A stretch of 64,000 nucleotides of DNA from Candidatus Latescibacterota bacterium (GTDB lineage: Bacteria; Latescibacterota; UBA2968; UBA8231): contig CBDETK010000013.1 in assembly GCA_965242865.1 (NCBI GenBank), forward strand, positions 4,928,001-4,992,000, given 5' to 3'. Position numbers and translations under genes: made by a program. Position 1 is the stretch's first letter. Every line of letters begins with the position of its first letter. Below are positions 1 through 64,000 of this stretch, one piece after another. The notes under the pieces were generated by a model. That model was not told the DNA's origin. It did not search any database and worked only from the letters and a program-made list of their open reading frames with translations.

Positions 1-128
1 ATGAAGAGGAAGTCGCCGGCTTGGCGGGCTGGGCTGAAGGGCAGGGCCTTGAGGGGCACGGCCTCTTGGGCAAAGGCGGGCGAGATGGCGAGCGCACAGG
101 CAAGCGCGGCGCGGATACAGCTTTTCAT
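1..128 (-). CDS. RidA/YjgF-family protein with N-terminal signal peptide (partial, runs off window start)
   Basis: Own translation: MKSCIRAALACALAISPAFAQEAVPLKALPFSPARQAGDFLF...; AFA-Q signal peptidase site; 'PFSPAxxAGDFLF' is the Rid-family N-terminal motif; AGGAGAG RBS at 134-140 on the minus strand. Confidence 0.7.
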   Translation of the reverse strand, partial: MKSCIRAALACALAISPAFAQEAVPLKALPFSPARQAGDFLF

Positions 129-230
129 AAGGACTCTCCTGATTCGGGTTGAAGGCCGTTAATAAGCGGAATAGGCTATGCGGCGACAACCGGGGCTAGT
201 CGCCGCTGCGGCAGGGCTAGTGTCTTTTAT

Positions 231-371
231 TTTGTTCCTTTTGAGGAAATCGAGGAAAACGACTTCAATTTGAACATTCCGCGGTACGTGGATACGTTTG
301 AGGAAGAGATTGATATTGATGCGATGGGGGGGAGATGGGTAGGTTATGGAGGGCATCCGCAGGTGACGTAA
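231..371 (+). pseudogene. hsdM: C-terminal remnant of type I restriction-modification methyltransferase HsdM
   Basis: Frame from 231 reads FVPFEEIEENDFNLNIPRYVDTFEEEIDIDA, matching the HsdM C-terminal 'EIxxNDxNLNIPRYVD' motif; no in-frame start codon in the ~70 bp upstream. Confidence 0.7.
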
Positions 372-390
372 ACAAAAGGAGAGCAAAGGC

Positions 391-804
391 ATGAGACGAC
401 GAGAAGCCCGCCTTATTTTGGGCGTAGATGAGGACGCTACCACAGACGCGATAAAGTCGGCGTTTCGCCGCTATGCGCTGCAGTATCACCCGGACCGCAA
501 CCCGGACAACCCAGAGGCCGAGGAGGCTTTTAAGAAGGGTGTTCACGCCTATCGCTTGCTGACGGGACAGGAGCAATCCGATTTGGATTCATTATTGGAG
601 CAGTTTGAGGATATAGAGCAGGCTCTCGGCAACATAGAGCAGTCCTTTGACCGATTTGAAAAAAGTATGTCCGAAGGATTTGAAAGCATTTCCGAAGGAC
701 TCGACAAGATCGACAAGAAGATGTCCCACATGTTTAAGTTGAGCATCGCCGTGATGATTTTCACGACTCTATCGTTGGGGCTTCTCATCTGGTTCGGTTT
801 CTGA
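391..804 (+). CDS. J-domain (DnaJ-like) protein with coiled coil and C-terminal membrane anchor
   Basis: ILGV...[18 protein letters not shown]...AEEAFK J-domain with HPD motif; heptad-like acidic middle; hydrophobic C-terminus; AGGAGAG RBS. Confidence 0.85.
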
Positions 805-840
805 CTTGAGAAGACGAGGAGGAGAGGGGTGAGTAGAAAG

Positions 841-879
841 ATGGCGAAAGATGATGCGTTGCCGGAGAGGTGGCGGTGA
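841..879 (+). pseudogene. Possible N-terminal stub of type I RM specificity subunit HsdS
   Basis: MAKDDALPERWR* resembles the 'LPxGWxW' start of HsdS proteins; lies downstream of the hsdM remnant; very short. Confidence 0.35.
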
Positions 880-948
880 AAAGAAAACCTAAACCTTTCA
901 AGTCATTTCGGATTGCTATATATGCAGAGCACGAAAGGTCGAGTTGCT

Positions 949-2079
949 CTAAAACTCCATATAGGGTTCAGACTCAATCGGCGCAAACGACTTAGGCGGA
1001 TGTTGCGCTACAACATCTTCTCGCAACGCTACCCCCCAACCCGGCCCTTCAGGCGGCACACAATGTCCATCGATTACTTCAATCGGCTGGGTGAGCACCT
1101 TGTTGTACCGATCAATCGACGACACAAAAATTTCCTGCATCAAACTGTTGTGAACGCACAGATCCAAATGCAGGCTGGCGATGGTTGAAATCGGCCCGTT
1201 GGAATTGTGGGGTGCTATTGTCACGTAATAGGTTTCGGCCATGGCAGCGATTTTCTTCAGCTCGGTGATGCCGCCGGCGTGGCAAATATCCGGCTGAATA
1301 AGCCCGACCGCATTTAGCTCCAACAACGCGCGAAATTCCCAGCGCGTGTACAACTGCTCGCCGGTTGCAATGGGCACGTTCACCTCGTGAGCAAATTGCG
1401 CCAGCGCTTGGGGATTATCCCACAAAATCGGCTCTTCCATCCACGCAATGTTATAAGGCTCTAGTTCCTGCGCCACCCGCCTCGCGCTCCACATATTCAA
1501 TCGCGCCCGAATGTCAATTCCTATTTCAATTTGCGACCCGGCCGCTTCGCGCGCCGCTTCCACCAAGGCGATCCCCTGCTGAATTCGCGCGATTGTTGCC
1601 ACCTGTGGGCCGCGAAAAGGGTAAAACTTCAGTGCTTCATAGCCCTGATCGACCACCCGTTTTACGCCCTCGGCAATCCCTTCCGGGGTGTTGCTCTTGC
1701 GCGTCCACCCATTGGCGTACATGCGAATTTTGTCGTGCGATTTTCCACCCAACAATTCGTACACGGGGACGCCCAAGGCTTGGCCTTTGATATCCCACAA
1801 CGCCAGATCAATCGCACTGATCGCACTCGTCGTCACCGACCCACCCGACCACGTCACCCGCCGATACAGGGAAGTCCAGATTCGCTCAATTTCAAACGGA
1901 TTTTTGCCTAGCAGAAAGCGCTTGAACGCGACAAACTCGCCGATCAATCCGTCGTCCTTAAACTGCAAACTGGCCTCGCCCCAACCGCAAATCCCGGCGT
2001 CTGTCTCAATTTTTACAAACGTCCAATTGTTCCTGCCCTCCGATCCCATCCGCACCACCTGCAAATCCGTGATTTTCAT
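949..2079 (-). CDS. Mandelate racemase/enolase-superfamily acid-sugar dehydratase (galactonate dehydratase DgoD-like)
   Basis: Start at MKITDLQ with GAAGGAG RBS; motifs GWGE, SAIDLALWDIKG, WMEEP, ATGE, QPDICHAGGITE, APHN. Confidence 0.85.
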   Translation of the reverse strand: MKITDLQVVRMGSEGRNNWTFVKIETDAGICGWGEASLQFKDDGLIGEFVAFKRFLLGKNPFEIERIWTSLYRRVTWSGGSVTTSAISAIDLALWDIKGQALGVPVYELLGGKSHDKIRMYANGWTRKSNTPEGIAEGVKRVVDQGYEALKFYPFRGPQVATIARIQQGIALVEAAREAAGSQIEIGIDIRARLNMWSARRVAQELEPYNIAWMEEPILWDNPQALAQFAHEVNVPIATGEQLYTRWEFRALLELNAVGLIQPDICHAGGITELKKIAAMAETYYVTIAPHNSNGPISTIASLHLDLCVHNSLMQEIFVSSIDRYNKVLTQPIEVIDGHCVPPEGPGWGVALREDVVAQHPPKSFAPIESEPYMEF

Positions 2080-2105
2080 GTGTGCTCCTTCGTTAGATTG
2101 TAGCT

Positions 2106-3335
2106 TCAGATCACGCGCCACCACGGGGCGGCGAGGACGCGATCGGTGAGCCAAAACGTCTCTGTGCCATCGTAGAGGACGATCCCGCGCTGCGCCATAT
2201 CGGAGTACTCGTCGAGGAACGCATGCAAATGCCGCACGTCTGCGGTGCGGACGCTCGCGGCGGCCTTTACTTCCACGGGCAGCAGACGCCGGCCCGTTTC
2301 GATGACGAAATCGACTTCAGCCCCCTTGGTCGTCCGCCAAAAGAGAATCTCGGTGCGTGCGACGAGCGTAGAAGCCCAAGCGAGCAGGTCGCAGAGCACC
2401 ATGTTCTCTAGGTGTGCGCCGCGAGGATGCGACTCGCCCGCTAAGTGTAGAGCCAATCCGGTGTCGCTCCAGTAGAGTTTAGCTGACTTGACCAGCCGTT
2501 TCGTCCGGTTGACAGAATAGGCCGGCAGTCTCACGAACTGGAACGATACCTCCAGCAGGTTGAGATACCGCTGCACTGTGGAGGGCGCGAGCTGTACGTC
2601 CCGGGCTAGATCGGCCTGATTCAGGAGCCCTCCAACGCGCAGACAGGCGGCCGTCATCAACCGCCGCAAGTCGGTTATGCTCTCGATGGCGGATAGACGC
2701 GGAATATCCCGCTCTAGGTACGTGGCCGCATAGCCTTCAAACCAGAGCCGCCGGTCGTCATCGTCCAGTAACTCATGGGCCGGGACGGGATAACCGCCGC
2801 GTCGGGCGAGGGCCATCCACGGCTCCGCTTGGGCTGGCTCCGCCAGCAGCACCTCTCGCCACGCATCAGCAGGTGCATCTACCAGTGCTGTCCACATACC
2901 AGACTGGGCCAACCCGCGCTGTTCCCGCCGGGTCATGGGCCAGAGCGTCAAGTAGCTGGCGCGTCCGGCCAGCGTTTCGCCCACCTCCTTCATCAGCAGC
3001 AGATTGGCCGACCCCGTCAGGAGGAAACGGCCAGCCACTCGGTTTTCGTCGACGAGGCGCTTGATGGCGAGCAGCAGATGCGGCACCCGCTGGATCTCAT
3101 CGAGCGTGATTTTCACGGCCCGAGCGGCCAAAGCGTCCGGTGCGCGTTGGGCCTGCTCGAGGATGGCGTAGTCGTCCAAGGTGAAGTACGATCGGTCTGT
3201 TCCAATGGGATGCATGCGGGCGAGGGTGCTTTTGCCGGTTTGTCGCGCACCCGTGAGAACCGCTACGGGCATGACTCTCAGCGTGCGCTCCAAGTGCTCG
3301 GAAGCGAGTCGAGGCAACAGTTGATTCGCGTTCAT
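2106..3335 (-). CDS. AAA+ ATPase with DUF4143 C-terminal domain
   Basis: Walker A GARQTGKS, LDEIQ, LTGS, GGYP, YLERD, KLYWSDTG, EVDFV...PVEVK; start set at MNANQ. Confidence 0.9.
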   Translation of the reverse strand: MNANQLLPRLASEHLERTLRVMPVAVLTGARQTGKSTLARMHPIGTDRSYFTLDDYAILEQAQRAPDALAARAVKITLDEIQRVPHLLLAIKRLVDENRVAGRFLLTGSANLLLMKEVGETLAGRASYLTLWPMTRREQRGLAQSGMWTALVDAPADAWREVLLAEPAQAEPWMALARRGGYPVPAHELLDDDDRRLWFEGYAATYLERDIPRLSAIESITDLRRLMTAACLRVGGLLNQADLARDVQLAPSTVQRYLNLLEVSFQFVRLPAYSVNRTKRLVKSAKLYWSDTGLALHLAGESHPRGAHLENMVLCDLLAWASTLVARTEILFWRTTKGAEVDFVIETGRRLLPVEVKAAASVRTADVRHLHAFLDEYSDMAQRGIVLYDGTETFWLTDRVLAAPWWRVI

Positions 3336-3376
3336 ATACCCATGATATGGGTGAAAATCACCCACGGCAAGGGTGA

Positions 3377-4417
3377 TTATGCCCGCCCAAAGCGCACTCC
3401 CGTCGGTATAATCCCCACGTCCTCCCCGCGCCGCATGGTCTCGGCCGCATCGAGTACGCTCGCCAAGTCGTGCTCGGGCGCAAACCCCAATTTTTCCTTG
3501 ATGTTGGTCAAATCCAACTCGAAAAAGTTCCAATCCGGGCGGCGCGCCTCCACGAATTTCAGCCCGAAGCGCTCGGCGAGATAGGGCACGACCTCGCCCC
3601 AGTCAAACAGCGCGGCCCCGCCCAGATTGAACACCTCGCCCACGGCCTCGTCCCGCTCCAGCGCCAATACCAGCCCTTGGACGATGTCGCGCACATCGGC
3701 AAATTGCTGCTTATAGGGCCGCCCGTCTGGATTCCGCGCCAGCAAGAATTGCTCCTCGCCTGTCCACAAGGCCCTGATTTGCTCGGCAAAGGCCCCGTCT
3801 TGATCCTTGCATCGCTCGTAGGTCGGCCCCAACAAGAACAGGGGCGGCAAGCCGCTTTCGTCGAGGAATTCGCCCGGCTCAATAATCGTGGCAAAGCGCG
3901 TGGTCACCGACGGCAGCCCAAACTGCAAGTGATAGCTCATCACCAGCTCTTCGCCGATCCACTTGGTCAGGAAGTAGGGCATCGTCTGGTAGCGGGCGAC
4001 TTGGTCTTCGCGAATCGGCTCTTCAAAGCAGCGACCGTTGTAGGGGTTGCTCCAGTAAATCGCCTCGGTAGAAGCATAGACCAAGCGGTGCAGGCTGGGC
4101 GTTAGCTCGCGGATGGCCTCCAGCAGGTTGATGGTGCCCATGCCGTTGATTGCGAGGTATTCGCGGTGGCCGAAGGGGCCGCCAAAGGCCGCGGCAATGT
4201 GGTACACCGCATCGACGCCGTCGACGGCGCGGCGCACAGCGGCAAAATCGCGCAAATCGCCTTCGAGGGTCTCGACGCGCTCAAAGCTGTCGAGCTTGTG
4301 GGCGCGGCTTTGGTCGCCGGGATAGACAAACGAGCGGATGTCGTGCCCTTTGTCGAGCAGGGCTCTGGCTAGATTGGCTCCGACGCGGCCGGTGCCGCCA
4401 GTGATTAGGATTTTCAC
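3377..4417 (-). CDS. NAD(P)-dependent epimerase/dehydratase (extended SDR)
   Basis: ITGGTGRVG Rossmann motif, HIAA, YxxxK (YFLTK), DVRDIV. Confidence 0.9.
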   Translation of the reverse strand: MKILITGGTGRVGANLARALLDKGHDIRSFVYPGDQSRAHKLDSFERVETLEGDLRDFAAVRRAVDGVDAVYHIAAAFGGPFGHREYLAINGMGTINLLEAIRELTPSLHRLVYASTEAIYWSNPYNGRCFEEPIREDQVARYQTMPYFLTKWIGEELVMSYHLQFGLPSVTTRFATIIEPGEFLDESGLPPLFLLGPTYERCKDQDGAFAEQIRALWTGEEQFLLARNPDGRPYKQQFADVRDIVQGLVLALERDEAVGEVFNLGGAALFDWGEVVPYLAERFGLKFVEARRPDWNFFELDLTNIKEKLGFAPEHDLASVLDAAETMRRGEDVGIIPTGVRFGRA

Positions 4418-4450
4418 GTTGCACCTCTCTGGTGATGGGGATGAAGGGTC

Positions 4451-5947
4451 TTAGCGGGTAGCGGGCAGGGCGCTGGCCAAGAGCTTTTCCGGCGTGGCCT
4501 CGGCCCGTTCGTACTCGGCGGCGATTCGCCCTTCGCGCATCGCGTACATCCGGTCGCACAGCCCCAAAATTTCGGGCATTTCCGAGGAGAAGATCGCAAT
4601 GGCCAGTCCCCCGTGCGCCAGTTCGTCCAGCAATTGATAGATCTCGGCCTTGGCGCCGACATCGATGCCCCGGGTCGGCTCATCCACGAGCAGCACCCGC
4701 AAGTTTTCCTTGAGCAGCCAGCGGGCCAGCAGGACCTTTTGCTGATTGCCGCCGCTGAGCCGAGCGATGGCCTGCTCTGGGTCCGGGGGCCGCACGCGCA
4801 AGCGCGCAATGAGTGCGCCGACTTGTTGCCGCTCCCTGCCTGTTTGCACGTGCCCAGCGCGGCAGAACTGCTCCAAGGCCGCGACGCTCGCGTTGGCCCG
4901 CACGCTCTGCTGCGCGAACAGGCCGTCGGCCCGGCGATCCTCCGGCACGAGTCCCAACCCCAAGGAGCGCGCCCGCGCCGGTGCGTTGGCCGGCAGGGCG
5001 ACCCCGGCGATGGCGACCGTGCCAGCGCGGCGGCGATCCGCGCCGAGTATGGCCCGCGCCAGTTCGGTGCGCCCGGCACCCATCAGCCCGGAAAACCCGA
5101 CGATTTCTCCGGCGCACACCCGGAAGGAAATATCCCGCACCCGATCGGTGGTCAACCCCTCCACCTCCAGCACCGCCGGCCCTGGGGTGCGTCCGGTCGC
5201 GGGAAAACCTTGGCCCAACGCCCGCCCAACCATGAGCGCGATGAGTTGCTCCTCGTCGAGGTCCGCGGCTCGCTCGCAGGCGACGCGCTCGCCATCGCGC
5301 AAGACCGTCACGCGGTCGGCCAGTGCCATGACCTCGGCGAGCTTGTGCGATACATAGACCACGCCCACGCCGCGCGCCTTGAGCCGGGCGATGAGCGCAA
5401 AGAGGGTGTCGATCTCGCGGGTGCTCAGGGCCGAGGTCGGCTCGTCCATGACGATTATTTGGGCGTCACACGCCAAGGCCCGGGCGATCTCGACCAATTG
5501 CTGCGCGGCTACCCCGAGGTGGCCGACGTGGGTCTGCGGATCGACCGCCAGCCCGACTTGGGCCAATAGCGTAGCCGAAGCGTCGTAGAGCGCGTTCCAC
5601 TGGACGCGCCCACCGCGCCCGTGCGGCAGGCGGCCAAAGAACAAATTCTCGGCCACCGAAAGCGAGGGGACCAACTCTAACTCTTGGTACACGACCGCCA
5701 GCCCGTGCTCTAGGGCTTGGCGCGGATGGCGCATAGCTACGGGGCGACCGGCGATTCGATAGCGGCCCCGGTCGTAGCGGTACACGCCAGCCGCGATTTT
5801 GATCAAGGTGCTCTTGCCCGCGCCGTTTTCCCCGACCAGCGCGTGGACTTCTCCGCGCTGCACCGCAAAATCAACGCCTTTGAGCGCATAGACGCCGGGG
5901 AAGCGCTTGTGAATGTTCTCTAAGGAGAAAAGCGGGGTCGGGGTCAT
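4451..5947 (-). CDS. Monosaccharide ABC transporter ATP-binding protein (RbsA/MglA type)
   Basis: GENGAGKST, MDEPT, LSGGNQQKV, DEPTRGIDVGAK; two ABC domains. Confidence 0.95.
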   Translation of the reverse strand: MTPTPLFSLENIHKRFPGVYALKGVDFAVQRGEVHALVGENGAGKSTLIKIAAGVYRYDRGRYRIAGRPVAMRHPRQALEHGLAVVYQELELVPSLSVAENLFFGRLPHGRGGRVQWNALYDASATLLAQVGLAVDPQTHVGHLGVAAQQLVEIARALACDAQIIVMDEPTSALSTREIDTLFALIARLKARGVGVVYVSHKLAEVMALADRVTVLRDGERVACERAADLDEEQLIALMVGRALGQGFPATGRTPGPAVLEVEGLTTDRVRDISFRVCAGEIVGFSGLMGAGRTELARAILGADRRRAGTVAIAGVALPANAPARARSLGLGLVPEDRRADGLFAQQSVRANASVAALEQFCRAGHVQTGRERQQVGALIARLRVRPPDPEQAIARLSGGNQQKVLLARWLLKENLRVLLVDEPTRGIDVGAKAEIYQLLDELAHGGLAIAIFSSEMPEILGLCDRMYAMREGRIAAEYERAEATPEKLLASALPATR

Positions 5948-6915
5948 GTCGGGGGAGCGAGTAGCCGCCGCAGGAGGCTCTGCTTGCGCCGGGTGTCCAG
6001 GTACACGGCGAGGATAATGACCGCGCCGCGTGCAATGTCGTGGTAGAAGGACGACACGTTCAAAAGCACCAAGCCGTTGGAGAGCACCGTCAGGATCAAG
6101 ATGCCGATAAAAGCTCCGCCGAGCGTCCCCACGCCGCCCGTCAGGCTGATGCCGCCCAAGATCACCGCCGCGATGACCTGCAACTCAAACCCCAAGCCGG
6201 CATTCGGCTGCCCGGAGTTGAGGCGCGAGGCCAAGATAAAGGCGCTCAACGCGGCCAGCACTCCGCCGAGCACAAAGACCAAGATGCGCGTGCGATCGAC
6301 GGCCAACCCCGCCAGCCGCGCCGCTTGGATGTTGCCGCCGATGGCGTAAATATAGCGGCCGAGAAGGGTGTGGTGCAGCACGTAGTAAAACAGCCCCAAC
6401 AGGGCGAAGGTCACCAGCACCGGAATTGGGACCGGCCCCCAGTGTCCGGTCCCCACTTCGACGAATCCTTGTACTGTGCCTTGGATGGATACCGCTTGGG
6501 TGCTGACCATGGCCGCGCCGCGCAAAATCGCCATCATGCCCAAGGTGGCGATCAGGGAGTTGATGCCCGTCTTGGTGACCAACAGGCCGTTGCACAGCCC
6601 GATGAGTGCCCCGGCGGCCAGGGCGGCGGCCAGGGCCAGTGCCACGCTGTCAAATTGGTTGAGCACCGCCACCGCGATGATCCCGGCTACGGCTTGGGTC
6701 GAGCCGACGCTCAGGTCGATCTCCCCGAGCAAGATGATCATCACCATGCCGATCCCGACGATGGCCACCAGCGAGGCGTCGCGCAGCACGTTCTTGATGT
6801 TGATGGCCGTAAAGAAGACCGGCGTCAGCAGGGAAATCCCCACGCAGAGCAAGACCAGCGCCAGCAACAGCCCGGCCTGCTCGCTGTGCAGCATCCTCGA
6901 CAGCAAGCGGTTCAT
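5944..6915 (-). CDS. Monosaccharide ABC transporter permease (RbsC type)
   Basis: GEIDLSVGS, GRYIYAIGGN..AARLAG, ELQVIAAVILGG; 4-bp overlaps with both neighbours. Confidence 0.95.
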   Translation of the reverse strand: MNRLLSRMLHSEQAGLLLALVLLCVGISLLTPVFFTAINIKNVLRDASLVAIVGIGMVMIILLGEIDLSVGSTQAVAGIIAVAVLNQFDSVALALAAALAAGALIGLCNGLLVTKTGINSLIATLGMMAILRGAAMVSTQAVSIQGTVQGFVEVGTGHWGPVPIPVLVTFALLGLFYYVLHHTLLGRYIYAIGGNIQAARLAGLAVDRTRILVFVLGGVLAALSAFILASRLNSGQPNAGLGFELQVIAAVILGGISLTGGVGTLGGAFIGILILTVLSNGLVLLNVSSFYHDIARGAVIILAVYLDTRRKQSLLRRLLAPPT

Positions 6916-7892
6916 TGCGGCATCAGGGCTTGCACCGCATCCACTTTGAGCACGAAGGGCGGCTCGGTGCTCGCGTCGTAGAAGCGGCCGAGCTGGTCGC
7001 GGGTGACGACGACCGTCGGCGTCTCGTAGTGGGCGGGCAGCGATTGGCCCTCGCTCAACCGCAGGGCCGCGTCGATCAGGGTCGCGCCGACGAAGTTGGG
7101 AAACATCGCCAAGGCCGCCGCGTAGGGCGTGTCGCTGGTGAGGGCCGTCTGTCCGACGGTGCCCTCGAAGCCAAAGCCGATCGCCGTTAGGGCTGCTTCG
7201 TCGAGGCCCGCGGCCCTGTAGGCCGCCATGCCGCCGGTCGTGGAATCGTCGTTGATGCCGTAGATGGCGTTGATGTGCGGGTTGGCCGTCAGCGCGTCTT
7301 GCGCCACCTTGAAGGCCTTTTCTTTGAGGCCCTGCCCATCGACCTCTTGGACGATCTGATGGGCGAGCCCCGAGGCCGCGAGCGCGTCCTTAAAGCCGGC
7401 GACCCGCTGCCGACAGTCCTCGAAGTTGGGGAAGCCGATGACGAGGATTTTGGGGTCGAGTCCTTTGGCTTGGGCATAGTCGGCAAACCACTCGCCGGCC
7501 TTGACCCCGCCGGCGTAGTTGTCGATCCCCACGTAGCTGTCGGCCCCGGGCACGGGGTTGGACTCGGTAATCACCTTGGTCCCCGCGGCCTTGGCCTGCC
7601 GCACCACCGGCCCCATCGCCTTGGCATCTACGGGCGACAAAATCAGCACCTCGACCCCTTGGGCGAGCAGGTTTTCGGCCTTGGAGATTTGCGCTGCCAC
7701 GTCGAGGTTGGCATCGGCGACGATCAGCTCGACGCCCAACTCGGCGGCCCGCGCTGTCGCCGACTTGCTAATGTTTTGGTACCACTCGTGCGACATGAAG
7801 TTGATCACGTAGCCGATCTTGAGGGTATCGGGCGCGTCGTCCGGCCGACCGCAGGCGATCAGCAGCAGACTCAGCAGCCATGTTTTTTTCAT
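6912..7892 (-). CDS. Sugar ABC transporter substrate-binding lipoprotein (RbsB type)
   Basis: Lipobox LIAC; periplasmic-binding-protein type I motifs (VGIDNY.GG, R..GF, IYGINDD). Confidence 0.9.
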   Translation of the reverse strand: MKKTWLLSLLLIACGRPDDAPDTLKIGYVINFMSHEWYQNISKSATARAAELGVELIVADANLDVAAQISKAENLLAQGVEVLILSPVDAKAMGPVVRQAKAAGTKVITESNPVPGADSYVGIDNYAGGVKAGEWFADYAQAKGLDPKILVIGFPNFEDCRQRVAGFKDALAASGLAHQIVQEVDGQGLKEKAFKVAQDALTANPHINAIYGINDDSTTGGMAAYRAAGLDEAALTAIGFGFEGTVGQTALTSDTPYAAALAMFPNFVGATLIDAALRLSEGQSLPAHYETPTVVVTRDQLGRFYDASTEPPFVLKVDAVQALMPQ

Positions 7893-7908
7893 CTATGTTC
7901 CTTTCTTA

Positions 7909-8892
7909 ACGTGAGTTCGGGTTAAGGTGAGGGTCTCCTTTTTGGCTAAACTTTAGGTATAACCCCTATACCCCTTAGCCATCCGGGAGCCCTCCCGATG
8001 AATTTAGTTGAACTGTTTTGCCCTGTCGATGATTTTTGCCCAGGCTTTGAGCCTTCGTGGATACGCGCCCAATTCACGGCGGGGCGTCGTCAGCGTCGGC
8101 GGGCGGGTTCCCTTTGTTTGAGCGAGATTATGACCTTGTTGATTTGGTTTCACCCGTCCCAGTATCGCACGTTCAAGGCGTTCTACCAGCAGCAGGTCTG
8201 TCGGCATCTACGCGGTGCGTTTCCGGGGTTAGTCCGCTATGGGCGTTTTGTCGAGCTAATGCCTTCGGCCCTTATTCCGTTAGGCGTCTATCTGCGCCAA
8301 TGTCAAGGCCCCTGCACGGGGATTTCGTTTATCGACTCCACTCCGTTGGCGGTCTGTGTGGCAGCGCGCAAGCACCAGCACCGCCTGTTTGCCGGCCTCG
8401 CCCAATGGGGCAAGAGTTCGACCGGGTGGTTTTTCGGCTTCAAGCTCCATCTGGTTTGCAATGATCAAGGCCAAGTGCTCCGCTGGGCTCTGACCCCTGG
8501 CAACGTCGATGATCGCCGACCTGTGGTCGGCTTGGTGCGCGACCTGTTTGGCGCGTTGGTCGCCGACCGAGGGTATATTTCCAGCACGCTAGGCCACCAA
8601 CTGAACGCACAGAGCACTCTCCGCTTGAGTACCAAGCCCCGATCCAACATGAAAAAGCACCCCCTGTCCCGCGCAGACCAACACCTGCTACATAAACGAA
8701 CCCTTATCGAAACCATCATCGGTCAACTTAAAAATATCGCCCAGATTGAGCACACCAGACATCGAAGCCCAATCAATTTTATGGTCCATCTCATCAGCGG
8801 ATTAGTCGCCTACGCTCACCAACCCAAAAAACCCACCTTAAAAACCAACAGGCCCAGCTAACCACCAGAGGCCGTTTAACCCGAACTCACGT
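7909..8892 (+). mobile_element. IS982-family insertion sequence
   Basis: Perfect 17-bp terminal inverted repeats (acgtgagttcgggttaa 7909-7925 / ttaacccgaactcacgt 8876-8892) with AC..GT ends; 7-bp direct repeat tttctta at 7902-7908 and 8893-8899. Confidence 0.95.
7998..8861 (+). CDS. IS982-family DDE transposase
   Basis: VDDFC, SEIMT, FIDSTPL, GWFFGFKLHL, ADRGYIS, KRTLIET...LKN motifs; uninterrupted 287-aa ORF. Confidence 0.95.
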   Translation: MNLVELFCPVDDFCPGFEPSWIRAQFTAGRRQRRRAGSLCLSEIMTLLIWFHPSQYRTFKAFYQQQVCRHLRGAFPGLVRYGRFVELMPSALIPLGVYLRQCQGPCTGISFIDSTPLAVCVAARKHQHRLFAGLAQWGKSSTGWFFGFKLHLVCNDQGQVLRWALTPGNVDDRRPVVGLVRDLFGALVADRGYISSTLGHQLNAQSTLRLSTKPRSNMKKHPLSRADQHLLHKRTLIETIIGQLKNIAQIEHTRHRSPINFMVHLISGLVAYAHQPKKPTLKTNRPS

Positions 8893-9145
8893 TTTCTTAG
8901 AGGCGGTCTGCAAACTCTGGTGGTCGTCCCTTGGATCTAAACGATCCCGGCTGGATTCCCGCTGTTGCGGGAGTATCCGTGTTTCGCGTCAAGCCTTTTT
9001 GTCTCCTGGTGGGGCGTGGTGTTCGACCCAAGGGGTTCCTCGCTGGGCAATGGCGTTGAGCAGCAGGAATGACGCCGGCAAAGCGGCGAATAAGACGACC
9101 ATGAAATTGCCCTCTGGACGCATTTGGCCGCATCGAGTATGCGAT

Positions 9146-10150
9146 ATGCTGGGGTTAAACCTGACCCATCCCCGCTTTGTGATCGACGATATTGACCTCG
9201 GCAAAAAAGACGCCAGTACTTGTCGCGGCGACTTTCCCAAGTTTGCCGAATGGGGAGTGGGGGTGGTGATGTGCAAGGGGGGCGCGGCCTACTACGACGA
9301 CAACTACAAACCGCTGTGGCGTCGGGAAGCGGAATGGCGTCCAGGCCGCGGCGGCGAGGACATGTTCCTGAGTCTGGCGATCAAGAATCCGACTCAACTG
9401 GTGCTGGGGGTGCTCGACCGTTTTTTGCTCAACGTCGAAGCCCATCCCGAGCAAGTGCTGCTGGTGCGGACCGCCCGGGACTTGGATGCTGCACAGGCGG
9501 CGGGCAAGGTCGCGGTATTGATGGGGGCCAATCGCAGCGACTGGTTCGGCGATAGCCCCGGCATCTTGCGGATGTTCGCCCGTCTCGGGCTGCGGATGAT
9601 CACCTTGGGCCAAGCGACCCGCGAGTTGGGGTGGGATGCCTCCAATGAGACCCGTTCGGGCGGGCGGATGACCGAGTTGGGGGTGCGGATGATTGCGGAG
9701 CTGAACGCGACCGGGATTCTCATCGACTTGGCCCACAGCAATGACCCCTGCGCCCTCGACATCATCGAAGTATCGGCAAAGCCGGTGGTTGATTCGCACT
9801 CGAATCCGCGGGCATTGGTCGGCGAGCTCAGGGCGGCCCCCGACGAGGTGATGCGGGCGTTGGCCGAGCGCGGCGGTGTGTTGGGGATCCCCCCGCCGAT
9901 CCCCCGGCCGCCGGGGGACGCGCCCTATCGGGGAGTCGCGCCAGCACAATTGGAGCAGACCGTGGCGCAAATTCGCTACGCCGCGGATGTGATGGGGGTA
10001 GCAGGCGTGGGGATCGGCACTCACTTCAACAGCGCGGTATTGCCTTGGGTGGTAGAGGGCTTGCTGGACGCGGGATTCACCGCCGAGGACACGAGCAAAA
10101 TTTGCGGCGGGAATTACCTGCGGGTCTTGCGCGAGGTCTTGCCGGCGTAG
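9146..10150 (+). CDS. Membrane dipeptidase (peptidase M19, amidohydrolase fold) homologue with atypical active site
   Basis: TELGVRMIAELNATGILIDLAH, PVVDSHSN, DEVMRALAERGGVLG, KICGGNYLRV; start placed at MLGLNL. Confidence 0.8.
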   Translation: MLGLNLTHPRFVIDDIDLGKKDASTCRGDFPKFAEWGVGVVMCKGGAAYYDDNYKPLWRREAEWRPGRGGEDMFLSLAIKNPTQLVLGVLDRFLLNVEAHPEQVLLVRTARDLDAAQAAGKVAVLMGANRSDWFGDSPGILRMFARLGLRMITLGQATRELGWDASNETRSGGRMTELGVRMIAELNATGILIDLAHSNDPCALDIIEVSAKPVVDSHSNPRALVGELRAAPDEVMRALAERGGVLGIPPPIPRPPGDAPYRGVAPAQLEQTVAQIRYAADVMGVAGVGIGTHFNSAVLPWVVEGLLDAGFTAEDTSKICGGNYLRVLREVLPA

Positions 10151-10267
10151 CGGAATGGACGCAATGTGCTGTGAGCGATAGCAGGTCGAAAGTGAACGAA
10201 ACGGAAAAGTATCTCCTTAAAATGCCCGGCTATCAGGTGCTCAAGGGTGCGCTGGCGCGCCTGCGTC

Positions 10268-11062
10268 TTATTTTTGCATCACTAGGCGTGCACCAATGGC
10301 ACAATAGCGGAGCGACGGATCAAAGCTGAAGCGTTTGGCCGACCGCACGTTGCGGGCACGATTGACAAAGCCGCCTCCACGCATAACGCGGGTAGAGCCC
10401 GAAACTGCTCCTGTAGAATTTATCTGTTTGGCGTTTGCATAGGAGTTGCTGTACCAGTCTTGCACCCACTCCCACACATTGCCGTGCATATCGTACAGAC
10501 CCCATGGATTCGGCTGCTTTGAACCCACCGGCTGGGCAAATTTTCCCCTCGCTTCCCCCACGTTTTCTAGGTACCACGCATAGTCGCCCAACTGGCTTTC
10601 GTCGTCCCCAAAGGAACGGCTCGTCGTGGTCCCGGCCCGGCAGGCGTATTCCCACTCGGCTTCGGTCGGTAGGCGGTACAAATCCCTGTCGGCGGCTTCG
10701 TTCAAGCGGCGGAGGAATTCCTGCATATCGACCCACGAGATATAGACTGCCGGGTGATTTGGTTCGGCTTGGACATACTTGCGTTGGGTCCACGGTGCTG
10801 TTCCCATCACCGCGACCCATTGGGCTTGGGTAATCTCAAATTTACCCAAGTAGAATCCCTTGCTTATCGAAACCTCGTGCTGTGGGCCTTCGTCTTCACC
10901 CCGTGTGGGGGATGAGGCCGGCGATCCCATCAGAAAAGTACCCGGTTCAATCCACACAAATTCCATCACGACTCCGTCGCGAAGTTCCACGACAATGTTT
11001 TCGGCTCGCCCCACAGTCGCGCACGTGATGCCCATCATTAGGGCGGCAAAAATTTGCCTCAT
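10268..11062 (-). CDS. Formylglycine-generating-enzyme (FGE-sulfatase/SUMF1) domain protein, secreted
   Basis: FLMGS...EGPQHEV, RLPTEAEWEYACRAG, PNPWGLYDMHGNVWEW, RGG, GARL; signal peptide. Confidence 0.9.
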   Translation of the reverse strand: MRQIFAALMMGITCATVGRAENIVVELRDGVVMEFVWIEPGTFLMGSPASSPTRGEDEGPQHEVSISKGFYLGKFEITQAQWVAVMGTAPWTQRKYVQAEPNHPAVYISWVDMQEFLRRLNEAADRDLYRLPTEAEWEYACRAGTTTSRSFGDDESQLGDYAWYLENVGEARGKFAQPVGSKQPNPWGLYDMHGNVWEWVQDWYSNSYANAKQINSTGAVSGSTRVMRGGGFVNRARNVRSAKRFSFDPSLRYCAIGARLVMQK

Positions 11063-11225
11063 TCCACACCTCTGGATCCATGAATGGCGAGAATATATGT
11101 TTCTTTAGCAAAAAAGCCGCAAAACCACCGCCCGCGTCCTATGATCTCCGTCCTTGCCGCAGCAAAGGGTAATTTCTATAATTGCGACCATTATCTGCTT
11201 AATTCACCTCTACAGCGATGAGTGT

Positions 11226-12917
11226 ATGGACTTTTTTTATCAGCGTCGGCCCCTTGCCTCTGCCTTAGTGCTGGCCGTGCTGCTGCCGAAATCGGTCCTA
11301 CCCCAATTCACCGACCAGACGGAGGAGGCGCACATCGCCTTCCAATACGTGGCTGGCGGACCTGAGAAAAAGCACATTGTCGAAACCTCCGGCGGCGGAG
11401 CTGCTTTTTTTGATTACGATAACGATGGCGATCTCGACCTATACACGGTCAATGGTGCTACGGTCAATACCTACCGGCAAAAAACCGGACCGGGCAATGT
11501 CCTCTACCGCAATCGAGGCAACGGAACCTTTGCCGATGTGGCTGTACCAGCCGGTGTCGGGGACCGCAGTTGGGGCATGGGCTGTACCGTGGGCGACATC
11601 GACGGCGACGGGCACCGCGATCTTTACGTGACTAATTATGGTCCCAATGTTCTCTACCGCAACCGAGGCAACGGAACCTTCGCGGACATTTCCACTGGGG
11701 TAGCAGGGAACGATTATAGCTCCAGCGCCGCTTTTTTTGATTACGATGGCGACGGCGATCTCGACCTATACGTCGCCAATTATCTCGTTTACGATTTTGA
11801 CTCTCCTCCAGATAAGGTCTGCACCTACGAGGGCATCGAGATCTTCTGCGGTCCTCAGGGCTTACCTGGAGCTGCCGACCTGTTCTATCGCAACAACGGA
11901 GACAATACCTTCACCGACGTCACTCGGCCCTCGGGTATCTCCTGGGCCAACCGCTATTATGGGTTGGGTGTACTGCCCGAAGACTTCGACAACGACGGCG
12001 ACATCGATCTCTTCGTGGCCAATGACGCAACTCCCAATGTGCTCTTCGACAACAACCGCGATGGCACCTTTAGCGAAATTGGCCTAAAAGCAGGCATTGC
12101 GTATAACGAATACGGCGAAGAAGAGGCCGGGATGGGGGTCAGCGGCGGAGACTATGACGCCGACGGTGACCTCGACCTCTATATAACCCATTTTTTTCGC
12201 GAGAGTAATACCTTCTACCGCAACGACGGACCAAGCCATTTCAAAGATATAACGGCCCAGACTGGTCTAGAGGAACCCACGCTTGGAATGCTGGGGTGGG
12301 GCACCCAATTTTTCGACTACGACAGAGATGGCGACTTGGATCTATTCGTCGCTAATGGCCATGTCTATCCGCAGGTGGCGAGCACTATTGCGAGCACTTT
12401 CTATCCCCAGCGCAATCAGTTAATCCGCAACGAAGGCAGCGATCGTCTAACCGATATAGGGGCTGCGGCTGGCCCGGGAATGGACCTTAAAAGAGTCAGC
12501 CGTGGTGCCAGTTTTGGCGACTACGACAACGACGGCGATATGGACATTTTCGTCGTCAATTTGGATGAGGTGGCCACCCTGTTGCGCAACGATTTTGCCC
12601 CCGCCAACAACTATCTCGTAGTACAACTGCTGGGTCGTGGCCCCAATCGCGATGCCGTCGGCGCCAAGATCCGCTTGCTGGTCGACGGCCGACCCCAGTG
12701 GCGCACGGCTAACGGTGCTTCTAGCTATCTCTCCTATAACGATATGCGTATTTTCTTTGGCCTAGGTGGGGCGGAAGGGGCAGATGAAGTGGAGATCACT
12801 TGGCCCGACGGAACTCGTCAGACAGTGCCATCGGCACCGGCCAATAAGCTGCTGGTAGTTCGCCAGAACGGCTCCTACGCCTTCTTGGAGATGGGAGCCA
12901 ACCTCTACGCAGAGTAG
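11226..12917 (+). CDS. CRTAC1-family protein (FG-GAP repeats + ASPIC/UnbV)
   Basis: Repeated DYDNDGDLDLY..N motifs, RGASFGDYDNDG, C-terminal NRDAVGA...SYLS...FGLG...WPDG. Confidence 0.9.
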   Translation: MDFFYQRRPLASALVLAVLLPKSVLPQFTDQTEEAHIAFQYVAGGPEKKHIVETSGGGAAFFDYDNDGDLDLYTVNGATVNTYRQKTGPGNVLYRNRGNGTFADVAVPAGVGDRSWGMGCTVGDIDGDGHRDLYVTNYGPNVLYRNRGNGTFADISTGVAGNDYSSSAAFFDYDGDGDLDLYVANYLVYDFDSPPDKVCTYEGIEIFCGPQGLPGAADLFYRNNGDNTFTDVTRPSGISWANRYYGLGVLPEDFDNDGDIDLFVANDATPNVLFDNNRDGTFSEIGLKAGIAYNEYGEEEAGMGVSGGDYDADGDLDLYITHFFRESNTFYRNDGPSHFKDITAQTGLEEPTLGMLGWGTQFFDYDRDGDLDLFVANGHVYPQVASTIASTFYPQRNQLIRNEGSDRLTDIGAAAGPGMDLKRVSRGASFGDYDNDGDMDIFVVNLDEVATLLRNDFAPANNYLVVQLLGRGPNRDAVGAKIRLLVDGRPQWRTANGASSYLSYNDMRIFFGLGGAEGADEVEITWPDGTRQTVPSAPANKLLVVRQNGSYAFLEMGANLYAE

Positions 12918-12920
12918 GAC

Positions 12921-14594
12921 CTATGGGTGCCTATTCTCCCCGAAAGCGGCGTTGAGGTTATCCTCCCGAATAACCACTTTCGCTGCGTATTTATTCCGCA
13001 CTTCTTCGGTAAACTGATTGAAGGCCCTTCTGTTTTTTTCTCTTTTAAGTTGGGACCGGACTCTCCACTCGGCCTCCGCAAAAGTCTCCCGCTTGCGTTC
13101 TCTAGAAAGCACCTTAAATATAGAATACCCTTCATTGACCTTGGCCGGACCAGTGAGCACTCCTATCTCGGCTTTTTCGGCGAGTTCTACAAAACCGCCG
13201 AAAAAGTTCTTTTCAAAAAGGTGGAAGTGGAATCGGCCTTCTTCATCCCGATCCTCTAGCGACCGGATAGAATACTTCTTGGCCAAGTCGCCTAATGGGG
13301 CTCCCTTTTGGAGCTGCTCCATCAACCTCAGGGCCTCGGCCTCCGTCTCCACCAGAATCTCCTGTACTTCGATCTGCTCGGGTTGCAGATACCTTGCCGC
13401 ATGGGCCTCGTAAAACTGGCGCAACTCGTTTTCAGCGATGGTCACTTTAGCTCTTAGGACTCGCGCCCTGAGGGCTCGTAACAAAAATTGCTTTGCCTGA
13501 TCTTCCAACCACTCGATCGTCTCTGCTTCCTCGTCTATGCCAGCACGCAGGGCCGCTTCCACGAGCATCGCATTGGGCACGACATGGCGCTCGGCAAAAG
13601 CGATCACTTGGCTGGAGTCGCTGAGTTGGGCTAGGGCATTGCCTTTCAGGGCGTGGCCAGCTTCTGCCAAGTCTTGAGCGGTTATTTCTCCGCCGTCGTA
13701 CCGATAGAGAACTATATTGCGTTCAGTCTCCAGGGCAAAAGATGTACCGCCACGCACTTTTTCGACAATGAGCGCGAGACCTTCCCGGTCCAATTCGAGG
13801 TGGTACTTTTCCTTGAGTTCAGCGACTAAGATCGATTGAGCCCGCTGCTTTTTCTCCTTTTTCAGTCCCATTTCGAGCGCCAGTTTCCTCTGGGGACTGA
13901 GTTCGATGGTAGAATCGGCGATGACCGTGAAAATCGAATAGCGCCCACCGATTTTTATGGGTTCGGAGATTTCGCCTACGGCGAGAGAAAACAGTTTGTC
14001 CTGAAGGGGGGTGATCATGTTTTCTCGGGTGGTATAACGGCCCAAGTCCCCACCTTGGGCCGAGGTTTCTTTGTTTATGGACCATTTCTTGGCGACTTGC
14101 CCAAAAGGCACCCCATTTTTGAGTTCTCGGAGGACGGCCAAGGCGTCTTCTCGGCTGGGGACCATTATATCGGCCAATCTGATCACTCTAGTAAGCCCCA
14201 TGTGTTCAGCGTATTCCCGCACTGTGCTCTCCTCTACTTCCTCTTCTACCTCCAGCGCTCTATCTTGGAAAATGCGGACCAACTTTTCCCGCCGGACCTC
14301 TTCCCGCCGGGCGCGAAATTCAAGGCTTTCGTCGAGATCGGCTGCCTTCGCCTCCATGATCAGCAGTTCGATATTGATCATGGTGTTCAAATGATTCTTC
14401 GCTTCTTCTACCCTAGTGGACTCCGCCTTGGCATATTCGGGGAGGTCATCTATAAATTTCCGCAACTGGTCAACCGTTATCTCCTCATCACCTATCTGAG
14501 CAACCACTCGTTCTCCTATTTCCACTGTGCAACCCATGAACACGGCAAAGAGCACGAGTGGTAAAAGACAAAATACAGTCATTTCTCTTGACAT
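12921..14594 (-). CDS. SurA/PrsA-like lipoprotein with two parvulin (PpiC) domains
   Basis: Lipobox FMGC; VAQIGDEEIT; FGQVAKKWS...GGDLG...GEISEPI and LAKKYS...GPAK rotamase-like domains. Confidence 0.8.
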   Translation of the reverse strand: MSREMTVFCLLPLVLFAVFMGCTVEIGERVVAQIGDEEITVDQLRKFIDDLPEYAKAESTRVEEAKNHLNTMINIELLIMEAKAADLDESLEFRARREEVRREKLVRIFQDRALEVEEEVEESTVREYAEHMGLTRVIRLADIMVPSREDALAVLRELKNGVPFGQVAKKWSINKETSAQGGDLGRYTTRENMITPLQDKLFSLAVGEISEPIKIGGRYSIFTVIADSTIELSPQRKLALEMGLKKEKKQRAQSILVAELKEKYHLELDREGLALIVEKVRGGTSFALETERNIVLYRYDGGEITAQDLAEAGHALKGNALAQLSDSSQVIAFAERHVVPNAMLVEAALRAGIDEEAETIEWLEDQAKQFLLRALRARVLRAKVTIAENELRQFYEAHAARYLQPEQIEVQEILVETEAEALRLMEQLQKGAPLGDLAKKYSIRSLEDRDEEGRFHFHLFEKNFFGGFVELAEKAEIGVLTGPAKVNEGYSIFKVLSRERKRETFAEAEWRVRSQLKREKNRRAFNQFTEEVRNKYAAKVVIREDNLNAAFGENRHP

Positions 14595-14633
14595 TTAGCT
14601 CAGGTCTCCTCTGCATTCCTGCACACGGGTAGA

Positions 14634-17345
14634 TTAGTCCAAACCGGCAAATACCGTGGCAAAAGCCATTCTGCCTGTTTCGGTTTCGTTGTCGATGGCT
14701 CTTCGGGTCAACCTGAGTCCCATCAGGGTCGTCAGACTGTAGCCCAAGTAATTTGAATTATTGGAGAACTGGGCCGCGCCGACAATTTCACTGAAGTCGT
14801 CCAGCAGTCCTTCCTTGACCGCTGTATCCGAATCCCTGAGTTGCTGGAAAACGGTATATTCCACACCTGCCTGCATAGTGGAGTTATTAAACAATGGCCA
14901 CCGGGCCAGTAAAGAAAATATCAGGGTGTCCTCCCTGCGTTTGGGATTTGATTTAAGTGCTGGAGACTCTATCCTCAGTTCGTTTTTAATTTTGGGCTGG
15001 ATGTCGAGATTAACGAATTTGAAAATATAGTCCACCTTATTGATCAGGCCGACAAAAACGAAGTCCCGTTGCAAATCGGGCTGTCTTTCCCTTTGATGCC
15101 AGTGGTCGTATTTCAGCTTGTTGATGAGATTTAGATTCTTCAGCTTGGTATAGCTGAAGCTTATATAGGACGAATTTATCCACGTATTCCGGGCCGCCAG
15201 AGGATCAATGGTAGGGACGTTGCGCCTCTCGAATTCGTCCCACTGGCGAAGGTCATTTTCTATATTGTCCTTAGCCAGCCTGAAATTCTCAAAAATCCTC
15301 ACCCTTCCTAGGCCGGGATAGTCCTTTTCTAAGGTGAAAAGTAAATAATGGGTGGTATTTTCTCCATCACCGGCAATGAGCCTCTCGTCGGTGCGGCCGA
15401 TAGTCAACCTCATCTCTGGAGTAATGTTGACGCCCGCATAAAAATTGTACCCGCTTAAATCCCGACCATAAGGAAAGTCTGCTTCATCATCGTTTTCAAA
15501 CCGGTCTATCCATATATTGTTGTTCATATCTATGCCGAACAGATACTCGGGGCGGTCCGTAGAATAGCGCAGAAAGGGCTCGTCGTAGTCAGGCACTAAG
15601 TTGGGCAGATCTTCACTGTCGTTTTGGTTGAAATCGGAGATAAAATCGACGTTTTCATCCAAGCCGGGAAATACATTCAAGTCGATGTTTTCGTTTATCC
15701 TCTGCCAATCGGGATACCGGTCCTGATCATCGTTGTCGTCGACGAGTTCGTAGTAGAATCTCGTCCGGTCCTCGTAATCTATGTTGATCTCGCCTCGGGC
15801 CAAGATAGCACTTGTATTGTAATTGTGGTCCATACTGTAAGCCTCGCCGAAAAAGAACCACGGCTGCACGGTTCTCGACAGATTCAACATCCAGCCATCG
15901 CCTTGGTCAAAAGCCGACAGGTGTTTTGTATGCTGCCTGTTGGGGTATTTTCGATAACTCCTACTGCGGTCAAATTCGCCGTAGAAATCAAGGCCCCCAA
16001 TGTTGTTCGCCTCCAGAGTGAAACCGAAAATTTCGGTGGCGGTCGGCAAACCGTACGGGATTTTGAGGACTCTGAGATTAGAGCCGTCTTTGACGTTTTC
16101 TTGGGCTCTGGCCGCCAGCAGAAACACGTTGCTGTTTTGACGGTTAGTCTGGCTGTTCGAAGATACCTCGATTCTGTAGTCGTTGGCAACCACCAGTTCA
16201 AAAGTCACTCTTCTTATCTCCGAAGGGTCTGGGCCGGTGTACGTTCCCTCGGAAAAGTCGTATACTAGTTCGATCTGCTCAGAGCCGCTGGCTTCCCAGA
16301 AACCCAAGCGCTGAAAGCCGCCCTGAGGCGAGGGCTTGAGACCCGCCTCGCTAGCCCGGACAACCTCTCGCCTAAACGCCCGTTCCCCCTCTTCATCAAT
16401 GCTTTCGACTTCGGCTTCTATGATCATATCCCAAGCGAAGAGGGTAGCACCGCCTTCGTTGTCTTCGGGCGAATCGTCGGTCAGACGGACGAAAAGCTGG
16501 GTGATATTTTCAGCGTTTTGACTAGAAGTGATCGAACCACTCCTAGGGGTTCCTTCAAAAGCGTCCAAGAGTTGGAAGGAATTGTGGGCACTTACGTAGT
16601 TGGCCCCGATGCTGATGAAATCACCCACTTGGGCAACGGCCCGCCCGCCCATCAGCGTTGTCAAGCTGGTCGTTTGGTTGACTGCAGGATTGCGAGAACC
16701 GGCTCCGCCGGGAGAAGAGATCCGCGAGAGGATCGTAGTGATCTGGTATTTGTCGGCTTGGTAGTCCACTTGGATCCCGTCCAAGGCCGGCTTTGAGAAG
16801 GTCATTGGAGTAAGGGTCGAGCGGATCTCGTTACCTATGGTGATGGCTAAGTTATGCTGCCCCTTCTGATCAGAGGCAATGACCAAATTGCTGAAAAAGT
16901 TTTGGAATCTCTCGGTCTTAAATAAGTTACTGCCCCCTTGCTGGGGCTGCGTTTGGGACCAGTCGTAGACCAACCATCCCCTAGTGATATAGGAACCGTA
17001 AATATCGTAAAAATAATCCCCGGCTAAATTGATATCCACATAGCGATTGTAGTGGTCCCTGGCGTAGTTGGTGTATTCCCACTGTTTCCAGCGGTATTCT
17101 AGGAAAAGTTCTTGCGGTACGTACCACTTTTTGACCGCCGGATCCAAGGCACCGAACAGCACACCGGACCCGGTTGGCTCAAAGGTGAGTTCGGCCCCTC
17201 GGCGCATGCCTTTTATACGCATCGGATCGACGTCTTGGGCTTGTGCGTCGGTGTCGAAAGCTAACATGGAAGAGAGAAGGGAACAAACTATGGTCGCTAG
17301 ACTAATACCGCGCATTAAAGTGCTGTAAGTATGGTAGGTCAGCAT
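14634..17345 (-). CDS. Large secreted protein, probable outer-membrane beta-barrel with Asp-rich insert
   Basis: Signal peptide (AQA-Q); alternating aromatic/hydrophobic strands in the C-terminal third ending ATVFAGLD; DDNDDQD/DENVD/DMNNN Ca-binding-like motifs; fold is inference. Confidence 0.6.
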   Translation of the reverse strand: MLTYHTYSTLMRGISLATIVCSLLSSMLAFDTDAQAQDVDPMRIKGMRRGAELTFEPTGSGVLFGALDPAVKKWYVPQELFLEYRWKQWEYTNYARDHYNRYVDINLAGDYFYDIYGSYITRGWLVYDWSQTQPQQGGSNLFKTERFQNFFSNLVIASDQKGQHNLAITIGNEIRSTLTPMTFSKPALDGIQVDYQADKYQITTILSRISSPGGAGSRNPAVNQTTSLTTLMGGRAVAQVGDFISIGANYVSAHNSFQLLDAFEGTPRSGSITSSQNAENITQLFVRLTDDSPEDNEGGATLFAWDMIIEAEVESIDEEGERAFRREVVRASEAGLKPSPQGGFQRLGFWEASGSEQIELVYDFSEGTYTGPDPSEIRRVTFELVVANDYRIEVSSNSQTNRQNSNVFLLAARAQENVKDGSNLRVLKIPYGLPTATEIFGFTLEANNIGGLDFYGEFDRSRSYRKYPNRQHTKHLSAFDQGDGWMLNLSRTVQPWFFFGEAYSMDHNYNTSAILARGEINIDYEDRTRFYYELVDDNDDQDRYPDWQRINENIDLNVFPGLDENVDFISDFNQNDSEDLPNLVPDYDEPFLRYSTDRPEYLFGIDMNNNIWIDRFENDDEADFPYGRDLSGYNFYAGVNITPEMRLTIGRTDERLIAGDGENTTHYLLFTLEKDYPGLGRVRIFENFRLAKDNIENDLRQWDEFERRNVPTIDPLAARNTWINSSYISFSYTKLKNLNLINKLKYDHWHQRERQPDLQRDFVFVGLINKVDYIFKFVNLDIQPKIKNELRIESPALKSNPKRREDTLIFSLLARWPLFNNSTMQAGVEYTVFQQLRDSDTAVKEGLLDDFSEIVGAAQFSNNSNYLGYSLTTLMGLRLTRRAIDNETETGRMAFATVFAGLD

Positions 17346-17383
17346 GAGAGTTCCACCCTAGCTTTCAGGTAAAATGGGAATAA

Positions 17384-19147
17384 TCAATAGACTATTGGGA
17401 CAAGTCTCGTCTTGCTCTCAGATCCTGAGTCTGCATCAATTTCCACTCGCACCAAATAGATTCCGGGCAGCACTTTGGCACCGCTCCCGTCCGTTCCATC
17501 CCAAGCCCTTTGGTATCTCTTACTGGAACCCAACCCTGAATAGATCGCCTTTACACGCCTTCCAGAAAGATCGTATATATCCACCGAAACGAAGGCACCA
17601 CCTGTCAGGTTGACGATGTCGTAGGTCACCAAAACTTCATCATTTAGGCCATCGCCGTTGGGAGTAAAAGGGACGGGAGTCACTTTCATGGAATGAATGA
17701 GGTCTTTGCCCACCGAGATCTCGACCGAAAGGTCATCCCCCTGCGCCTCAAAATCAGAGGCTGCATCTCCCTCGGTGACTACTTGGGGCAGGTTGTCCGG
17801 TTTTTGGCTATCGGAGACTCTACCGGCAAAAAAAGTGTTGTACTGCAAAGCCACGTTCTCAAAGACCACTCGCAAGGTGCGGTTCCCCACAATCCGGGGG
17901 AAGCTAATTTGGCCCCCGTCTTCTGTATCCACCTTTTCCCATCCGACATCGAGCCCGTCTATTTGCACAGATCGCACTATGTCTACCGGTGCCATAGTCT
18001 TTATTTCGAGACGGTTAAATCCTCGGCTGTTGACGGTTCTCACGGCATAGGTAAAGGGGGTATTCTGCCCAATCAGAGCACGTTGGGGCCATATCTCGCC
18101 CACCAGCGAGTCGGCTAGGGAAGGAGATACCTCAAAGGCGAGGGAATCAACGGTCGCCGCTGCTAGGATATCGCTGGTCTTGAGGAGTAAACGGAACTGA
18201 AAAAAACGACGCGGGGCTGGTGATTCAATAGCCGTATGCACTCCGGCAGGATAGGGAGAGGACCAAGTGCTCCAAGACAGCGAATCGCTGGGATCCGGTG
18301 TGTTGCCGCTCCGAGTCGATAGGATAGCATCTGTTTTCGTGGGTTCGCCGATGCTACTCCTAGCCCATGTTATGTCGCCAAAGATAGCGGGCTGTTCTCG
18401 ATCAAATACTTTTGAGATATACGATGCAGAAGAGGCAAAACCTGCACCAAAGACTTGAAATTCGTCGATCTCCCATTCCCCGCGTACCAGTTGTTTCACC
18501 TCTATGAAACGAACAAACTGTAAGGGGATGTCTAGGTCAATGGTCGGCTTGAGGTTGCGTTCCTCGGTCTTAAAAACCTTGAAATCCGGCGTCCCGGCTA
18601 GGGTTTTCTGCTCCTCGCTGCCGTCGTTCAGCAGCAATTCATAGCCTTTTAGGAAAAACTCTTCAAATCCCTTGCGCGGGAAAAACTTGATCCGATTGAC
18701 CCCGAAGCGCTCACCCAAATCTATCCTGAATATAACGCCTGTAGGAGAACCGCCCTTTACTTCAAAGGCCTTGGTTGTATCGCCGCTGACCATATGCGCC
18801 AATTGTTTATTCAAAAGACTCTGAGATGTTTCAAGCACTATTCTCGCGTTGGGCGATGTTACGGCCCCTCCTCTTTCAAATATTTTTAGGACGATATTGT
18901 CTTCGGGGCCTGTCTGAGCCGGCTGAATTTGGCCGGGATTGGCGTCAAAATCGATAACCGATATCTCGGAATAATGGCCATCCCACGCTAGGGTCCCTGG
19001 ACCGCCGCCAATGACGATCTTCGCCCCATAGCCTTGGGTCGGTACAAGTCCCTGCAATAGACAAGAGAACGCTAATAGCACTGTCTTGACTAACGGTGGC
19101 TTGTTAAACCTGTTCCTCTCGGCTCGTAGAAGATCAATAGGAGACAT
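17384..19147 (-). CDS. Secreted discoidin-like protein with C-terminal FlgD-Ig / sorting-like domain (paralog C)
   Basis: IDLGERFGVNRIKFFP; TRSG...WSTWSSPY...SPAPRRFFQ; PFTPNGDGLND, YDLSGRRV, WDGTD, PGIY; ends VPIVY; start uncertain. Confidence 0.75.
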   Translation of the reverse strand: MSPIDLLRAERNRFNKPPLVKTVLLAFSCLLQGLVPTQGYGAKIVIGGGPGTLAWDGHYSEISVIDFDANPGQIQPAQTGPEDNIVLKIFERGGAVTSPNARIVLETSQSLLNKQLAHMVSGDTTKAFEVKGGSPTGVIFRIDLGERFGVNRIKFFPRKGFEEFFLKGYELLLNDGSEEQKTLAGTPDFKVFKTEERNLKPTIDLDIPLQFVRFIEVKQLVRGEWEIDEFQVFGAGFASSASYISKVFDREQPAIFGDITWARSSIGEPTKTDAILSTRSGNTPDPSDSLSWSTWSSPYPAGVHTAIESPAPRRFFQFRLLLKTSDILAAATVDSLAFEVSPSLADSLVGEIWPQRALIGQNTPFTYAVRTVNSRGFNRLEIKTMAPVDIVRSVQIDGLDVGWEKVDTEDGGQISFPRIVGNRTLRVVFENVALQYNTFFAGRVSDSQKPDNLPQVVTEGDAASDFEAQGDDLSVEISVGKDLIHSMKVTPVPFTPNGDGLNDEVLVTYDIVNLTGGAFVSVDIYDLSGRRVKAIYSGLGSSKRYQRAWDGTDGSGAKVLPGIYLVRVEIDADSGSESKTRLVPIVY

Positions 19148-21806
19148 GTACTAAGCGATAGTCCGAGGTATTTCTACTCGATTTTGAATCGACCTTAATG
19201 TCGATCCTCAGCACATATATGCCAGGGGCCACCAAAGCCCCGGATCTATCGACTCCGGTCCAGACCACGGAATGCCGTCCCGTGGTTATGTACTCGTCGC
19301 GCAGTTGGTGAACAAGACGCCCACCTAGATCGTATATTTTTACCTGTAACGGCGTTGATGCCTTCACCCGCATGAGTGAAAAACTCACAGTCATATCATC
19401 GTTGATGCCATCGCCGTTGGGGGTGAAGATCTCATTTTGGACTTCGATATCTCCCAGTACCACTCCTCTTTCAAGGGCTAAGATCACGGTTTTTTCGCTG
19501 TCCGTGGTCTCGTTCGCATCGCCTGGGTCCACTCTTTGCCACGAATTGGGTATGGAAGAATGGCCGATAGACCCATTGAAGAACGTGGTAAAATCGAATG
19601 TGGTCGCCTCAAACTGAATTTCGATCAACGCGGCCCCGCCGGTCGTCTTTATGGGAGTGGGCAGGCGCACCCAAAGCGAATCGGAACCACCGGCTACGAC
19701 CTCAAAGCCCTCGCTCTGGGCGGTATAGGTTTGAGGCGGCTGCCCTGTGAGGTCCACGTGGGCTTGCTTGAATTTCATTTTGACGCCGGAGGGAGCTTCA
19801 ATGAGAATTTCGTCAAATCCTTCGTTGGCCGCCTCAAAGGTCGTGCGGATGAAATAGGAAAACGATTGCTCAGTGCCAATCACCTCGAGTTGAGCGGGCA
19901 GCACCTCGCCAATAACTGTTTTGGCGATGGGCGTTACAAAATTGAGTTTCACCCAACGCAGTGTAGCCGCTACGAGAGGATTTTCCGTGATAAAGGTCGC
20001 TTGGATGGCGACGAACTTCCGCGGACTAGGCGAGGTGATTTTGTCTCCCGAATTGAAATAGCGTTGACTCCAACTGCTCCAATCGCTGCCCGGGTTGGTC
20101 TGGGTAACGACGGGTCCAACAGAGGCATCCCCAAAGAATTTTTTGTCCGTAGCGTACGCTTCCGCTGCTTCTTCTTCGGAGCCCGGAAACAACTCACCGT
20201 TCTTTTTATAGTAGAGCGTAGTGGTTTTGACCGTATTGCCGGTGCGGGTCTGGAGAATAATATCCGTACCCGGTGGTATATCCGCATCCCACTCAATAGA
20301 CGCCAAATTTTGGGGAGTGGCCCCCAATTCTATGAACGCCGAAGGCCCGTCAAAGACCGATTCGATCCGGGCCTCGGGCATGTACCCCTCACCGAAAAAC
20401 TGAATCTCTGACAAGCCGTGGCGTCCGGCCCTTACATGGAGCTTATAGGTAAAAGAAAAATGCTTGACCTTGGTGAGTGGGAACTTAAAATCGTGGTACG
20501 ATTCACCAGAGTTGATCTGGTCGAGCGACCCTACTGTTTTCCAAGCCAGACTCCCGCCGGCATTGGTGGAGCCATCTGAGACTTCAATGCGGTAGGCGCG
20601 GAAAGGCCCAGGGGGGTTACTACTGGCTTGGAGCACGCGGATATTGTCCAAGAAGAAGGCCCCTCCCAGATCCGCCACTAACGCACGCTCGACATCGGGC
20701 GGCTGCGAAGGCAGCAGCCTATCGGGATTGTACCCCCCTTGAGCGGGCCAGTACAATGCCTTCTCTACACTATATATTACTCCGTCTACCACCACCCCCT
20801 CAGCCCCGTTGTTTTCCCAACTCGTCACTTTGCCACCCCGCTCCAGTACGCCAATGCCGATATTGTCGCCGATCGACCAGACTTCCACTTCCGCCAATCG
20901 AGGCAACTCGCGGCGGTAGTAGACGACAGGACCTTGACTGTCCGTGCTAGCCAAGGTCTCCCAATCTTCGCGTCCTTCCAACAATCGCGTCCTTCCCGAG
21001 GCTTCCCGACGGAAGTATTCTATGTCGCCCTGTTGCTCGGGGTCAAGGGCCTCGTAATCGGACTGGGAAACTTGTCTTGCCTTGCCAAAATCGCTGTCTG
21101 TGACGCCGACAGAGACGAATCTGATTACATCGCCGGTAAAATCGCCGCGCACCTGTGTCCATTTGGTGGGCAACTGGTTGGTCAAATCGACTTCAAAGAC
21201 CCGTTCATTCTTGATGGGCTTGTTCGTTGAGAAGCGTTTCCTGTACACCAGCGGTCCGATGATCGTCTCTCCTTGAGAGGTGAGGACCTTGAATTGGAGA
21301 AAGGGGTCTCCCAAATCCTCCCCGACAAACTTGAGAACGATCTTATGGGCCGATACGGCTCGCCCTAAATCGATTTGTACCCACCAATCCCTAAGAGGGG
21401 TGGAAGTGTCCGGCTCCCAGTAGGTGTCCATCCTGTTGTCCATGAGGTTTTCTGCGCTCAAGCGGTTGGAGCCGGCATCCCATATCCCACCGCCGAACTC
21501 CGAGGCATTCAAAACCGCGTTAATGCCGGGGACTATCTTTTCGACACCATCTATTTCGAGCCTCGTGTTCTTGCGTATAAAGGCCGGTTTCACACCATCC
21601 TCGGTGATCTGGATGGTCCTTGCCACCGACTGCCAACGAGCCCAGTGATCCTCGGACTCGATGATAGCTACGCCATCTTGGATAGAAAAACCCTCTTGCC
21701 CCCAAGCGACTTCACCTAAGATCATCCTACCCAAAATACAGGCCAAGCTAGTGCTCACCAGCTTGAATGTTCTCTGCCAGGCCATGGCATTGGGGCTCCC
21801 ACGCAT
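19134..21806 (-). CDS. Secreted discoidin-like protein with C-terminal FlgD-Ig / sorting-like domain (paralog B)
   Basis: WVQIDLGR; TRTG...WSSWS...SPSPRKF; FTPNGDGIND, YDLGGRLV, WTGVD, PGIY; ends VHVSY. Confidence 0.75.
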   Translation of the reverse strand: MRGSPNAMAWQRTFKLVSTSLACILGRMILGEVAWGQEGFSIQDGVAIIESEDHWARWQSVARTIQITEDGVKPAFIRKNTRLEIDGVEKIVPGINAVLNASEFGGGIWDAGSNRLSAENLMDNRMDTYWEPDTSTPLRDWWVQIDLGRAVSAHKIVLKFVGEDLGDPFLQFKVLTSQGETIIGPLVYRKRFSTNKPIKNERVFEVDLTNQLPTKWTQVRGDFTGDVIRFVSVGVTDSDFGKARQVSQSDYEALDPEQQGDIEYFRREASGRTRLLEGREDWETLASTDSQGPVVYYRRELPRLAEVEVWSIGDNIGIGVLERGGKVTSWENNGAEGVVVDGVIYSVEKALYWPAQGGYNPDRLLPSQPPDVERALVADLGGAFFLDNIRVLQASSNPPGPFRAYRIEVSDGSTNAGGSLAWKTVGSLDQINSGESYHDFKFPLTKVKHFSFTYKLHVRAGRHGLSEIQFFGEGYMPEARIESVFDGPSAFIELGATPQNLASIEWDADIPPGTDIILQTRTGNTVKTTTLYYKKNGELFPGSEEEAAEAYATDKKFFGDASVGPVVTQTNPGSDWSSWSQRYFNSGDKITSPSPRKFVAIQATFITENPLVAATLRWVKLNFVTPIAKTVIGEVLPAQLEVIGTEQSFSYFIRTTFEAANEGFDEILIEAPSGVKMKFKQAHVDLTGQPPQTYTAQSEGFEVVAGGSDSLWVRLPTPIKTTGGAALIEIQFEATTFDFTTFFNGSIGHSSIPNSWQRVDPGDANETTDSEKTVILALERGVVLGDIEVQNEIFTPNGDGINDDMTVSFSLMRVKASTPLQVKIYDLGGRLVHQLRDEYITTGRHSVVWTGVDRSGALVAPGIYVLRIDIKVDSKSSRNTSDYRLVHVSY

Positions 21807-21831
21807 TTACTCATCTGGGGGCGATTAAAAA

Positions 21832-23802
21832 TCAATAGACCACGGCGATAACGCCGCTCTTGATGCCCTCTTCCGCTTGGATGTCTACCGCTATTCGATA
21901 TAAATAGAGTCCTGGGGGGACCAGCCGGTTGGAGCGGTCTGTTCCATCCCAAGGGTGGGAATACTCTCCGATGGAGATGCCCCCGGCGTATATTTGCTTG
22001 ACTAGCCGGCCGGACAAGTCGAAGATTTCCACGGAGACGGGAACCTGAGATGTCACCCGCAAGAGCTTGTAGGAGATATGCACCACGTCATTGGTGGCAT
22101 CGCCGTTGGGCGTAAAGGGATTGGGCTCAATTTGCGGTGTAGATACCAGTGAACTAATCAGCGCTGTTTTCACCGAAATTCCGTCGCTCTCAATCTCGTC
22201 GTCGGCGTTGCCCGGGTTGATGCGTTGGCGCACCTCGTTTGGCTCGGCTCTGTTGAACACCTTACCAGTAAACAGCGTACCCACTTCCCGCAGTACCGGA
22301 GCATTGAACACCACCTCGATCAGGGCCCCGCTGTCGGTTGGTTCTAGTTTGCGCGGAAAGTCGATCTCAAAGCCCAAGCCATCCGCCGTTTTCGCCCAGA
22401 AAAAATTGTCGTAATTGATCCCGTCTATGCGCAGCGAATCGACCGAAACCACCCCCGAGGGCGTGGAGATTTCTACGCCGTCAAAACCCCTGTCGCTAGC
22501 CCGGATGGTCGGGCGAATAAAATAGGTGAATTGCGTCACCTGCCCCACTTGGGTGTCCACCGGGAAAATTTCCCCCACCAAGCTATGTACGGCCGGTGGC
22601 ACGGAGGCCTTGAACTCGACATAATCAATTTTGCCTCCATCCTCGACAGTAGAAAAAAAGTCCACTTTGAGCTGGAAGAATTGGCGAGGACTAGGGGAGA
22701 CGATGCTGGTCCCCGAGTTTTTGAACAGATAGGGACTGGACCAGAAACTCCAGTTTTCTGTATCGGGGCTCACTCTATCTCGGGGTTCTACCGGTTTGAG
22801 AACGTCGAGCAGCTTGCGGTATCGGCTCTTGTATTCGCTCAGGGTCAAGTCGCCCCCGCCATCGAGGAATTGAACGCTGTCTTGCTGCTCGGGCCGCAAC
22901 TGCCAGAAAATATCGGGATGTGGGTCTGCGCCCGTCCGGGTGCGGATATTGATCTGGGCGTCCATATCCTGTCGGCCCGACCAGCGGATCTCGCCCCAAC
23001 TGGCCAGATCGCCCAATTCGATTATTTCGGATTCATACGAGGCTCGCCCCAAGAAACCACCTCCGTAGAGTTCAAAATCGGCAAGCCCTATCTCCTTGGG
23101 GGTTTCGCGAAAAATCAGCAATTGGATCGTTTGGGTTGATATGGGAGGATCTAAAATCACGCTAACTTCGGGTTCGGTGTTTTCCTTTACTTCTGCTATG
23201 GTGGGGAAATTGGGAATGTTTTGAGCGATGTTGACTAGTCTATCATCGAAGGCACCAATGGATATCCGCTCCAGAAAGTGTTCTGGCTTTTCCACCAGAG
23301 GGCGAAATCTCACCTCTCGGATGAGAAATCGACCGCCTAAATCAAAAGTCACTTGTTCATTGATCAGCCGCCGGCCCTGCGGGCCAGCAGTGCCCACGTG
23401 GAAGCTCTCTGGAGCTATAGCTGGCCACGTAAGGGCCGTAGTCGGATCTGCATCGATCATCGCCTGTCCGATCAGCTTATTTTGATTGGCAAAAAGCTTT
23501 ACCCGCACCCAGCCGTCTCGGCTCAAGAGGGTTGCGGCGATGTCCTCGTCCTCAGTAAAAAAATTGGGTTGTAGTGAACCCGCCTGCAAAGAGTCCAACT
23601 CGAGGGCATCCTGCAGTTGAGAGGCTGTCCAGTCAATTTCCCTGAAATCGATGCCGAGGCTTTCAAGGCTGTCCTTTTCCGCTGTTGAAAAGGGTGCGCC
23701 AATCCTATAGATGATCACGCTAGAGGCATTTGGGGGCCAGAGGGCGACGCCGAGCAAAGCGAGTAGGAGCAAGCCTGTGGACTTCGATGGGAGCATGCTC
23801 AT
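21832..23802 (-). CDS. Secreted discoidin-like protein with C-terminal FlgD-Ig / sorting-like domain (paralog A)
   Basis: Signal peptide from MSMLPSK; FDLGGRFLIREVRFRP; TRTG...WSFWSSPY...SPSPRQFFQ; PNPFTPNGDATND, FDLSGRLV, WDGTD, PGLY; ends IAVVY. Confidence 0.75.
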   Translation of the reverse strand: MSMLPSKSTGLLLLALLGVALWPPNASSVIIYRIGAPFSTAEKDSLESLGIDFREIDWTASQLQDALELDSLQAGSLQPNFFTEDEDIAATLLSRDGWVRVKLFANQNKLIGQAMIDADPTTALTWPAIAPESFHVGTAGPQGRRLINEQVTFDLGGRFLIREVRFRPLVEKPEHFLERISIGAFDDRLVNIAQNIPNFPTIAEVKENTEPEVSVILDPPISTQTIQLLIFRETPKEIGLADFELYGGGFLGRASYESEIIELGDLASWGEIRWSGRQDMDAQINIRTRTGADPHPDIFWQLRPEQQDSVQFLDGGGDLTLSEYKSRYRKLLDVLKPVEPRDRVSPDTENWSFWSSPYLFKNSGTSIVSPSPRQFFQLKVDFFSTVEDGGKIDYVEFKASVPPAVHSLVGEIFPVDTQVGQVTQFTYFIRPTIRASDRGFDGVEISTPSGVVSVDSLRIDGINYDNFFWAKTADGLGFEIDFPRKLEPTDSGALIEVVFNAPVLREVGTLFTGKVFNRAEPNEVRQRINPGNADDEIESDGISVKTALISSLVSTPQIEPNPFTPNGDATNDVVHISYKLLRVTSQVPVSVEIFDLSGRLVKQIYAGGISIGEYSHPWDGTDRSNRLVPPGLYLYRIAVDIQAEEGIKSGVIAVVY

Positions 23803-23816
23803 CCTTTGGCGAAAGT

Positions 23817-23851
23817 AAAAATAAAAAGGGGGGCGATAACCTTGCCCCCCC
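23817..23851 (-). terminator. Intrinsic terminator inside the operon
   Basis: Minus strand GGGGGGC-aaggttatc-GCCCCCC followed by TTTTTATTTTT, about 30 bp after the stop of the 309-aa gene. Confidence 0.75.
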
Positions 23852-23880
23852 AATTACCAATCTTGCCCTAATTGTTCTAC

Positions 23881-24810
23881 TTAGCGGGAGAAACTCGCCT
23901 TGATATTTCCCCAGCTATCCGCCTCGACGGAAGTGCCCGTGTCCTCGCCCGGTACCCAGATGCTCTCATCATAGGGGAGCAGGACATAGTCGACCATAGC
24001 GGTAGCTTTGAAGTAGAGTTCTGTATCGCCGCTGTTGGTCCAGTAGCCGTTGTAGTTGCCTTCCGCACCGTCGTCGTCGTCCTGAACGGCAAAGCCAATA
24101 CCCATGATTTCTCCGGCCGCCATAGTATGGACGATCACCTCTTCGTCTTCTATGCCCGTAGAGCTCGTAGGCAAATCGTCGAAGGGAGTAAACCACATTT
24201 CCATGAACAGAGTTCCGGCCCCGCCGTTGATATCCCCCTCAAAACTCCATTTGGCACCAGAATAAGGCTCGACTCCGGCCCACGGAGCTCCGCCCCAGAG
24301 CCACATGTGGTTTTCTTGGTGCAGCGTGTAGCGGTAATTCTGGGACAAAGCCCCTTCCCATCTCTCCGGGTCCAAATCCGCCGATTGTACATTCTGGAAA
24401 ATAGCGTCGCCGCTATGGTCGAAGTCTAGGGTTACCTCGACCGTATCGAAATTATTTTCGATAGTCCCATAAAAGAGGTCGTCGAACCGTTCCTCCATGA
24501 AATACAAGAGGTTGGTCACTGGACTCCAGCCGAAAATGATGCGCTCAGCTAGATTGGAGGGGTCGGGGTCCCCTTGGGTGCCGGTGACAGTCTCGATTAG
24601 ATCTTCATGGGTCACCCAGAAAACCGAGGGTACGTTGTCCCATTCGCTTATGTCTCCGTCCATCTGGACATCTCTTACGCCATCGACTCCAATAGGCACC
24701 TGAACGGCGGCCCAGTTTCTGTCTGACCGCAGGTGAGCCGAACTGGACGCGACCGTGAAGAGGACAAGACCCAATGCCAAGAAGTTATAACTCATTGCTT
24801 TGTTCATCAC
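23881..24810 (-). CDS. Secreted acidic CBM9/DOMON-like protein with C-terminal 'SVExxSWGxIK' tail
   Basis: Signal peptide; MDGDISEW, LYF...DD, DTVEVTLDFDHSG, GIGFAVQDDD resemble CBM9-like sugar-binding folds; ends TSVEADSWGNIKASFSR. Confidence 0.6.
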   Translation of the reverse strand: MMNKAMSYNFLALGLVLFTVASSSAHLRSDRNWAAVQVPIGVDGVRDVQMDGDISEWDNVPSVFWVTHEDLIETVTGTQGDPDPSNLAERIIFGWSPVTNLLYFMEERFDDLFYGTIENNFDTVEVTLDFDHSGDAIFQNVQSADLDPERWEGALSQNYRYTLHQENHMWLWGGAPWAGVEPYSGAKWSFEGDINGGAGTLFMEMWFTPFDDLPTSSTGIEDEEVIVHTMAAGEIMGIGFAVQDDDDGAEGNYNGYWTNSGDTELYFKATAMVDYVLLPYDESIWVPGEDTGTSVEADSWGNIKASFSR

Positions 24811-24908
24811 CCAAAATCCTTTCTTAGGAAGAAAACTGCTGGTTGAGCGGTGGGCTGCTTAAGAGGTTTTTATCTCCTCCTTTCAAACCTTTGGTGGCAT
24901 GGCGAGCA

Positions 24909-24937
24909 AAGATACAAAATAAATCTCGGAATAACAA
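24909..24937 (-). promoter_or_regulatory. Putative sigma70-type promoter for the 309-aa gene operon
   Basis: TTGTTA-17 bp-TATCTT in an AT-rich intergenic region. Confidence 0.45.
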
Positions 24938-24972
24938 TAAAAAGTAGAGTACCAGAAGATCAAGCTAATTTT

Positions 24973-26679
24973 TCATTTGGACATGGCGCGTCCCGAGTTG
25001 CTCTTTCCATCTATGTGGACAATGCCCTCGCCCTCTTGAAGCACCACGAGCCTATTGGCAGAGAGATTTTCAAATCGTTCCTCTAGGCCACTTGGCCAGC
25101 GCACTACCAACAAGTCGATGGCCTCTCTCTGCCCCAAGCCGAAATGGGCCCTCAAGTCATTGTGCGAAAGATAGCTAGCACCACTCCGAATTTCGGCACT
25201 TTGCGTGAGTCCTCCACAGCGAACCTCGACCCAGGCCCCTATACCGTCTCTATTGCTTTCAGTCCCTATAGTCTTGACCATTAACCAGTTGTTCTTATTG
25301 CCGCCGTCGTTGTGCAACAAAGTGGGGCGATCGTTTAGGTTCAGGACAAATATGTCCAGATCCCCATCATCGTCGTAATCCCCAAAGGAAGCCCCTCTGC
25401 TCACTTTTTTAATCCCCAAGCCCTCCCCCGATAGCTGCGAGACCTCGACGAAGGTGCCGTCGCCCAAGTTTTCAAAGAGTTGATTGGTCTGGGCATAGCT
25501 AGTGCCTAGATTGGCCCTGTCCAATTGTGGAAAGAGGTGGCCATTGGCGACGAAGAGATCTTTATCGCCATCGTTGTCATAGTCGAAAAACTCGGTGCCC
25601 CAAGCCAAAAACTGGAAACTCTCCTTGCCCACGCCTGCGTCAAAGCTGAGGTCGGAAAAGAACGCGCCGCGGTCGTTGTGGTAAAGCGTATTGGTTTGCT
25701 CCCAGAAGTTGGTGACGAATATATCTTGGTATAGGTCATTGTCGTAATCCCCATAGGCAATGCCCATACAGCCTTGAGCCTCGCCGCTTTCGCCATAGGC
25801 AGCACCGATCATCCAGCCGATGTCGGCAAAAGTGCCATCGCCTTGGTTTTGATAAAGGAAATTGGGGCCCGTGTCGTTGGCCACATAGATGTCCACATCG
25901 CCATCCCGGTCGTAATCGCCGCCGATCACGCCCATACCGTAGAGCCTATCTTGGTCCACCACTCGCGTCTCCACGGTCACATCCGCAAAAGTTCCGTCGC
26001 CTTGATTGCGATACAGGATATCCCCACCCCCCTTCATGCCGCGGGGCCCAAAGTGAACCCTTAAGCCTTTCCACATATAGGACCTATTAGGAGTGGTCTG
26101 CAGAAAGTGCTTGAAATCGACGTAGTTGGCTACGTACAAATCTAGGTATCCGTCGCTGTCGTAATCGAGGAAGGCACATCCTGTGCTGAACCGCTCGTCT
26201 CCTACTTGGGCGTACTCGGTTACATCGACAAAAGTCCCGTCGCCTTGATTGTCGTACAGTGCGTTCCTGCCGTAGTTGGTTATATAAATGTCCAAGTCGC
26301 CATCGTTGTCGTAATCGCCGACAGCGCATCCCATCCCCCAGCCAGCGTCGCCCAAGTTCGCTTCGTCGGTAGCATCGACGAATTTACCGTGCTCGTTTCT
26401 ATAAAAGGTATTGCGTGGATGCTCTTGGCCTGAAAAGCCAACCACTTTTGACCCGTTCAAGATGTACAAGTCCAAATCACCGTCTTGGTCGTAGTCGAAA
26501 AAAGCCGATCCTCCCATCATGCTATCGACCAAGTACGTCTGCTCCCTATCCCCGGAGACGTTCTGCGCCACAACCCCTACTTCCTCCGCTACATCCACGA
26601 ACTGGACTCGCCCCTCTACTTCCCGTCCTTCGATGGCTAAAAGCCGCGAGGAAATAAGGATTAGAAAAAAGAAATGCAT
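24973..26679 (-). CDS. CRTAC1-family protein (FG-GAP + ASPIC/UnbV)
   Basis: Multiple DYDxDGDxD repeats; NRDGIGA, SYLSHND..AHFGLG, RWPSG. Confidence 0.9.
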   Translation of the reverse strand: MHFFFLILISSRLLAIEGREVEGRVQFVDVAEEVGVVAQNVSGDREQTYLVDSMMGGSAFFDYDQDGDLDLYILNGSKVVGFSGQEHPRNTFYRNEHGKFVDATDEANLGDAGWGMGCAVGDYDNDGDLDIYITNYGRNALYDNQGDGTFVDVTEYAQVGDERFSTGCAFLDYDSDGYLDLYVANYVDFKHFLQTTPNRSYMWKGLRVHFGPRGMKGGGDILYRNQGDGTFADVTVETRVVDQDRLYGMGVIGGDYDRDGDVDIYVANDTGPNFLYQNQGDGTFADIGWMIGAAYGESGEAQGCMGIAYGDYDNDLYQDIFVTNFWEQTNTLYHNDRGAFFSDLSFDAGVGKESFQFLAWGTEFFDYDNDGDKDLFVANGHLFPQLDRANLGTSYAQTNQLFENLGDGTFVEVSQLSGEGLGIKKVSRGASFGDYDDDGDLDIFVLNLNDRPTLLHNDGGNKNNWLMVKTIGTESNRDGIGAWVEVRCGGLTQSAEIRSGASYLSHNDLRAHFGLGQREAIDLLVVRWPSGLEERFENLSANRLVVLQEGEGIVHIDGKSNSGRAMSK

Positions 26680-26694
26680 ATAAACCAGCGGCCC

Positions 26695-28245
26695 CTATGG
26701 ATTGTGCGCCTGCTTTGGTTTGGCGTCCAAGCTCTGGATAATCTCCTGTTGATCTTCCGCTTCCCTATAGCGCCCTGCTTTGATATAGGCATCTTTGAGC
26801 AATTGGCGGTACTCGAGATTATGCGGGTCGAGACCGATGGCCAGCTTGTACTCGTTGATCGCCTTTATATATCTGCCCTGTTGGGTATAATGAGCGGCCA
26901 ATTCGCCGCGGTATTTTGGATTGTCAGGCACTAAGACGACCCGTTGTTCCATATCTGCTATATTGCCTTCGCGCAGTTTTTTGAAGATCTCCATTTCCTT
27001 GGCGCCCTCCGCGCCTCTTCCCTGTTTCAGATAGGCGTTGGCCAAGCCGAAATGTGCTTCGGCATTGTAGTAGTCGAGGTCGATGGCTTTTTTGAATTTG
27101 TCAGTCGCCTCTTCCCCTCTGCCGATCTTGGCGTACACAGCCCCCAAGGCGTAGTGGAAAATCGACCGGTCAGGCTCGAGCCGGATGGCCTGCTGGTATT
27201 CCTCAATAGCTTCTTGGTATTTTTTGTCTCTCGCGTAGATCATGCCGAGCCGGTAACGGGTGTAGGCCATATCGGGATTGACGGCGAGTGCCTTGACGAA
27301 CTGTTCCGCCGCTTGGTCGTACTGTCGTTGGCGTTCATAGGCCATACCCAGATTGTGCTGGAACCAACCGTTTTCAGGGGCCAACTCCACGGCCTTGCGA
27401 TGTTCCTCGACAGCGGCGGCTAGCTTGTCTTGGTCCGCCATGACAGCCCCCAGCAGGGCCAAGGACTGATCGGTGTAGACCAAGCCCAGTTTATCATGCA
27501 CATCGGCCCAGTTCGGCTCGAGTTGCAATGTTCTATGGAATGCTTCTGCGGCCTCTGAAAGCTTACCTATTGCCATGTAGGCGTTCCCCAAGACAAAGTG
27601 GATAGACGGTTCGTTGGCGACTGCCTTGGCCGCTTGCCGCAATTCCTCTATGGCTTGAGAATAGTCCCCTTCTTCTAGATATATCGTCCCGAGCCGGTAG
27701 CGAGAGGGGCCGTAGTCGGGGTTGATTTCGATAGCTGCGTTGAAATGCTCTGCTGCTTGAGTTAGCTCTTGGGTCTGCACGTAGATGACACCTAGGCCGT
27801 GGTGGGCGGGAAAGTACTTGGGGTCAGCCTCAATGGCCTTTTGGTAAGCAGCGAAAGCCTCGTCGTACTCTTGGCGAATAAAAAAAATTTTACCCAACTT
27901 GTAGTGTGCTGGTGCGTAGCCCGGATCAATCTGGAGTACCTTGGCAAATTCCTCTTCTGCCTCGCCCAATCGGCTTTGTAGGGCGTAAATGAAACCGAGA
28001 CCGTCGTGCGGATAGATATTATTGGCGTCTAGTTCTATCGCCTTCCGGTACTCTCTCTCCGCGCTTTCATAGTCGCCCTTTTGGGCATGGCTTATACCGA
28101 GTCTATAATGCTCTTGGCTCCTCGAGGAAGCTCCCACCTCCTGTCCATGCGCGGCTCCAAGGTGGTTCAGGGTACATATCAAGGAAATTACATGGCTGAT
28201 TCGACGAATGGTACTCGATACCTTGCGCGGACTTGGAAAATACAT
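26695..28245 (-). CDS. Tetratricopeptide repeat protein (many TPRs, probably exported)
   Basis: Repeated AHYxLG..Y...A...Y.KAI..DP units; start placed at MYFPSPR. Confidence 0.85.
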   Translation of the reverse strand: MYFPSPRKVSSTIRRISHVISLICTLNHLGAAHGQEVGASSRSQEHYRLGISHAQKGDYESAEREYRKAIELDANNIYPHDGLGFIYALQSRLGEAEEEFAKVLQIDPGYAPAHYKLGKIFFIRQEYDEAFAAYQKAIEADPKYFPAHHGLGVIYVQTQELTQAAEHFNAAIEINPDYGPSRYRLGTIYLEEGDYSQAIEELRQAAKAVANEPSIHFVLGNAYMAIGKLSEAAEAFHRTLQLEPNWADVHDKLGLVYTDQSLALLGAVMADQDKLAAAVEEHRKAVELAPENGWFQHNLGMAYERQRQYDQAAEQFVKALAVNPDMAYTRYRLGMIYARDKKYQEAIEEYQQAIRLEPDRSIFHYALGAVYAKIGRGEEATDKFKKAIDLDYYNAEAHFGLANAYLKQGRGAEGAKEMEIFKKLREGNIADMEQRVVLVPDNPKYRGELAAHYTQQGRYIKAINEYKLAIGLDPHNLEYRQLLKDAYIKAGRYREAEDQQEIIQSLDAKPKQAHNP

Positions 28246-28303
28246 AGAGCAATTGTCCTCTCTTAGAGAGCACCGTGAGTCTTGCCGAACGGGCCGGAGG
28301 AGA

Positions 28304-30562
28304 CTAGTGGGTGTGTGCCATCCCGTCCGACCTGTTGCCCGGGGCCATGGCGAAAGATTTGAACTGCCAGCGAGTCGGACGCGAATCTCCTTCGCGGATG
28401 TATATGCTTTGGTCCATTTCGATACCGTTGAAATGCTGCACTTCCCCGCTGGTGGGCCAGATGATTTCAATAGCTTGGATAGACTCAGCCTGTCCCAAGC
28501 CTATTTCGCATTGTAGGCTGGAGGCACCAAAACTGCCCCCGCTGGTCACCGTGGAATAAATGTCGCGGCGGCCATGTGGGGTCTTCACGCTCACCTTTAT
28601 GCGTGCTCCAATGGCGGCCCGATTGGTCTGCCGGCCCTCGAGCCGGAGCTTGATCCAGTGATTGCCGTGCCCCGGATTGGCAAAGAGGACGTTCTGATAG
28701 GTATCGCCGGTAAAAGCCCCGCCCATGACCGAAAAAATATCTTGGTCGCCATCGTGGTCAACATCGCCAAAAGCCACACCGTGGCCCTTTTGCAAATGCC
28801 CAAAGCCGCCCGAGGTGGTGACATCTTGGAAGAAATTGCCGTCGGCATTGCGGAACATGCGATTGGGGACTAGCGTAGCCATGTACGGGTCGCCGGTGCC
28901 GATATAACAATCCTGGTACCCGTCGTTGTCTAGATCGCCAAAGTTGCTGCCCATGGCGAGGAGAGGCTCGTCGAGCCTTACCTGGCGTGTGACATCGGTA
29001 AAAGTACCGTCGCCGTTGTTGCGGTATAGACGGGGCTCTTCGGCGCGGTGCGGCAAGCCCAAATAAGCGGCCGCCACGTCCGCTACCTCGCCCTTGAAAC
29101 CGGCGACGAATAGGTCCTGCCACCCGTCGTTGTCGTAGTCCCAGAACCAAGTCGGAAAACTGTAGGGCGGTCCAGCTACACCGGCCGTGGCCGTCACATC
29201 GGCGAAACGCCCACTCCCCTGATTGCGAAAGAGCAGATTGGACTCTTTGGGTGCCAGACGCGAGAGGTACAGGTCCAGTTGTCCATCGTTGTTGTAGTCG
29301 CCCCAGACTACTCCTTTGGTCCATCCGACCACATCGAGTCCCACTGCCTCGGCCACGTCAACGAATTGTACCGCCGACACTCCGCGCCCAGAGGCTGCGC
29401 CTTGGTTGCGGAACAATTCGCACGGATGAGTAGCCCGCCCCTGCGATTCGTTGCCGACAAATAGGTCGATCCACCCGTCGTTGTCAAAGTCGCCCCAAGC
29501 GGCCGTCTGCGTTGGGTGGAAAGTGAGCAAGCCGGCTGCCTCGGTCGCATCGAAAAATCGCCCATTTCCCCGATTGGCCAACAGCGAGTTGGGGTAGCGT
29601 CCCTCGTCGAGCCAAGCACCGCGCAGCACCAGCACATCCGCGTAGCCGTTGTTGTCGTAGTCGGCTTGACAGATATTCAAACCGCCCACAATCCCCTCCA
29701 AGCCTGCCGCTTGTGTGCGATCGGCGAAGGTGCCGTCCCCTTGGTTGCGGAAGTAGCGGAGTGGGTCGCGCAGGCCCCAAGATGAAGCCACGATGTCGAG
29801 ATAGCCATCGCCGTCAAAGTCTTCCATGATGGCCCCCCCCGAAAGTCCCACCACATCCAGCCCCAACTGGGGAGCGACATCGCGAAACCTCCCAATATCG
29901 TAGTCAGAGGCGAATGCTTCGGGTGGTATCAGCAAGTTCTGAGGGACCTCTTCTGGATACTGCCCCAGCGTCATATAGGCGATATTGAGCAACCAACGAG
30001 CCGACAAATCGCTTGGAGTTCTGCTCAGAACTCTCAAAAATTCCTCGACAGCGGCACTTGATCCGCGCTTGATTTGATGCACTCCAGGGCCGCGGATCGG
30101 CATTAGACAAGAGTCGATATTGTGTTGCACAATGCAGTTTTCTTGTTCGCCCAAACGGAGATAAGCCAAGCCCACTAGCAGTTGGAGAGAATGCCGAAGC
30201 CGAGGATGGTGGACCACAGTCTGTAGTTGCCGGTACTCCTGCACTGCTTGATCGGATTGACCGGCTTGCAGCAGTTCGTTGGCAAGGGAAAAGCGAGCTT
30301 GCAGGATTTGCTCGCGTCCTTGAGGATTGATAGCCGCACCGGATTGGCGTAGGTGGTCCAACCGAGCGCGGAAATATGCGACTCGGGCCAGATTCACATA
30401 CGGATGCGTGGCGGGATCGACATTGACGGCTATGTCTTCTAGGAGTCCGGCCATGCGCTGGGTACTGGCTGTCTGCTCTCGCTCAGCACAGGCTACCAAA
30501 ACAAAAAACCAGCCTGCAACCACTTGGACCCCGTATAGAGTGCTCTGCCTTATTATGGTCAT
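28304..30562 (-). CDS. CRTAC1-family lipoprotein with N-terminal TPR-like/Cys domain (FG-GAP + ASPIC/UnbV)
   Basis: Lipobox LVAC; LRLGEQENC...SCLMPI; WLLNIAYMTLG; FG-GAP repeats; GHLQKGHG; NRAAIGARI. Confidence 0.85.
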   Translation of the reverse strand: MTIIRQSTLYGVQVVAGWFFVLVACAEREQTASTQRMAGLLEDIAVNVDPATHPYVNLARVAYFRARLDHLRQSGAAINPQGREQILQARFSLANELLQAGQSDQAVQEYRQLQTVVHHPRLRHSLQLLVGLAYLRLGEQENCIVQHNIDSCLMPIRGPGVHQIKRGSSAAVEEFLRVLSRTPSDLSARWLLNIAYMTLGQYPEEVPQNLLIPPEAFASDYDIGRFRDVAPQLGLDVVGLSGGAIMEDFDGDGYLDIVASSWGLRDPLRYFRNQGDGTFADRTQAAGLEGIVGGLNICQADYDNNGYADVLVLRGAWLDEGRYPNSLLANRGNGRFFDATEAAGLLTFHPTQTAAWGDFDNDGWIDLFVGNESQGRATHPCELFRNQGAASGRGVSAVQFVDVAEAVGLDVVGWTKGVVWGDYNNDGQLDLYLSRLAPKESNLLFRNQGSGRFADVTATAGVAGPPYSFPTWFWDYDNDGWQDLFVAGFKGEVADVAAAYLGLPHRAEEPRLYRNNGDGTFTDVTRQVRLDEPLLAMGSNFGDLDNDGYQDCYIGTGDPYMATLVPNRMFRNADGNFFQDVTTSGGFGHLQKGHGVAFGDVDHDGDQDIFSVMGGAFTGDTYQNVLFANPGHGNHWIKLRLEGRQTNRAAIGARIKVSVKTPHGRRDIYSTVTSGGSFGASSLQCEIGLGQAESIQAIEIIWPTSGEVQHFNGIEMDQSIYIREGDSRPTRWQFKSFAMAPGNRSDGMAHTH

Positions 30563-30824
30563 TATGGCCCACTGCCGCGCCGTTTATGTTTGCACTGGCA
30601 ACCGCCGAAAATTACAGCTATAAAGCACTGTGTGGCAACTCCTTTGATTTTCACTGCAAATCCAGCACCGAAAAACCAGCCATGCAGATTAGGATAGGCG
30701 GCCCTTCGACCCTGCGGCCTCAATGGGGCACGGGCGTCGCCGTTGCAAAATTGGTGAATCGGTGCGTTATTGCGTACAACGCCGCCCGGATTTACGGGAT
30801 TTGAACCGCGAGGAGGAACCCCCA

Positions 30825-32645
30825 ATGCCCCACGTATCCATTGCAGCCAAGACCCGCAAAACCCCGCCCCATTGGGCCGTGCGCCAACGCGACTTGATCG
30901 CCCTGATGGACCGCACGGCACGGCCCTTTGTCGAGCACAGTACCCGTCCAGACGGCACCCTGATCCAGCGCACGGAGTGGACCAGTATGGACGGCACGGA
31001 CAATGGCTACGAGGCCTTCCTTTCGTTCCCCCTGTTTTACCTGCTCGGCGGCGGCGAGCACATCTATCAGATCGCCTGCAAAGAGTGGGACGCCATCACT
31101 TGGCAGTACGCCAACTACGGCACGGTTGAGCGCGAGTTTGTCACTGGCTTTGATTGGTTCCACCACTCCGAGAGCTATACCTACATCTACTATTTGGCCT
31201 TGGCCGACCCCGCCCACCACATCAACCGCACCCGCGCCCTGCGCTACGCCGCCATGTACACCGGCGCCGACCCGCTGGCCCCCAACTGGGACGCCCAGCG
31301 CAACATGATCCGCTCGCCGCTCAACGGCAGCAAAGGCCCGCGCTTTGTCACCACCCAAGCCGATTGGGATTACCATCGGCCCATCCTAGCCCATTACCTA
31401 GCGCCCTTTGAGGATATTTTAGGGGCCGATAGCACCGACCCGCTCTTCAAGGTTGATTGGACGGACGACGACGTATTCGCCCAAGTCCTCAGCTTGATCA
31501 ACCAGCGCATGACCCGCGGCGACGTGCCCCTCAACTTGAGTGCCGCCAGCCTGATCACCAACGCCTATCTCTACACGGGCGACGACCAGTACAAAACTTG
31601 GGTGCTCAATTATTTGCAGGCGTGGGCAGAGCGCTGCGAGGCCAACGGCGGCATTATGCCCGACAATATTGGACCCGAGGGAACCATCGGCGAGTTGATG
31701 GACGGCAAATGGTGGGGCGGATACTACGGCTGGCGCTGGCCGCACGGGGCGCGCAACATCGTCGAGCCTGCGCTAGTGGCCGGCAGTTGCGCCCTGCTTA
31801 TGACCGGCGATGATTCCCAGCTGGACTTGGCCCGCTCGCAGCTCGACATGCTGTGGGAACAGCGGCGCACGGAGGACGGCCTCGTCAAAGTGCCGGCCCG
31901 CCATGGCGACCAAGGCTGGTTTGATTTTCGACCGCCCGACCCCTACTTGTATATTCATTTATATTACTTGAGCCAAAGCGAGCGGGATTTGGCCCGCCTC
32001 GACGAAGTTTTTCCCGACCGCACCGCATTTGCCGGTCTGCCTCCCGATTGGGGTGCTGCCAAAGCCGGTATCTGCCCGCCGACAGCTTGGTTTGCCTTTA
32101 TTGAAGGCAAAAACCGAGGCTACGTCGAGCAGGCGATCGACTCGACCTACTCCAGCATCTGCCACAGCTTGAATCGCCTAGAAAACGACGACAGCGATCC
32201 CGAGACCCGCGAGTGCTACCACTTCCAGAGGCTCAATCCGGTGCTGCCGGAAGCCCTGATCCAGATGGCCTTGGGTACGCCCGCGGCAATTTACAACGGC
32301 GGGATGCTCCAAGCCCACGTGCGCTATTTCGACCCGCAACGCCGTCGCCCCGGTCTGCCCGAGTACGTCGCGGCCCTAGTGGACCGGGTCCGGGCCGACG
32401 GGGTCAGCCTGACGCTGGTGAATACGGACTTAGTGGAAGGCCGCTCCGTCCTGTTGCAGGCCGGTTCCTTCGGCGAGCACCAATTCACTGAGGCCCGCCT
32501 AGCGAGCGAAGCCGGCCCCGATCAGTCCGTTGCGGTAGAGGCCCCGCATCTTCGGGTGCATTTGGGACCGGCGGCCCAAGCTCGCTTGCATCTTGGGCTG
32601 AAACGCTTTGCCCGCTCGCCCTCCTACCGTTTCCCGGCTTTTTGA
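30825..32645 (+). CDS. Conserved hypothetical protein (W/Y-rich, possibly a helical-barrel enzyme)
   Basis: 606-aa ORF with AGGAGG RBS and host-like codon usage; motifs DNGYEAF, DWFHHSE, GKWWGGYYGWRWPHG, QAGSFGEH; function not recognised. Confidence 0.75.
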   Translation: MPHVSIAAKTRKTPPHWAVRQRDLIALMDRTARPFVEHSTRPDGTLIQRTEWTSMDGTDNGYEAFLSFPLFYLLGGGEHIYQIACKEWDAITWQYANYGTVEREFVTGFDWFHHSESYTYIYYLALADPAHHINRTRALRYAAMYTGADPLAPNWDAQRNMIRSPLNGSKGPRFVTTQADWDYHRPILAHYLAPFEDILGADSTDPLFKVDWTDDDVFAQVLSLINQRMTRGDVPLNLSAASLITNAYLYTGDDQYKTWVLNYLQAWAERCEANGGIMPDNIGPEGTIGELMDGKWWGGYYGWRWPHGARNIVEPALVAGSCALLMTGDDSQLDLARSQLDMLWEQRRTEDGLVKVPARHGDQGWFDFRPPDPYLYIHLYYLSQSERDLARLDEVFPDRTAFAGLPPDWGAAKAGICPPTAWFAFIEGKNRGYVEQAIDSTYSSICHSLNRLENDDSDPETRECYHFQRLNPVLPEALIQMALGTPAAIYNGGMLQAHVRYFDPQRRRPGLPEYVAALVDRVRADGVSLTLVNTDLVEGRSVLLQAGSFGEHQFTEARLASEAGPDQSVAVEAPHLRVHLGPAAQARLHLGLKRFARSPSYRFPAF

Positions 32646-32755
32646 GCACTAGGATCGCGTTTGACGGGGGGTACGCTCTCCAGTATTTTCCTAGCACCTT
32701 GTGGCGCGACCGGCAATTGGCTGCTGGTCGCCTTTTTTAATGAAAGGGACACCCG

Positions 32756-35700
32756 TTGCGCCGAGCGATTTTTTCCGCCATGGCCGCGCTGCTCCTCGCC
32801 GGAGCGGCTCAGGCCCAGATACAAACCATCGTCACAGATCACTTCCGGGTCCACTTCTCGCGGGGGGCCGAGGGCACCGCACGGCGAGTGGCCGAAACCT
32901 GCGAGGAGGTCTTCCCCATCCTCGCCGCGGCCTACAACTACTACGACGATTTTCGCACCATCCACGTCATCGTCCTCGACAACTCCGACGTGCTGGGCAA
33001 CGGCTGGGCCAACTACTACAGCAACACCATGGCCATTTGGGCCACGAGTCTCGACTTTGAACTGCGCGGCAGCCACGATTGGATCAAAAACGTGGTCACG
33101 CACGAGTTGACGCACATCCTGACTCTCAACAAGGCGCGCAAGAAATGGCCCTTCCAATTTGCGCTGCTCTCGGTCTCGCGCTTCGACTCCAATCCCGACA
33201 TTGCGTTTCAGTTCCCATTGTACCACCTCAACGCCCCGCGCGGCTGGACCGAGGGCATTGCCCAGTACGGGGCGCACAAATTTGGCTACGATTCTTGGGA
33301 TTCGCACCGCGACATGTTGTTGCGGATGGCGGTGCTCGAAGACGATCTGCTGTCGTGGGATGAGATGGGCACGGTGGGGGACCGCACGGGCAAGTTCTAC
33401 GGCGAGTTCGTGTACAATCAGGGCTACGCCATGATGGTGTACATCCATCAGCAGTACGGGGCCGAAAAGGTCGATGAGCTGACTCATCAGATCGGCGCGC
33501 TGAGCTTTGACCCGGCCATTCGCCGGGTGTTGGGCATTTCCGCCGACCAGTTTTACGCGGATTGGGTCGCCTTCTTAGCCGACAACTACGGCCGCCTCAC
33601 ATCCGAAATCCGCGGGCAAGGCTTCTTTCAGGGGGCGCCGCTGGACGAGGTCAACGAGGGCGTGCTCGAATACCATCCCGCGCTGTCGCCGGACGGCAAA
33701 AAACTGGCGTACCTCACCAGCGAGGAGCAGGACTACGCGATCACGACCCTCAAGATCTACGATTTTGAGACGCAAAAAAAGACCGAGCTCAAAGGTTGGA
33801 TCGATACGCGCATTGGCTGGTCGCCCGACGGGGAGGAAATCGTCTTTGTCCGCAACAAGGGCGGTTTTAACGACCTCTACCTCTACAACTTGGCCGAGGA
33901 CGAGGAGCGCCGCATCAGCGCTCGGCTGCGCGCCAAAGACCCTTCGTTTTCTCCCGATGGCCAGCGCATCGCCTTTGTCCACAACGAGGACGGAACCAAC
34001 AACCTCGGCCTCATTGACCGCGACGGCACGGACTTGGTCTATCTGACGAACAACAACGACGCCACCCAATACATGGGGCCGCGCTTCTCGCCCGACGGCG
34101 AGTGGTTGCTCTTTAGCGTGTTCCGCGGCCAAGACCGCGACATTGCGATGATCCGCGCCGATAGCCCGCCGCGGCCCAAGCACTTTAAGAAGGCTGAAAA
34201 GAAGAAGAGCGAAGACGAAGAGGGCGCGGAGGAAACCATTGAAGTCTTTCCCGATACGGTTGCGTTTGCCCATCCCGATTCGTCGGGGTTCCGCGCGGTC
34301 GTTGCCTCGCCGGCCGACGAGCGCGATCCGTACTGGCTGCCCGATGGCTCGGGTTTTGTATTTTCGTCGGACCAGAGCGGCATTTTCAACATCTACCGCT
34401 ATCGCTTGGCAAACGACGAAGTCGAGCAGCTAACCAACGTCATCGGCGGGGCCTTTGTGCCGACCGTAGCCGCTGACGAGCGCGTGGTGTACAGCGGCTA
34501 CCACTCCAACGACTATAGCCTCTACCGCTTTGAGCTGGGCGAATTCGCACGCGCGGCCCACTTTGAGCCGGTGGCCATGCGCGACTATCGCTCCATTTTC
34601 GACGGCCCCAAGCTCAGCGACCAGTACCAAGTCGCGTCGTACCGGGGGCGCAATGTCTTGCGCTACATCCCGATTTTACAGGTCGGCCCCACGTTTGTCG
34701 GCAACGCCTTTGGCCTCAATCAAGCCAGCGGCGGCTTGCAGTTTTCCACTGGGGACATGTTCGGCGGCCAAGAGCTGACGGCTTGGGGGATCGCCGGCAA
34801 GAACATACGCGACGACACCGATCTGAACACGGATGTAGGCTTCTTTTATGAGCGTCGGCTTAGGCCCCAAGTGGGCAACAACCGAACCTTCAACCCCTCG
34901 TTTTACATAAGGGGCCGGCGGCGCGAGATCGACAGCCTAGGCAAGACCATTGACGTCGCTACCGACACGCTCGCGGCTTCTACTCTCTACCCGGTCCCGG
35001 TCGATTCGGTCTCCAGCGTGCTCATCCCAGACGTCGAGCGACGCGTCTATCAGTACGATAGTCGCCAAAATTTGCTCAAGACCGTCTTGGGGCAGATCTC
35101 CATGGGCGTCGATGTGCCGCTGACCCGGCGCACCGAGTTGAATGCCCAATATCTATGGCGCAACTATGCCGAGAGCCATACCTTGCGCCGCCGCCGCATC
35201 AAAAGTCAGGTCTATTTGGTGCAAGATGGCGTCGATATGTCGGAAACCGTAGATCCGGCTATTTTGGTCCAAGACACCCTGTTGGTTGACAGTGAGAATC
35301 CGCAGAAATACTACGACGACCTCAGCTTTTTTCGCGCCCATATTTTGAGCGCGTCTTGGCGCTACCTGAAGATCAATCCCACGGCCGACAGCTCGATCAA
35401 CCCATCGGGGCGCGCCTTGTCCTTGGTCTATCGCTACCTGCTGCCGACGGTGGCCGATTCGCTGGCCGAGCAAACTCCCACGGATGGAGTCCCCCGCGAT
35501 CAGTACGTCGGTGCCGAGCACCGCCTGCGGGTCAACGAATACGTGGCCGCGTACAACGAGCGGATTAGGCTGCCGTTCAATAATTCGCTCAACATCACGC
35601 TAATTGGCGCGTACGAAAACATTCGGCTCAAGCCTCGCTTTGACCCCGAGGGCGGCATCTATGAGGGCCGCTTCTACTGGCCCCTGCGCTACTATATCGG

Positions 35701-36178
35701 TGGGCGCAACTTCCTCAGCGGCTATCCCTATTTCACCGACTCTGGTTCCAAGCTGCTCTACGCACGCATCGGCTACGGGTTTCCAATCCTCAGACGCATC
35801 AGCAGCCGCTTTATCAACTTCAGCTTTTCCAAGCTCTACGCCGAGCTATTCGCCGAAGCCGGGGCGGTGGGCAACTTCTCGCGCTTTGAGGACATTGACT
35901 TTTGGAAGGGAAAGCCTTGGCGGTCTTGGCCCAACACCGACAAGTTCCTGACCAACGTGGGCGGCGAGCTGCGGCTACAGCTTTTTACCTTCTACCGCAT
36001 CCCCATGTTCGCTTACCTCCAAGTGGCGCGTCCGCTCGAGTCGGCGCGAGTGGAGTGGTTCGATCCAGAGCCATCCGAGGACGACCCGGACCCCGAATCC
36101 TATCTGACCGTGAGGAACTCCGAAGGCAAACGGGGCAGGATCGACACATGGCGCTTCTACTTTGGGTTTGGGCTGTGA
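32756..36178 (+). CDS. Secreted fusion: HExxH metallopeptidase-like domain + PD40/TolB propeller + C-terminal Omp85-like barrel
   Basis: Signal peptide AQA-Q; HELTH...WTEG.A; repeated P.(F/W)SPDG; ends RFYFGFGL. Confidence 0.75.
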   Translation: MRRAIFSAMAALLLAGAAQAQIQTIVTDHFRVHFSRGAEGTARRVAETCEEVFPILAAAYNYYDDFRTIHVIVLDNSDVLGNGWANYYSNTMAIWATSLDFELRGSHDWIKNVVTHELTHILTLNKARKKWPFQFALLSVSRFDSNPDIAFQFPLYHLNAPRGWTEGIAQYGAHKFGYDSWDSHRDMLLRMAVLEDDLLSWDEMGTVGDRTGKFYGEFVYNQGYAMMVYIHQQYGAEKVDELTHQIGALSFDPAIRRVLGISADQFYADWVAFLADNYGRLTSEIRGQGFFQGAPLDEVNEGVLEYHPALSPDGKKLAYLTSEEQDYAITTLKIYDFETQKKTELKGWIDTRIGWSPDGEEIVFVRNKGGFNDLYLYNLAEDEERRISARLRAKDPSFSPDGQRIAFVHNEDGTNNLGLIDRDGTDLVYLTNNNDATQYMGPRFSPDGEWLLFSVFRGQDRDIAMIRADSPPRPKHFKKAEKKKSEDEEGAEETIEVFPDTVAFAHPDSSGFRAVVASPADERDPYWLPDGSGFVFSSDQSGIFNIYRYRLANDEVEQLTNVIGGAFVPTVAADERVVYSGYHSNDYSLYRFELGEFARAAHFEPVAMRDYRSIFDGPKLSDQYQVASYRGRNVLRYIPILQVGPTFVGNAFGLNQASGGLQFSTGDMFGGQELTAWGIAGKNIRDDTDLNTDVGFFYERRLRPQVGNNRTFNPSFYIRGRRREIDSLGKTIDVATDTLAASTLYPVPVDSVSSVLIPDVERRVYQYDSRQNLLKTVLGQISMGVDVPLTRRTELNAQYLWRNYAESHTLRRRRIKSQVYLVQDGVDMSETVDPAILVQDTLLVDSENPQKYYDDLSFFRAHILSASWRYLKINPTADSSINPSGRALSLVYRYLLPTVADSLAEQTPTDGVPRDQYVGAEHRLRVNEYVAAYNERIRLPFNNSLNITLIGAYENIRLKPRFDPEGGIYEGRFYWPLRYYIGGRNFLSGYPYFTDSGSKLLYARIGYGFPILRRISSRFINFSFSKLYAELFAEAGAVGNFSRFEDIDFWKGKPWRSWPNTDKFLTNVGGELRLQLFTFYRIPMFAYLQVARPLESARVEWFDPEPSEDDPDPESYLTVRNSEGKRGRIDTWRFYFGFGL

Positions 36179-36206
36179 AGTGACGGAGCAAAAAAGGAGA
36201 GAAAAC

Positions 36207-36509
36207 ATGCACTTTATCTTGTCGTGGGATATTCGAGATGCAGCCGAGGAGTGGGACGAAATCAACGCCCAGCTAAAAGAGCGCATAGACGACTATTCTT
36301 GGGTTCGTCCCCTCAGCACTTTTTACATCATAAGGGTGTCCGGTCCGCAAGAGTGGAGACGGATTAAGGAAGCCCTTATTGAGGTAGCCGAGCGTTATGC
36401 TGCCAAAGCCAAGATACATTTCGTCATTAGTCCCTTAATGGTTGGCGGCCAATACGATGGCTGGCTGCCCAATGATATTTGGCCCAAAATACAAAAGAGG
36501 ACAGCTTAA
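36207..36509 (+). CDS. Small protein with probable Cas2/VapD-like ferredoxin fold
   Basis: AAGGAGAG RBS; MHFILSWDI..., W.RPLSTFYII, YDGWLP..IW pattern; fold is inference. Confidence 0.65.
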   Translation: MHFILSWDIRDAAEEWDEINAQLKERIDDYSWVRPLSTFYIIRVSGPQEWRRIKEALIEVAERYAAKAKIHFVISPLMVGGQYDGWLPNDIWPKIQKRTA

Positions 36510-36868
36510 TGGAGGCCACAAGCAAAGACGTAGAATCTCGTGTAAAGCACGATGAGGCTAATCCCGAGTCGCCTCCTAGTAGTGCAGGATTTGCGGAAAG
36601 GCTTAACAGACTGGTTTCCGTGCCCGAGACCATTGAAATTGAGTTGGTAAATTCGGCTACCCTCGATGAATATGAATTTCGGGCGTACCTATCTTCTGTT
36701 CTTGCCACTGTCGTAATAGGCTTCTTCTTCGCAATTGTACAATCTGGCCCGTCATTTCCAATGATATTCTGTGGGATTGTATCCGCCGTTTTGTTTGGTT
36801 TCTGTGCAAAGTCCGCCCGTGATAAACGAAGGCAATTGAAGCAAAAAGCAAAAAAGATCAGGCTGTAA
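36509..36868 (+). CDS. Two-transmembrane protein with basic C-terminal tail
   Basis: TAATG stop/start overlap with the previous gene; two hydrophobic segments (YLSSVLATVVIGFFFAIV; FPMIFCGIVSAVLFGFCA); K/R-rich end. Confidence 0.7.
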   Translation: MEATSKDVESRVKHDEANPESPPSSAGFAERLNRLVSVPETIEIELVNSATLDEYEFRAYLSSVLATVVIGFFFAIVQSGPSFPMIFCGIVSAVLFGFCAKSARDKRRQLKQKAKKIRL

Positions 36869-37077
36869 ACTGAGCGGCTAATTGTTTGGCCGCATCCTCT
36901 CACCCCGCCCCCCATCCTTTCTATCGTGACGCGCAGAGAATCAGACGGGAAAATTGATCGGCACAAGCTAACTTTGCGGCGCAAGGTGCTGGCGCTGATC
37001 CATGGCTACGCCCAGCGTCGCGCCTTGGACGAGCGATCCTACCGACGCTGGCGACGCTGGATTCGGCCCAACTGACG

Positions 37078-37602
37078 TCAAGTTTGCTCGCGTCGCGAGA
37101 GCCTGAGCGCGAGTTGGACATAGCTCGCGCTGGAGATGACGACCAAGGCTGCCGCGGCGAGGCTCAGCCCCGTGCGCACGCTGGACGGAGCCTCGAGGAC
37201 GTAGCTGAAGGCCGTCAGGGCCATGCAGACGGTCGTGTACTTGCCCCAGCGGTTGGCGGCAATGACCAGCCCCTGTGAACGCAGGAGCACCCCCCCCACC
37301 AGCACGATTGCCAAGTCGCGGACCAAGAGCATCCCCAACAGCCACAGCGGCAAATCGCCCCACCAGACTAGGGCGCCGAGTAGGCAGGCGAGAAAAACTT
37401 TATCGGCCAGTGGGTCGAGTACCTTGCCGAGGCGGGAGACTTGATTGTAGTGCCGCGCCACCCAGCCATCGGCGAGGTCCGTGGCCCCGGCCATGAGCAG
37501 CAGGAGCACGACTTGGAACTGGGCCGCTGGGCCTTGGGCGATGAAGTAGAGCACAAAGGGGATGAGTAGAACCCGCAGGACGCTGAGAAAATTGGCCAAC
37601 AT
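37078..37602 (-). CDS. CDP-alcohol phosphatidyltransferase (PgsA-like)
   Basis: ANFLSVLR, TDLADGWVAR...SRLGKVLDPLADK signature. Confidence 0.9.
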   Translation of the reverse strand: MLANFLSVLRVLLIPFVLYFIAQGPAAQFQVVLLLLMAGATDLADGWVARHYNQVSRLGKVLDPLADKVFLACLLGALVWWGDLPLWLLGMLLVRDLAIVLVGGVLLRSQGLVIAANRWGKYTTVCMALTAFSYVLEAPSSVRTGLSLAAAALVVISSASYVQLALRLSRREQT

Positions 37603-37609
37603 CGTCGGG

Positions 37610-39301
37610 CTATTGCAGCATTTCGCGGGCGTGTTGGCGCGCGGTGTCCGAAATGGTTTCGCCGGCCAACAGATAGGCAATTTCTTCGGCGCGGGCCTTG
37701 GCGTTGAGCTGCACGACCTCGGTGGTGGTCCGCTGCTGCGCCTGCTGCTTACGCACTGAAAAGTGCTGGTCGGCGAGGCTGGCAATCTGCGGTAGATGGG
37801 TGATGACAATGGTTTGGTGGGCTGCGGAGAGGGACTGTAGCTTGCGGCCGACGGCCGCGGCAATGCGCCCCGAGATCCCCACGTCGATTTCGTCGAACAC
37901 CAAGGTCGAAACGAGGTCGCGCCCGGCGATAGCTTCCTTGAGGGCCAGCATCACGCGCGAAACTTCCCCGCCCGAGGCAATGCGCGCTAGGGGGCGCGGG
38001 GGTTGGCCGGCGCTCGCGGAAATGTGGAAGGCGACGTGCTCCATGCCGTGCTCGCCGGCGGCGTACCGACGCCCGTCGCGCTCAACCGCCCCTGTTGGGT
38101 CCTCGGTCGTCTCCAGCTCGATGTAGAACTGGGCCTTGGCCATGCCCAACTCTCCGAGGGCGGCGACTAGCAATCGAGACAGGGTGGCGCTGGCCTGCTG
38201 ACGCGCCGCAGAAAGGGCTAGGCAGCCGGTGGCAAACTCGGCGAGTGCGCGATCGCGGACTTCAGCCGCTTGGGCCAGCTCGTCGCGGAGGCGGCCGGCG
38301 CGGTCGGCGCGCGCCGAAAGCTGGCGGGCGCGCGCTACGACAGCGTCGAGGGTGCCGCCGTATTTCTTTTTTAGGGTGCGTAGGCCGTCGAGGCGCTCGC
38401 GCAGTTCGTCGGCCCGCCCGGGGCGCACCTCAATTTTGTGGGCGTAGTCGCGCAGTTGGCCAGCTAGGTCTTCGACCTCGTAGATCAGTTCCGCTAAGGC
38501 CGCGGCTTGGGGGTCGAGCGCCGGGTCGATTGCACGGAGCCGGTCGAGCTGACGACGAACTTGGCCTAGCGCTTCGCACACCGCGCCTTCGCGCTGGTAG
38601 AGCAGGTCGTAGAGCTGGAGGCCGCCCTCGGCTAGGGTCTCGGCGTTTTCAAGGACTTGCAACTCGCGCTCTAGCGCGGGCTCTTCGCCCGGTTGAGGGG
38701 CGAGGCCGCGGATCTCTTCCAACTCAAAGGCGCGCAGCTCGTCTTCGGCGGCCAGCGCGTCGCGCTCGGCGCGCAGTTGGTTGAGGCGGGCGGCGCTATC
38801 GCGGCTAGCGCGCCAGTGCTGTGCCACGAGGCGACGCTGGTCGTCGAGGCCGGCAAACGCGTCGAGAAAGCGGACGTGGAGCTTGGGGTCGAGCAGTGAT
38901 TGGTGTTCGTGTTGGCCGTGCAGGTCCACCAAGATCGCGCCGATTTGCTTTAGTTGCTTGATGGGCTGGCCTTGGCCGTTGACAAAGGCGCGCGAGCGGC
39001 CTCGGGCGCGGATCTCGCGGCGGAGGATGAGTTGGCCGTCCTCCAAGACAACGCCCAGCTCGGCCAAACGCCCGCCTTGGCTTGGGTCGTTGAGTTCAAA
39101 AAAGCCCTCGACCGCGCACGAGCTGGCCCCTTTGCGCACGAGCTCGGCGCTGACAGGCCCGCCGAGGATGGAGTTGAGGGCACCGATGAGAATGGACTTG
39201 CCAGCCCCGGTCTCGCCGGTTACGACGTTGAGGCCTGGGCCGAATTCGATGGCCGCTTCTTCGATAAGGGCAAAGTCCTTGATGTAGAGGCGCGTCAACA
39301 T
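37610..39301 (-). CDS. recN: DNA repair protein RecN
   Basis: TGETGAGKS, HGQHEHQSL, ASGGEVSRVML, FDEIDVGISG, ITHLPQIA. Confidence 0.97.
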   Translation of the reverse strand: MLTRLYIKDFALIEEAAIEFGPGLNVVTGETGAGKSILIGALNSILGGPVSAELVRKGASSCAVEGFFELNDPSQGGRLAELGVVLEDGQLILRREIRARGRSRAFVNGQGQPIKQLKQIGAILVDLHGQHEHQSLLDPKLHVRFLDAFAGLDDQRRLVAQHWRASRDSAARLNQLRAERDALAAEDELRAFELEEIRGLAPQPGEEPALERELQVLENAETLAEGGLQLYDLLYQREGAVCEALGQVRRQLDRLRAIDPALDPQAAALAELIYEVEDLAGQLRDYAHKIEVRPGRADELRERLDGLRTLKKKYGGTLDAVVARARQLSARADRAGRLRDELAQAAEVRDRALAEFATGCLALSAARQQASATLSRLLVAALGELGMAKAQFYIELETTEDPTGAVERDGRRYAAGEHGMEHVAFHISASAGQPPRPLARIASGGEVSRVMLALKEAIAGRDLVSTLVFDEIDVGISGRIAAAVGRKLQSLSAAHQTIVITHLPQIASLADQHFSVRKQQAQQRTTTEVVQLNAKARAEEIAYLLAGETISDTARQHAREMLQ

Positions 39302-39322
39302 CGGGCCGAAGCCGAGGGGCGG

Positions 39323-39553
39323 CTATTGATCGTCTTGGTCGTCCAGAAAGGAGAGGCGGAACTGGCCCTCGGCGTCGGCCGTGAGGACTTGGACGCGCTC
39401 GCGGGTCTGGTCGAGCCACTGGCCGCAGGTGCGCGAGGCCGCGACGCCCTTTTCAAATACTTTGAGGGCCTCTTCGAGCTTGAGGTCGCCGGCTTCGAGG
39501 CGCTGGACGCTCTCTTCGAGCACGGCTAGCGATTCTTCAAACGATTCACTCAT
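39323..39553 (-). CDS. xseB: Exodeoxyribonuclease VII small subunit
   Basis: SFEESL..LE..V..LE.GDL.LEEAL..FEKG; adjacent to xseA. Confidence 0.95.
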   Translation of the reverse strand: MSESFEESLAVLEESVQRLEAGDLKLEEALKVFEKGVAASRTCGQWLDQTRERVQVLTADAEGQFRLSFLDDQDDQ

Positions 39554-40766
39554 CGAGTTTCTCCTCCACGCGGCATATAGCGCGGCCGCGGCGAAAGCGC
39601 AGGTGTAGTTTGTCGCCCGGCTGGAGTTCGTTGCTGTCGCGGATCAGGCGTTGGGTGGCGATGTGTTCGGCGAGGGCAAAACCGCGCGCCAAGCTCGTAA
39701 GCGGGCTGAGGTCGTCGAGGCGGGTGGTGGCGTTGGCTAGGGCCTCAACCCGAGTGCGCAAAAACCAATCGAAAGCGGTATAGAGGGCTTGACGCCGCTC
39801 GTCGAGGTGCAGGCTCTGCTGCTGCAAGCGGTCGTCGAGGCGGGCGCACAGCCGGCTCGGCTCGCAGTGGCGCAACCGCTCCGCTAAGGAGCGGAGGTAG
39901 CGCTCCATTTCCGCTCGCAACCGGCCTTGTTGTTCGGCGACTCGTGCGCGCAGCGCACTGCGTTCGCGGGCGACCATTTCGGCTGCAGCCGACGGGGTTG
40001 GGGCGCGGCTGTCGGCCACGTAGTCGGCGATGGTGTAATCGATCTCGTGGCCGACGGCCGAGATGACGGGTTGGGGCGACTGGTAGATGGCCCGGGCGAC
40101 GGCTTCGTCGTTGAAGGGCCAGAGGTCTTCTGGAGCGCCGCCGCCGCGCCCGACGATCAACACGTCGATGTCGGCTAGCTGGTTTAAGCGGGCGATGGCT
40201 GCGGCGATCTCAGCGGCGGCCCCCTCGCCTTGCACCCGAGCGGGGCAGAGGACGATGGCGATGTCTGGGGCGCGGCGGTCGAGGACTTGGATGATGTCGC
40301 GGATGGCCGCGCCGGTTGGCGAGGTCACCACGCCGATTTTGCGGGGATACGGGGGCAGGGGACGCTTGCGGTTTTCGGCGAAAAGCCCTTCGGCCTCTAA
40401 GCGATTTTTGAGCTGCTCAAAGGCGATGGCCGACTCGCCGACGCCAGCGGGTTTGAGCTGCTCGGCGTAGAATTGGTACTTCCCCCCGCGCTCGTACACG
40501 GAGATGCGCCCGTACGCCTGCACCTGCATGCCTTGTTGGGGCGTGAAGGAGACCGACCCGGCTTTCCATTTGAACATCACCGCGCTTAGCTGGCTCGCGT
40601 TGTCTTTGAGCGTGAAATAGCGGTGGCCCGAGCTGTGGTGGTTGTACTGGGAGAGCTCGCCCTCGACCCAGCAGGGGAGCAAGGCCTCCTCGAGCAGGCC
40701 CTTGACTTGACTGGTGATTTCGGACACCGAGTACGGCCGGTGGGATGCGGACTCTTGAAAAGACAT
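39546..40766 (-). CDS. xseA: Exodeoxyribonuclease VII large subunit
   Basis: WVEGELS, SGHRYFTLKD, VVTSPTGAAIRD, GRGGG.PEDLW.FN, SAVGHEID, APTPSAAAE; start at MSFQES. Confidence 0.97.
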   Translation of the reverse strand: MSFQESASHRPYSVSEITSQVKGLLEEALLPCWVEGELSQYNHHSSGHRYFTLKDNASQLSAVMFKWKAGSVSFTPQQGMQVQAYGRISVYERGGKYQFYAEQLKPAGVGESAIAFEQLKNRLEAEGLFAENRKRPLPPYPRKIGVVTSPTGAAIRDIIQVLDRRAPDIAIVLCPARVQGEGAAAEIAAAIARLNQLADIDVLIVGRGGGAPEDLWPFNDEAVARAIYQSPQPVISAVGHEIDYTIADYVADSRAPTPSAAAEMVARERSALRARVAEQQGRLRAEMERYLRSLAERLRHCEPSRLCARLDDRLQQQSLHLDERRQALYTAFDWFLRTRVEALANATTRLDDLSPLTSLARGFALAEHIATQRLIRDSNELQPGDKLHLRFRRGRAICRVEEKLDE

Positions 40767-40842
40767 GGGATCCAGTTGGGGAAGCGGAAGCGGAAGCAGA
40801 GGCCGATTTAGGCCAACAGGATAGGCCGTTGTAGAGGCGAGG

Positions 40843-41625
40843 TCAAGGCTCTGCGAGCTGCAAGCGCTCGATGCGAAGGGCCCGGCCGCTGGCCGCGTCG
40901 GCCTCGACAAGCACACCGCAGAGGACGGCTTGGCCATCGGCGGGCTTGAAGCGGGTGGGAACTTGGGTGAGGAAGCGTTGGATGGCCAATTCGCGCCGGA
41001 CGCCAATCACGGATTCGCGGACGCCGGTCATGCCGGCGTCGGTTAGGTACGCCGTGCCGTTGGGCAGGATGCGCTCGTCAGCGGTCTGGACATGGGTGTG
41101 GGTGCCGATGAGCGCGGTGGCCAGACCGTCGAGGTGAAAGCCCAGGGCCATTTTCTCGGCCGTGGCTTCGGCGTGAAAATCCACAAAGACTAGGGGGGTC
41201 TCAGCGCGCTGGCGTTCGATTTCGGCGCGGCCGGTGCGGAAGGGGCAGTCGGTGACGGGCATCCCGGTGCGCCCTTGCAGGCAGAGCACGGCCACTGGGG
41301 TGCCATCGCGGGCGGCGACGACGGTTGAGCCGATGCCGGGGGCGTCTTGGGGGTAGTTGAAGGGGCGCAGGACGCGGCTTGACTGGGCTAGATGGGGGAT
41401 GAACTCGCGGCGGTCCCAGACGTGGTTGCCGCTGGTGATGATGTCGATGCCATAGCTGTGCAGCTTGTGGGCAATGCCCTCGGTGAGGCCAAACCCTCCG
41501 GCCGCATTTTCGCCGTTGGCGATTACTAGCGCGATGTCGCGCTGTTGCACCACCTCGGGAATCAGGGCCGCGGCGACCCGGCGACCCGGCCGGGCAAAGA
41601 TATCAGCGACGAAGAGAATGTTCAC
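40843..41625 (-). CDS. ymdB: YmdB-like metallophosphoesterase (TIGR00282 type)
   Basis: NGENAAGG.G, TSGNH, DFHAEATAEK, GTHTHVQTAD, TDAGMTG; GTG start overlaps the rny stop. Confidence 0.93.
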   Translation of the reverse strand: MNILFVADIFARPGRRVAAALIPEVVQQRDIALVIANGENAAGGFGLTEGIAHKLHSYGIDIITSGNHVWDRREFIPHLAQSSRVLRPFNYPQDAPGIGSTVVAARDGTPVAVLCLQGRTGMPVTDCPFRTGRAEIERQRAETPLVFVDFHAEATAEKMALGFHLDGLATALIGTHTHVQTADERILPNGTAYLTDAGMTGVRESVIGVRRELAIQRFLTQVPTRFKPADGQAVLCGVLVEADAASGRALRIERLQLAEP

Positions 41626-43196
41626 CGCGCGTACGACTCGGCGCGCATTTCGCGGATAATGCAGACGCGTAACTGCCCGGGGTAATCGAGCTGTTGCTCG
41701 ATTTTGTGGGTAATTTCGTCGGCGAGTTGTTCGGCATACGTGTCGTCCACCATCTCGCTGTCGACGAGCACCCGAATCTCCTTGCCGTTTTGCAGAGCAA
41801 AGGCTTGCTTGACGCCCACGCAGTCGGCCGCGAGTTCCTCGATGTGCTGCAAGCGGCGGATGTACTCCTCGACTTTTTCTTTTCGCGCGCCCGGGCGGTG
41901 CGTAGAGATTTCGTTGGCGGCTTCGACCAATACGGCCGTGGCCGAGCGCGAGGGCGTGTGTTTGCTGTAGGTTTCGATGATCTGCACGACTTCCGGGCTT
42001 TCGCCGCACTTGCGGGCCAGAACGGCGCTGCTTTGCGCTGGGTCGTTGCCCAACTCAAAGTCCTGGGTCTTGCCAATGTCGTGCAAGAGCCCAGCGCGGC
42101 GAGCCAGTGCCACATCGAGATTGAGCATTTCGGCCATCATGCCAGCCAAAAACCCGACTTCCCTGCTGTGGACCAATACGTTTTGCCCGTAACTGGTGCA
42201 GAAGCGGAGCTTGCCCAGCGTTTCTAGGAGCGGCTCGGATAAGTCGTGGATGCCGAGGTCAAAGGCGGCTTTGGAGCCGGACTCGCGGATCATCTCCTCA
42301 ACGGCGCTGCGAGCCTTGTCGTACACTTCCTCGATGCGCCCGGGGTGGATGCGGCCGTCGCGGATGAGCGTTTCGAGGGTGCGTCTGGCCACCTCGCGGC
42401 GCAGGGGATCAAAACTCGAGAGCATGACCATGCCCGGGGTATCATCGACGATGACTTCGACGCCGGTGATCATTTCAAAAGAGCGGATGTTGCGCCCGTC
42501 GCGGCCGATGATGCGGCCCTTCATGTCGTCGAAGGGAATGGGCAACACCGAAAGGGTGCTCTCGACGGTCAATTCCCCGGCAAAGCGCTGGATGGCGCGG
42601 GTGATGATTTCCTTGGCCTCTAGGTTGGCCGTGGCAATCGCGGTGTCCTTGATCTCGCGGACCTTGCGGGCGGCGACTTGGTGGGCACTCTGCTCTAGCT
42701 GATCGACGAGTATGGACCGGGCCTCTTGCTGGCTGATGCCGGCCAATTCTTCCAGCCGCTGGCTTTGCTCGCGGACGAGGTCTTGCGCTTGGGTCTCAGC
42801 GGCCGCTATGGCGGCCTCGCGGCGGTTGAGGTCTTGCTCGTTCTTGAGCTGTTCGCGCTCCTTGCTCGTGAGCAGGTCTATTTTGCGCTCTAGTTGTTGC
42901 TCGCGCTCTAGCAGCTTGGCCGCGAGGTCGCGCAACGAGCGGCGCTGGGTCTCTTGCTCCTTTTCCAACGGGGCGCGCTCGCGGTGCCACTCGTCTCGCG
43001 CTTCGAGCAAAGCGTTTTTTTTTAGGGTTTCGGCTTCTTGGCGGGCGCGGGTGACGATCTGGTCGGCGGTAGCTTGCGTGCCGCGCAGTCTGCTGCTGCG
43101 CAGCCGCCCGTTCCCCAACCAGCCGAGGAGACAGCCAACGGCGAAAAAGGCCAAGGCACAGCCTAGTAGGACTAGATAGTCAAACCCATCAAACAC
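41622..43196 (-). CDS. rny: Ribonuclease Y (degenerate HD domain)
   Basis: N-terminal TM, coiled coil, KH domain KGRIIGRDGRNIR, DGRIHPGRIEE, SYGQNVL.HS, LLHDIGK, RPGAR. Confidence 0.95.
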   Translation of the reverse strand: MFDGFDYLVLLGCALAFFAVGCLLGWLGNGRLRSSRLRGTQATADQIVTRARQEAETLKKNALLEARDEWHRERAPLEKEQETQRRSLRDLAAKLLEREQQLERKIDLLTSKEREQLKNEQDLNRREAAIAAAETQAQDLVREQSQRLEELAGISQQEARSILVDQLEQSAHQVAARKVREIKDTAIATANLEAKEIITRAIQRFAGELTVESTLSVLPIPFDDMKGRIIGRDGRNIRSFEMITGVEVIVDDTPGMVMLSSFDPLRREVARRTLETLIRDGRIHPGRIEEVYDKARSAVEEMIRESGSKAAFDLGIHDLSEPLLETLGKLRFCTSYGQNVLVHSREVGFLAGMMAEMLNLDVALARRAGLLHDIGKTQDFELGNDPAQSSAVLARKCGESPEVVQIIETYSKHTPSRSATAVLVEAANEISTHRPGARKEKVEEYIRRLQHIEELAADCVGVKQAFALQNGKEIRVLVDSEMVDDTYAEQLADEITHKIEQQLDYPGQLRVCIIREMRAESYAR

Positions 43197-43258
43197 GGGG
43201 ATCTCTTTCTCATTGGCCGCAGATGCCGGCGAGCGTCTGGGCAGAGTACGCGGGTGCG

Positions 43259-43573
43259 TTAGCTATCGGAGTGGGGAGCATCCACCTCGGCGAGAAGATG
43301 CCCCAGCGAGGTGACGAGCCGAGAAGTCCGCTGCGCCATATCGGCTTCGGTGGAAGCGGAGTCCTCCCGCAGAGATAGGAGTTCCTCCACCAAGCTCAGA
43401 TTGGCCAAGATGGCTACTTGGAGGGGAGAGCCGCCTTTGATCTCGCGCTTGATCTCGTGCATGCGCTCGTCCACCATCTCGGCCAGCTTCTGCACGTGTT
43501 CGGCGGAGTGATCTTGATCGACCCCTAGGGTGTAGTGCTTGTCGAATATTTTGACCACTACTTGGGACGACAT
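43259..43573 (-). CDS. zapA: Cell division protein ZapA
   Basis: V.IFDK.Y.L, LAEMVDERM.EI, VAILANL; pheT-zapB-zapA-rny synteny. Confidence 0.85.
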   Translation of the reverse strand: MSSQVVVKIFDKHYTLGVDQDHSAEHVQKLAEMVDERMHEIKREIKGGSPLQVAILANLSLVEELLSLREDSASTEADMAQRTSRLVTSLGHLLAEVDAPHSDS

Positions 43574-43615
43574 ACTAGACCCCTTTCTCAGGCGACGTTA
43601 TCTCGACCGCTCGGC

Positions 43616-43906
43616 CTATTCGGTTTCGCTGCTTTCACTGCCGACGACGGTATCCAAGCGGCCGAGGAGCTGTTCGATGCGCTCCTTTACCGCTTCTTTG
43701 TCCTTGTTGAGCTGTTCGTTTTCACTGCTGGTGGCGTTGATTTGCTCGTTGAGGCGTTGGTTTTCAGCCTGCAGGGTGCCGTTTTGTTCGTTGAGGCTCT
43801 GGACCTGCTCACTCAAGGTGTCGTTTTCTTGGCGAAGCGTTTTGAGCTCTTCCGCTAGGCGGTTGATGTGCTGCTCGAGGAGTTCAAAATTTTTGTTTAC
43901 ATCCAT
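43616..43906 (-). CDS. ZapB-like coiled-coil cell division protein
   Basis: Nearly all coiled coil, ending ERIEQLLGRL; between pheT and zapA. Confidence 0.7.
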   Translation of the reverse strand: MDVNKNFELLEQHINRLAEELKTLRQENDTLSEQVQSLNEQNGTLQAENQRLNEQINATSSENEQLNKDKEAVKERIEQLLGRLDTVVGSESSETE

Positions 43907-43939
43907 TGGGGTGGCTGTGCTCCTGATTGAAGGTTGGGG

Positions 43940-46318
43940 TTAGCGCAAGCGGGCGTCGAACCGCGTTGCGAGATTGTTGAGCATCGAGGCAATCGCTGCG
44001 TCGGCCTGTGCGTCCTGCAAGGTCTGCTGGCGGTCGCGCAGCCGAATGGCGAAAGCCACGCTCTTGTGGCCTTCTGCTATTTGATCGCCTTGGTAGAAAT
44101 CAAAAACCTCGATGGATTCGACGAGGTGGGGCGCGCTGTCTCGCATGGCGGCTATGAGTTCGGCGGTTGCAGTGTCTGCGCGTACGACTACGGCCAAGTC
44201 GCGCTCGATCGGCGGAAATTTGGGCAGCGCGGAAAACGCACGCTCCCGGCGGTGCCAATGGCGAGCTAGCGCGGTGAACGATAGTTCAAAAATATGCACT
44301 TGACGCTCTAAATCAAATGCCGCGCACAAGCCGGCCGAAACTTGGCCCAGCCAGCCGAGCGGCTGGCCGCCGAGGGAGACGCTGGCCGCGTGTCCCGAGC
44401 GGCATTCGGGGCGGTCGGCCGGGGCAAAGCGCAGGTCCGCCTCGCCCACGAACGCTTCGAGCAAGCCCTTGAGGTCGAAGAAGTCGGCCTCGCGGGCGTC
44501 GGCCTGATAGGGAGAGGCGGAGACGCGGCCCGACCACAGGGCGGCGAGGTGCCAGCGTTCCTCGGGCCTCGCCGCCTTTGCCGTGCGGGCGACAAAGCAC
44601 TTGCCCAGCTCGAAAATGGCCACCCCTGCGGCCCGCTGGTTGAAGTTGCGACACGCCACATCCAAGAGACTCGGCACCAAGGTGGTACGCAGCGCGTCTT
44701 GGGCTTCGGTCGGCGGATTGGCCAAGCGGGCCGCTTGGCCGGCGGTGCCGGCCCATTCGAGCCAGCGGGATTCAACGATTGTATTGCTGACGACTTCGTC
44801 CAAACCGAGGCCCAAGAGCCGCTGCCGAGCGAGTGGCCTAAGAGCGAGCTCGGGGTCGCGCTGGGTAATCCAAGGGCCAGACGCTGCTTGGCGGCCCTCG
44901 ATGCGGTCGAAGCCGTAGATGCGGCCGACCTCCTCGATGAGGTCGACCGGGCGCGTTAGGTCTGGGCGGAAGCTCGGGGCCGTTACCACGAGGGGGCGGC
45001 CCGATTGAACTAGGCAGCCGAGGCGGGCGAGAATCTGGCCAATCGCGGCCGGGTCTAGCTCCGTAGCCAAGAGCTGGTTGGTGCGATCGACGCAGAGCGG
45101 GATCTGGCGGCGCTGGCCGGGGCGGGGATGCACGTCTAAAGGATGGGGGGCGACCGTTCCACCGGCCACTTCGGCGATCAGGCGAGCGGCGCGGTCAGCC
45201 GCCTGTACCGGAGCGTCCCAATCGGCGCCGCGCTCAAAGCGCATGGCCGCCTCGGTGAAAAGCCCCAGGCGAGACCGAGCCAGCCGCACCCGAGCCGGGG
45301 TAAAATACGCGCTTTCGAGCAGAATATCCGCGGTGGCGGCTGATACTTGGGAATGGGCCCCGCCGATGACCCCGGCGAGTGCTTGGGGCCGCGTCCCATC
45401 GGCAATGACCAGCATCGCTTCGTCGAGCTGACAGTGGGTGCCGTCGAGGGCTTCTAAGGTCTCGCCAGCGCACGCCCGGCGGACGATGATGCGCCGCTGA
45501 TCTAGTGTATGCAGGTCGAAAGCGTGCAGGGGATGCCCCAATTCGCGCAGGACGTAGTTGGTGACATCGACGATGTTGTTGATCGGGCGCTGCCCCACGG
45601 CGCGGAGGCGGCGCTGGAGCCACTCGGGCGAAGGGCCGACCTCGACGCCGCGCACGATGCGACCGACGTAGCGCGGGCAGTCGTCCGGGGCCTCGATGTC
45701 GATGCGCACGTCTTGCTCGGTGGCCGGGCCGCTTTCGGGGACTTGGGCGTTGGGAGGGCGCAGGGGGTCGCCGGTGAGGGCGTGGACCTCGCGGGCAATG
45801 CCCCAGAGGCTCAGGCAGTCCGGGCGGTTGGGCGTAACCTCAAAGTCGAGGACCACATCGCCGCGCCCAGTGGCCGCGGCAAACGGGGCACCGACCGGGA
45901 GGTCTTTGTCGAGCACCACAATGCCGTCGTGGCTATCGCCCAATCCGAGCTCGTCTTCGGCGCAGAGCATGCCCTCGGATGCGACGCCGCGGATTTTGGC
46001 CTTTTTGATGTGCATGCCGCCGGGCAGCGTGGTGCCGGGCAGGGCGACAGCGACGGTTTGCCCGGCCGCAACATTGGGGGCTCCGCAGACGATGGTGTTG
46101 ACCCCGGTCCCCACATCGACTTGGCAGACGGTTAAACGGTCGGCGTTTTCGTGGGGGCGACAGGCTTGGACGCGGCCGATGACGACGCCCTCGTAGCGCG
46201 CCCCGAGATCCTCAACGCCCTCGAATGCCAAGCCCGCCATGGTCAGGCGCTCGGCTAGCTCGGGCCAATCCCAAGGGAAGTCCGCGTATTCCTTGAGCCA
46301 GTTATAGGTGATTTTCAT
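43940..46318 (-). CDS. pheT: Phenylalanine--tRNA ligase beta subunit
   Basis: MKITYNWL, IVCGAPNV, TPNRPDCLS, RFERG, DLIEEVGRIYG, FPPIERDLA. Confidence 0.98.
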   Translation of the reverse strand: MKITYNWLKEYADFPWDWPELAERLTMAGLAFEGVEDLGARYEGVVIGRVQACRPHENADRLTVCQVDVGTGVNTIVCGAPNVAAGQTVAVALPGTTLPGGMHIKKAKIRGVASEGMLCAEDELGLGDSHDGIVVLDKDLPVGAPFAAATGRGDVVLDFEVTPNRPDCLSLWGIAREVHALTGDPLRPPNAQVPESGPATEQDVRIDIEAPDDCPRYVGRIVRGVEVGPSPEWLQRRLRAVGQRPINNIVDVTNYVLRELGHPLHAFDLHTLDQRRIIVRRACAGETLEALDGTHCQLDEAMLVIADGTRPQALAGVIGGAHSQVSAATADILLESAYFTPARVRLARSRLGLFTEAAMRFERGADWDAPVQAADRAARLIAEVAGGTVAPHPLDVHPRPGQRRQIPLCVDRTNQLLATELDPAAIGQILARLGCLVQSGRPLVVTAPSFRPDLTRPVDLIEEVGRIYGFDRIEGRQAASGPWITQRDPELALRPLARQRLLGLGLDEVVSNTIVESRWLEWAGTAGQAARLANPPTEAQDALRTTLVPSLLDVACRNFNQRAAGVAIFELGKCFVARTAKAARPEERWHLAALWSGRVSASPYQADAREADFFDLKGLLEAFVGEADLRFAPADRPECRSGHAASVSLGGQPLGWLGQVSAGLCAAFDLERQVHIFELSFTALARHWHRRERAFSALPKFPPIERDLAVVVRADTATAELIAAMRDSAPHLVESIEVFDFYQGDQIAEGHKSVAFAIRLRDRQQTLQDAQADAAIASMLNNLATRFDARLR

Positions 46319-46335
46319 AAGGCGTTGCCGAGACC

Positions 46336-47346
46336 TCAGAACTGGCGGATGAACCGCAAGTCGTTTTCGAGGAAGCGCCGCACGTCGTCGATGCCGTGCC
46401 GGATCATGGCGATCCGCTCCAATCCCATGCCGAAGGCAAAGCCCGTGTATTCGTCTGGGTTGTAGCCCACGGCGGCAAAAACGGCCGGATCGACCATGCC
46501 GGCCCCGGCGATTTCGATCCAACCCGTTCCCTTGCATATAGAGCAGTGCGCGGATTGCCGCTTGCAAATGCAGGTGAAATCGTATTCTACGCTGGGCTCG
46601 GTAAAGGGAAAGAAGTGAGGCCGAAAGCGCACTTGGGTGTCCTCGCCCATAAGTTGGCGTCCCATGGCCTCGATCGTGCCCTTCAAATCGGCGAAAGAGA
46701 CCCGGCGATCGACGTATAGGCCCTCGATCTGGTGGAAGGCGAAATGGTGGGTTGCATCGATCGTCTCCTTGCGGTAGCAGCGCCCCAAAGAGACGATCCG
46801 CACCGGCGGCGGCGTTTGCTCCATGACGCGGATCTGCACCGTGGAGGTGTGCGTACGCATGAGTCCACCGCCCTCTAGATAGAAGGTGTCGTGTAGATCG
46901 CGGGCGGGGTGATCGGCCGGCGTGTTGAGGGCGTCGAAGTTGTGGTACTCGTCCTCGACTTCCGGCCCATCAGCCACGTCGAACCCCATGCCTTGGAAGA
47001 TGCCGATCAATTCGTCGGTTAGCTCGGAGAGGGGGTGGGCACAGCCCAAAAGGGGCCGTCGCCCCGGAAGCGTCACGTCGAGGGCAGAAGCCGCGTCGGC
47101 CACCTGCTGGAGGGCTAGGGCTTGGTCGTCTAAAGCCTGCTGAATGGCCTTTTGGGCGCACCCGGTCGCCTCCCCGAGGGCAGGTCGTTGGGCCGCGGGC
47201 AGGTGCCCGATCTGCCGCGCAATCTGGCGCAGCCGGCTCTTGCGCCCGAGGTGGCGAACTCGCAGGGCCTCTAGGGCTTGGTCGTCTCGGGCGGCGGCGA
47301 TTTCCTCTACGGCTATCGACGCCAATTGTCGCACTTCTTCTAACAT
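46336..47346 (-). CDS. pheS: Phenylalanine--tRNA ligase alpha subunit
   Basis: HPARDLHDTF, RTHTS, FHQIEG, FPFTEPS, GFAFGMGLER. Confidence 0.98.
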   Translation of the reverse strand: MLEEVRQLASIAVEEIAAARDDQALEALRVRHLGRKSRLRQIARQIGHLPAAQRPALGEATGCAQKAIQQALDDQALALQQVADAASALDVTLPGRRPLLGCAHPLSELTDELIGIFQGMGFDVADGPEVEDEYHNFDALNTPADHPARDLHDTFYLEGGGLMRTHTSTVQIRVMEQTPPPVRIVSLGRCYRKETIDATHHFAFHQIEGLYVDRRVSFADLKGTIEAMGRQLMGEDTQVRFRPHFFPFTEPSVEYDFTCICKRQSAHCSICKGTGWIEIAGAGMVDPAVFAAVGYNPDEYTGFAFGMGLERIAMIRHGIDDVRRFLENDLRFIRQF

Positions 47347-47358
47347 AGACCTACTAGA

Positions 47359-47397
47359 ACAGAAAGGGCCCGGCGCATGTCGCCGACCCCTTTCTGT
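47359..47397 (-). terminator. Hairpin / probable terminator between rplT and pheS
   Basis: acagaaagggg-tcggcg-acatg-cgccg-ggccctttctgt stem-loop. Confidence 0.55.
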
Positions 47398-47412
47398 CGT
47401 ATAGATGTGAAT

Positions 47413-47766
47413 TTAGACGTGGGGCCGGGCTTGTTCGACGACCGCGGTAAAGGCGGCCGGGTCGCGCACGGCTAGATCGGCCAAAACCTTGCGGTTGATT
47501 GCAACATCGGCTTGGGCCAGCCCGTGGATGAGCTGGCTATACGACAGGCCGTGGCGGCGAGCGGCGGCGTTGATGCGGACAATCCAGAGGCGGCGGAAGT
47601 CGCGCTTGCGCTGACGCCGATCTCGGTAGGCATAAGCTTGGGCGCGATCGACGGCTTCGCGCGCGGTGCGAAAGAGGCGGCTGCGCGCTCCCCAATAACC
47701 CTTGGATTGTTTGAGTACCTTCTTTTTGCGCTTTTTGGAGGCTACGGCGTGACGTACCCGGGGCAT
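47413..47766 (-). CDS. rplT: 50S ribosomal protein L20
   Basis: [43 protein letters not shown]. Confidence 0.98.
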
Positions 47767-47789
47767 GGATTATTCTCCGTTAAACTCGC

Positions 47790-47987
47790 TTACTTGAGAT
47801 TTAGGGCCCGGCGAACATTGGCTGAGTCTGCGGACGAGATCGGACTGTTTTTGCGGAAAGCCCGTTTGCGCTTGGTCGAGCGGCCGCCCAAAAGGTGAGT
47901 GGCATAGGCGTTGCGCCGCTTTAGACGGCCCGATCCGCGCTGCTTGATGCGCTTGGCCGAGGATTTGTGCGTCTTGATTTTGGGCAT
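47790..47987 (-). CDS. rpmI: 50S ribosomal protein L35
   Basis: MPKIKTHKSSAKR...H.L; directly upstream of rplT. Confidence 0.95.
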   Translation of the reverse strand: MPKIKTHKSSAKRIKQRGSGRLKRRNAYATHLLGGRSTKRKRAFRKNSPISSADSANVRRALNLK

Positions 47988-48023
47988 AATGTCCTGCTGG
48001 CTTGACGTTGGGCAGAAAGAGCA

Positions 48024-48052
48024 AAAATAGACCATGCTATAGGGGCTGTCAA
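48024..48052 (-). promoter_or_regulatory. sigma70-type promoter of the rpmI-rplT-pheST operon
   Basis: TTGACA (48052-48047), 17-bp spacer, TATTTT (48029-48024). Confidence 0.65.
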
Positions 48053-48148
48053 GGAGAGCAGGCCGCCCGGCGGGCGGTGAAATTTTGGCGGAAAAGTTTG
48101 CGGCCCCGGCTCGGATGTGGGCGCGATTCATCGCTGAATGGGAGGCGA

Positions 48149-48412
48149 TTAGGGATCTGGGGGCGATTTACATTTTTCGATTTGCTCTCGCACTTGGGGA
48201 CGGATAAAGACCGAGTCGATAGGCAGCCGCGCAAGGACGCGGCAAAGCAAGCGGACGCGGGCCCCGGTATCGAGTTCGTGGTTGACGATCAAGTAGGACC
48301 GACCGCCGTAGCGGCAGAGGCCACCTCGGCCCTCAAAATCGTCGTAGCGCACCTCGATATCGAGCCCTTCGACGAGGGTTTCGAGTTCTTGGAGGAGAAT
48401 GGCGTCATCCAT
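48149..48412 (-). CDS. Conserved hypothetical protein
   Basis: MDDAILLQEL...IEVRYD..GRGGLCR...FIRPQVRE, a pattern I recognise from small uncharacterised proteins. Confidence 0.7.
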   Translation of the reverse strand: MDDAILLQELETLVEGLDIEVRYDDFEGRGGLCRYGGRSYLIVNHELDTGARVRLLCRVLARLPIDSVFIRPQVREQIEKCKSPPDP

Positions 48413-48540
48413 GAAAAAATAATAGGGCCACGGGCTGCGGCTAAGCAAGGAAATTGTTGGGAGCCGAAGGGTGGATTGTTATTATAATGCCGCCATCTTA
48501 GAGCGCGTCCAGCGCGTCCATATCGAAAGGGAAATCAACG

Positions 48541-49371
48541 GTGACCGCTATCCCCCCCCAAGTATTAGTGACAAACGACGACGGCGCTGATTCGCCCATT
48601 TTGGTGCCTTTGCTGCGGGAATTGTCTGAGGTGGCCGAGCTCTGCGTGGTCGTGCCGGCGGCGGAATGCAGTTGGACCAGCAAGAGCATGAGCCGCTTTG
48701 AGCCGTTGGCACTAGCCGCGATCGAATGCGGCGGCTTCCCCGTCCAGACGCTGACCGGCAAGCCCGCCGACTGCGCCAATATCGGCATCCACAACCTCTG
48801 CTCGGCCAAGCCAGCCCTAGTCGTTTCCGGCGTCAATGTGGGCGTCAACTCCGGCCTCGCTTTCACGCTGAGCTCCGGCACGATAGGGGCGGCCGTAGAG
48901 GGCTTTCTCGCCGGGGTGCCGTCCGCCGCTTTTTCGCTGGAGCTGCCCAGACCGGCGTTTGCCCTGTGGCGGCAGTCGCGGCGGCTCGATCCCGCGCTCG
49001 ATGCGGTGGTCGTGGCCGCGGCAGCCGTCACCGCTGACATCGCAGCCGAGGTCTTGCGCGGGGGGTTGCCGGCTGGGGCCGATATGATTGCGGTGAATAT
49101 GCCGGCCAACACGAGGCGCGAATCGCCGCGCTGCCTGACGGGCTTGGCCAAGACGAGCTATGGGCCGCTGTTCGCCCGGGGTGAGGGAGAGCCGCATTTC
49201 GCGTACCGCGGCTGTCAGGTACAGATAGTCGGCGATGGGGCGAATAGCGATGTGGAAGCCTTGGAGCGCGGCGCGGTCGCGATTACGCCGCTTTGCTATT
49301 CGCTGGGTGCTCCAATACGCTCGGCCGATCGCACGCGTTTTGAGCGCGGTGAAGCGAGGGGGCGTGATTAA
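48541..49371 (+). CDS. surE: 5'/3'-nucleotidase SurE
   Basis: LVTNDDG, G.PADC, VVSGVN.G.N, SGTIGAA.EG, ITPL. Confidence 0.9.
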   Translation: MTAIPPQVLVTNDDGADSPILVPLLRELSEVAELCVVVPAAECSWTSKSMSRFEPLALAAIECGGFPVQTLTGKPADCANIGIHNLCSAKPALVVSGVNVGVNSGLAFTLSSGTIGAAVEGFLAGVPSAAFSLELPRPAFALWRQSRRLDPALDAVVVAAAAVTADIAAEVLRGGLPAGADMIAVNMPANTRRESPRCLTGLAKTSYGPLFARGEGEPHFAYRGCQVQIVGDGANSDVEALERGAVAITPLCYSLGAPIRSADRTRFERGEARGRD

Positions 49372-50659
49372 GCGGCTTCTCACGATAGGCGTCCTATTGT
49401 TCGCCGAGGGCGCGTGGGGCGAGGGCGCAGTCCGCGTAGATTCCACCGCCAGCCAGCCCTCGGCCCCGCTGCTGGCCAAGGTTTCGCAGTCGGCTACCGA
49501 GCAGACCGTGGAAGCCGTGCGCTGGATGGCAAAGCGCCGCCAGTTTACTCTGCGGGGCATTCCCTACGGCGTCACCGGCCTTCCGTTCGCGTATCTCAGC
49601 CCCAACACGAGCTGGAACTGGGGAGGGCGCGTACACTGGGCCGATTACCGGTCCCAGCCCTATCTCTACAAGCTGACGTTGCACGTACAGCAGTCCTCTG
49701 AGGGCAAACTAAAAAACCGGGTGCGGCTGCGGGTGCCCCGGATTTCGGGGACGGGTTTTGGCTTGAGATTGGAGTTGGTGCGAGAGCGCAATCTGCGCAC
49801 GCGCTACTATGGGTTGGGCAACGACAGCGCGTTCAATCGAGATTTTATCAAGCCAACCAGCGCGGATTTCAAAGACGAGAACTACTACTACTACATTCTA
49901 GAGCGGAACCCGCGGGTCTTGGTGAGCCTTTTTCGCCAGCTATACGGTCCAGTATCCACGTCGGTCGGCTTTGGGCTAGAGCGCGTCGATGTGGACCAGC
50001 GGGGGACCCAAGCATTCTATTTGGAGCGCGGCACTCCAGACGGAGTGATCGACGGGTTTTCGGGGTTTATCGGTGCGACGCTCCAATGGGATACCCGCGA
50101 CGACGAAGTGGTGCCGAGACGCGGCTTCTTTCACGAGTGGTCCTACGAGTCGGCGAGCAACTCACTGCTGGCCCTGTTCTTGGAGGCGATTGATTTTAGC
50201 CGCGTGACCCTGACCAACGCCTACTACATCCCGCTGTCGCCGCGGTTGAACTTCTCCCATCGCCTCGTGCTGGAGGTGCTCAGTGGCGAAGTGCCGCTCT
50301 ATGCCTACGGCGAGATTGGGGGCAGTCGCCGGGTCAAGGGATTGGGCGGCAGCGATTCGCTGCGAGGTTTCGACACCCAGCGGTTTACAGACGACGTGCG
50401 CTTTTTGTCCAATATCGAATTGCGCTACCAACTGCACGACATCTGGTTTTACGGACAGTACATAGAGTGGCAGGGAATGGTTTTTTTCGATGCGGGCCGG
50501 GTCTGGCCCGACTTGGATCGGCTGGGGTGGTCGGGCATGCACATCAGCGGCGGCGCCGGGGTGCGCATGATCTGGGACGCCGATTTCGTAATCCGCATGG
50601 GCACGGGCGTGGCCGACGAGCAGATGGATCTCTGGCTGAGCCTAGGACACAATTTCTAG
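49364..50659 (+). CDS. Omp85/BamA-TamA-family outer-membrane beta-barrel (no obvious POTRA domain)
   Basis: WDTRD, LGGSDSLRGF...RF, FFDAGRVW, C-terminal LSLGHNF; GTG start overlaps surE. Confidence 0.8.
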   Translation: MIKRLLTIGVLLFAEGAWGEGAVRVDSTASQPSAPLLAKVSQSATEQTVEAVRWMAKRRQFTLRGIPYGVTGLPFAYLSPNTSWNWGGRVHWADYRSQPYLYKLTLHVQQSSEGKLKNRVRLRVPRISGTGFGLRLELVRERNLRTRYYGLGNDSAFNRDFIKPTSADFKDENYYYYILERNPRVLVSLFRQLYGPVSTSVGFGLERVDVDQRGTQAFYLERGTPDGVIDGFSGFIGATLQWDTRDDEVVPRRGFFHEWSYESASNSLLALFLEAIDFSRVTLTNAYYIPLSPRLNFSHRLVLEVLSGEVPLYAYGEIGGSRRVKGLGGSDSLRGFDTQRFTDDVRFLSNIELRYQLHDIWFYGQYIEWQGMVFFDAGRVWPDLDRLGWSGMHISGGAGVRMIWDADFVIRMGTGVADEQMDLWLSLGHNF

Positions 50660-51510
50660 GCGTGGCCGGCTGTCTTGGGGGATAAAAGTGCGATCAAGCG
50701 CGCTAGTTCGGCCGCCAGTTGGTCGCGCGGGACGATGCGGTCGATAAAGCCGTGTTCGAGGACGGTCTCGGCTTTCTGAAAGCCCGCGGGAAACGGGGCA
50801 TCTGTGCCGAGGAACTGCTGGATGACAGCTGGCCCGGCAAACCCAATGCGCGCCCCAGGTTCGGCCAAGGCAATGTCCCCGAGCATGGCAAAGCTGGCGG
50901 TGACGCCCCCGTAGGTCGGGTCTGTGAGAATGGCGATGTAGAGCAAACCGTGTTGCGCGAGCTGATTGAGCTTGGCGCTGATCCGGGCCATCTGCATCAG
51001 GGAATAGGCGCTCTCCTGCATTCTGGCCCCAGCAGACTGGCAGATGACGATTAGGGTGCGGCGCTCGGCCATGGCGCGGTCGATGAGGCGGCAGAGCTTT
51101 TCGCCGGTCGCGCCGCCCAAAGTGCCCATGAGGTAGCGCGTGTCCATAACGGCGAGGGCAATGGGCTGCCCGTCGATCTGGCCGATGCCCGTGCGCACTG
51201 ATTCCTTAATGCCGCTTTCGCGCCGCCCCTTCTTGATTTTGTCCTTATAGCCTTTGAACTTGAGCGGATCAACGGGCGTCACGTCTGGGTCTATTTCGGC
51301 AAAAGTGCCGTTGTCGAGGAGGAGGTCGATGTATTGTTTGGGGCCGATGGGGTAGTGACAGGCGCATTCCGGGCAGATCCAGTGGCTGCGCCGCAGTGCC
51401 AGCTCGTAGTTGGAACGACCGCAATTTTTGCACTTGATCCAGATGCCTTGGGGAATTTCGCGCTTTATTAGGGACTTAATCCCCGTTTTCATTTTTTCAA
51501 ACCAGTTCAA
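50656..51510 (-). CDS. accD: Acetyl-CoA carboxylase carboxyltransferase beta subunit
   Basis: WIKCxxC...CPEC zinc finger, DPLKF, GEK, GARMQE, DPTYGGVTASFA, EHGFID. Confidence 0.97.
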   Translation of the reverse strand: MNWFEKMKTGIKSLIKREIPQGIWIKCKNCGRSNYELALRRSHWICPECACHYPIGPKQYIDLLLDNGTFAEIDPDVTPVDPLKFKGYKDKIKKGRRESGIKESVRTGIGQIDGQPIALAVMDTRYLMGTLGGATGEKLCRLIDRAMAERRTLIVICQSAGARMQESAYSLMQMARISAKLNQLAQHGLLYIAILTDPTYGGVTASFAMLGDIALAEPGARIGFAGPAVIQQFLGTDAPFPAGFQKAETVLEHGFIDRIVPRDQLAAELARLIALLSPKTAGHA

Positions 51511-51615
51511 AGCTCGTCCTCTCAGATAGCCCCGTCGCTCGCTGGCGGCAACATGAAGGGGGCGGTAGCCGCGATAAAGTGGATAAAGTGCATTAAAAAT
51601 AAATACTTGTCAATT

Positions 51616-51645
51616 TACATCTTCGCGGCGATCCGCGAAGATGTA
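51616..51645. repeat. Perfect 13-bp inverted repeat in the accD / TPR divergent intergenic region
   Basis: tacatcttcgcgg-cgat-ccgcgaagatgta. Confidence 0.85.
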
Positions 51646-51840
51646 GCGCAGTCGCTATATGGCTATTATGGCTATAATAACTGAGGTTCGCGTGTAGGTG
51701 GACTTTGAAGTTGCATCCCAAACCGTAAATCTATATCTTGACAGCATTGCGAAGGCTACATTGAGCAATGCAGGCAATGACTGATGAACCCGCGAATTGT
51801 CGCGGCTTTGGAGACCGTAGCCACATAGAGGATCGCTCCC

Positions 51841-52980
51841 GTGAAATGTAATTTGATGCGCAGCCTAGGACTTGTGATCTGCACCTTGGTTTTGAGTGCC
51901 GAGGCAGAAGAAGTTGCAACCGCCGATTCAATCCGCAAGTACAAATACTACGCCAAGACAGCCCGCCAAAACAAAGAGTACGACAGGGCCATAAGCTATT
52001 ACACGACCCTGCTGCAATATAGCCCCCAAGACTTGAAGGCGTCCTACTTCTTGGGGCAGCTCTATTACGAAAAAAGGGATTCCACCGGCACCCACATCGC
52101 CCTGCCTCAAGCACGCACCGCCCTGCGCCGGGCGGTCAGCATCGACTCGCTGCATCTGAATTCCAACCTGCTTCTCTATTCGATACACAAAGCCATGGAC
52201 GCGCCCGATGCGGCTGCTCGGAGCTTGGAGCGCGTACTGATCAAAAAGCCGGATGCAGCCAAGCACCGCCGCGAGTTGGCCGACCTCTATCGCCGCGAGG
52301 GCCACAACGAGCGAGCTATTGCCCACTATGAACAGTTGGTCGCGGACGGTGGCAAAGACGCCGAGTTGTTTGAAATACTTGCGGTGTTGCACCAGGAGCT
52401 AGGGCAGGCGGAGCAGGCTCTCGAGTGGCGCAAACGCCTAATTGAGGGCGGGGCGGGCGATGCCGGCCAATTGGAGAGCATCGTCGAGCTGAAGCTAGAG
52501 GTCGGCGATGTCAAAGGGGCTTACGACACGCTCTTGGAACTGGCGAAGGTGGATTCGCAGAACGCCTATTCCTATTACAGCCGCATCGCCGCAATCGCCG
52601 CTGAAGAGGGCGACGACTCCATGCATGTCGAGGGGCTCAAGGGCATGGTCGAGGCCGATCCCAAGGATTTGGAGAGCATAGCGGAGCTGGTGGAGTGGCA
52701 CCAAGGCCGCGGCGAGTTCGCCACGGCCAAAGCGTGGTTGGAGCGGGGGCTGAGGGAAAATTCCGCGGATGCCCACCTATTGCTGCTCAAGGGCGACAAT
52801 CTGGTGCGGGAGGGCGACGAGGAAGGGGCCATTGCCGCTTTTGAGAAAGCCAAAGCCGATCCAGTCTGGGAGAAGGTGGCCCAGCAGCGCATCTGGCAGC
52901 TCCGGCCGCCCGAGACCGAGGAAGAAAAGCTCAAGCGGCAATTCTTCGGGGGCGACGAGGCACAAGCGGAGCAAAACTAA
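51841..52980 (+). CDS. Exported tetratricopeptide repeat protein
   Basis: Signal peptide, TPR helices; directly upstream of exbB. Confidence 0.8.
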   Translation: MKCNLMRSLGLVICTLVLSAEAEEVATADSIRKYKYYAKTARQNKEYDRAISYYTTLLQYSPQDLKASYFLGQLYYEKRDSTGTHIALPQARTALRRAVSIDSLHLNSNLLLYSIHKAMDAPDAAARSLERVLIKKPDAAKHRRELADLYRREGHNERAIAHYEQLVADGGKDAELFEILAVLHQELGQAEQALEWRKRLIEGGAGDAGQLESIVELKLEVGDVKGAYDTLLELAKVDSQNAYSYYSRIAAIAAEEGDDSMHVEGLKGMVEADPKDLESIAELVEWHQGRGEFATAKAWLERGLRENSADAHLLLLKGDNLVREGDEEGAIAAFEKAKADPVWEKVAQQRIWQLRPPETEEEKLKRQFFGGDEAQAEQN

Positions 52981-53035
52981 CCATTGCTCCGGTCTATTGG
53001 TTAGGCTGGGGCCAACATTCACAGCGAGGAGAAAA

Positions 53036-53653
53036 ATGGTAGAGCTTTTTTACGACGGCGGATGGGCCATGTATCCCCTGCTCTTGCTGCTTATCATCGG
53101 CGTTGCCGTAGCGATTGAGCGCGTGTACAATCTATCGCGGTCGTCGATTGACGCTGCGAGTTTCTTCACGGACCTCGAAGAGGCCCTCGAAAGCGGAGGC
53201 CCCGCGGCCGCGGCCGAGCTTTGCTCGCAGACGCGCGGTCCGGTTGCCTCCATTATCCACGCTGGGCTCCAACGCTTGGAGCGCGGCCTCGACCAAGTCG
53301 AGAAAGCCATTGACAACAACGGTGCGGTGGAGATGGCCTTTCTCGAGCGCGGCATGGTGTGGCTCTCAACGGTGGCCAACTTGGCGCCGATGATAGGCTT
53401 TTTAGGCACGGTTAGCGGTATGATCAATGCCTTTCAAGCGATCAAGGAAGCGGGCGACGTCGAGCCTTCCATGGTCGCGGGTGGTATTTCCGAGGCCCTA
53501 ATCACCACGGCCGCGGGGTTGATCGTGGGCATCTTGATCCAGTTTTGCTACAATTTCTGCGCCAATCGCATCGACAAGATCATCGCCGACATGACCGAGC
53601 AGACGGCCAACTTCATCGACCTGCTGGCCGCCCGCCAACACCGCGGAGCCTAG
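53036..53653 (+). CDS. exbB: MotA/TolQ/ExbB proton channel protein
   Basis: GGWAMYPL, APMIGFLGTVSGMI, GISEALITTAAGL; GAGGAG RBS. Confidence 0.9.
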   Translation: MVELFYDGGWAMYPLLLLLIIGVAVAIERVYNLSRSSIDAASFFTDLEEALESGGPAAAAELCSQTRGPVASIIHAGLQRLERGLDQVEKAIDNNGAVEMAFLERGMVWLSTVANLAPMIGFLGTVSGMINAFQAIKEAGDVEPSMVAGGISEALITTAAGLIVGILIQFCYNFCANRIDKIIADMTEQTANFIDLLAARQHRGA

Positions 53654-53655
53654 GC

Positions 53656-54069
53656 GTGATCGAGAGGCGTCAGAGCCGGGTTGCCCCGGAAATTCCCACG
53701 GCTTCAATGGCGGACATCGCCTTTTTGCTCATCGTGTTCTTCCTCGTCACGACCACCATGAACCAAGACAAGGGTCTTTCCCTGCATTTGCCGCCGGTGG
53801 GCGAGACCAAGGAAGTGCGAGAAAAGAATATTCTCAACGTGTGGATCAATGCCCGCGACCAGCTCGCCTTTTTTGAGCACGACCAGCTAACACCGGTGCC
53901 GTTTGCCGAGCTCAAGGGGCGCATTGAAGGGCGTCTGCGGGAAAACGAGAATCTGATCGTCTCGCTCAAGACGGAGCGCGGAGCCACCTATCGGACCTTC
54001 GTCGATGTACTCGACGAGCTCAAACTGGCCGGAGCCACCAAAATCTCGGTTGCCAACCCGGAAGAATAG
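53656..54069 (+). CDS. exbD: ExbD/TolR family protein
   Basis: IPTASMADIAFLLIVFF; GTG start. Confidence 0.9.
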   Translation: MIERRQSRVAPEIPTASMADIAFLLIVFFLVTTTMNQDKGLSLHLPPVGETKEVREKNILNVWINARDQLAFFEHDQLTPVPFAELKGRIEGRLRENENLIVSLKTERGATYRTFVDVLDELKLAGATKISVANPEE

Positions 54070-54072
54070 CCG

Positions 54073-54486
54073 ATGAAATTCGCCCGTAAAGCCAAAGTAG
54101 CCAGCGTTATTCCCACGGCCTCCATGGCCGACATCTCCTTCTTGCTCCTCGTGTTTTTTATGGTCTCAACGGTTTTCGTGCGCTATAGGGGCGTGCCGGT
54201 GGAGTTGCCACAGGCCGAAAAAATTGAGAAGATCGAAAGCCGCCGCAACGTATTGCAGGTTTGGGTCAACAGCGAGGGAGTCGTCAACATTGAAGACCGG
54301 AACATACCGCTTTCCGAAGTGGGCGCATTGGTACATAAGTACCTGACGGCCAACCCTCGGTTGATCATCTCGTTGCGGGGCGATAAGGACTCCGAGTTCG
54401 GGGTGATTTCCGATGTCATGGAGGAGTTGCGCAAGGTCGAAGCCCTGCGGGTCAACTTCTCCACCAAACGGGAGCTGGACGAATGA
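54073..54486 (+). CDS. exbD: ExbD/TolR family protein (second copy)
   Basis: IPTASMADISFLLLVFFMV, LRGDKD. Confidence 0.9.
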   Translation: MKFARKAKVASVIPTASMADISFLLLVFFMVSTVFVRYRGVPVELPQAEKIEKIESRRNVLQVWVNSEGVVNIEDRNIPLSEVGALVHKYLTANPRLIISLRGDKDSEFGVISDVMEELRKVEALRVNFSTKRELDE

Positions 54487-55139
54487 TTCGCGGCAAGCAG
54501 CCCGAAGCCAACTTGCGGTTGACGTACCGGAAGACGTTGTGGACTTGCACGGGGCTTTCGACCCTCTTGCACGGGGCCATCTTTGTGCTCTTCCCCAACT
54601 TCGAGCCTGAAGCCTACGCCAAGCCCGAAGAGCCGATTGTCATTCAGCTCGAAGAAATCCCCGAGACTAAGCAGGAACGCCGGCCCCCACCGCCCGCCCG
54701 CCCAGTAGTACCCGTGCCGACCGACGACCCAGATGTCCCAGATGACGTGACCATTGAGGACACCGATCTCGATCTCGATCTCGACGATCTGGCGCCGCCG
54801 CCGCCATTAAAGGAAGAGGTGGTTGAGGAGGTCGAGCTGGAAGAGGAAGAGGAGATCGTCGAGTTGTGGCGGGTTGAGAAAAAGCCCGTGATCACCAAGA
54901 AAGTAAGGCCCAAGTATCCGGCGACCGCTCAGAAGGCCAACATCACCGGCAAGGTGTTTGTCACGGCACTCGTCGGCAAAGACGGCAAGGTCGAGCAAAT
55001 CGGCAAGATCACCGGTCCCAAGGTGTTCCACGAGGTCGCCAAAGCGGCCGCCCTCCAGTCGGAGTTTACGCCGGCCATGCAAAACGACCGGCCCGTCAAG
55101 GTCTGGGTCAGCCTGCCCTTCACCTTCAGGCTCAACTGA
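54483..55139 (+). CDS. tonB: Energy transducer TonB
   Basis: N-terminal TM with His, Pro/acidic linker, PKYP..A...G.V, FTPA.Q..PV.V...PF.F. Confidence 0.88.
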   Translation: MIRGKQPEANLRLTYRKTLWTCTGLSTLLHGAIFVLFPNFEPEAYAKPEEPIVIQLEEIPETKQERRPPPPARPVVPVPTDDPDVPDDVTIEDTDLDLDLDDLAPPPPLKEEVVEEVELEEEEEIVELWRVEKKPVITKKVRPKYPATAQKANITGKVFVTALVGKDGKVEQIGKITGPKVFHEVAKAAALQSEFTPAMQNDRPVKVWVSLPFTFRLN

Positions 55140-55253
55140 CGGTTCCCATATCCTCCTATTTTTTTTATATTTAGTAGCATAGTAGCACTCCCCTTCCTCC
55201 TCGTACAAACGCCCCCCACCGTACTCCGAACAGACTGATGGAGGATTGGTCTC

Positions 55254-55706
55254 ATGCGGTGTCCTTATTGCAATGGTGCAGAAGATCGAGTGGTGGATTC
55301 GCGGTCGTGCCGCGAAGGTATGGCGATCCGTCGCCGCCGCGAGTGCATAAGCTGTGCCAAGCGTTTCACAACCTACGAATACGTCGAAAGCGTGCCGCTA
55401 TCCGTTATCAAGGCCGACGGCCGCCGCGAGCCTTTTGATCGCAGCAAACTGCTCGACAAGATACAGATAGCCTGCTACAAGACGACCATTTCGGCTGAGG
55501 CGATCGAGCAACTCGTCGATCGGGTCGAGGCCGAAGTAAGCAGCCTCAACGTGAAGGAAATTCCCTCCAAGCAGATCGGCGAGCGCGTCATGGAGCATCT
55601 GCGCCAGCTCAACGCCGTGGCGTACGTGCGTTTTGCCTCGGTCTATCGCCAGTTCAAAGACAAGAGCGATTTCGTGCGCGAACTGGAACAATTGACCAAT
55701 AATTGA
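55254..55706 (+). CDS. nrdR: Transcriptional repressor NrdR
   Basis: MRCPYC, VVDSR, IRRRREC..C.KRFTTYE, ATP cone, VAYVRFASVY. Confidence 0.98.
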   Translation: MRCPYCNGAEDRVVDSRSCREGMAIRRRRECISCAKRFTTYEYVESVPLSVIKADGRREPFDRSKLLDKIQIACYKTTISAEAIEQLVDRVEAEVSSLNVKEIPSKQIGERVMEHLRQLNAVAYVRFASVYRQFKDKSDFVRELEQLTNN

Positions 55707-55775
55707 GGTCCGTGCTGTTGTTTAAGCGCATCGCAACCCAATTGAAAAGAAATTGCTCTGCACAGATAATTTGCC

Positions 55776-55804
55776 TTGACAAGCATGCGCGCAGTTTCTA
55801 CTTT
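55776..55804 (+). promoter_or_regulatory. sigma70-type promoter of nrdJ
   Basis: TTGACA (55776-55781), 17-bp spacer, TACTTT (55799-55804). Confidence 0.7.
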
Positions 55805-55812
55805 TAGCCGCG

Positions 55813-55828
55813 ACACAACATCTTGTGT
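55813..55828 (+). promoter_or_regulatory. NrdR box
   Basis: acacaacatcttgtgt matches the NrdR consensus acaCwAtATaTwGtgt; lies at the predicted transcription start of nrdJ. Confidence 0.85.
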
Positions 55829-55829
55829 C

Positions 55830-55882
55830 AGATTAAGTGTATCGCCCTGAGATAGTGTGTCTCAGGGCGATACACTTAATCT
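55830..55882. repeat. Perfect 23-bp inverted repeat in the nrdJ leader
   Basis: agattaagtgtatcgccctgaga-tagtgtg-tctcagggcgatacacttaatct. Confidence 0.9.
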
Positions 55883-55966
55883 CTCCCCCCATTAACCTAA
55901 GTCCTTACTTTTTGGCGATTTTTTTACTTCGCCGATGGACCTTTTTTGCTTCAAGGGAGGGCATGA

Positions 55967-58318
55967 ATGGAGTCCGAACGCGCAGTCGCACACCGCTTTG
56001 AAGACATGTTGGCGCAACTCGAAGGCCACGGCCTCAAGCGCAACGGCCACGACGCCCTTTTGGCCCGGGCCGCTGACGCCGAAACCTATTACGGCGACAA
56101 CGACCTCGCCATCGACGTTTTGCGCAACAAATACTTGGCCCCCGGCGAGACCGGGCCGCTGCACATCTGGGACCGCATCGCCCGGGCCATGGCCTCAGTG
56201 GAGGAAGATTCCCAATACTGGTATGACCGCTTCTTCTCGCTGTTGATGGATTTCACGTTCATCCCCGGCGGGCGCGTCATGCACGGGGCCGGCCGGGACG
56301 AGGCCCGACGCAAGCCGACCCTGTCCAACTGCTACGTCATTCCCATTGAAGAGGACAGCCTCGAAGGCATCTACCGCTGCCTAAGCGAGTCGGCGATGGT
56401 GTACCGCACGGGCGGGGGCGTGGGCACGGATTTATCGATCCTCAGGCCGCACGGGGCCCCGGTCAACGCCACGGTGGATGCCTCGCCGGGTTGCACCGCC
56501 TTTATGAACCTGCTCTCCGAGAGCACCAATGCCGTCTCCCAAGCCGGCCGTCGCGGTGCCCTGATGCTGACCTTGCGGGTTGATCATCCCGACATCGAAG
56601 ACTTTATCACCATCAAAAACGACGCCAATCGCACCAAAGTGCAGTACGCCAATATCAGCGTGCTCATTACTCACGAGTTCATGCAGGCGGTGTTGGCGGA
56701 CTCGGACTTTGACTTGCGCTGGAATGGTAAAGTATTCCGCACGATTAAGGCGCGCCAACTGTGGGACAAGATCATCGCCAATGCCCACGCCAGTGCCGAG
56801 CCGGGGATTATCTTTTGGGACACCATGCGCGAGTATCACAATGTCGAATACGCCAATCCGCTCACCAGTACCAATCCCTGCGGCGAACAGCCGCTGGCGT
56901 CGTACACGGCCTGCAATCTAGGCAACCTCAATTTGGTCAACTTCGTACGCGCCGGCCGCGAGTTTGACTACGAAGCATTGGGGCAGGCCGCGCGCGTGGC
57001 GACCCGCTTTTTGGACAACGTCATTGATTACAACATGGACAACCACGCCCTGCCCAAAATTCGGGAAGCGGTCGCCTCCGATCGCCGAGTGGGTTTGGGC
57101 CTCACGGGCATGGCCGATGCGCTGGTCTTGATGCAGAGTAAGTACGATTCGGACGAGGCTTTGGCGATCGTCGATAAGGTCATGGCCACCATCCGGGACC
57201 ATGCGTACGAAATGTCCGTTGAGTTGGCGCGGGAGAAAGGCCCTTTTCCGCTTTTCGACTGGGCGGGCGTCAAGCAGAGCAAATTCATCCAAACCCTGCC
57301 CCGTGCGCTGCAAGAGAAAATCGCCGCGCACGGCCTGCGCAACTGCACCTTGATTACCATGCCGCCGGTGGGCACCGGTTCGATTGTGGCGCAGACGAGT
57401 TCGGGCATTGAGCCCATCTTCTGCACCAGCTATACCCGCCGGGTAAAGCAGGATGACGGCGAGAGTTTCCGCGAGTACAAAATCTATCACCCGCTCGTCC
57501 AGCGCGTCTTCGGCGGCGACGAGGACCTGCCCGATTACGTCGTGACGGCCCACGAGATCGACCCTTATTTCCGCGTCAAGATGCAGGGCGTGATCCAGCA
57601 GTACACCGATAGCAGCATTTCTTCAACGCTCAACCTGCCCGAAGACATCGCGCTCGAAACGGTCGCCGACATCTACATCACCGCGTACAAGGAGGGGCTC
57701 AAGGGCGTGACGGTGTACCGCGAGGGCAGCCGCGAGGGCATCCTGCAGACCGAAGGCCAAGCCGACGACAACGAAGCGGCAGCACCGGCGGCGGTTCCCA
57801 ACTACATGGGGCCGGATGGCTTCCTTCACCGGCGGCGGCGGCCGGCGGTCACCACCGGCATCACCGAGCGGATCAACACCGGCGAGGGCAAAATCTACGT
57901 CACAATCAACGAGGACGAGCACGGGATATGCGAAGTCTTCAGTACCATCGGCAAGTCTGGCGGCAACGCCGCCGCTCAGTCTGAGGCCATCAGCCGGCTA
58001 ATTTCGCTGGTGCTGAGTTCGGGGGTTGATCCCCAAGAGGTTATCAGCGAATTGAAGGGCATTTCCGGCCCCAGTCCAGTGTGGGAAAACGGCGAGCTAA
58101 TCCTCTCCACGCCCGATGCCATTGGCAAGGCGATGGAGCGCTATTTGCAGCGGACAGCAGGCCAGCCGCGCGAAGCTGTCGCCCCGGAGAACGCGCCGGC
58201 TAGTTCCGTCGCGAGCAGCGAGCCAAAGACCCTGACGACCTGTCCAGAGTGCGGGGCGACGGTATCCTATGAGAGCAGCTGTCTGATGTGCAAGCACTGC
58301 GGGTGGTCCAAGTGCTGA
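55967..58318 (+). CDS. nrdJ: Class II (adenosylcobalamin-dependent) ribonucleotide reductase with C-terminal TSCPD-like domain and zinc ribbon
   Basis: SNCYV, GGGVG, QAGRRGA.M, TNPCGEQPL, CNLG, PVGT.S, KGVTVYR, STPDAIG, CPECG...CKHCGWSKC. Confidence 0.93.
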   Translation: MESERAVAHRFEDMLAQLEGHGLKRNGHDALLARAADAETYYGDNDLAIDVLRNKYLAPGETGPLHIWDRIARAMASVEEDSQYWYDRFFSLLMDFTFIPGGRVMHGAGRDEARRKPTLSNCYVIPIEEDSLEGIYRCLSESAMVYRTGGGVGTDLSILRPHGAPVNATVDASPGCTAFMNLLSESTNAVSQAGRRGALMLTLRVDHPDIEDFITIKNDANRTKVQYANISVLITHEFMQAVLADSDFDLRWNGKVFRTIKARQLWDKIIANAHASAEPGIIFWDTMREYHNVEYANPLTSTNPCGEQPLASYTACNLGNLNLVNFVRAGREFDYEALGQAARVATRFLDNVIDYNMDNHALPKIREAVASDRRVGLGLTGMADALVLMQSKYDSDEALAIVDKVMATIRDHAYEMSVELAREKGPFPLFDWAGVKQSKFIQTLPRALQEKIAAHGLRNCTLITMPPVGTGSIVAQTSSGIEPIFCTSYTRRVKQDDGESFREYKIYHPLVQRVFGGDEDLPDYVVTAHEIDPYFRVKMQGVIQQYTDSSISSTLNLPEDIALETVADIYITAYKEGLKGVTVYREGSREGILQTEGQADDNEAAAPAAVPNYMGPDGFLHRRRRPAVTTGITERINTGEGKIYVTINEDEHGICEVFSTIGKSGGNAAAQSEAISRLISLVLSSGVDPQEVISELKGISGPSPVWENGELILSTPDAIGKAMERYLQRTAGQPREAVAPENAPASSVASSEPKTLTTCPECGATVSYESSCLMCKHCGWSKC

Positions 58319-58348
58319 GCTAAAGCCGGACCGCGCTTTTGCTTGAGG

Positions 58349-58390
58349 CGAGGACGTCGTCGGGAAACCGGCGGCGTCCTCGTTTATTTT
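58349..58390 (+). terminator. Intrinsic terminator after nrdJ
   Basis: cgaggacgtcgtcgg-gaaa-ccggcggcgtcctcg then tttatttt. Confidence 0.8.
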
Positions 58391-59142
58391 AGGTCCAGCA
58401 CCAATCCGTCGTACGCGAGTTGCACGCCCGGGGGAAGTTCGGCGTTGGTCTGATGGTGGTCGAGGTCGTGGGCGATATGCGTGAAGTACGTGCGAGCAGG
58501 CCGGAGCTCGGCGACGATGGCCAACGCCTGCTCGACGTTGAAATGGGTGGGATGTTCTTGGTGGCGCAGGGCGTCGAGGACCAAGACCTCTAGGCCGCGC
58601 AACCGCGCCATGGCCGCGGCCGGGATGCAGTTCGTGTCCGTGGCGTAGGCAAAGTCGCCGATGCGGAAGGCGAGGACCGGGGCGCGGCCGTGATAGATGG
58701 TGAGCGGCTCGATCGCGAGCCCACAGGCTGTGAACGGCCCGGCAATCGGGCGCAGGGCAATCTGCGGCGTCGCGCTGGGGGCGTCTTTGTCAAAGGCGTA
58801 GTCGAAGACTCGTTCAATGCGTGCAATGGTGAGCGGGTCTGCGTAGCAGGGCAGCGGTTGGTCGCGGTCAAAGCAATAGGAGCGCACGTCGTCGAGGCCG
58901 TGCAGGTGGTCGGCGTGGCCGTGGGTCAACAACACGCAATCAACGCGATCGATCCGATAGCGCAGGGCTTGGGTTCTGAGGTCTGGACCGGCATCTACGA
59001 GGATGGATCGACCCCGGTGGGCTAGGTGTAAGGCGCAGCGCAAGCGCTTGTTTTTGGGGTCGTCCGAGGTGCAAACCGGGCAGTAGCAGCCGATGCGCGG
59101 CACCCCGATAGAGGTGCCAGTGCCGAGGAAAGTGACCTTCAT
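58384..59142 (-). CDS. MBL-fold metallo-hydrolase (PhnP/YycJ-like phosphodiesterase)
   Basis: FLGTGTS.GVP.IGC.C.VC.S, DAGPDLR.Q, THGHADHLHG, THIAH, AYDG. Confidence 0.9.
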   Translation of the reverse strand: MKVTFLGTGTSIGVPRIGCYCPVCTSDDPKNKRLRCALHLAHRGRSILVDAGPDLRTQALRYRIDRVDCVLLTHGHADHLHGLDDVRSYCFDRDQPLPCYADPLTIARIERVFDYAFDKDAPSATPQIALRPIAGPFTACGLAIEPLTIYHGRAPVLAFRIGDFAYATDTNCIPAAAMARLRGLEVLVLDALRHQEHPTHFNVEQALAIVAELRPARTYFTHIAHDLDHHQTNAELPPGVQLAYDGLVLDLK

Positions 59143-59894
59143 GCCGACACAGCGGGCAGGGTCAGAATCCGCGGCCCATCCGCGGCAATGGCCACGGTGT
59201 GTTCGGCATGGGCCGTGAGCGAGCGGTCCGAGGTAAGGGCGGTCCAGTCGTCGAGCTGGTTGATTTGGGGGTTGCCTAGGCAGAGAATCGGCTCGATGCA
59301 GAGTACGTGTCCGGGCTTGAGCAGCGGGCCTTTGCCGGGCGAGCCATAGTTTTCGATATAGGGCGACTCGTGCAGCTCGCGGCCAATGCCATGGCCTCCG
59401 TACTCGCGCACTACGGCCAGACCTTGGCTTTCGGCGTGGCACTCAATGGCGTGCGAAATGTCGGAGAGACGCCCGCCGGGGCGCGCTCGGTCAATGCCCT
59501 GAGCGAGGCATTCGAGGGTGCCATTGATGAGGTGCTGCGCCGGGGCGCTGATCGCGCCGACTGCCACGGTAAAGGCCCCGTCGCCGTAGTACCCGTCGAG
59601 GCAGGCCCCCACGTCAATGCTGACGATGTCGCCCTCTTGTAGCGGGGTTTTGTCCGGGAGCCCATGGGCGATTGCGGCATTTACTGAAGCGCAAATTGAG
59701 TAGGGAAAGCCGTGGTATCCTTTGAAGGCGGGCGTCGCCCCTAAGGCGCGGATTTCGGCCTCGGCGACTTGGTCCAACTCGAGGGTGCTGACGCCGGGCG
59801 CGATGAGCGCTTCGAGCTTCTGCTGGACGGCAAAGACGATCTGGCAGCTAGCGGCAATGTGTTCTATTTCGCTTGATTTCTTGCGGTGGATCAA
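59139..59894 (-). CDS. map: Type I methionine aminopeptidase
   Basis: FKGYHGFP.SICASVN...HG.P, DIVSIDVG, GHGIG..LHE.P, IEP, AHAEHT; TTG start inferred. Confidence 0.95.
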   Translation of the reverse strand: MIHRKKSSEIEHIAASCQIVFAVQQKLEALIAPGVSTLELDQVAEAEIRALGATPAFKGYHGFPYSICASVNAAIAHGLPDKTPLQEGDIVSIDVGACLDGYYGDGAFTVAVGAISAPAQHLINGTLECLAQGIDRARPGGRLSDISHAIECHAESQGLAVVREYGGHGIGRELHESPYIENYGSPGKGPLLKPGHVLCIEPILCLGNPQINQLDDWTALTSDRSLTAHAEHTVAIAADGPRILTLPAVSA

Positions 59895-60052
59895 GGTGCA
59901 AACCCCAGAGAATTCGGCGCGCAATGCCAAATGCGGTACGAAAAGGCGGCGGTGCTGGTTTGTCAAGAGCGCGTCTTGCGGTTGTCTTAGGGCGTCTATA
60001 TATTCAAAAAATTGCGTAACTTACGGCTAAATCCTATCAACCGAGGGAGCAG

Positions 60053-62329
60053 ATGGGCAAGTCATTGGTGGTTGTCGAGTCGCCGGCCAAAGCCAAGACA
60101 ATCAACAAAATTTTGGGCAAAAATTTTGTGGTCAAACCCTGTATGGGGCACGTGCGCGACCTGCCGCCCAAAGAGCTGGGGATCGACATTTCAGACGGCT
60201 TCAGGCCGCGCTACGTAACGATTCGGGGCAAGGGCAAGATCCTCAGCGGCCTCCGCAAAGCAGCCCAAGCCGCCGACACTACCTACTTGGCCACCGACCC
60301 CGACCGCGAGGGCGAGGCCATTGCTTGGCACGTGGCCCAAGCCATCGCACGCAAGGACGACGACGTCAAGCGAATTCTCTTCAACGAGATCACCCCCAAA
60401 GCCGTGCGCGAGTCGCTGGAGCATTCGAGCGTGCTCGACCTGCACAAGGTCAATGCCCAGCAAGCGCGGCGCGTGTTGGACCGCTTGGTTGGCTACGAGA
60501 TCAGCCCGCTCTTGTGGAAGGTCATTCACTCCGGGCTTTCCGCTGGCCGAGTGCAGTCCGTAGCCGTGCGGTTGATCTGCGACCGCGACCGCGAGATTAA
60601 GGCGTTTGTTCCCGAGGAGTCTTGGTCCATCGAAGCGCTTTTGGGCCGCGCCGGGCGCGGTTCGTTCTGGGCGCGGCTCTTGGCCAAAGATGGCATCAGC
60701 AATCAGGAGGAGGCCAGTCGCATCGCCTCCGAGCTCGCCGCGCAGGATATCGCGGTCAAAGAGGTCAAGCAGCGCGACCGAGTGCGGCGGCCGGCTCCCC
60801 CGTTCACGACCAGCACCTTGCAGCAAGAATGCGCTCGGCGGATGCGCTTTTCGGTCAAGCGCACCATGGCGGTAGCTCAGCAGCTATACGAAGGCATTGA
60901 GGTCGAGGGCGAAACCCGCGGTCTAATTACCTATATGCGCACGGATTCAGTGCGCGTTGCAGCCGACGCCATCGCCGAGGTGCGCGAGCAGATCGATGCC
61001 CTGTACGGCCGCGAGTACGTGCCCGAAAAGCCCAATCACTACCGGACCAAAAACAGCGCCCAAGACGCCCACGAGGCCATACGCCCCACCGCGGTGGCAC
61101 TGCATCCAGACAAAATTGAGCACTTGCTCAAGCCGGATCAGGCGCGGGTGTACTCCCTAATCTGGAAGCGGTTTGTAACCTCGCAGATGAAGCCGCAGGT
61201 GCTCGGCATCACCACGGCCAATGTCGAGGCCGGTCCCTATTTGCTCCGAGCGACGGGGAGCGTGGTCAAGTTTCCGGGCTTTACCCTGCTCTACAGCGAA
61301 AGCAAAGAAGAGGACAAGCTAGAGGCTGGGTCGAACGGTCGCTCCGCAGAAAAAGAAAAGGACGAGGCGCGGGCCATGCCCCCTGACATTGCCGCGGGCG
61401 AGAGGCTGAAGGTAGAAAAGATCGCCCCCGAGCAGCACTTTACCAAACCGCCCCCGCGCTTTACCGAGGCGTCTTTGGTCAAGCAACTGGAGTCCGAAGG
61501 CATTGGCCGCCCCTCGACCTACGCGCAAATTATCACCACCATCCTCGACCGCGAGTACGTCGAAAAGGTCGATAACCGCTACTTCGTGGCCACGGAGCGC
61601 GGCCAGACCGTCAACAAACTGCTCGTAGATACCTTCCCGCATCTCTTTAACGTAGCGTTCACGGCCAACATGGAGGACAAGCTCGATCAGGTCGAAGATG
61701 GGGGCACCAACTGGGTGGAGATTGTGCAGCAGTTCTACGACTCGTGGAAGGGCGACTTAGACGCGGCCAACAATCGCCGCCGCGAGCTAAAGCTGGCGCT
61801 GCAAGAGGCGTCGGACGAAACCTGCGAGGAGTGCGGGGCCGCCATGGTCGTCAAGTGGGGCCGCAACGGCCGCTTCCTCGCGTGTTCGGGCTATCCCAAG
61901 TGCAAAAACACCAAGCCCCTCGAAGAGCAAGACGAGGTGGCCACCGACGAAGTCTGCGAGCAGTGCAACGCGCCCATGGTCGTCAAGCTGGGGCGCTACG
62001 GCCGCTTTTTGGCTTGCAGCGGCTATCCTGCTTGCAAAAACGTCAAGCCTTATGTCCTCGGAATTCAGTGTCCAGAGGAGGGCTGCGAGGGCCAAATCGT
62101 GGAGAAGCAGTCGCGCAAAGGCAAGGTCTTCTTTGGTTGCAGCACCTATCCCAAGTGCAAGTTCGCCAGTTGGGACCGCCCCATCGACCGCGAGTGTCCG
62201 CATTGCGCGGCGGCCTTGCTCTACGAAAAAGGCCGCCGCTCGGGCGTTCCCGCGCTGTACTGCCGGGTCTGCGGCACCGAGTACGAAAGCGAAGAGGGCG
62301 AAAAAGACAAAAACGCCCAAGCGGCCTGA
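60053..62329 (+). CDS. topA: DNA topoisomerase I with C-terminal zinc ribbons
   Basis: VVESPAKAKTI, ATDPDREGEAI, SAGRVQS, ITYMRTD, QDAHEAIRPT, GIGRPSTYA, repeated FLACSGYP.C. Confidence 0.98.
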   Translation: MGKSLVVVESPAKAKTINKILGKNFVVKPCMGHVRDLPPKELGIDISDGFRPRYVTIRGKGKILSGLRKAAQAADTTYLATDPDREGEAIAWHVAQAIARKDDDVKRILFNEITPKAVRESLEHSSVLDLHKVNAQQARRVLDRLVGYEISPLLWKVIHSGLSAGRVQSVAVRLICDRDREIKAFVPEESWSIEALLGRAGRGSFWARLLAKDGISNQEEASRIASELAAQDIAVKEVKQRDRVRRPAPPFTTSTLQQECARRMRFSVKRTMAVAQQLYEGIEVEGETRGLITYMRTDSVRVAADAIAEVREQIDALYGREYVPEKPNHYRTKNSAQDAHEAIRPTAVALHPDKIEHLLKPDQARVYSLIWKRFVTSQMKPQVLGITTANVEAGPYLLRATGSVVKFPGFTLLYSESKEEDKLEAGSNGRSAEKEKDEARAMPPDIAAGERLKVEKIAPEQHFTKPPPRFTEASLVKQLESEGIGRPSTYAQIITTILDREYVEKVDNRYFVATERGQTVNKLLVDTFPHLFNVAFTANMEDKLDQVEDGGTNWVEIVQQFYDSWKGDLDAANNRRRELKLALQEASDETCEECGAAMVVKWGRNGRFLACSGYPKCKNTKPLEEQDEVATDEVCEQCNAPMVVKLGRYGRFLACSGYPACKNVKPYVLGIQCPEEGCEGQIVEKQSRKGKVFFGCSTYPKCKFASWDRPIDRECPHCAAALLYEKGRRSGVPALYCRVCGTEYESEEGEKDKNAQAA

Positions 62330-62343
62330 GCATTCTCTCCTCC

Positions 62344-63300
62344 TTGGCTCGCGTACCCCAAAGCGCTTTGCACGCCGGCTCCAGCCTCGAAGAGGGCATC
62401 GCCCGCTTCTTGGACCACCTCCACAAAGAGCGCAACTACGCCGAGTACACCCTCAGTTCATATCGCTGCGACTTGCAGCAATTCGCCCGCTTCCTCTATC
62501 CACGAGTCGATACTTTGCAACTGCCGCTGCGGGCAGTGCAGCGCGCGCAGGTTCAGGCGTTTGTCGTCGATCTAGAGGAAAGGGGCCTCAAAGCCAGCAC
62601 CGTGGCCCGCAAATTGGCGGCCCTGCGCTCGCTCTTCCGCTATCTGTGTCGCGAGGGCGCCCTCCTCGCCAACCCGGCGGGCGCGGTCGCATCGCCCTTG
62701 GTCGAGCGCGTTGCGCCGCGGCACCTGCCCGTAGAGCAGGTGGCCGAGGCCATGGAAGCCCCTTCAACCGAGCGGTTCAGCGGCGTGCGGGACCGGGCCA
62801 TTCTAGAGGTGTTCTACGGCGGGGGCATTCGCCTCGGCGAGCTGGTGGGGCTCAACCTCTCGGCGCTCGATCTGGCCGAAGGCACCATCAAGGTGATGGG
62901 CAAGGGCCGCAAGGAGCGCGTCGCCCCCATCGGCGCGAAGGCCCGAGAGGCCCTCAAAGCATACCTACAACGCCGCGCTGAAGTCCTGCTCGAATGCGAT
63001 ATGTCCCAAGTAGAAGCCGGGGCCCTGTTTCTCAACGGGCGCGGCAAGCGATTGAGCCGCCGCACGGTGCAGCGCATCGTTGAGCGCCATTTGCGCGCCG
63101 TGTCGGAAGACCATTCGCTCAGCCCGCATCGCCTGCGCCACTCCTTTGCCGTCCACCTCCTCGACGCGGGCGCCGACTTGGCGGCCGTCAAGGAGCTGCT
63201 CGGGCACGCGACCTTGGCCGCGACTCAGAGCTATACCGAAGTGAGCTTGGAGCACCTGCAAGCCATCTATGCCGAGGCCCATCCGCACGGTGCTGATTAG
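62344..63300 (+). CDS. xerC: Tyrosine recombinase XerC
   Basis: RDRAILE, GIRLGEL, GKGRKER, SPHRLRHSFA.HLL, LLGH, catalytic Y (TQSYT); follows topA; start uncertain (no ATG). Confidence 0.85.
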   Translation: MARVPQSALHAGSSLEEGIARFLDHLHKERNYAEYTLSSYRCDLQQFARFLYPRVDTLQLPLRAVQRAQVQAFVVDLEERGLKASTVARKLAALRSLFRYLCREGALLANPAGAVASPLVERVAPRHLPVEQVAEAMEAPSTERFSGVRDRAILEVFYGGGIRLGELVGLNLSALDLAEGTIKVMGKGRKERVAPIGAKAREALKAYLQRRAEVLLECDMSQVEAGALFLNGRGKRLSRRTVQRIVERHLRAVSEDHSLSPHRLRHSFAVHLLDAGADLAAVKELLGHATLAATQSYTEVSLEHLQAIYAEAHPHGAD

Positions 63301-64000
63301 CGTCTTTAGCGTCTTAGCCGCGCTGTTGTTGGGCTGCGCCAAAGTCGGGTCGCCCACCGGCGGGCCGGTAGATAAAGAGCCACCCCGCATTCTGTCGCAT
63401 TACCCGGAGCGCGACGCCTTGAAAGTGGCGCGGGATACCCAAGTAGCGATCGTCTTTAGCGAACCTATGAGCCGCGAGCAGACCGAAGCCGCTGTTTTCA
63501 CCTCGCCGGCCGGGCCGCTAAAACTGTCGTGGCGCGGTCTGCGGCTGGGCATTGCCATGTCCTTGGCCGAAGAGCGGACCTATGTGCTGACGGTGGGGAC
63601 TGGGGCGCGCGACCTGCGGGGCAATGCCTTGACGGAATCCTTTACCTTGGCGTTTGCCACCGGCTCACAGCTCGATCAAGGGTTGGTGCGGGGCCGGGTG
63701 CATCAAGGCCATCAACCTGTGGCCGGGGTCCACGTTTGGGCCTACGACTTGGGAACCTTTAGCGGGGAGGTCGGATTGGACGCACCGTCCTATCAGACTC
63801 AGAGCGGCGCCGACGGGACCTATGAGTTTGCTCGCCTCGCTCCGGGCCGCTATCGGGTGCTGGCCTTTCGGGACGCAAATCGCAACGTCCTGCCAGACGC
63901 CGACGAGTGGCTGGCCCTGCCGGCCGCCCCGGTGCAAGTGGGGGAGGAAGAGGTGCGGGCTGGCGACTTGGCCCTCGTGCGCCGGCAAGTGCCCGCGCCC
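63290..64000 (+). CDS. Ig-like (Big_5) domain lipoprotein, partial at window end
   Basis: Own translation from GTG 63290: VLISVFSVLAALLLGCAKVGSPTGGPVDKEPP...FSEPM...RDLRGN..FATG; lipobox plus the 'CA...P.GGP.D..PP' pattern of FCB-group proteins. Confidence 0.8.
   Translation, partial: MLISVFSVLAALLLGCAKVGSPTGGPVDKEPPRILSHYPERDALKVARDTQVAIVFSEPMSREQTEAAVFTSPAGPLKLSWRGLRLGIAMSLAEERTYVLTVGTGARDLRGNALTESFTLAFATGSQLDQGLVRGRVHQGHQPVAGVHVWAYDLGTFSGEVGLDAPSYQTQSGADGTYEFARLAPGRYRVLAFRDANRNVLPDADEWLALPAAPVQVGEEEVRAGDLALVRRQVPAP

Follow-up and report, generated by a model that had tools for sequence, protein, structure and literature searches.

A six-gene locus of Latescibacterota best read as a copy of a heavily amplified, lineage-specific module of the cell surface

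Proteins with type-B C-terminal domains (CTDs) of type IX secretion (T9SS) bind PorP-like barrels for surface anchorage (PMC9143113), and the genes of type-B CTD proteins are often linked to genes of PorP/SprF-like shuttle proteins (PMC12618676). SprB–SprF of Flavobacterium johnsoniae and PG1035–PorP–PorE of Porphyromonas gingivalis are the closest examples of such a T9SS type-B cargo with a barrel. The excerpted text of PMC4454575 proposes only non-specific porins, and literature searches found no paper linking Latescibacterota with type IX secretion/T9SS and, among those linking the group with polysaccharide utilization loci (PULs), none that describes the cassette analyzed here by title or abstract. 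The six genes of this cassette, located in the window (the whole 64,000-nucleotide stretch of DNA that was analyzed), represent in the best reading a single copy of a cell-surface module that is specific to the Latescibacterota lineage and heavily amplified in it. An initial annotation of the locus had assigned it to no named system, and searches of Pfam, NCBIfam and the literature likewise yielded no fit.

The cassette consists of six tightly packed ORFs, all on the minus strand and spanning 12921–24810, with the intergenic gaps (78, 25, −14, 38 and 39 bp) given in the initial annotation and reproduced by the ORF listing. The order of transcription is C, a, b, c, O and P (Table 1), where a comprises 673 residues from a TTG start or 656 residues from the ATG at 23802; the 78-bp gap between C and a holds only with the latter. 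The initial annotation correctly recognized a SWGxIK-tailed CBM9-like protein, which is the 309-residue protein encoded first in the operon; its list of checks mixed up this length with that of the foldase, the 557-residue product of the last gene. A putative promoter had also been placed ahead of the set but is not confirmed: the AT-rich gap of 162 bp upstream of 24810 contains no promoter recognized by a scan for the sigma-70 type. The c/b and b/a junctions are among the 28 of 30 bins covered by contigs from one metatranscriptome run. The 90–95% identity of these contigs indicates that they come from a relative, and they provide a weak hint of transcription, as contigs from an RNA library are no proof of it. 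The stretch also occurs in sponge metagenome runs.

Table 1. Positions of the cassette genes, selected parts of their products and flanking genes in the window
Feature	Position	Strand	Description
C	23881..24810	(-)	309 aa, predicted secreted; CBM9/DOMON fold (AF2 model and Foldseek)
C-terminal tail of C, TSVEADSWGNIKASFSR	23884..23934	(-)	TSVExxSWGxIK tag
a	21832..23853	(-)	Predicted secreted paralog; CHU_C/FlgD-Ig tail ~21835-22125 (Pfam)
b	19134..21806	(-)	890 aa, predicted secreted; F5/8-type-C (discoidin) domains; CHU_C/FlgD-Ig tail ~19137-19445 (Pfam)
c	17384..19147	(-)	587 aa, predicted secreted; lectin-like head; CHU_C/FlgD-Ig tail ~17387-17668; directly upstream of O
O	14634..17345	(-)	903 aa; predicted outer-membrane beta-barrel, uncharacterized family
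Asp/Asn-rich non-strand insert of O	15459..15830	(-)	Residues 506-629 (alignment and model)
P	12921..14594	(-)	557 aa; lipoprotein with two parvulin PPIase domains (Pfam)
FG-GAP/ASPIC-UnbV protein	24973..26679	(-)	Directly upstream of the cassette; FG-GAP_3 172.9, UnbV_ASPIC 73.6 bits
Second FG-GAP/ASPIC-UnbV protein	11154..12917	(+)	Convergent with the cassette 3' end; FG-GAP_3 171.1, UnbV_ASPIC 58.7 bits
TPR protein	26695..28470	(-)	Upstream of the ASPIC gene; Pfam TPR families; context only

The recurring cassette that the initial annotation had anticipated was found within this genome, in related loci and across genomes of the phylum. Of 67 related loci in which the genes co-occur, 66 contain O, 66 contain c and 62 contain b, while each of a, C and P is found in 48. 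This genome encodes 37 O genes, 19 C ORFs, 24–29 P ORFs and more than 100 relatives bearing the tail; members of these families fall in 66 clusters, ~27 of which hold O, and the cassette is present in roughly thirty diverged copies. The return of the same set in the related loci and ~27 times in the genome places the six-gene arrangement far beyond chance. Combined, ORFs of the six families occupy 479,001 bases or 8.0% of the genome, a figure that takes in relatives sharing only the tail. O was found in 92 of 151 Latescibacterota genomes and in all 63 from the family to which the window belongs. A c- or b-type paralog lies directly upstream of O on the same strand for 74 of the 76 O genes of related loci. 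In this genome, a tailed paralog is directly upstream of 23 of the 37 O genes and another O is upstream of 6 more, leaving 8 with neither. Distant relatives of O are known at 25–33% identity.

The three tailed paralogs share 29–34% pairwise identity, and their alignment contains every element of the ordered motif series that had been reported for them: DLG, TR(T/S)G, WSxWS, SPxPRxF, GE(I/V)xP, F(T/S)Yx(I/V)R, GF(D/N), QxxxxG(D/N)A, FTPNGDxxND, (Y/F)DLxGRxV, WxGxD, PG(I/L)Y and, at the very end, (V/I)xY. Their heads appear to be discoidin/F-type-lectin-like: b matches Pfam F5_F8_type_C (35 bits) and F5_F8_type_C_2 (33.7 bits), and a profile of the c family matches F-type lectin 4gwi (2.1e-5) in addition to the FlgD Ig domain 3osv (8.4e-10). 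The proposed resemblance of the tails to type IX secretion CTDs is supported by Pfam CHU_C, which exceeds its cut-off of 27 bits in all three proteins (a 36.6, b 32.5, c 29.6 bits) and is matched by 37 of 40 c-family members at E <= 0.001, as opposed to 2 of 40 for Por_Secre_tail. FlgD_ig is likewise above its Pfam cut-off (a 31.3, b 33.3, c 34.1 bits). With the NCBIfam tail models, 17 of 40 c-family members match type B (E <= 0.001) and 8 of 40 match type A; a, b and c themselves score 29.6, 21.1 and 17.4 bits against type-B model TIGR04131, all under its cut-off of 35, and fall below the cut-offs of the type-A models.

The check for T9SS core genes proposed in the initial annotation gave matches for part of the set. 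PorU (624 bits, cut-off 420) and SprA (482+114 bits, cut-off 200) score above their cut-offs; porU is adjoined by a PorV-like gene that scores 147 bits, under its cut-off of 250. With these three genes encoded, the simplest reading of the tails is that they are signals for type IX secretion. The NCBIfam models of GldL and GldM had no match in this 93.6% complete genome and were silent in the controls as well, so that their silence does not establish absence, while the GldK model returned partial matches to the FGE domain only. PorP-family model TIGR03519 matches the genome at two places, weakly (44.5 and 43.6 bits against a cut-off of 90.55) and in each case outside the cassette, and the near absence of PorP-family genes makes a different barrel partner plausible.

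A candidate for this partner is O, predicted to be a large outer-membrane beta-barrel of ~26–30 strands and to represent a new family. No Pfam match was obtained for O at E <= 0.01, with just two chance-level matches at E <= 10, no NCBIfam match at E <= 1, and no sequence relative in a profile search of the PDB. The N-terminus is a hydrophobic stretch ending in AQA, and the AF2 model (pLDDT 77.6) places ~26–30 long antiparallel strands between residues 119 and 901. Foldseek returned at least 500 matches, of which the leading ones are all outer-membrane barrels, in agreement with the initial annotation of the 903-residue protein as a probable barrel. The best structural match is the SlpA/SDBC barrel (VIA Z 14.3), in a list so flat (14.3 down to 11) that the SlpA, usher and LptD matches do not stand apart from porins; FimD and PapC, at a Z of about 13, are no better than porins. 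The most conserved part of the family is an Asp/Asn-rich insert, strand-free in the model, with near-invariant D/N columns at residues 537–629 in a 58-sequence alignment, and by sequence it looks like calcium-binding loops. All 30 of the 30 nearest ESM Atlas clusters to an O homologue are unnamed; the nearest named cluster, DUF6029 (0.89), is a lead only, as O has no Pfam DUF6029 match. A complex prediction of O (37–903) with the tail of c (485–587) gave no answer (score 0.00) and weighs neither way.

Protein C has no Pfam match up to E 10, the CBM9 model included, no NCBIfam match up to E 1, and one chance match without relevance in a PDB profile search. Its CBM9-like character comes from the fold: the AF2 model (pLDDT 84.7) matches the CBM9 structures 7nwo (Foldseek E 3.7e-9, TMt 0.70) and 1i82 (E 2.2e-8, TMt 0.69). 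H26, after an AxA-type cleavage site, is the predicted first mature residue (H1), and both H1 and H107 (H132 in the precursor) are invariant in 35 of 35 aligned C sequences. Both histidines are found in 22 of the 28 C-like paralogs that the genome encodes; the 6 without the first are a weak test of joint loss, with 4 still keeping the second. Acidic residues are kept in 28 of 28 C-like paralogs. Members of the C family, in this genome and in related loci, carry TSVExxSWGxIK at the extreme C-terminus, and the motif falls in the last 20 residues of 65 out of 19321 ORFs, compared to 80 with the motif anywhere. Literature searches for the WGxIK motif found nothing related. At the other end of the operon, P matches Pfam Rotamase_2, Rotamase and Rotamase_3 (72.5, 67.4 and 50.7 bits) in two stretches and has a signal peptide ending in Cys22, which upholds the earlier description of the last gene as a SurA/PrsA-like lipoprotein foldase. 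By visual inspection, most of 24 P paralogs have a Cys after a hydrophobic N-terminal stretch. The scores of P far below every cut-off of the SurA, PrsA and PpiD equivalog models make it a parvulin foldase, but no named orthologue.

Together, these components may constitute a module for capturing ligands at the surface that is fed by the T9SS, the tailed lectins having O as their cognate barrel partner, a reading with about an even chance of being correct. The N-termini of a, b and c suggest export by Sec, after which the proteins would cross the outer membrane via a type IX-like translocon that recognizes their CHU_C/FlgD-Ig (type-B-like) tails, as suggested by the tail family matches combined with SprA, PorU and the PorV-like gene. 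To judge from sequence and profile matches, their discoidin/F-type-lectin-like heads would then be displayed at the surface. The adjacency of the genes points to O as the outer-membrane partner, either an anchor for the lectins or a channel fed by them, and its gene occupies the position that in Bacteroidota belongs to PorP/SprF barrels beside their type-B cargo. That the tails may dock on the barrel is a reasonable idea given this adjacency and the analogy with type-B CTD proteins and PorP/SprF, and any contacts among the six proteins are putative. P probably acts as the periplasmic folding helper of the set and C may be an accessory ligand-binding or metal-binding subunit. With ~30 diverged copies per genome, the module would be able to bind a range of ligands, of which glycans or glycoconjugates are the most likely.

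On genomic context the case for glycans is weak. Only 1 of 25 sulfatase genes lies within 10 kb of an O gene (2.9 expected) and glycoside hydrolases are rare, with one GH5 among 125 neighbor ORFs. The idea of a PUL for sulfated glycans was set aside, as sulfatases are not enriched near O. The enriched neighbor is the FG-GAP/ASPIC family (16 of 45 within 10 kb, 5.2 expected), and the member directly upstream of the cassette is possibly an accessory gene. TPR proteins recur beside related cassettes.

Several other explanations would account for parts of these observations. O may be a substrate channel, SusC-like in function without a TonB plug, with a, b, c and C feeding it and each cassette copy serving a different polymer, in a PUL-like form of import. 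The copy number and diversification of the cassette recall SusC/D expansions (37 O genes compared to 22 TonB-dependent receptors), the barrel and binding-protein genes form an almost invariant pair, lectin and CBM9 folds are among the parts, some neighbors are of sugar-acid or sulfatase type (MR_MLE, UxuA, GH5, sulfatase and FGE), and a sugar-type ABC transporter occurs 5 kb away in the window. However, O lacks both the Plug domain and that of TonB-dependent receptors, and thus has no evident energy source, while the 22 Plug-domain genes of the genome sit elsewhere. Catabolic enzymes are inconsistent neighbors, sulfatases show no enrichment near O, and a 26–30-strand barrel with a conserved acidic insert may equally be closed. 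Import of this kind is rather unlikely. A bolder reading, that the cassette is the Latescibacterota counterpart of SusC/D, with a plug-less barrel of a new family, T9SS-delivered lectins, and C holding a copper or heme site at its N-terminal His and sorted by TSVExxSWGxIK, a signal that would mark ~65 secreted proteins in this genome, is speculative and unlikely.

In an adhesin or surface-coat module, the tailed discoidin proteins would either make up a coat or serve as adhesins for particles or host matrix, and the part of O would be limited to anchoring them, without uptake, as SlpA anchors the Deinococcus S-layer. The SlpA/SDBC barrel is indeed the best structural match of O, although it does not stand out from porins, and discoidin domains often mediate adhesion. 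The presence of the stretch in sponge metagenome runs and the enrichment of FG-GAP/ASPIC neighbors, which are integrin-like propellers, also agree with adhesion, but ~30 diverged copies per genome would be unusual for a coat and the cassette also occurs in metagenome-assembled genomes whose record titles give no hint of a host; this explanation is improbable. Equally improbable is a self-contained device, in which O itself would be responsible for translocating or assembling a, b and c by their tails, with P as the dedicated chaperone and no type IX translocon taking part. It would fit the co-inheritance of barrel, foldase and tailed paralogs, the lack of NCBIfam matches for GldL and GldM, the near absence of PorP-like genes, and the generic similarity of O to large translocating barrels (ushers and LptD), even though those matches are no better than those to porins. 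Conversely, SprA, PorU and the PorV-like gene are present and the same tail type occurs on >100 other proteins, many far from any O, such that a general pathway for the tails exists, and P is a parvulin rather than a PapD-like donor-strand chaperone. T9SS export is a more economical explanation than the suggestion of the initial annotation, in which the tails would go through the barrel in a self-contained assembly system.

Latescibacterota are widespread and uncultured, and the ~8% of genome bases held by the six cassette families represents a large, unexplained investment in the cell surface. Should O partner with type-B-like tails, the rule that pairs each type IX cargo with a cognate barrel would reach outside the Bacteroidota and extend to a wholly different barrel family; should O be a channel, it would offer a new route of nutrient capture. 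If the counterpart-of-SusC/D interpretation were true, the cassette would add a third kind to the acquisition machines of the outer membrane. Two readily testable leads come from the C family and its tail: there may be a metal site, and there may be a new sorting signal.

The cassette resembles chaperone-usher loci in that paralogous subunits are encoded together with a barrel and a helper in the periplasm, with FimD and PapC among the matches of O, but this analogy, raised in the initial annotation, fails on content and reduces to a generic barrel resemblance. The lack of any PapD-like chaperone or usher family match in the six proteins speaks against a chaperone-usher identity; the helper is a parvulin isomerase and the subunits are multidomain lectin-like proteins of 590–890 residues, not pilins. 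The predicted fold of C belongs with the CBM9/DOMON superfamily (TmCBM9-2 1i82 and 7nwo, with 2ivf_C and the CDH cytochrome domain as relatives that bind heme), at a Foldseek E of 3.7e-9 to 2.2e-8 and a TMt of 0.69–0.70. Unlike CBM9 modules, C is a stand-alone secreted protein that is not an enzyme module, is unmatched by Pfam CBM9 at E 10, and has a His at its predicted mature N-terminus, a second His and a WGxIK tail. The His at the predicted first mature residue and the second invariant His may form a metal site of the kind seen in histidine-brace (LPMO-like) copper proteins, but the modeled fold of C is that of CBM9 and not of an LPMO. With SusC/SusD PULs, the cassette shares a large outer-membrane barrel next to a binding-protein gene, dozens of diverged copies, and predicted carbohydrate-binding-type folds at the surface; it departs from them in the absence of a Plug/TonB-dependent receptor domain from O, in its inconsistent catabolic neighbors, and in binding proteins that bear T9SS-type tails instead of lipoprotein signals. 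To T9SS type-B/PorP–SprF pairs the likeness lies in the CHU_C-type tail on a surface protein, the directly adjacent barrel gene, the many cognate pairs per genome, and the encoded SprA and PorU. The type-B scores of a, b and c below the NCBIfam cut-off and the silent GldL and GldM models set it apart from these pairs. O itself, at ~900 residues and ~26–30 strands, is ~3x larger than PorP/SprF (the PorP profile TIGR03519 has 292 positions), has no TIGR03519 match and no sequence or specific fold relation to them, and, unlike the barrels of those pairs, is accompanied by three paralogous cargos, by a protein of the CBM9 fold and by a parvulin lipoprotein of its own.

The cassette is a genuine module that recurs and has no name. 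Its six minus-strand ORFs are transcribed in the order C-a-b-c-O-P according to the ORF listing of the window, where C is a CBM9-like protein, a, b and c are paralogs ending in CHU_C/FlgD-Ig tails, O is a predicted outer-membrane barrel and P is a foldase. The ORF lengths and spacings of the initial annotation were reproduced by this listing, with the 78-bp first gap holding only for the 656-aa ATG start of gene a, and the anatomy it described is correct overall, apart from two lengths swapped once (the CBM9-like protein has 309 aa and the foldase 557 aa). The putative promoter found no counterpart, as a sigma-70 scan returned no site in the 162-bp AT-rich gap upstream of the cassette.

Location of the cassette genes and associated features (G000:C13, contig of the source genome; L001, L006 and L016, related loci)
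Feature	Location	Strand	Remark
C	window 23881-24810	-	309 aa
TSVExxSWGxIK tail of C	window 23884-23934	-	C-terminal motif
a	window 21832-23853	-	656/673 aa, by start chosen
b	window 19134-21806	-	890 aa
c	window 17384-19147	-	587 aa
O	window 14634-17345	-	903 aa
P	window 12921-14594	-	557 aa
FG-GAP/ASPIC-UnbV gene	window 24973-26679	-	flanks cassette
Second FG-GAP/ASPIC-UnbV gene	window 11154-12917	+	flanks cassette
Sugar-type ABC transporter operon	window 4451-7892
PorU, PorV-like and SprA genes	G000:C13:5149754-5154055 and 2954586-2959907		type IX secretion genes
PMT_2 (protein mannosyltransferase-like)+TPR	L001:12633-14807, L006:6465-8663, L016:9965-12199		directly after O

The expectation that the cassette would recur was borne out in 67 related loci drawn from species-representative genomes, the counts being 66 for O and for c, 62 for b and 48 for each of a, C and P, in gene orders that include C-a-b-c-O-P, c-O-C-a-P-b, P-C-c-O-a-b and c-b-O-c-O. 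In the source genome (6.0 Mb, 93.6% complete) there are 37 ORFs for O, 19 for C and 24-29 for P, and relatives of a, b or c number more than 100; these ORFs form 66 clusters, about 27 of which include O, and the ORFs assigned to the six families, relatives by the tail alone included, occupy 479,001 bases, or 8.0% of the genome. What stays constant is that a tailed paralog immediately precedes O in the same orientation, as seen for 74 of the 76 O genes in the related loci (of the two exceptions, one lies at the end of a contig) and for 23 of 37 in the source genome, where six more O genes stand behind another O. Across the phylum, O occurs in 92 of 151 genomes at E ≤ 1e-20; every one of the 63 genomes in the window's family has it, and no match at that threshold appears in 49 genomes from two further families within this class.

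The whole motif series first described for a, b and c was found in the paralog alignment (29-34% identity). Their CHU_C and FlgD_ig tails exceed the Pfam cut-offs, b also carries F5/8-type-C (discoidin) domains, and the tails fall under the cut-offs of the NCBIfam type-B and type-A sorting-domain models alike. When 40 c-family members were scanned, Pfam identified CHU_C in 37, FlgD_ig in 35 and Por_Secre_tail in two, and NCBIfam identified type B in 17 and type A in eight; by these match counts the cassette tails are predicted to be nearer type B than type A. In a few of the 40 the N-terminal domain is an unrelated one (LVIVD, NHL or Metallophos), and the tail is probably all that these have in common with the family. 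The c-family profile matches solved FlgD Ig domains (8.4e-10) and an F-type lectin (2.1e-5), and weakly matches the retained CTD of PorU. Elsewhere in the source genome, proteins of 700-780 aa in long arrays with no O gene nearby (G000:C13:367162-410433 and 3158112-3203565) match a, b or c by phmmer, probably through the shared tail.

Neither Pfam, even at E 10, nor NCBIfam returned a match for O. More than 1,100 relatives exist in a 90%-clustered protein collection, all named "hypothetical" and none with a Pfam domain; clustering at 50% leaves 732 representatives, 192 of them at E ≤ 1e-30. The model built from a 58-sequence alignment (mean pLDDT 77.6, pTM 0.73) consists of long antiparallel strands that begin at residue 119 and continue up to the C-terminus, with approximately 26-30 of membrane length when counted from its DSSP listing. 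Judged from this model, O is a barrel outside every solved family, because its Foldseek and VIA matches are outer-membrane barrels alone (SlpA/SDBC, MtrB, ushers, LptD and porins), with low TM-scores and Z falling flatly from 14.3 to about 11. A profile search against PDB sequences found nothing. An Asp/Asn-rich segment (residues 506-629) breaks up the run of strands; it is the most conserved stretch of the family, and we infer that its repeated D/N-x-D/N patterns resemble calcium-binding loops. The N-terminal ~75 residues of mature O (43-118), highly conserved in close relatives with many invariant aromatics, receive low confidence in the AF2 model and could be a plug or partner-binding segment.

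C likewise has no match in Pfam, even at E 10, or in NCBIfam, and none of the 140 proteins of its unnamed family (E ≤ 1e-5) carries a Pfam domain. The designation "CBM9-like" proved right at the level of the fold, as the model (pLDDT 84.7, 35 sequences as input) matches the CBM9 modules 7nwo (E 3.7e-9, TMt 0.70) and 1i82 (2.2e-8), followed by heme-binding DOMON-type relatives. In all 35 aligned members a histidine directly follows an AxA-type signal-peptidase site, and a second, in a D-x-D-H-S-G-G context, is equally invariant. Histidine-brace copper proteins are typified by a histidine at the first mature position; C is likewise predicted to start with one, but its fold is that of CBM9. Both histidines are kept in 22 of 28 C-like paralogs of the source genome, and a joint site can only be hypothesized, because four of the six paralogs without the first retain the second.

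The C terminus of protein C follows T-[SA]-V-E-x-x-[ST]-W-G-x-[ILV]-K, then 3-6 residues, throughout the family. Of the 19,321 ORFs of the source genome, 65 have the core motif within their final 20 residues (80 at any position); most carriers are small proteins (107-367 aa, mostly 180-370) of several unrelated families with signal-peptide-like N-termini. Of these carriers, 38 are ≤10 kb from tail-bearing a/b/c relatives versus 17.1 expected; a carrier lies within 12 kb of 29 of the 37 O genes, and 27 of the 65 sit elsewhere. Some carriers belong to tandem arrays of 224-aa proteins, and example regions are G000:C13:725410-739668 and 2422010-2452113. The tail resembles a C-terminal signal of general use, for sorting or docking; it has no Pfam or NCBIfam model, and a literature search found no paper on the motif. 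The N-terminal histidine and C-terminal tail of C are features absent from family libraries. P has two parvulin domains (Pfam) and is a predicted lipoprotein, because its signal peptide ends in Cys, as it does by eye in most of 24 paralogs of the source genome.

The neighbor survey drew on the first 45 related loci and scanned 125 of their 186 non-redundant candidate ORFs, which include TPR and FG-GAP/ASPIC proteins, phosphoesterases, peptidases, at least eight PhyH dioxygenases, sulfatase, FGE, enolase-superfamily and UxuA genes, and one GH5. A PMT_2+TPR glycosyltransferase-like protein (~730 aa) directly follows O in three loci, a hint that cassette proteins may be glycosylated. Of the families tested near O in the source genome, FG-GAP/ASPIC alone is enriched (16 of 45 within 10 kb versus 5.2 expected; none of 5,000 permutations reached 16), with no enrichment of sulfatases (1 of 25) or TonB-dependent receptors (1 of 20), and the FG-GAP/ASPIC proteins may be a looser seventh member of the module. 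As to function, the context offers no more than soft hints. Judged by the lectin and CBM9 folds, the ligands would be glycans or glycoconjugates; any PUL-like catabolic link would be hypothetical. In the window, a DDE transposase (DDE_Tnp_1_3; 7998-8861, +) lies between the sugar-type ABC operon and an M19 dipeptidase gene, and an Omp85-family gene (49235-50659, +) precedes a TPR, ExbB/MotA and TonB_C cluster (51841-55139, +), ~25-30 kb from the cassette. The stretch is present in sponge and marine metagenome runs. Contigs from one metatranscriptome, which derive from a relative given their 90-95% identity, cover 28 of 30 cassette bins and span the c/b and b/a junctions, which hints only weakly at expression.

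Core genes of type IX secretion, to which the tails had been likened, were recovered in part. In the source genome a full-length PorU scores 624 bits (cut-off 420), a SprA of 2,150 residues scores 482+114 bits (cut-off 200) and, adjoining porU, a PorV-like barrel stays under the cut-off (147 bits against 250). Many other proteins distant from any O bear the same kind of tail. On the economical reading, a, b and c would be cargo of type IX secretion. The NCBIfam models for GldM and GldL found no match in this genome, though the model controls were silent too and the genes may be present all the same, the GldK model gave partial FGE-domain matches only, and PorP/SprF-family genes are nearly absent (two weak matches). 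The outcome for these Gld models and the scarcity of PorP/SprF do not fit textbook type IX secretion, and this lineage may have a diverged version of the apparatus.

Type-B cargo of Bacteroidota binds a PorP-like barrel for surface anchorage (PMC9143113), and its genes are often linked to PorP/SprF-like shuttle genes (PMC12618676). O holds exactly that genomic position, and we therefore propose it, by analogy, as the cognate partner of the tailed paralogs. Of the two routes initially suggested, docking of the tails on O is plausible on the same analogy, and passage through O is the less likely of the two, given that the genome has a type IX translocon. The function and protein contacts of the module are what we infer. 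It is best filed as a new form of a known theme, in which type IX cargo is paired with a cognate outer-membrane barrel; here the barrel family is a new one, and the amplification is PUL-like.
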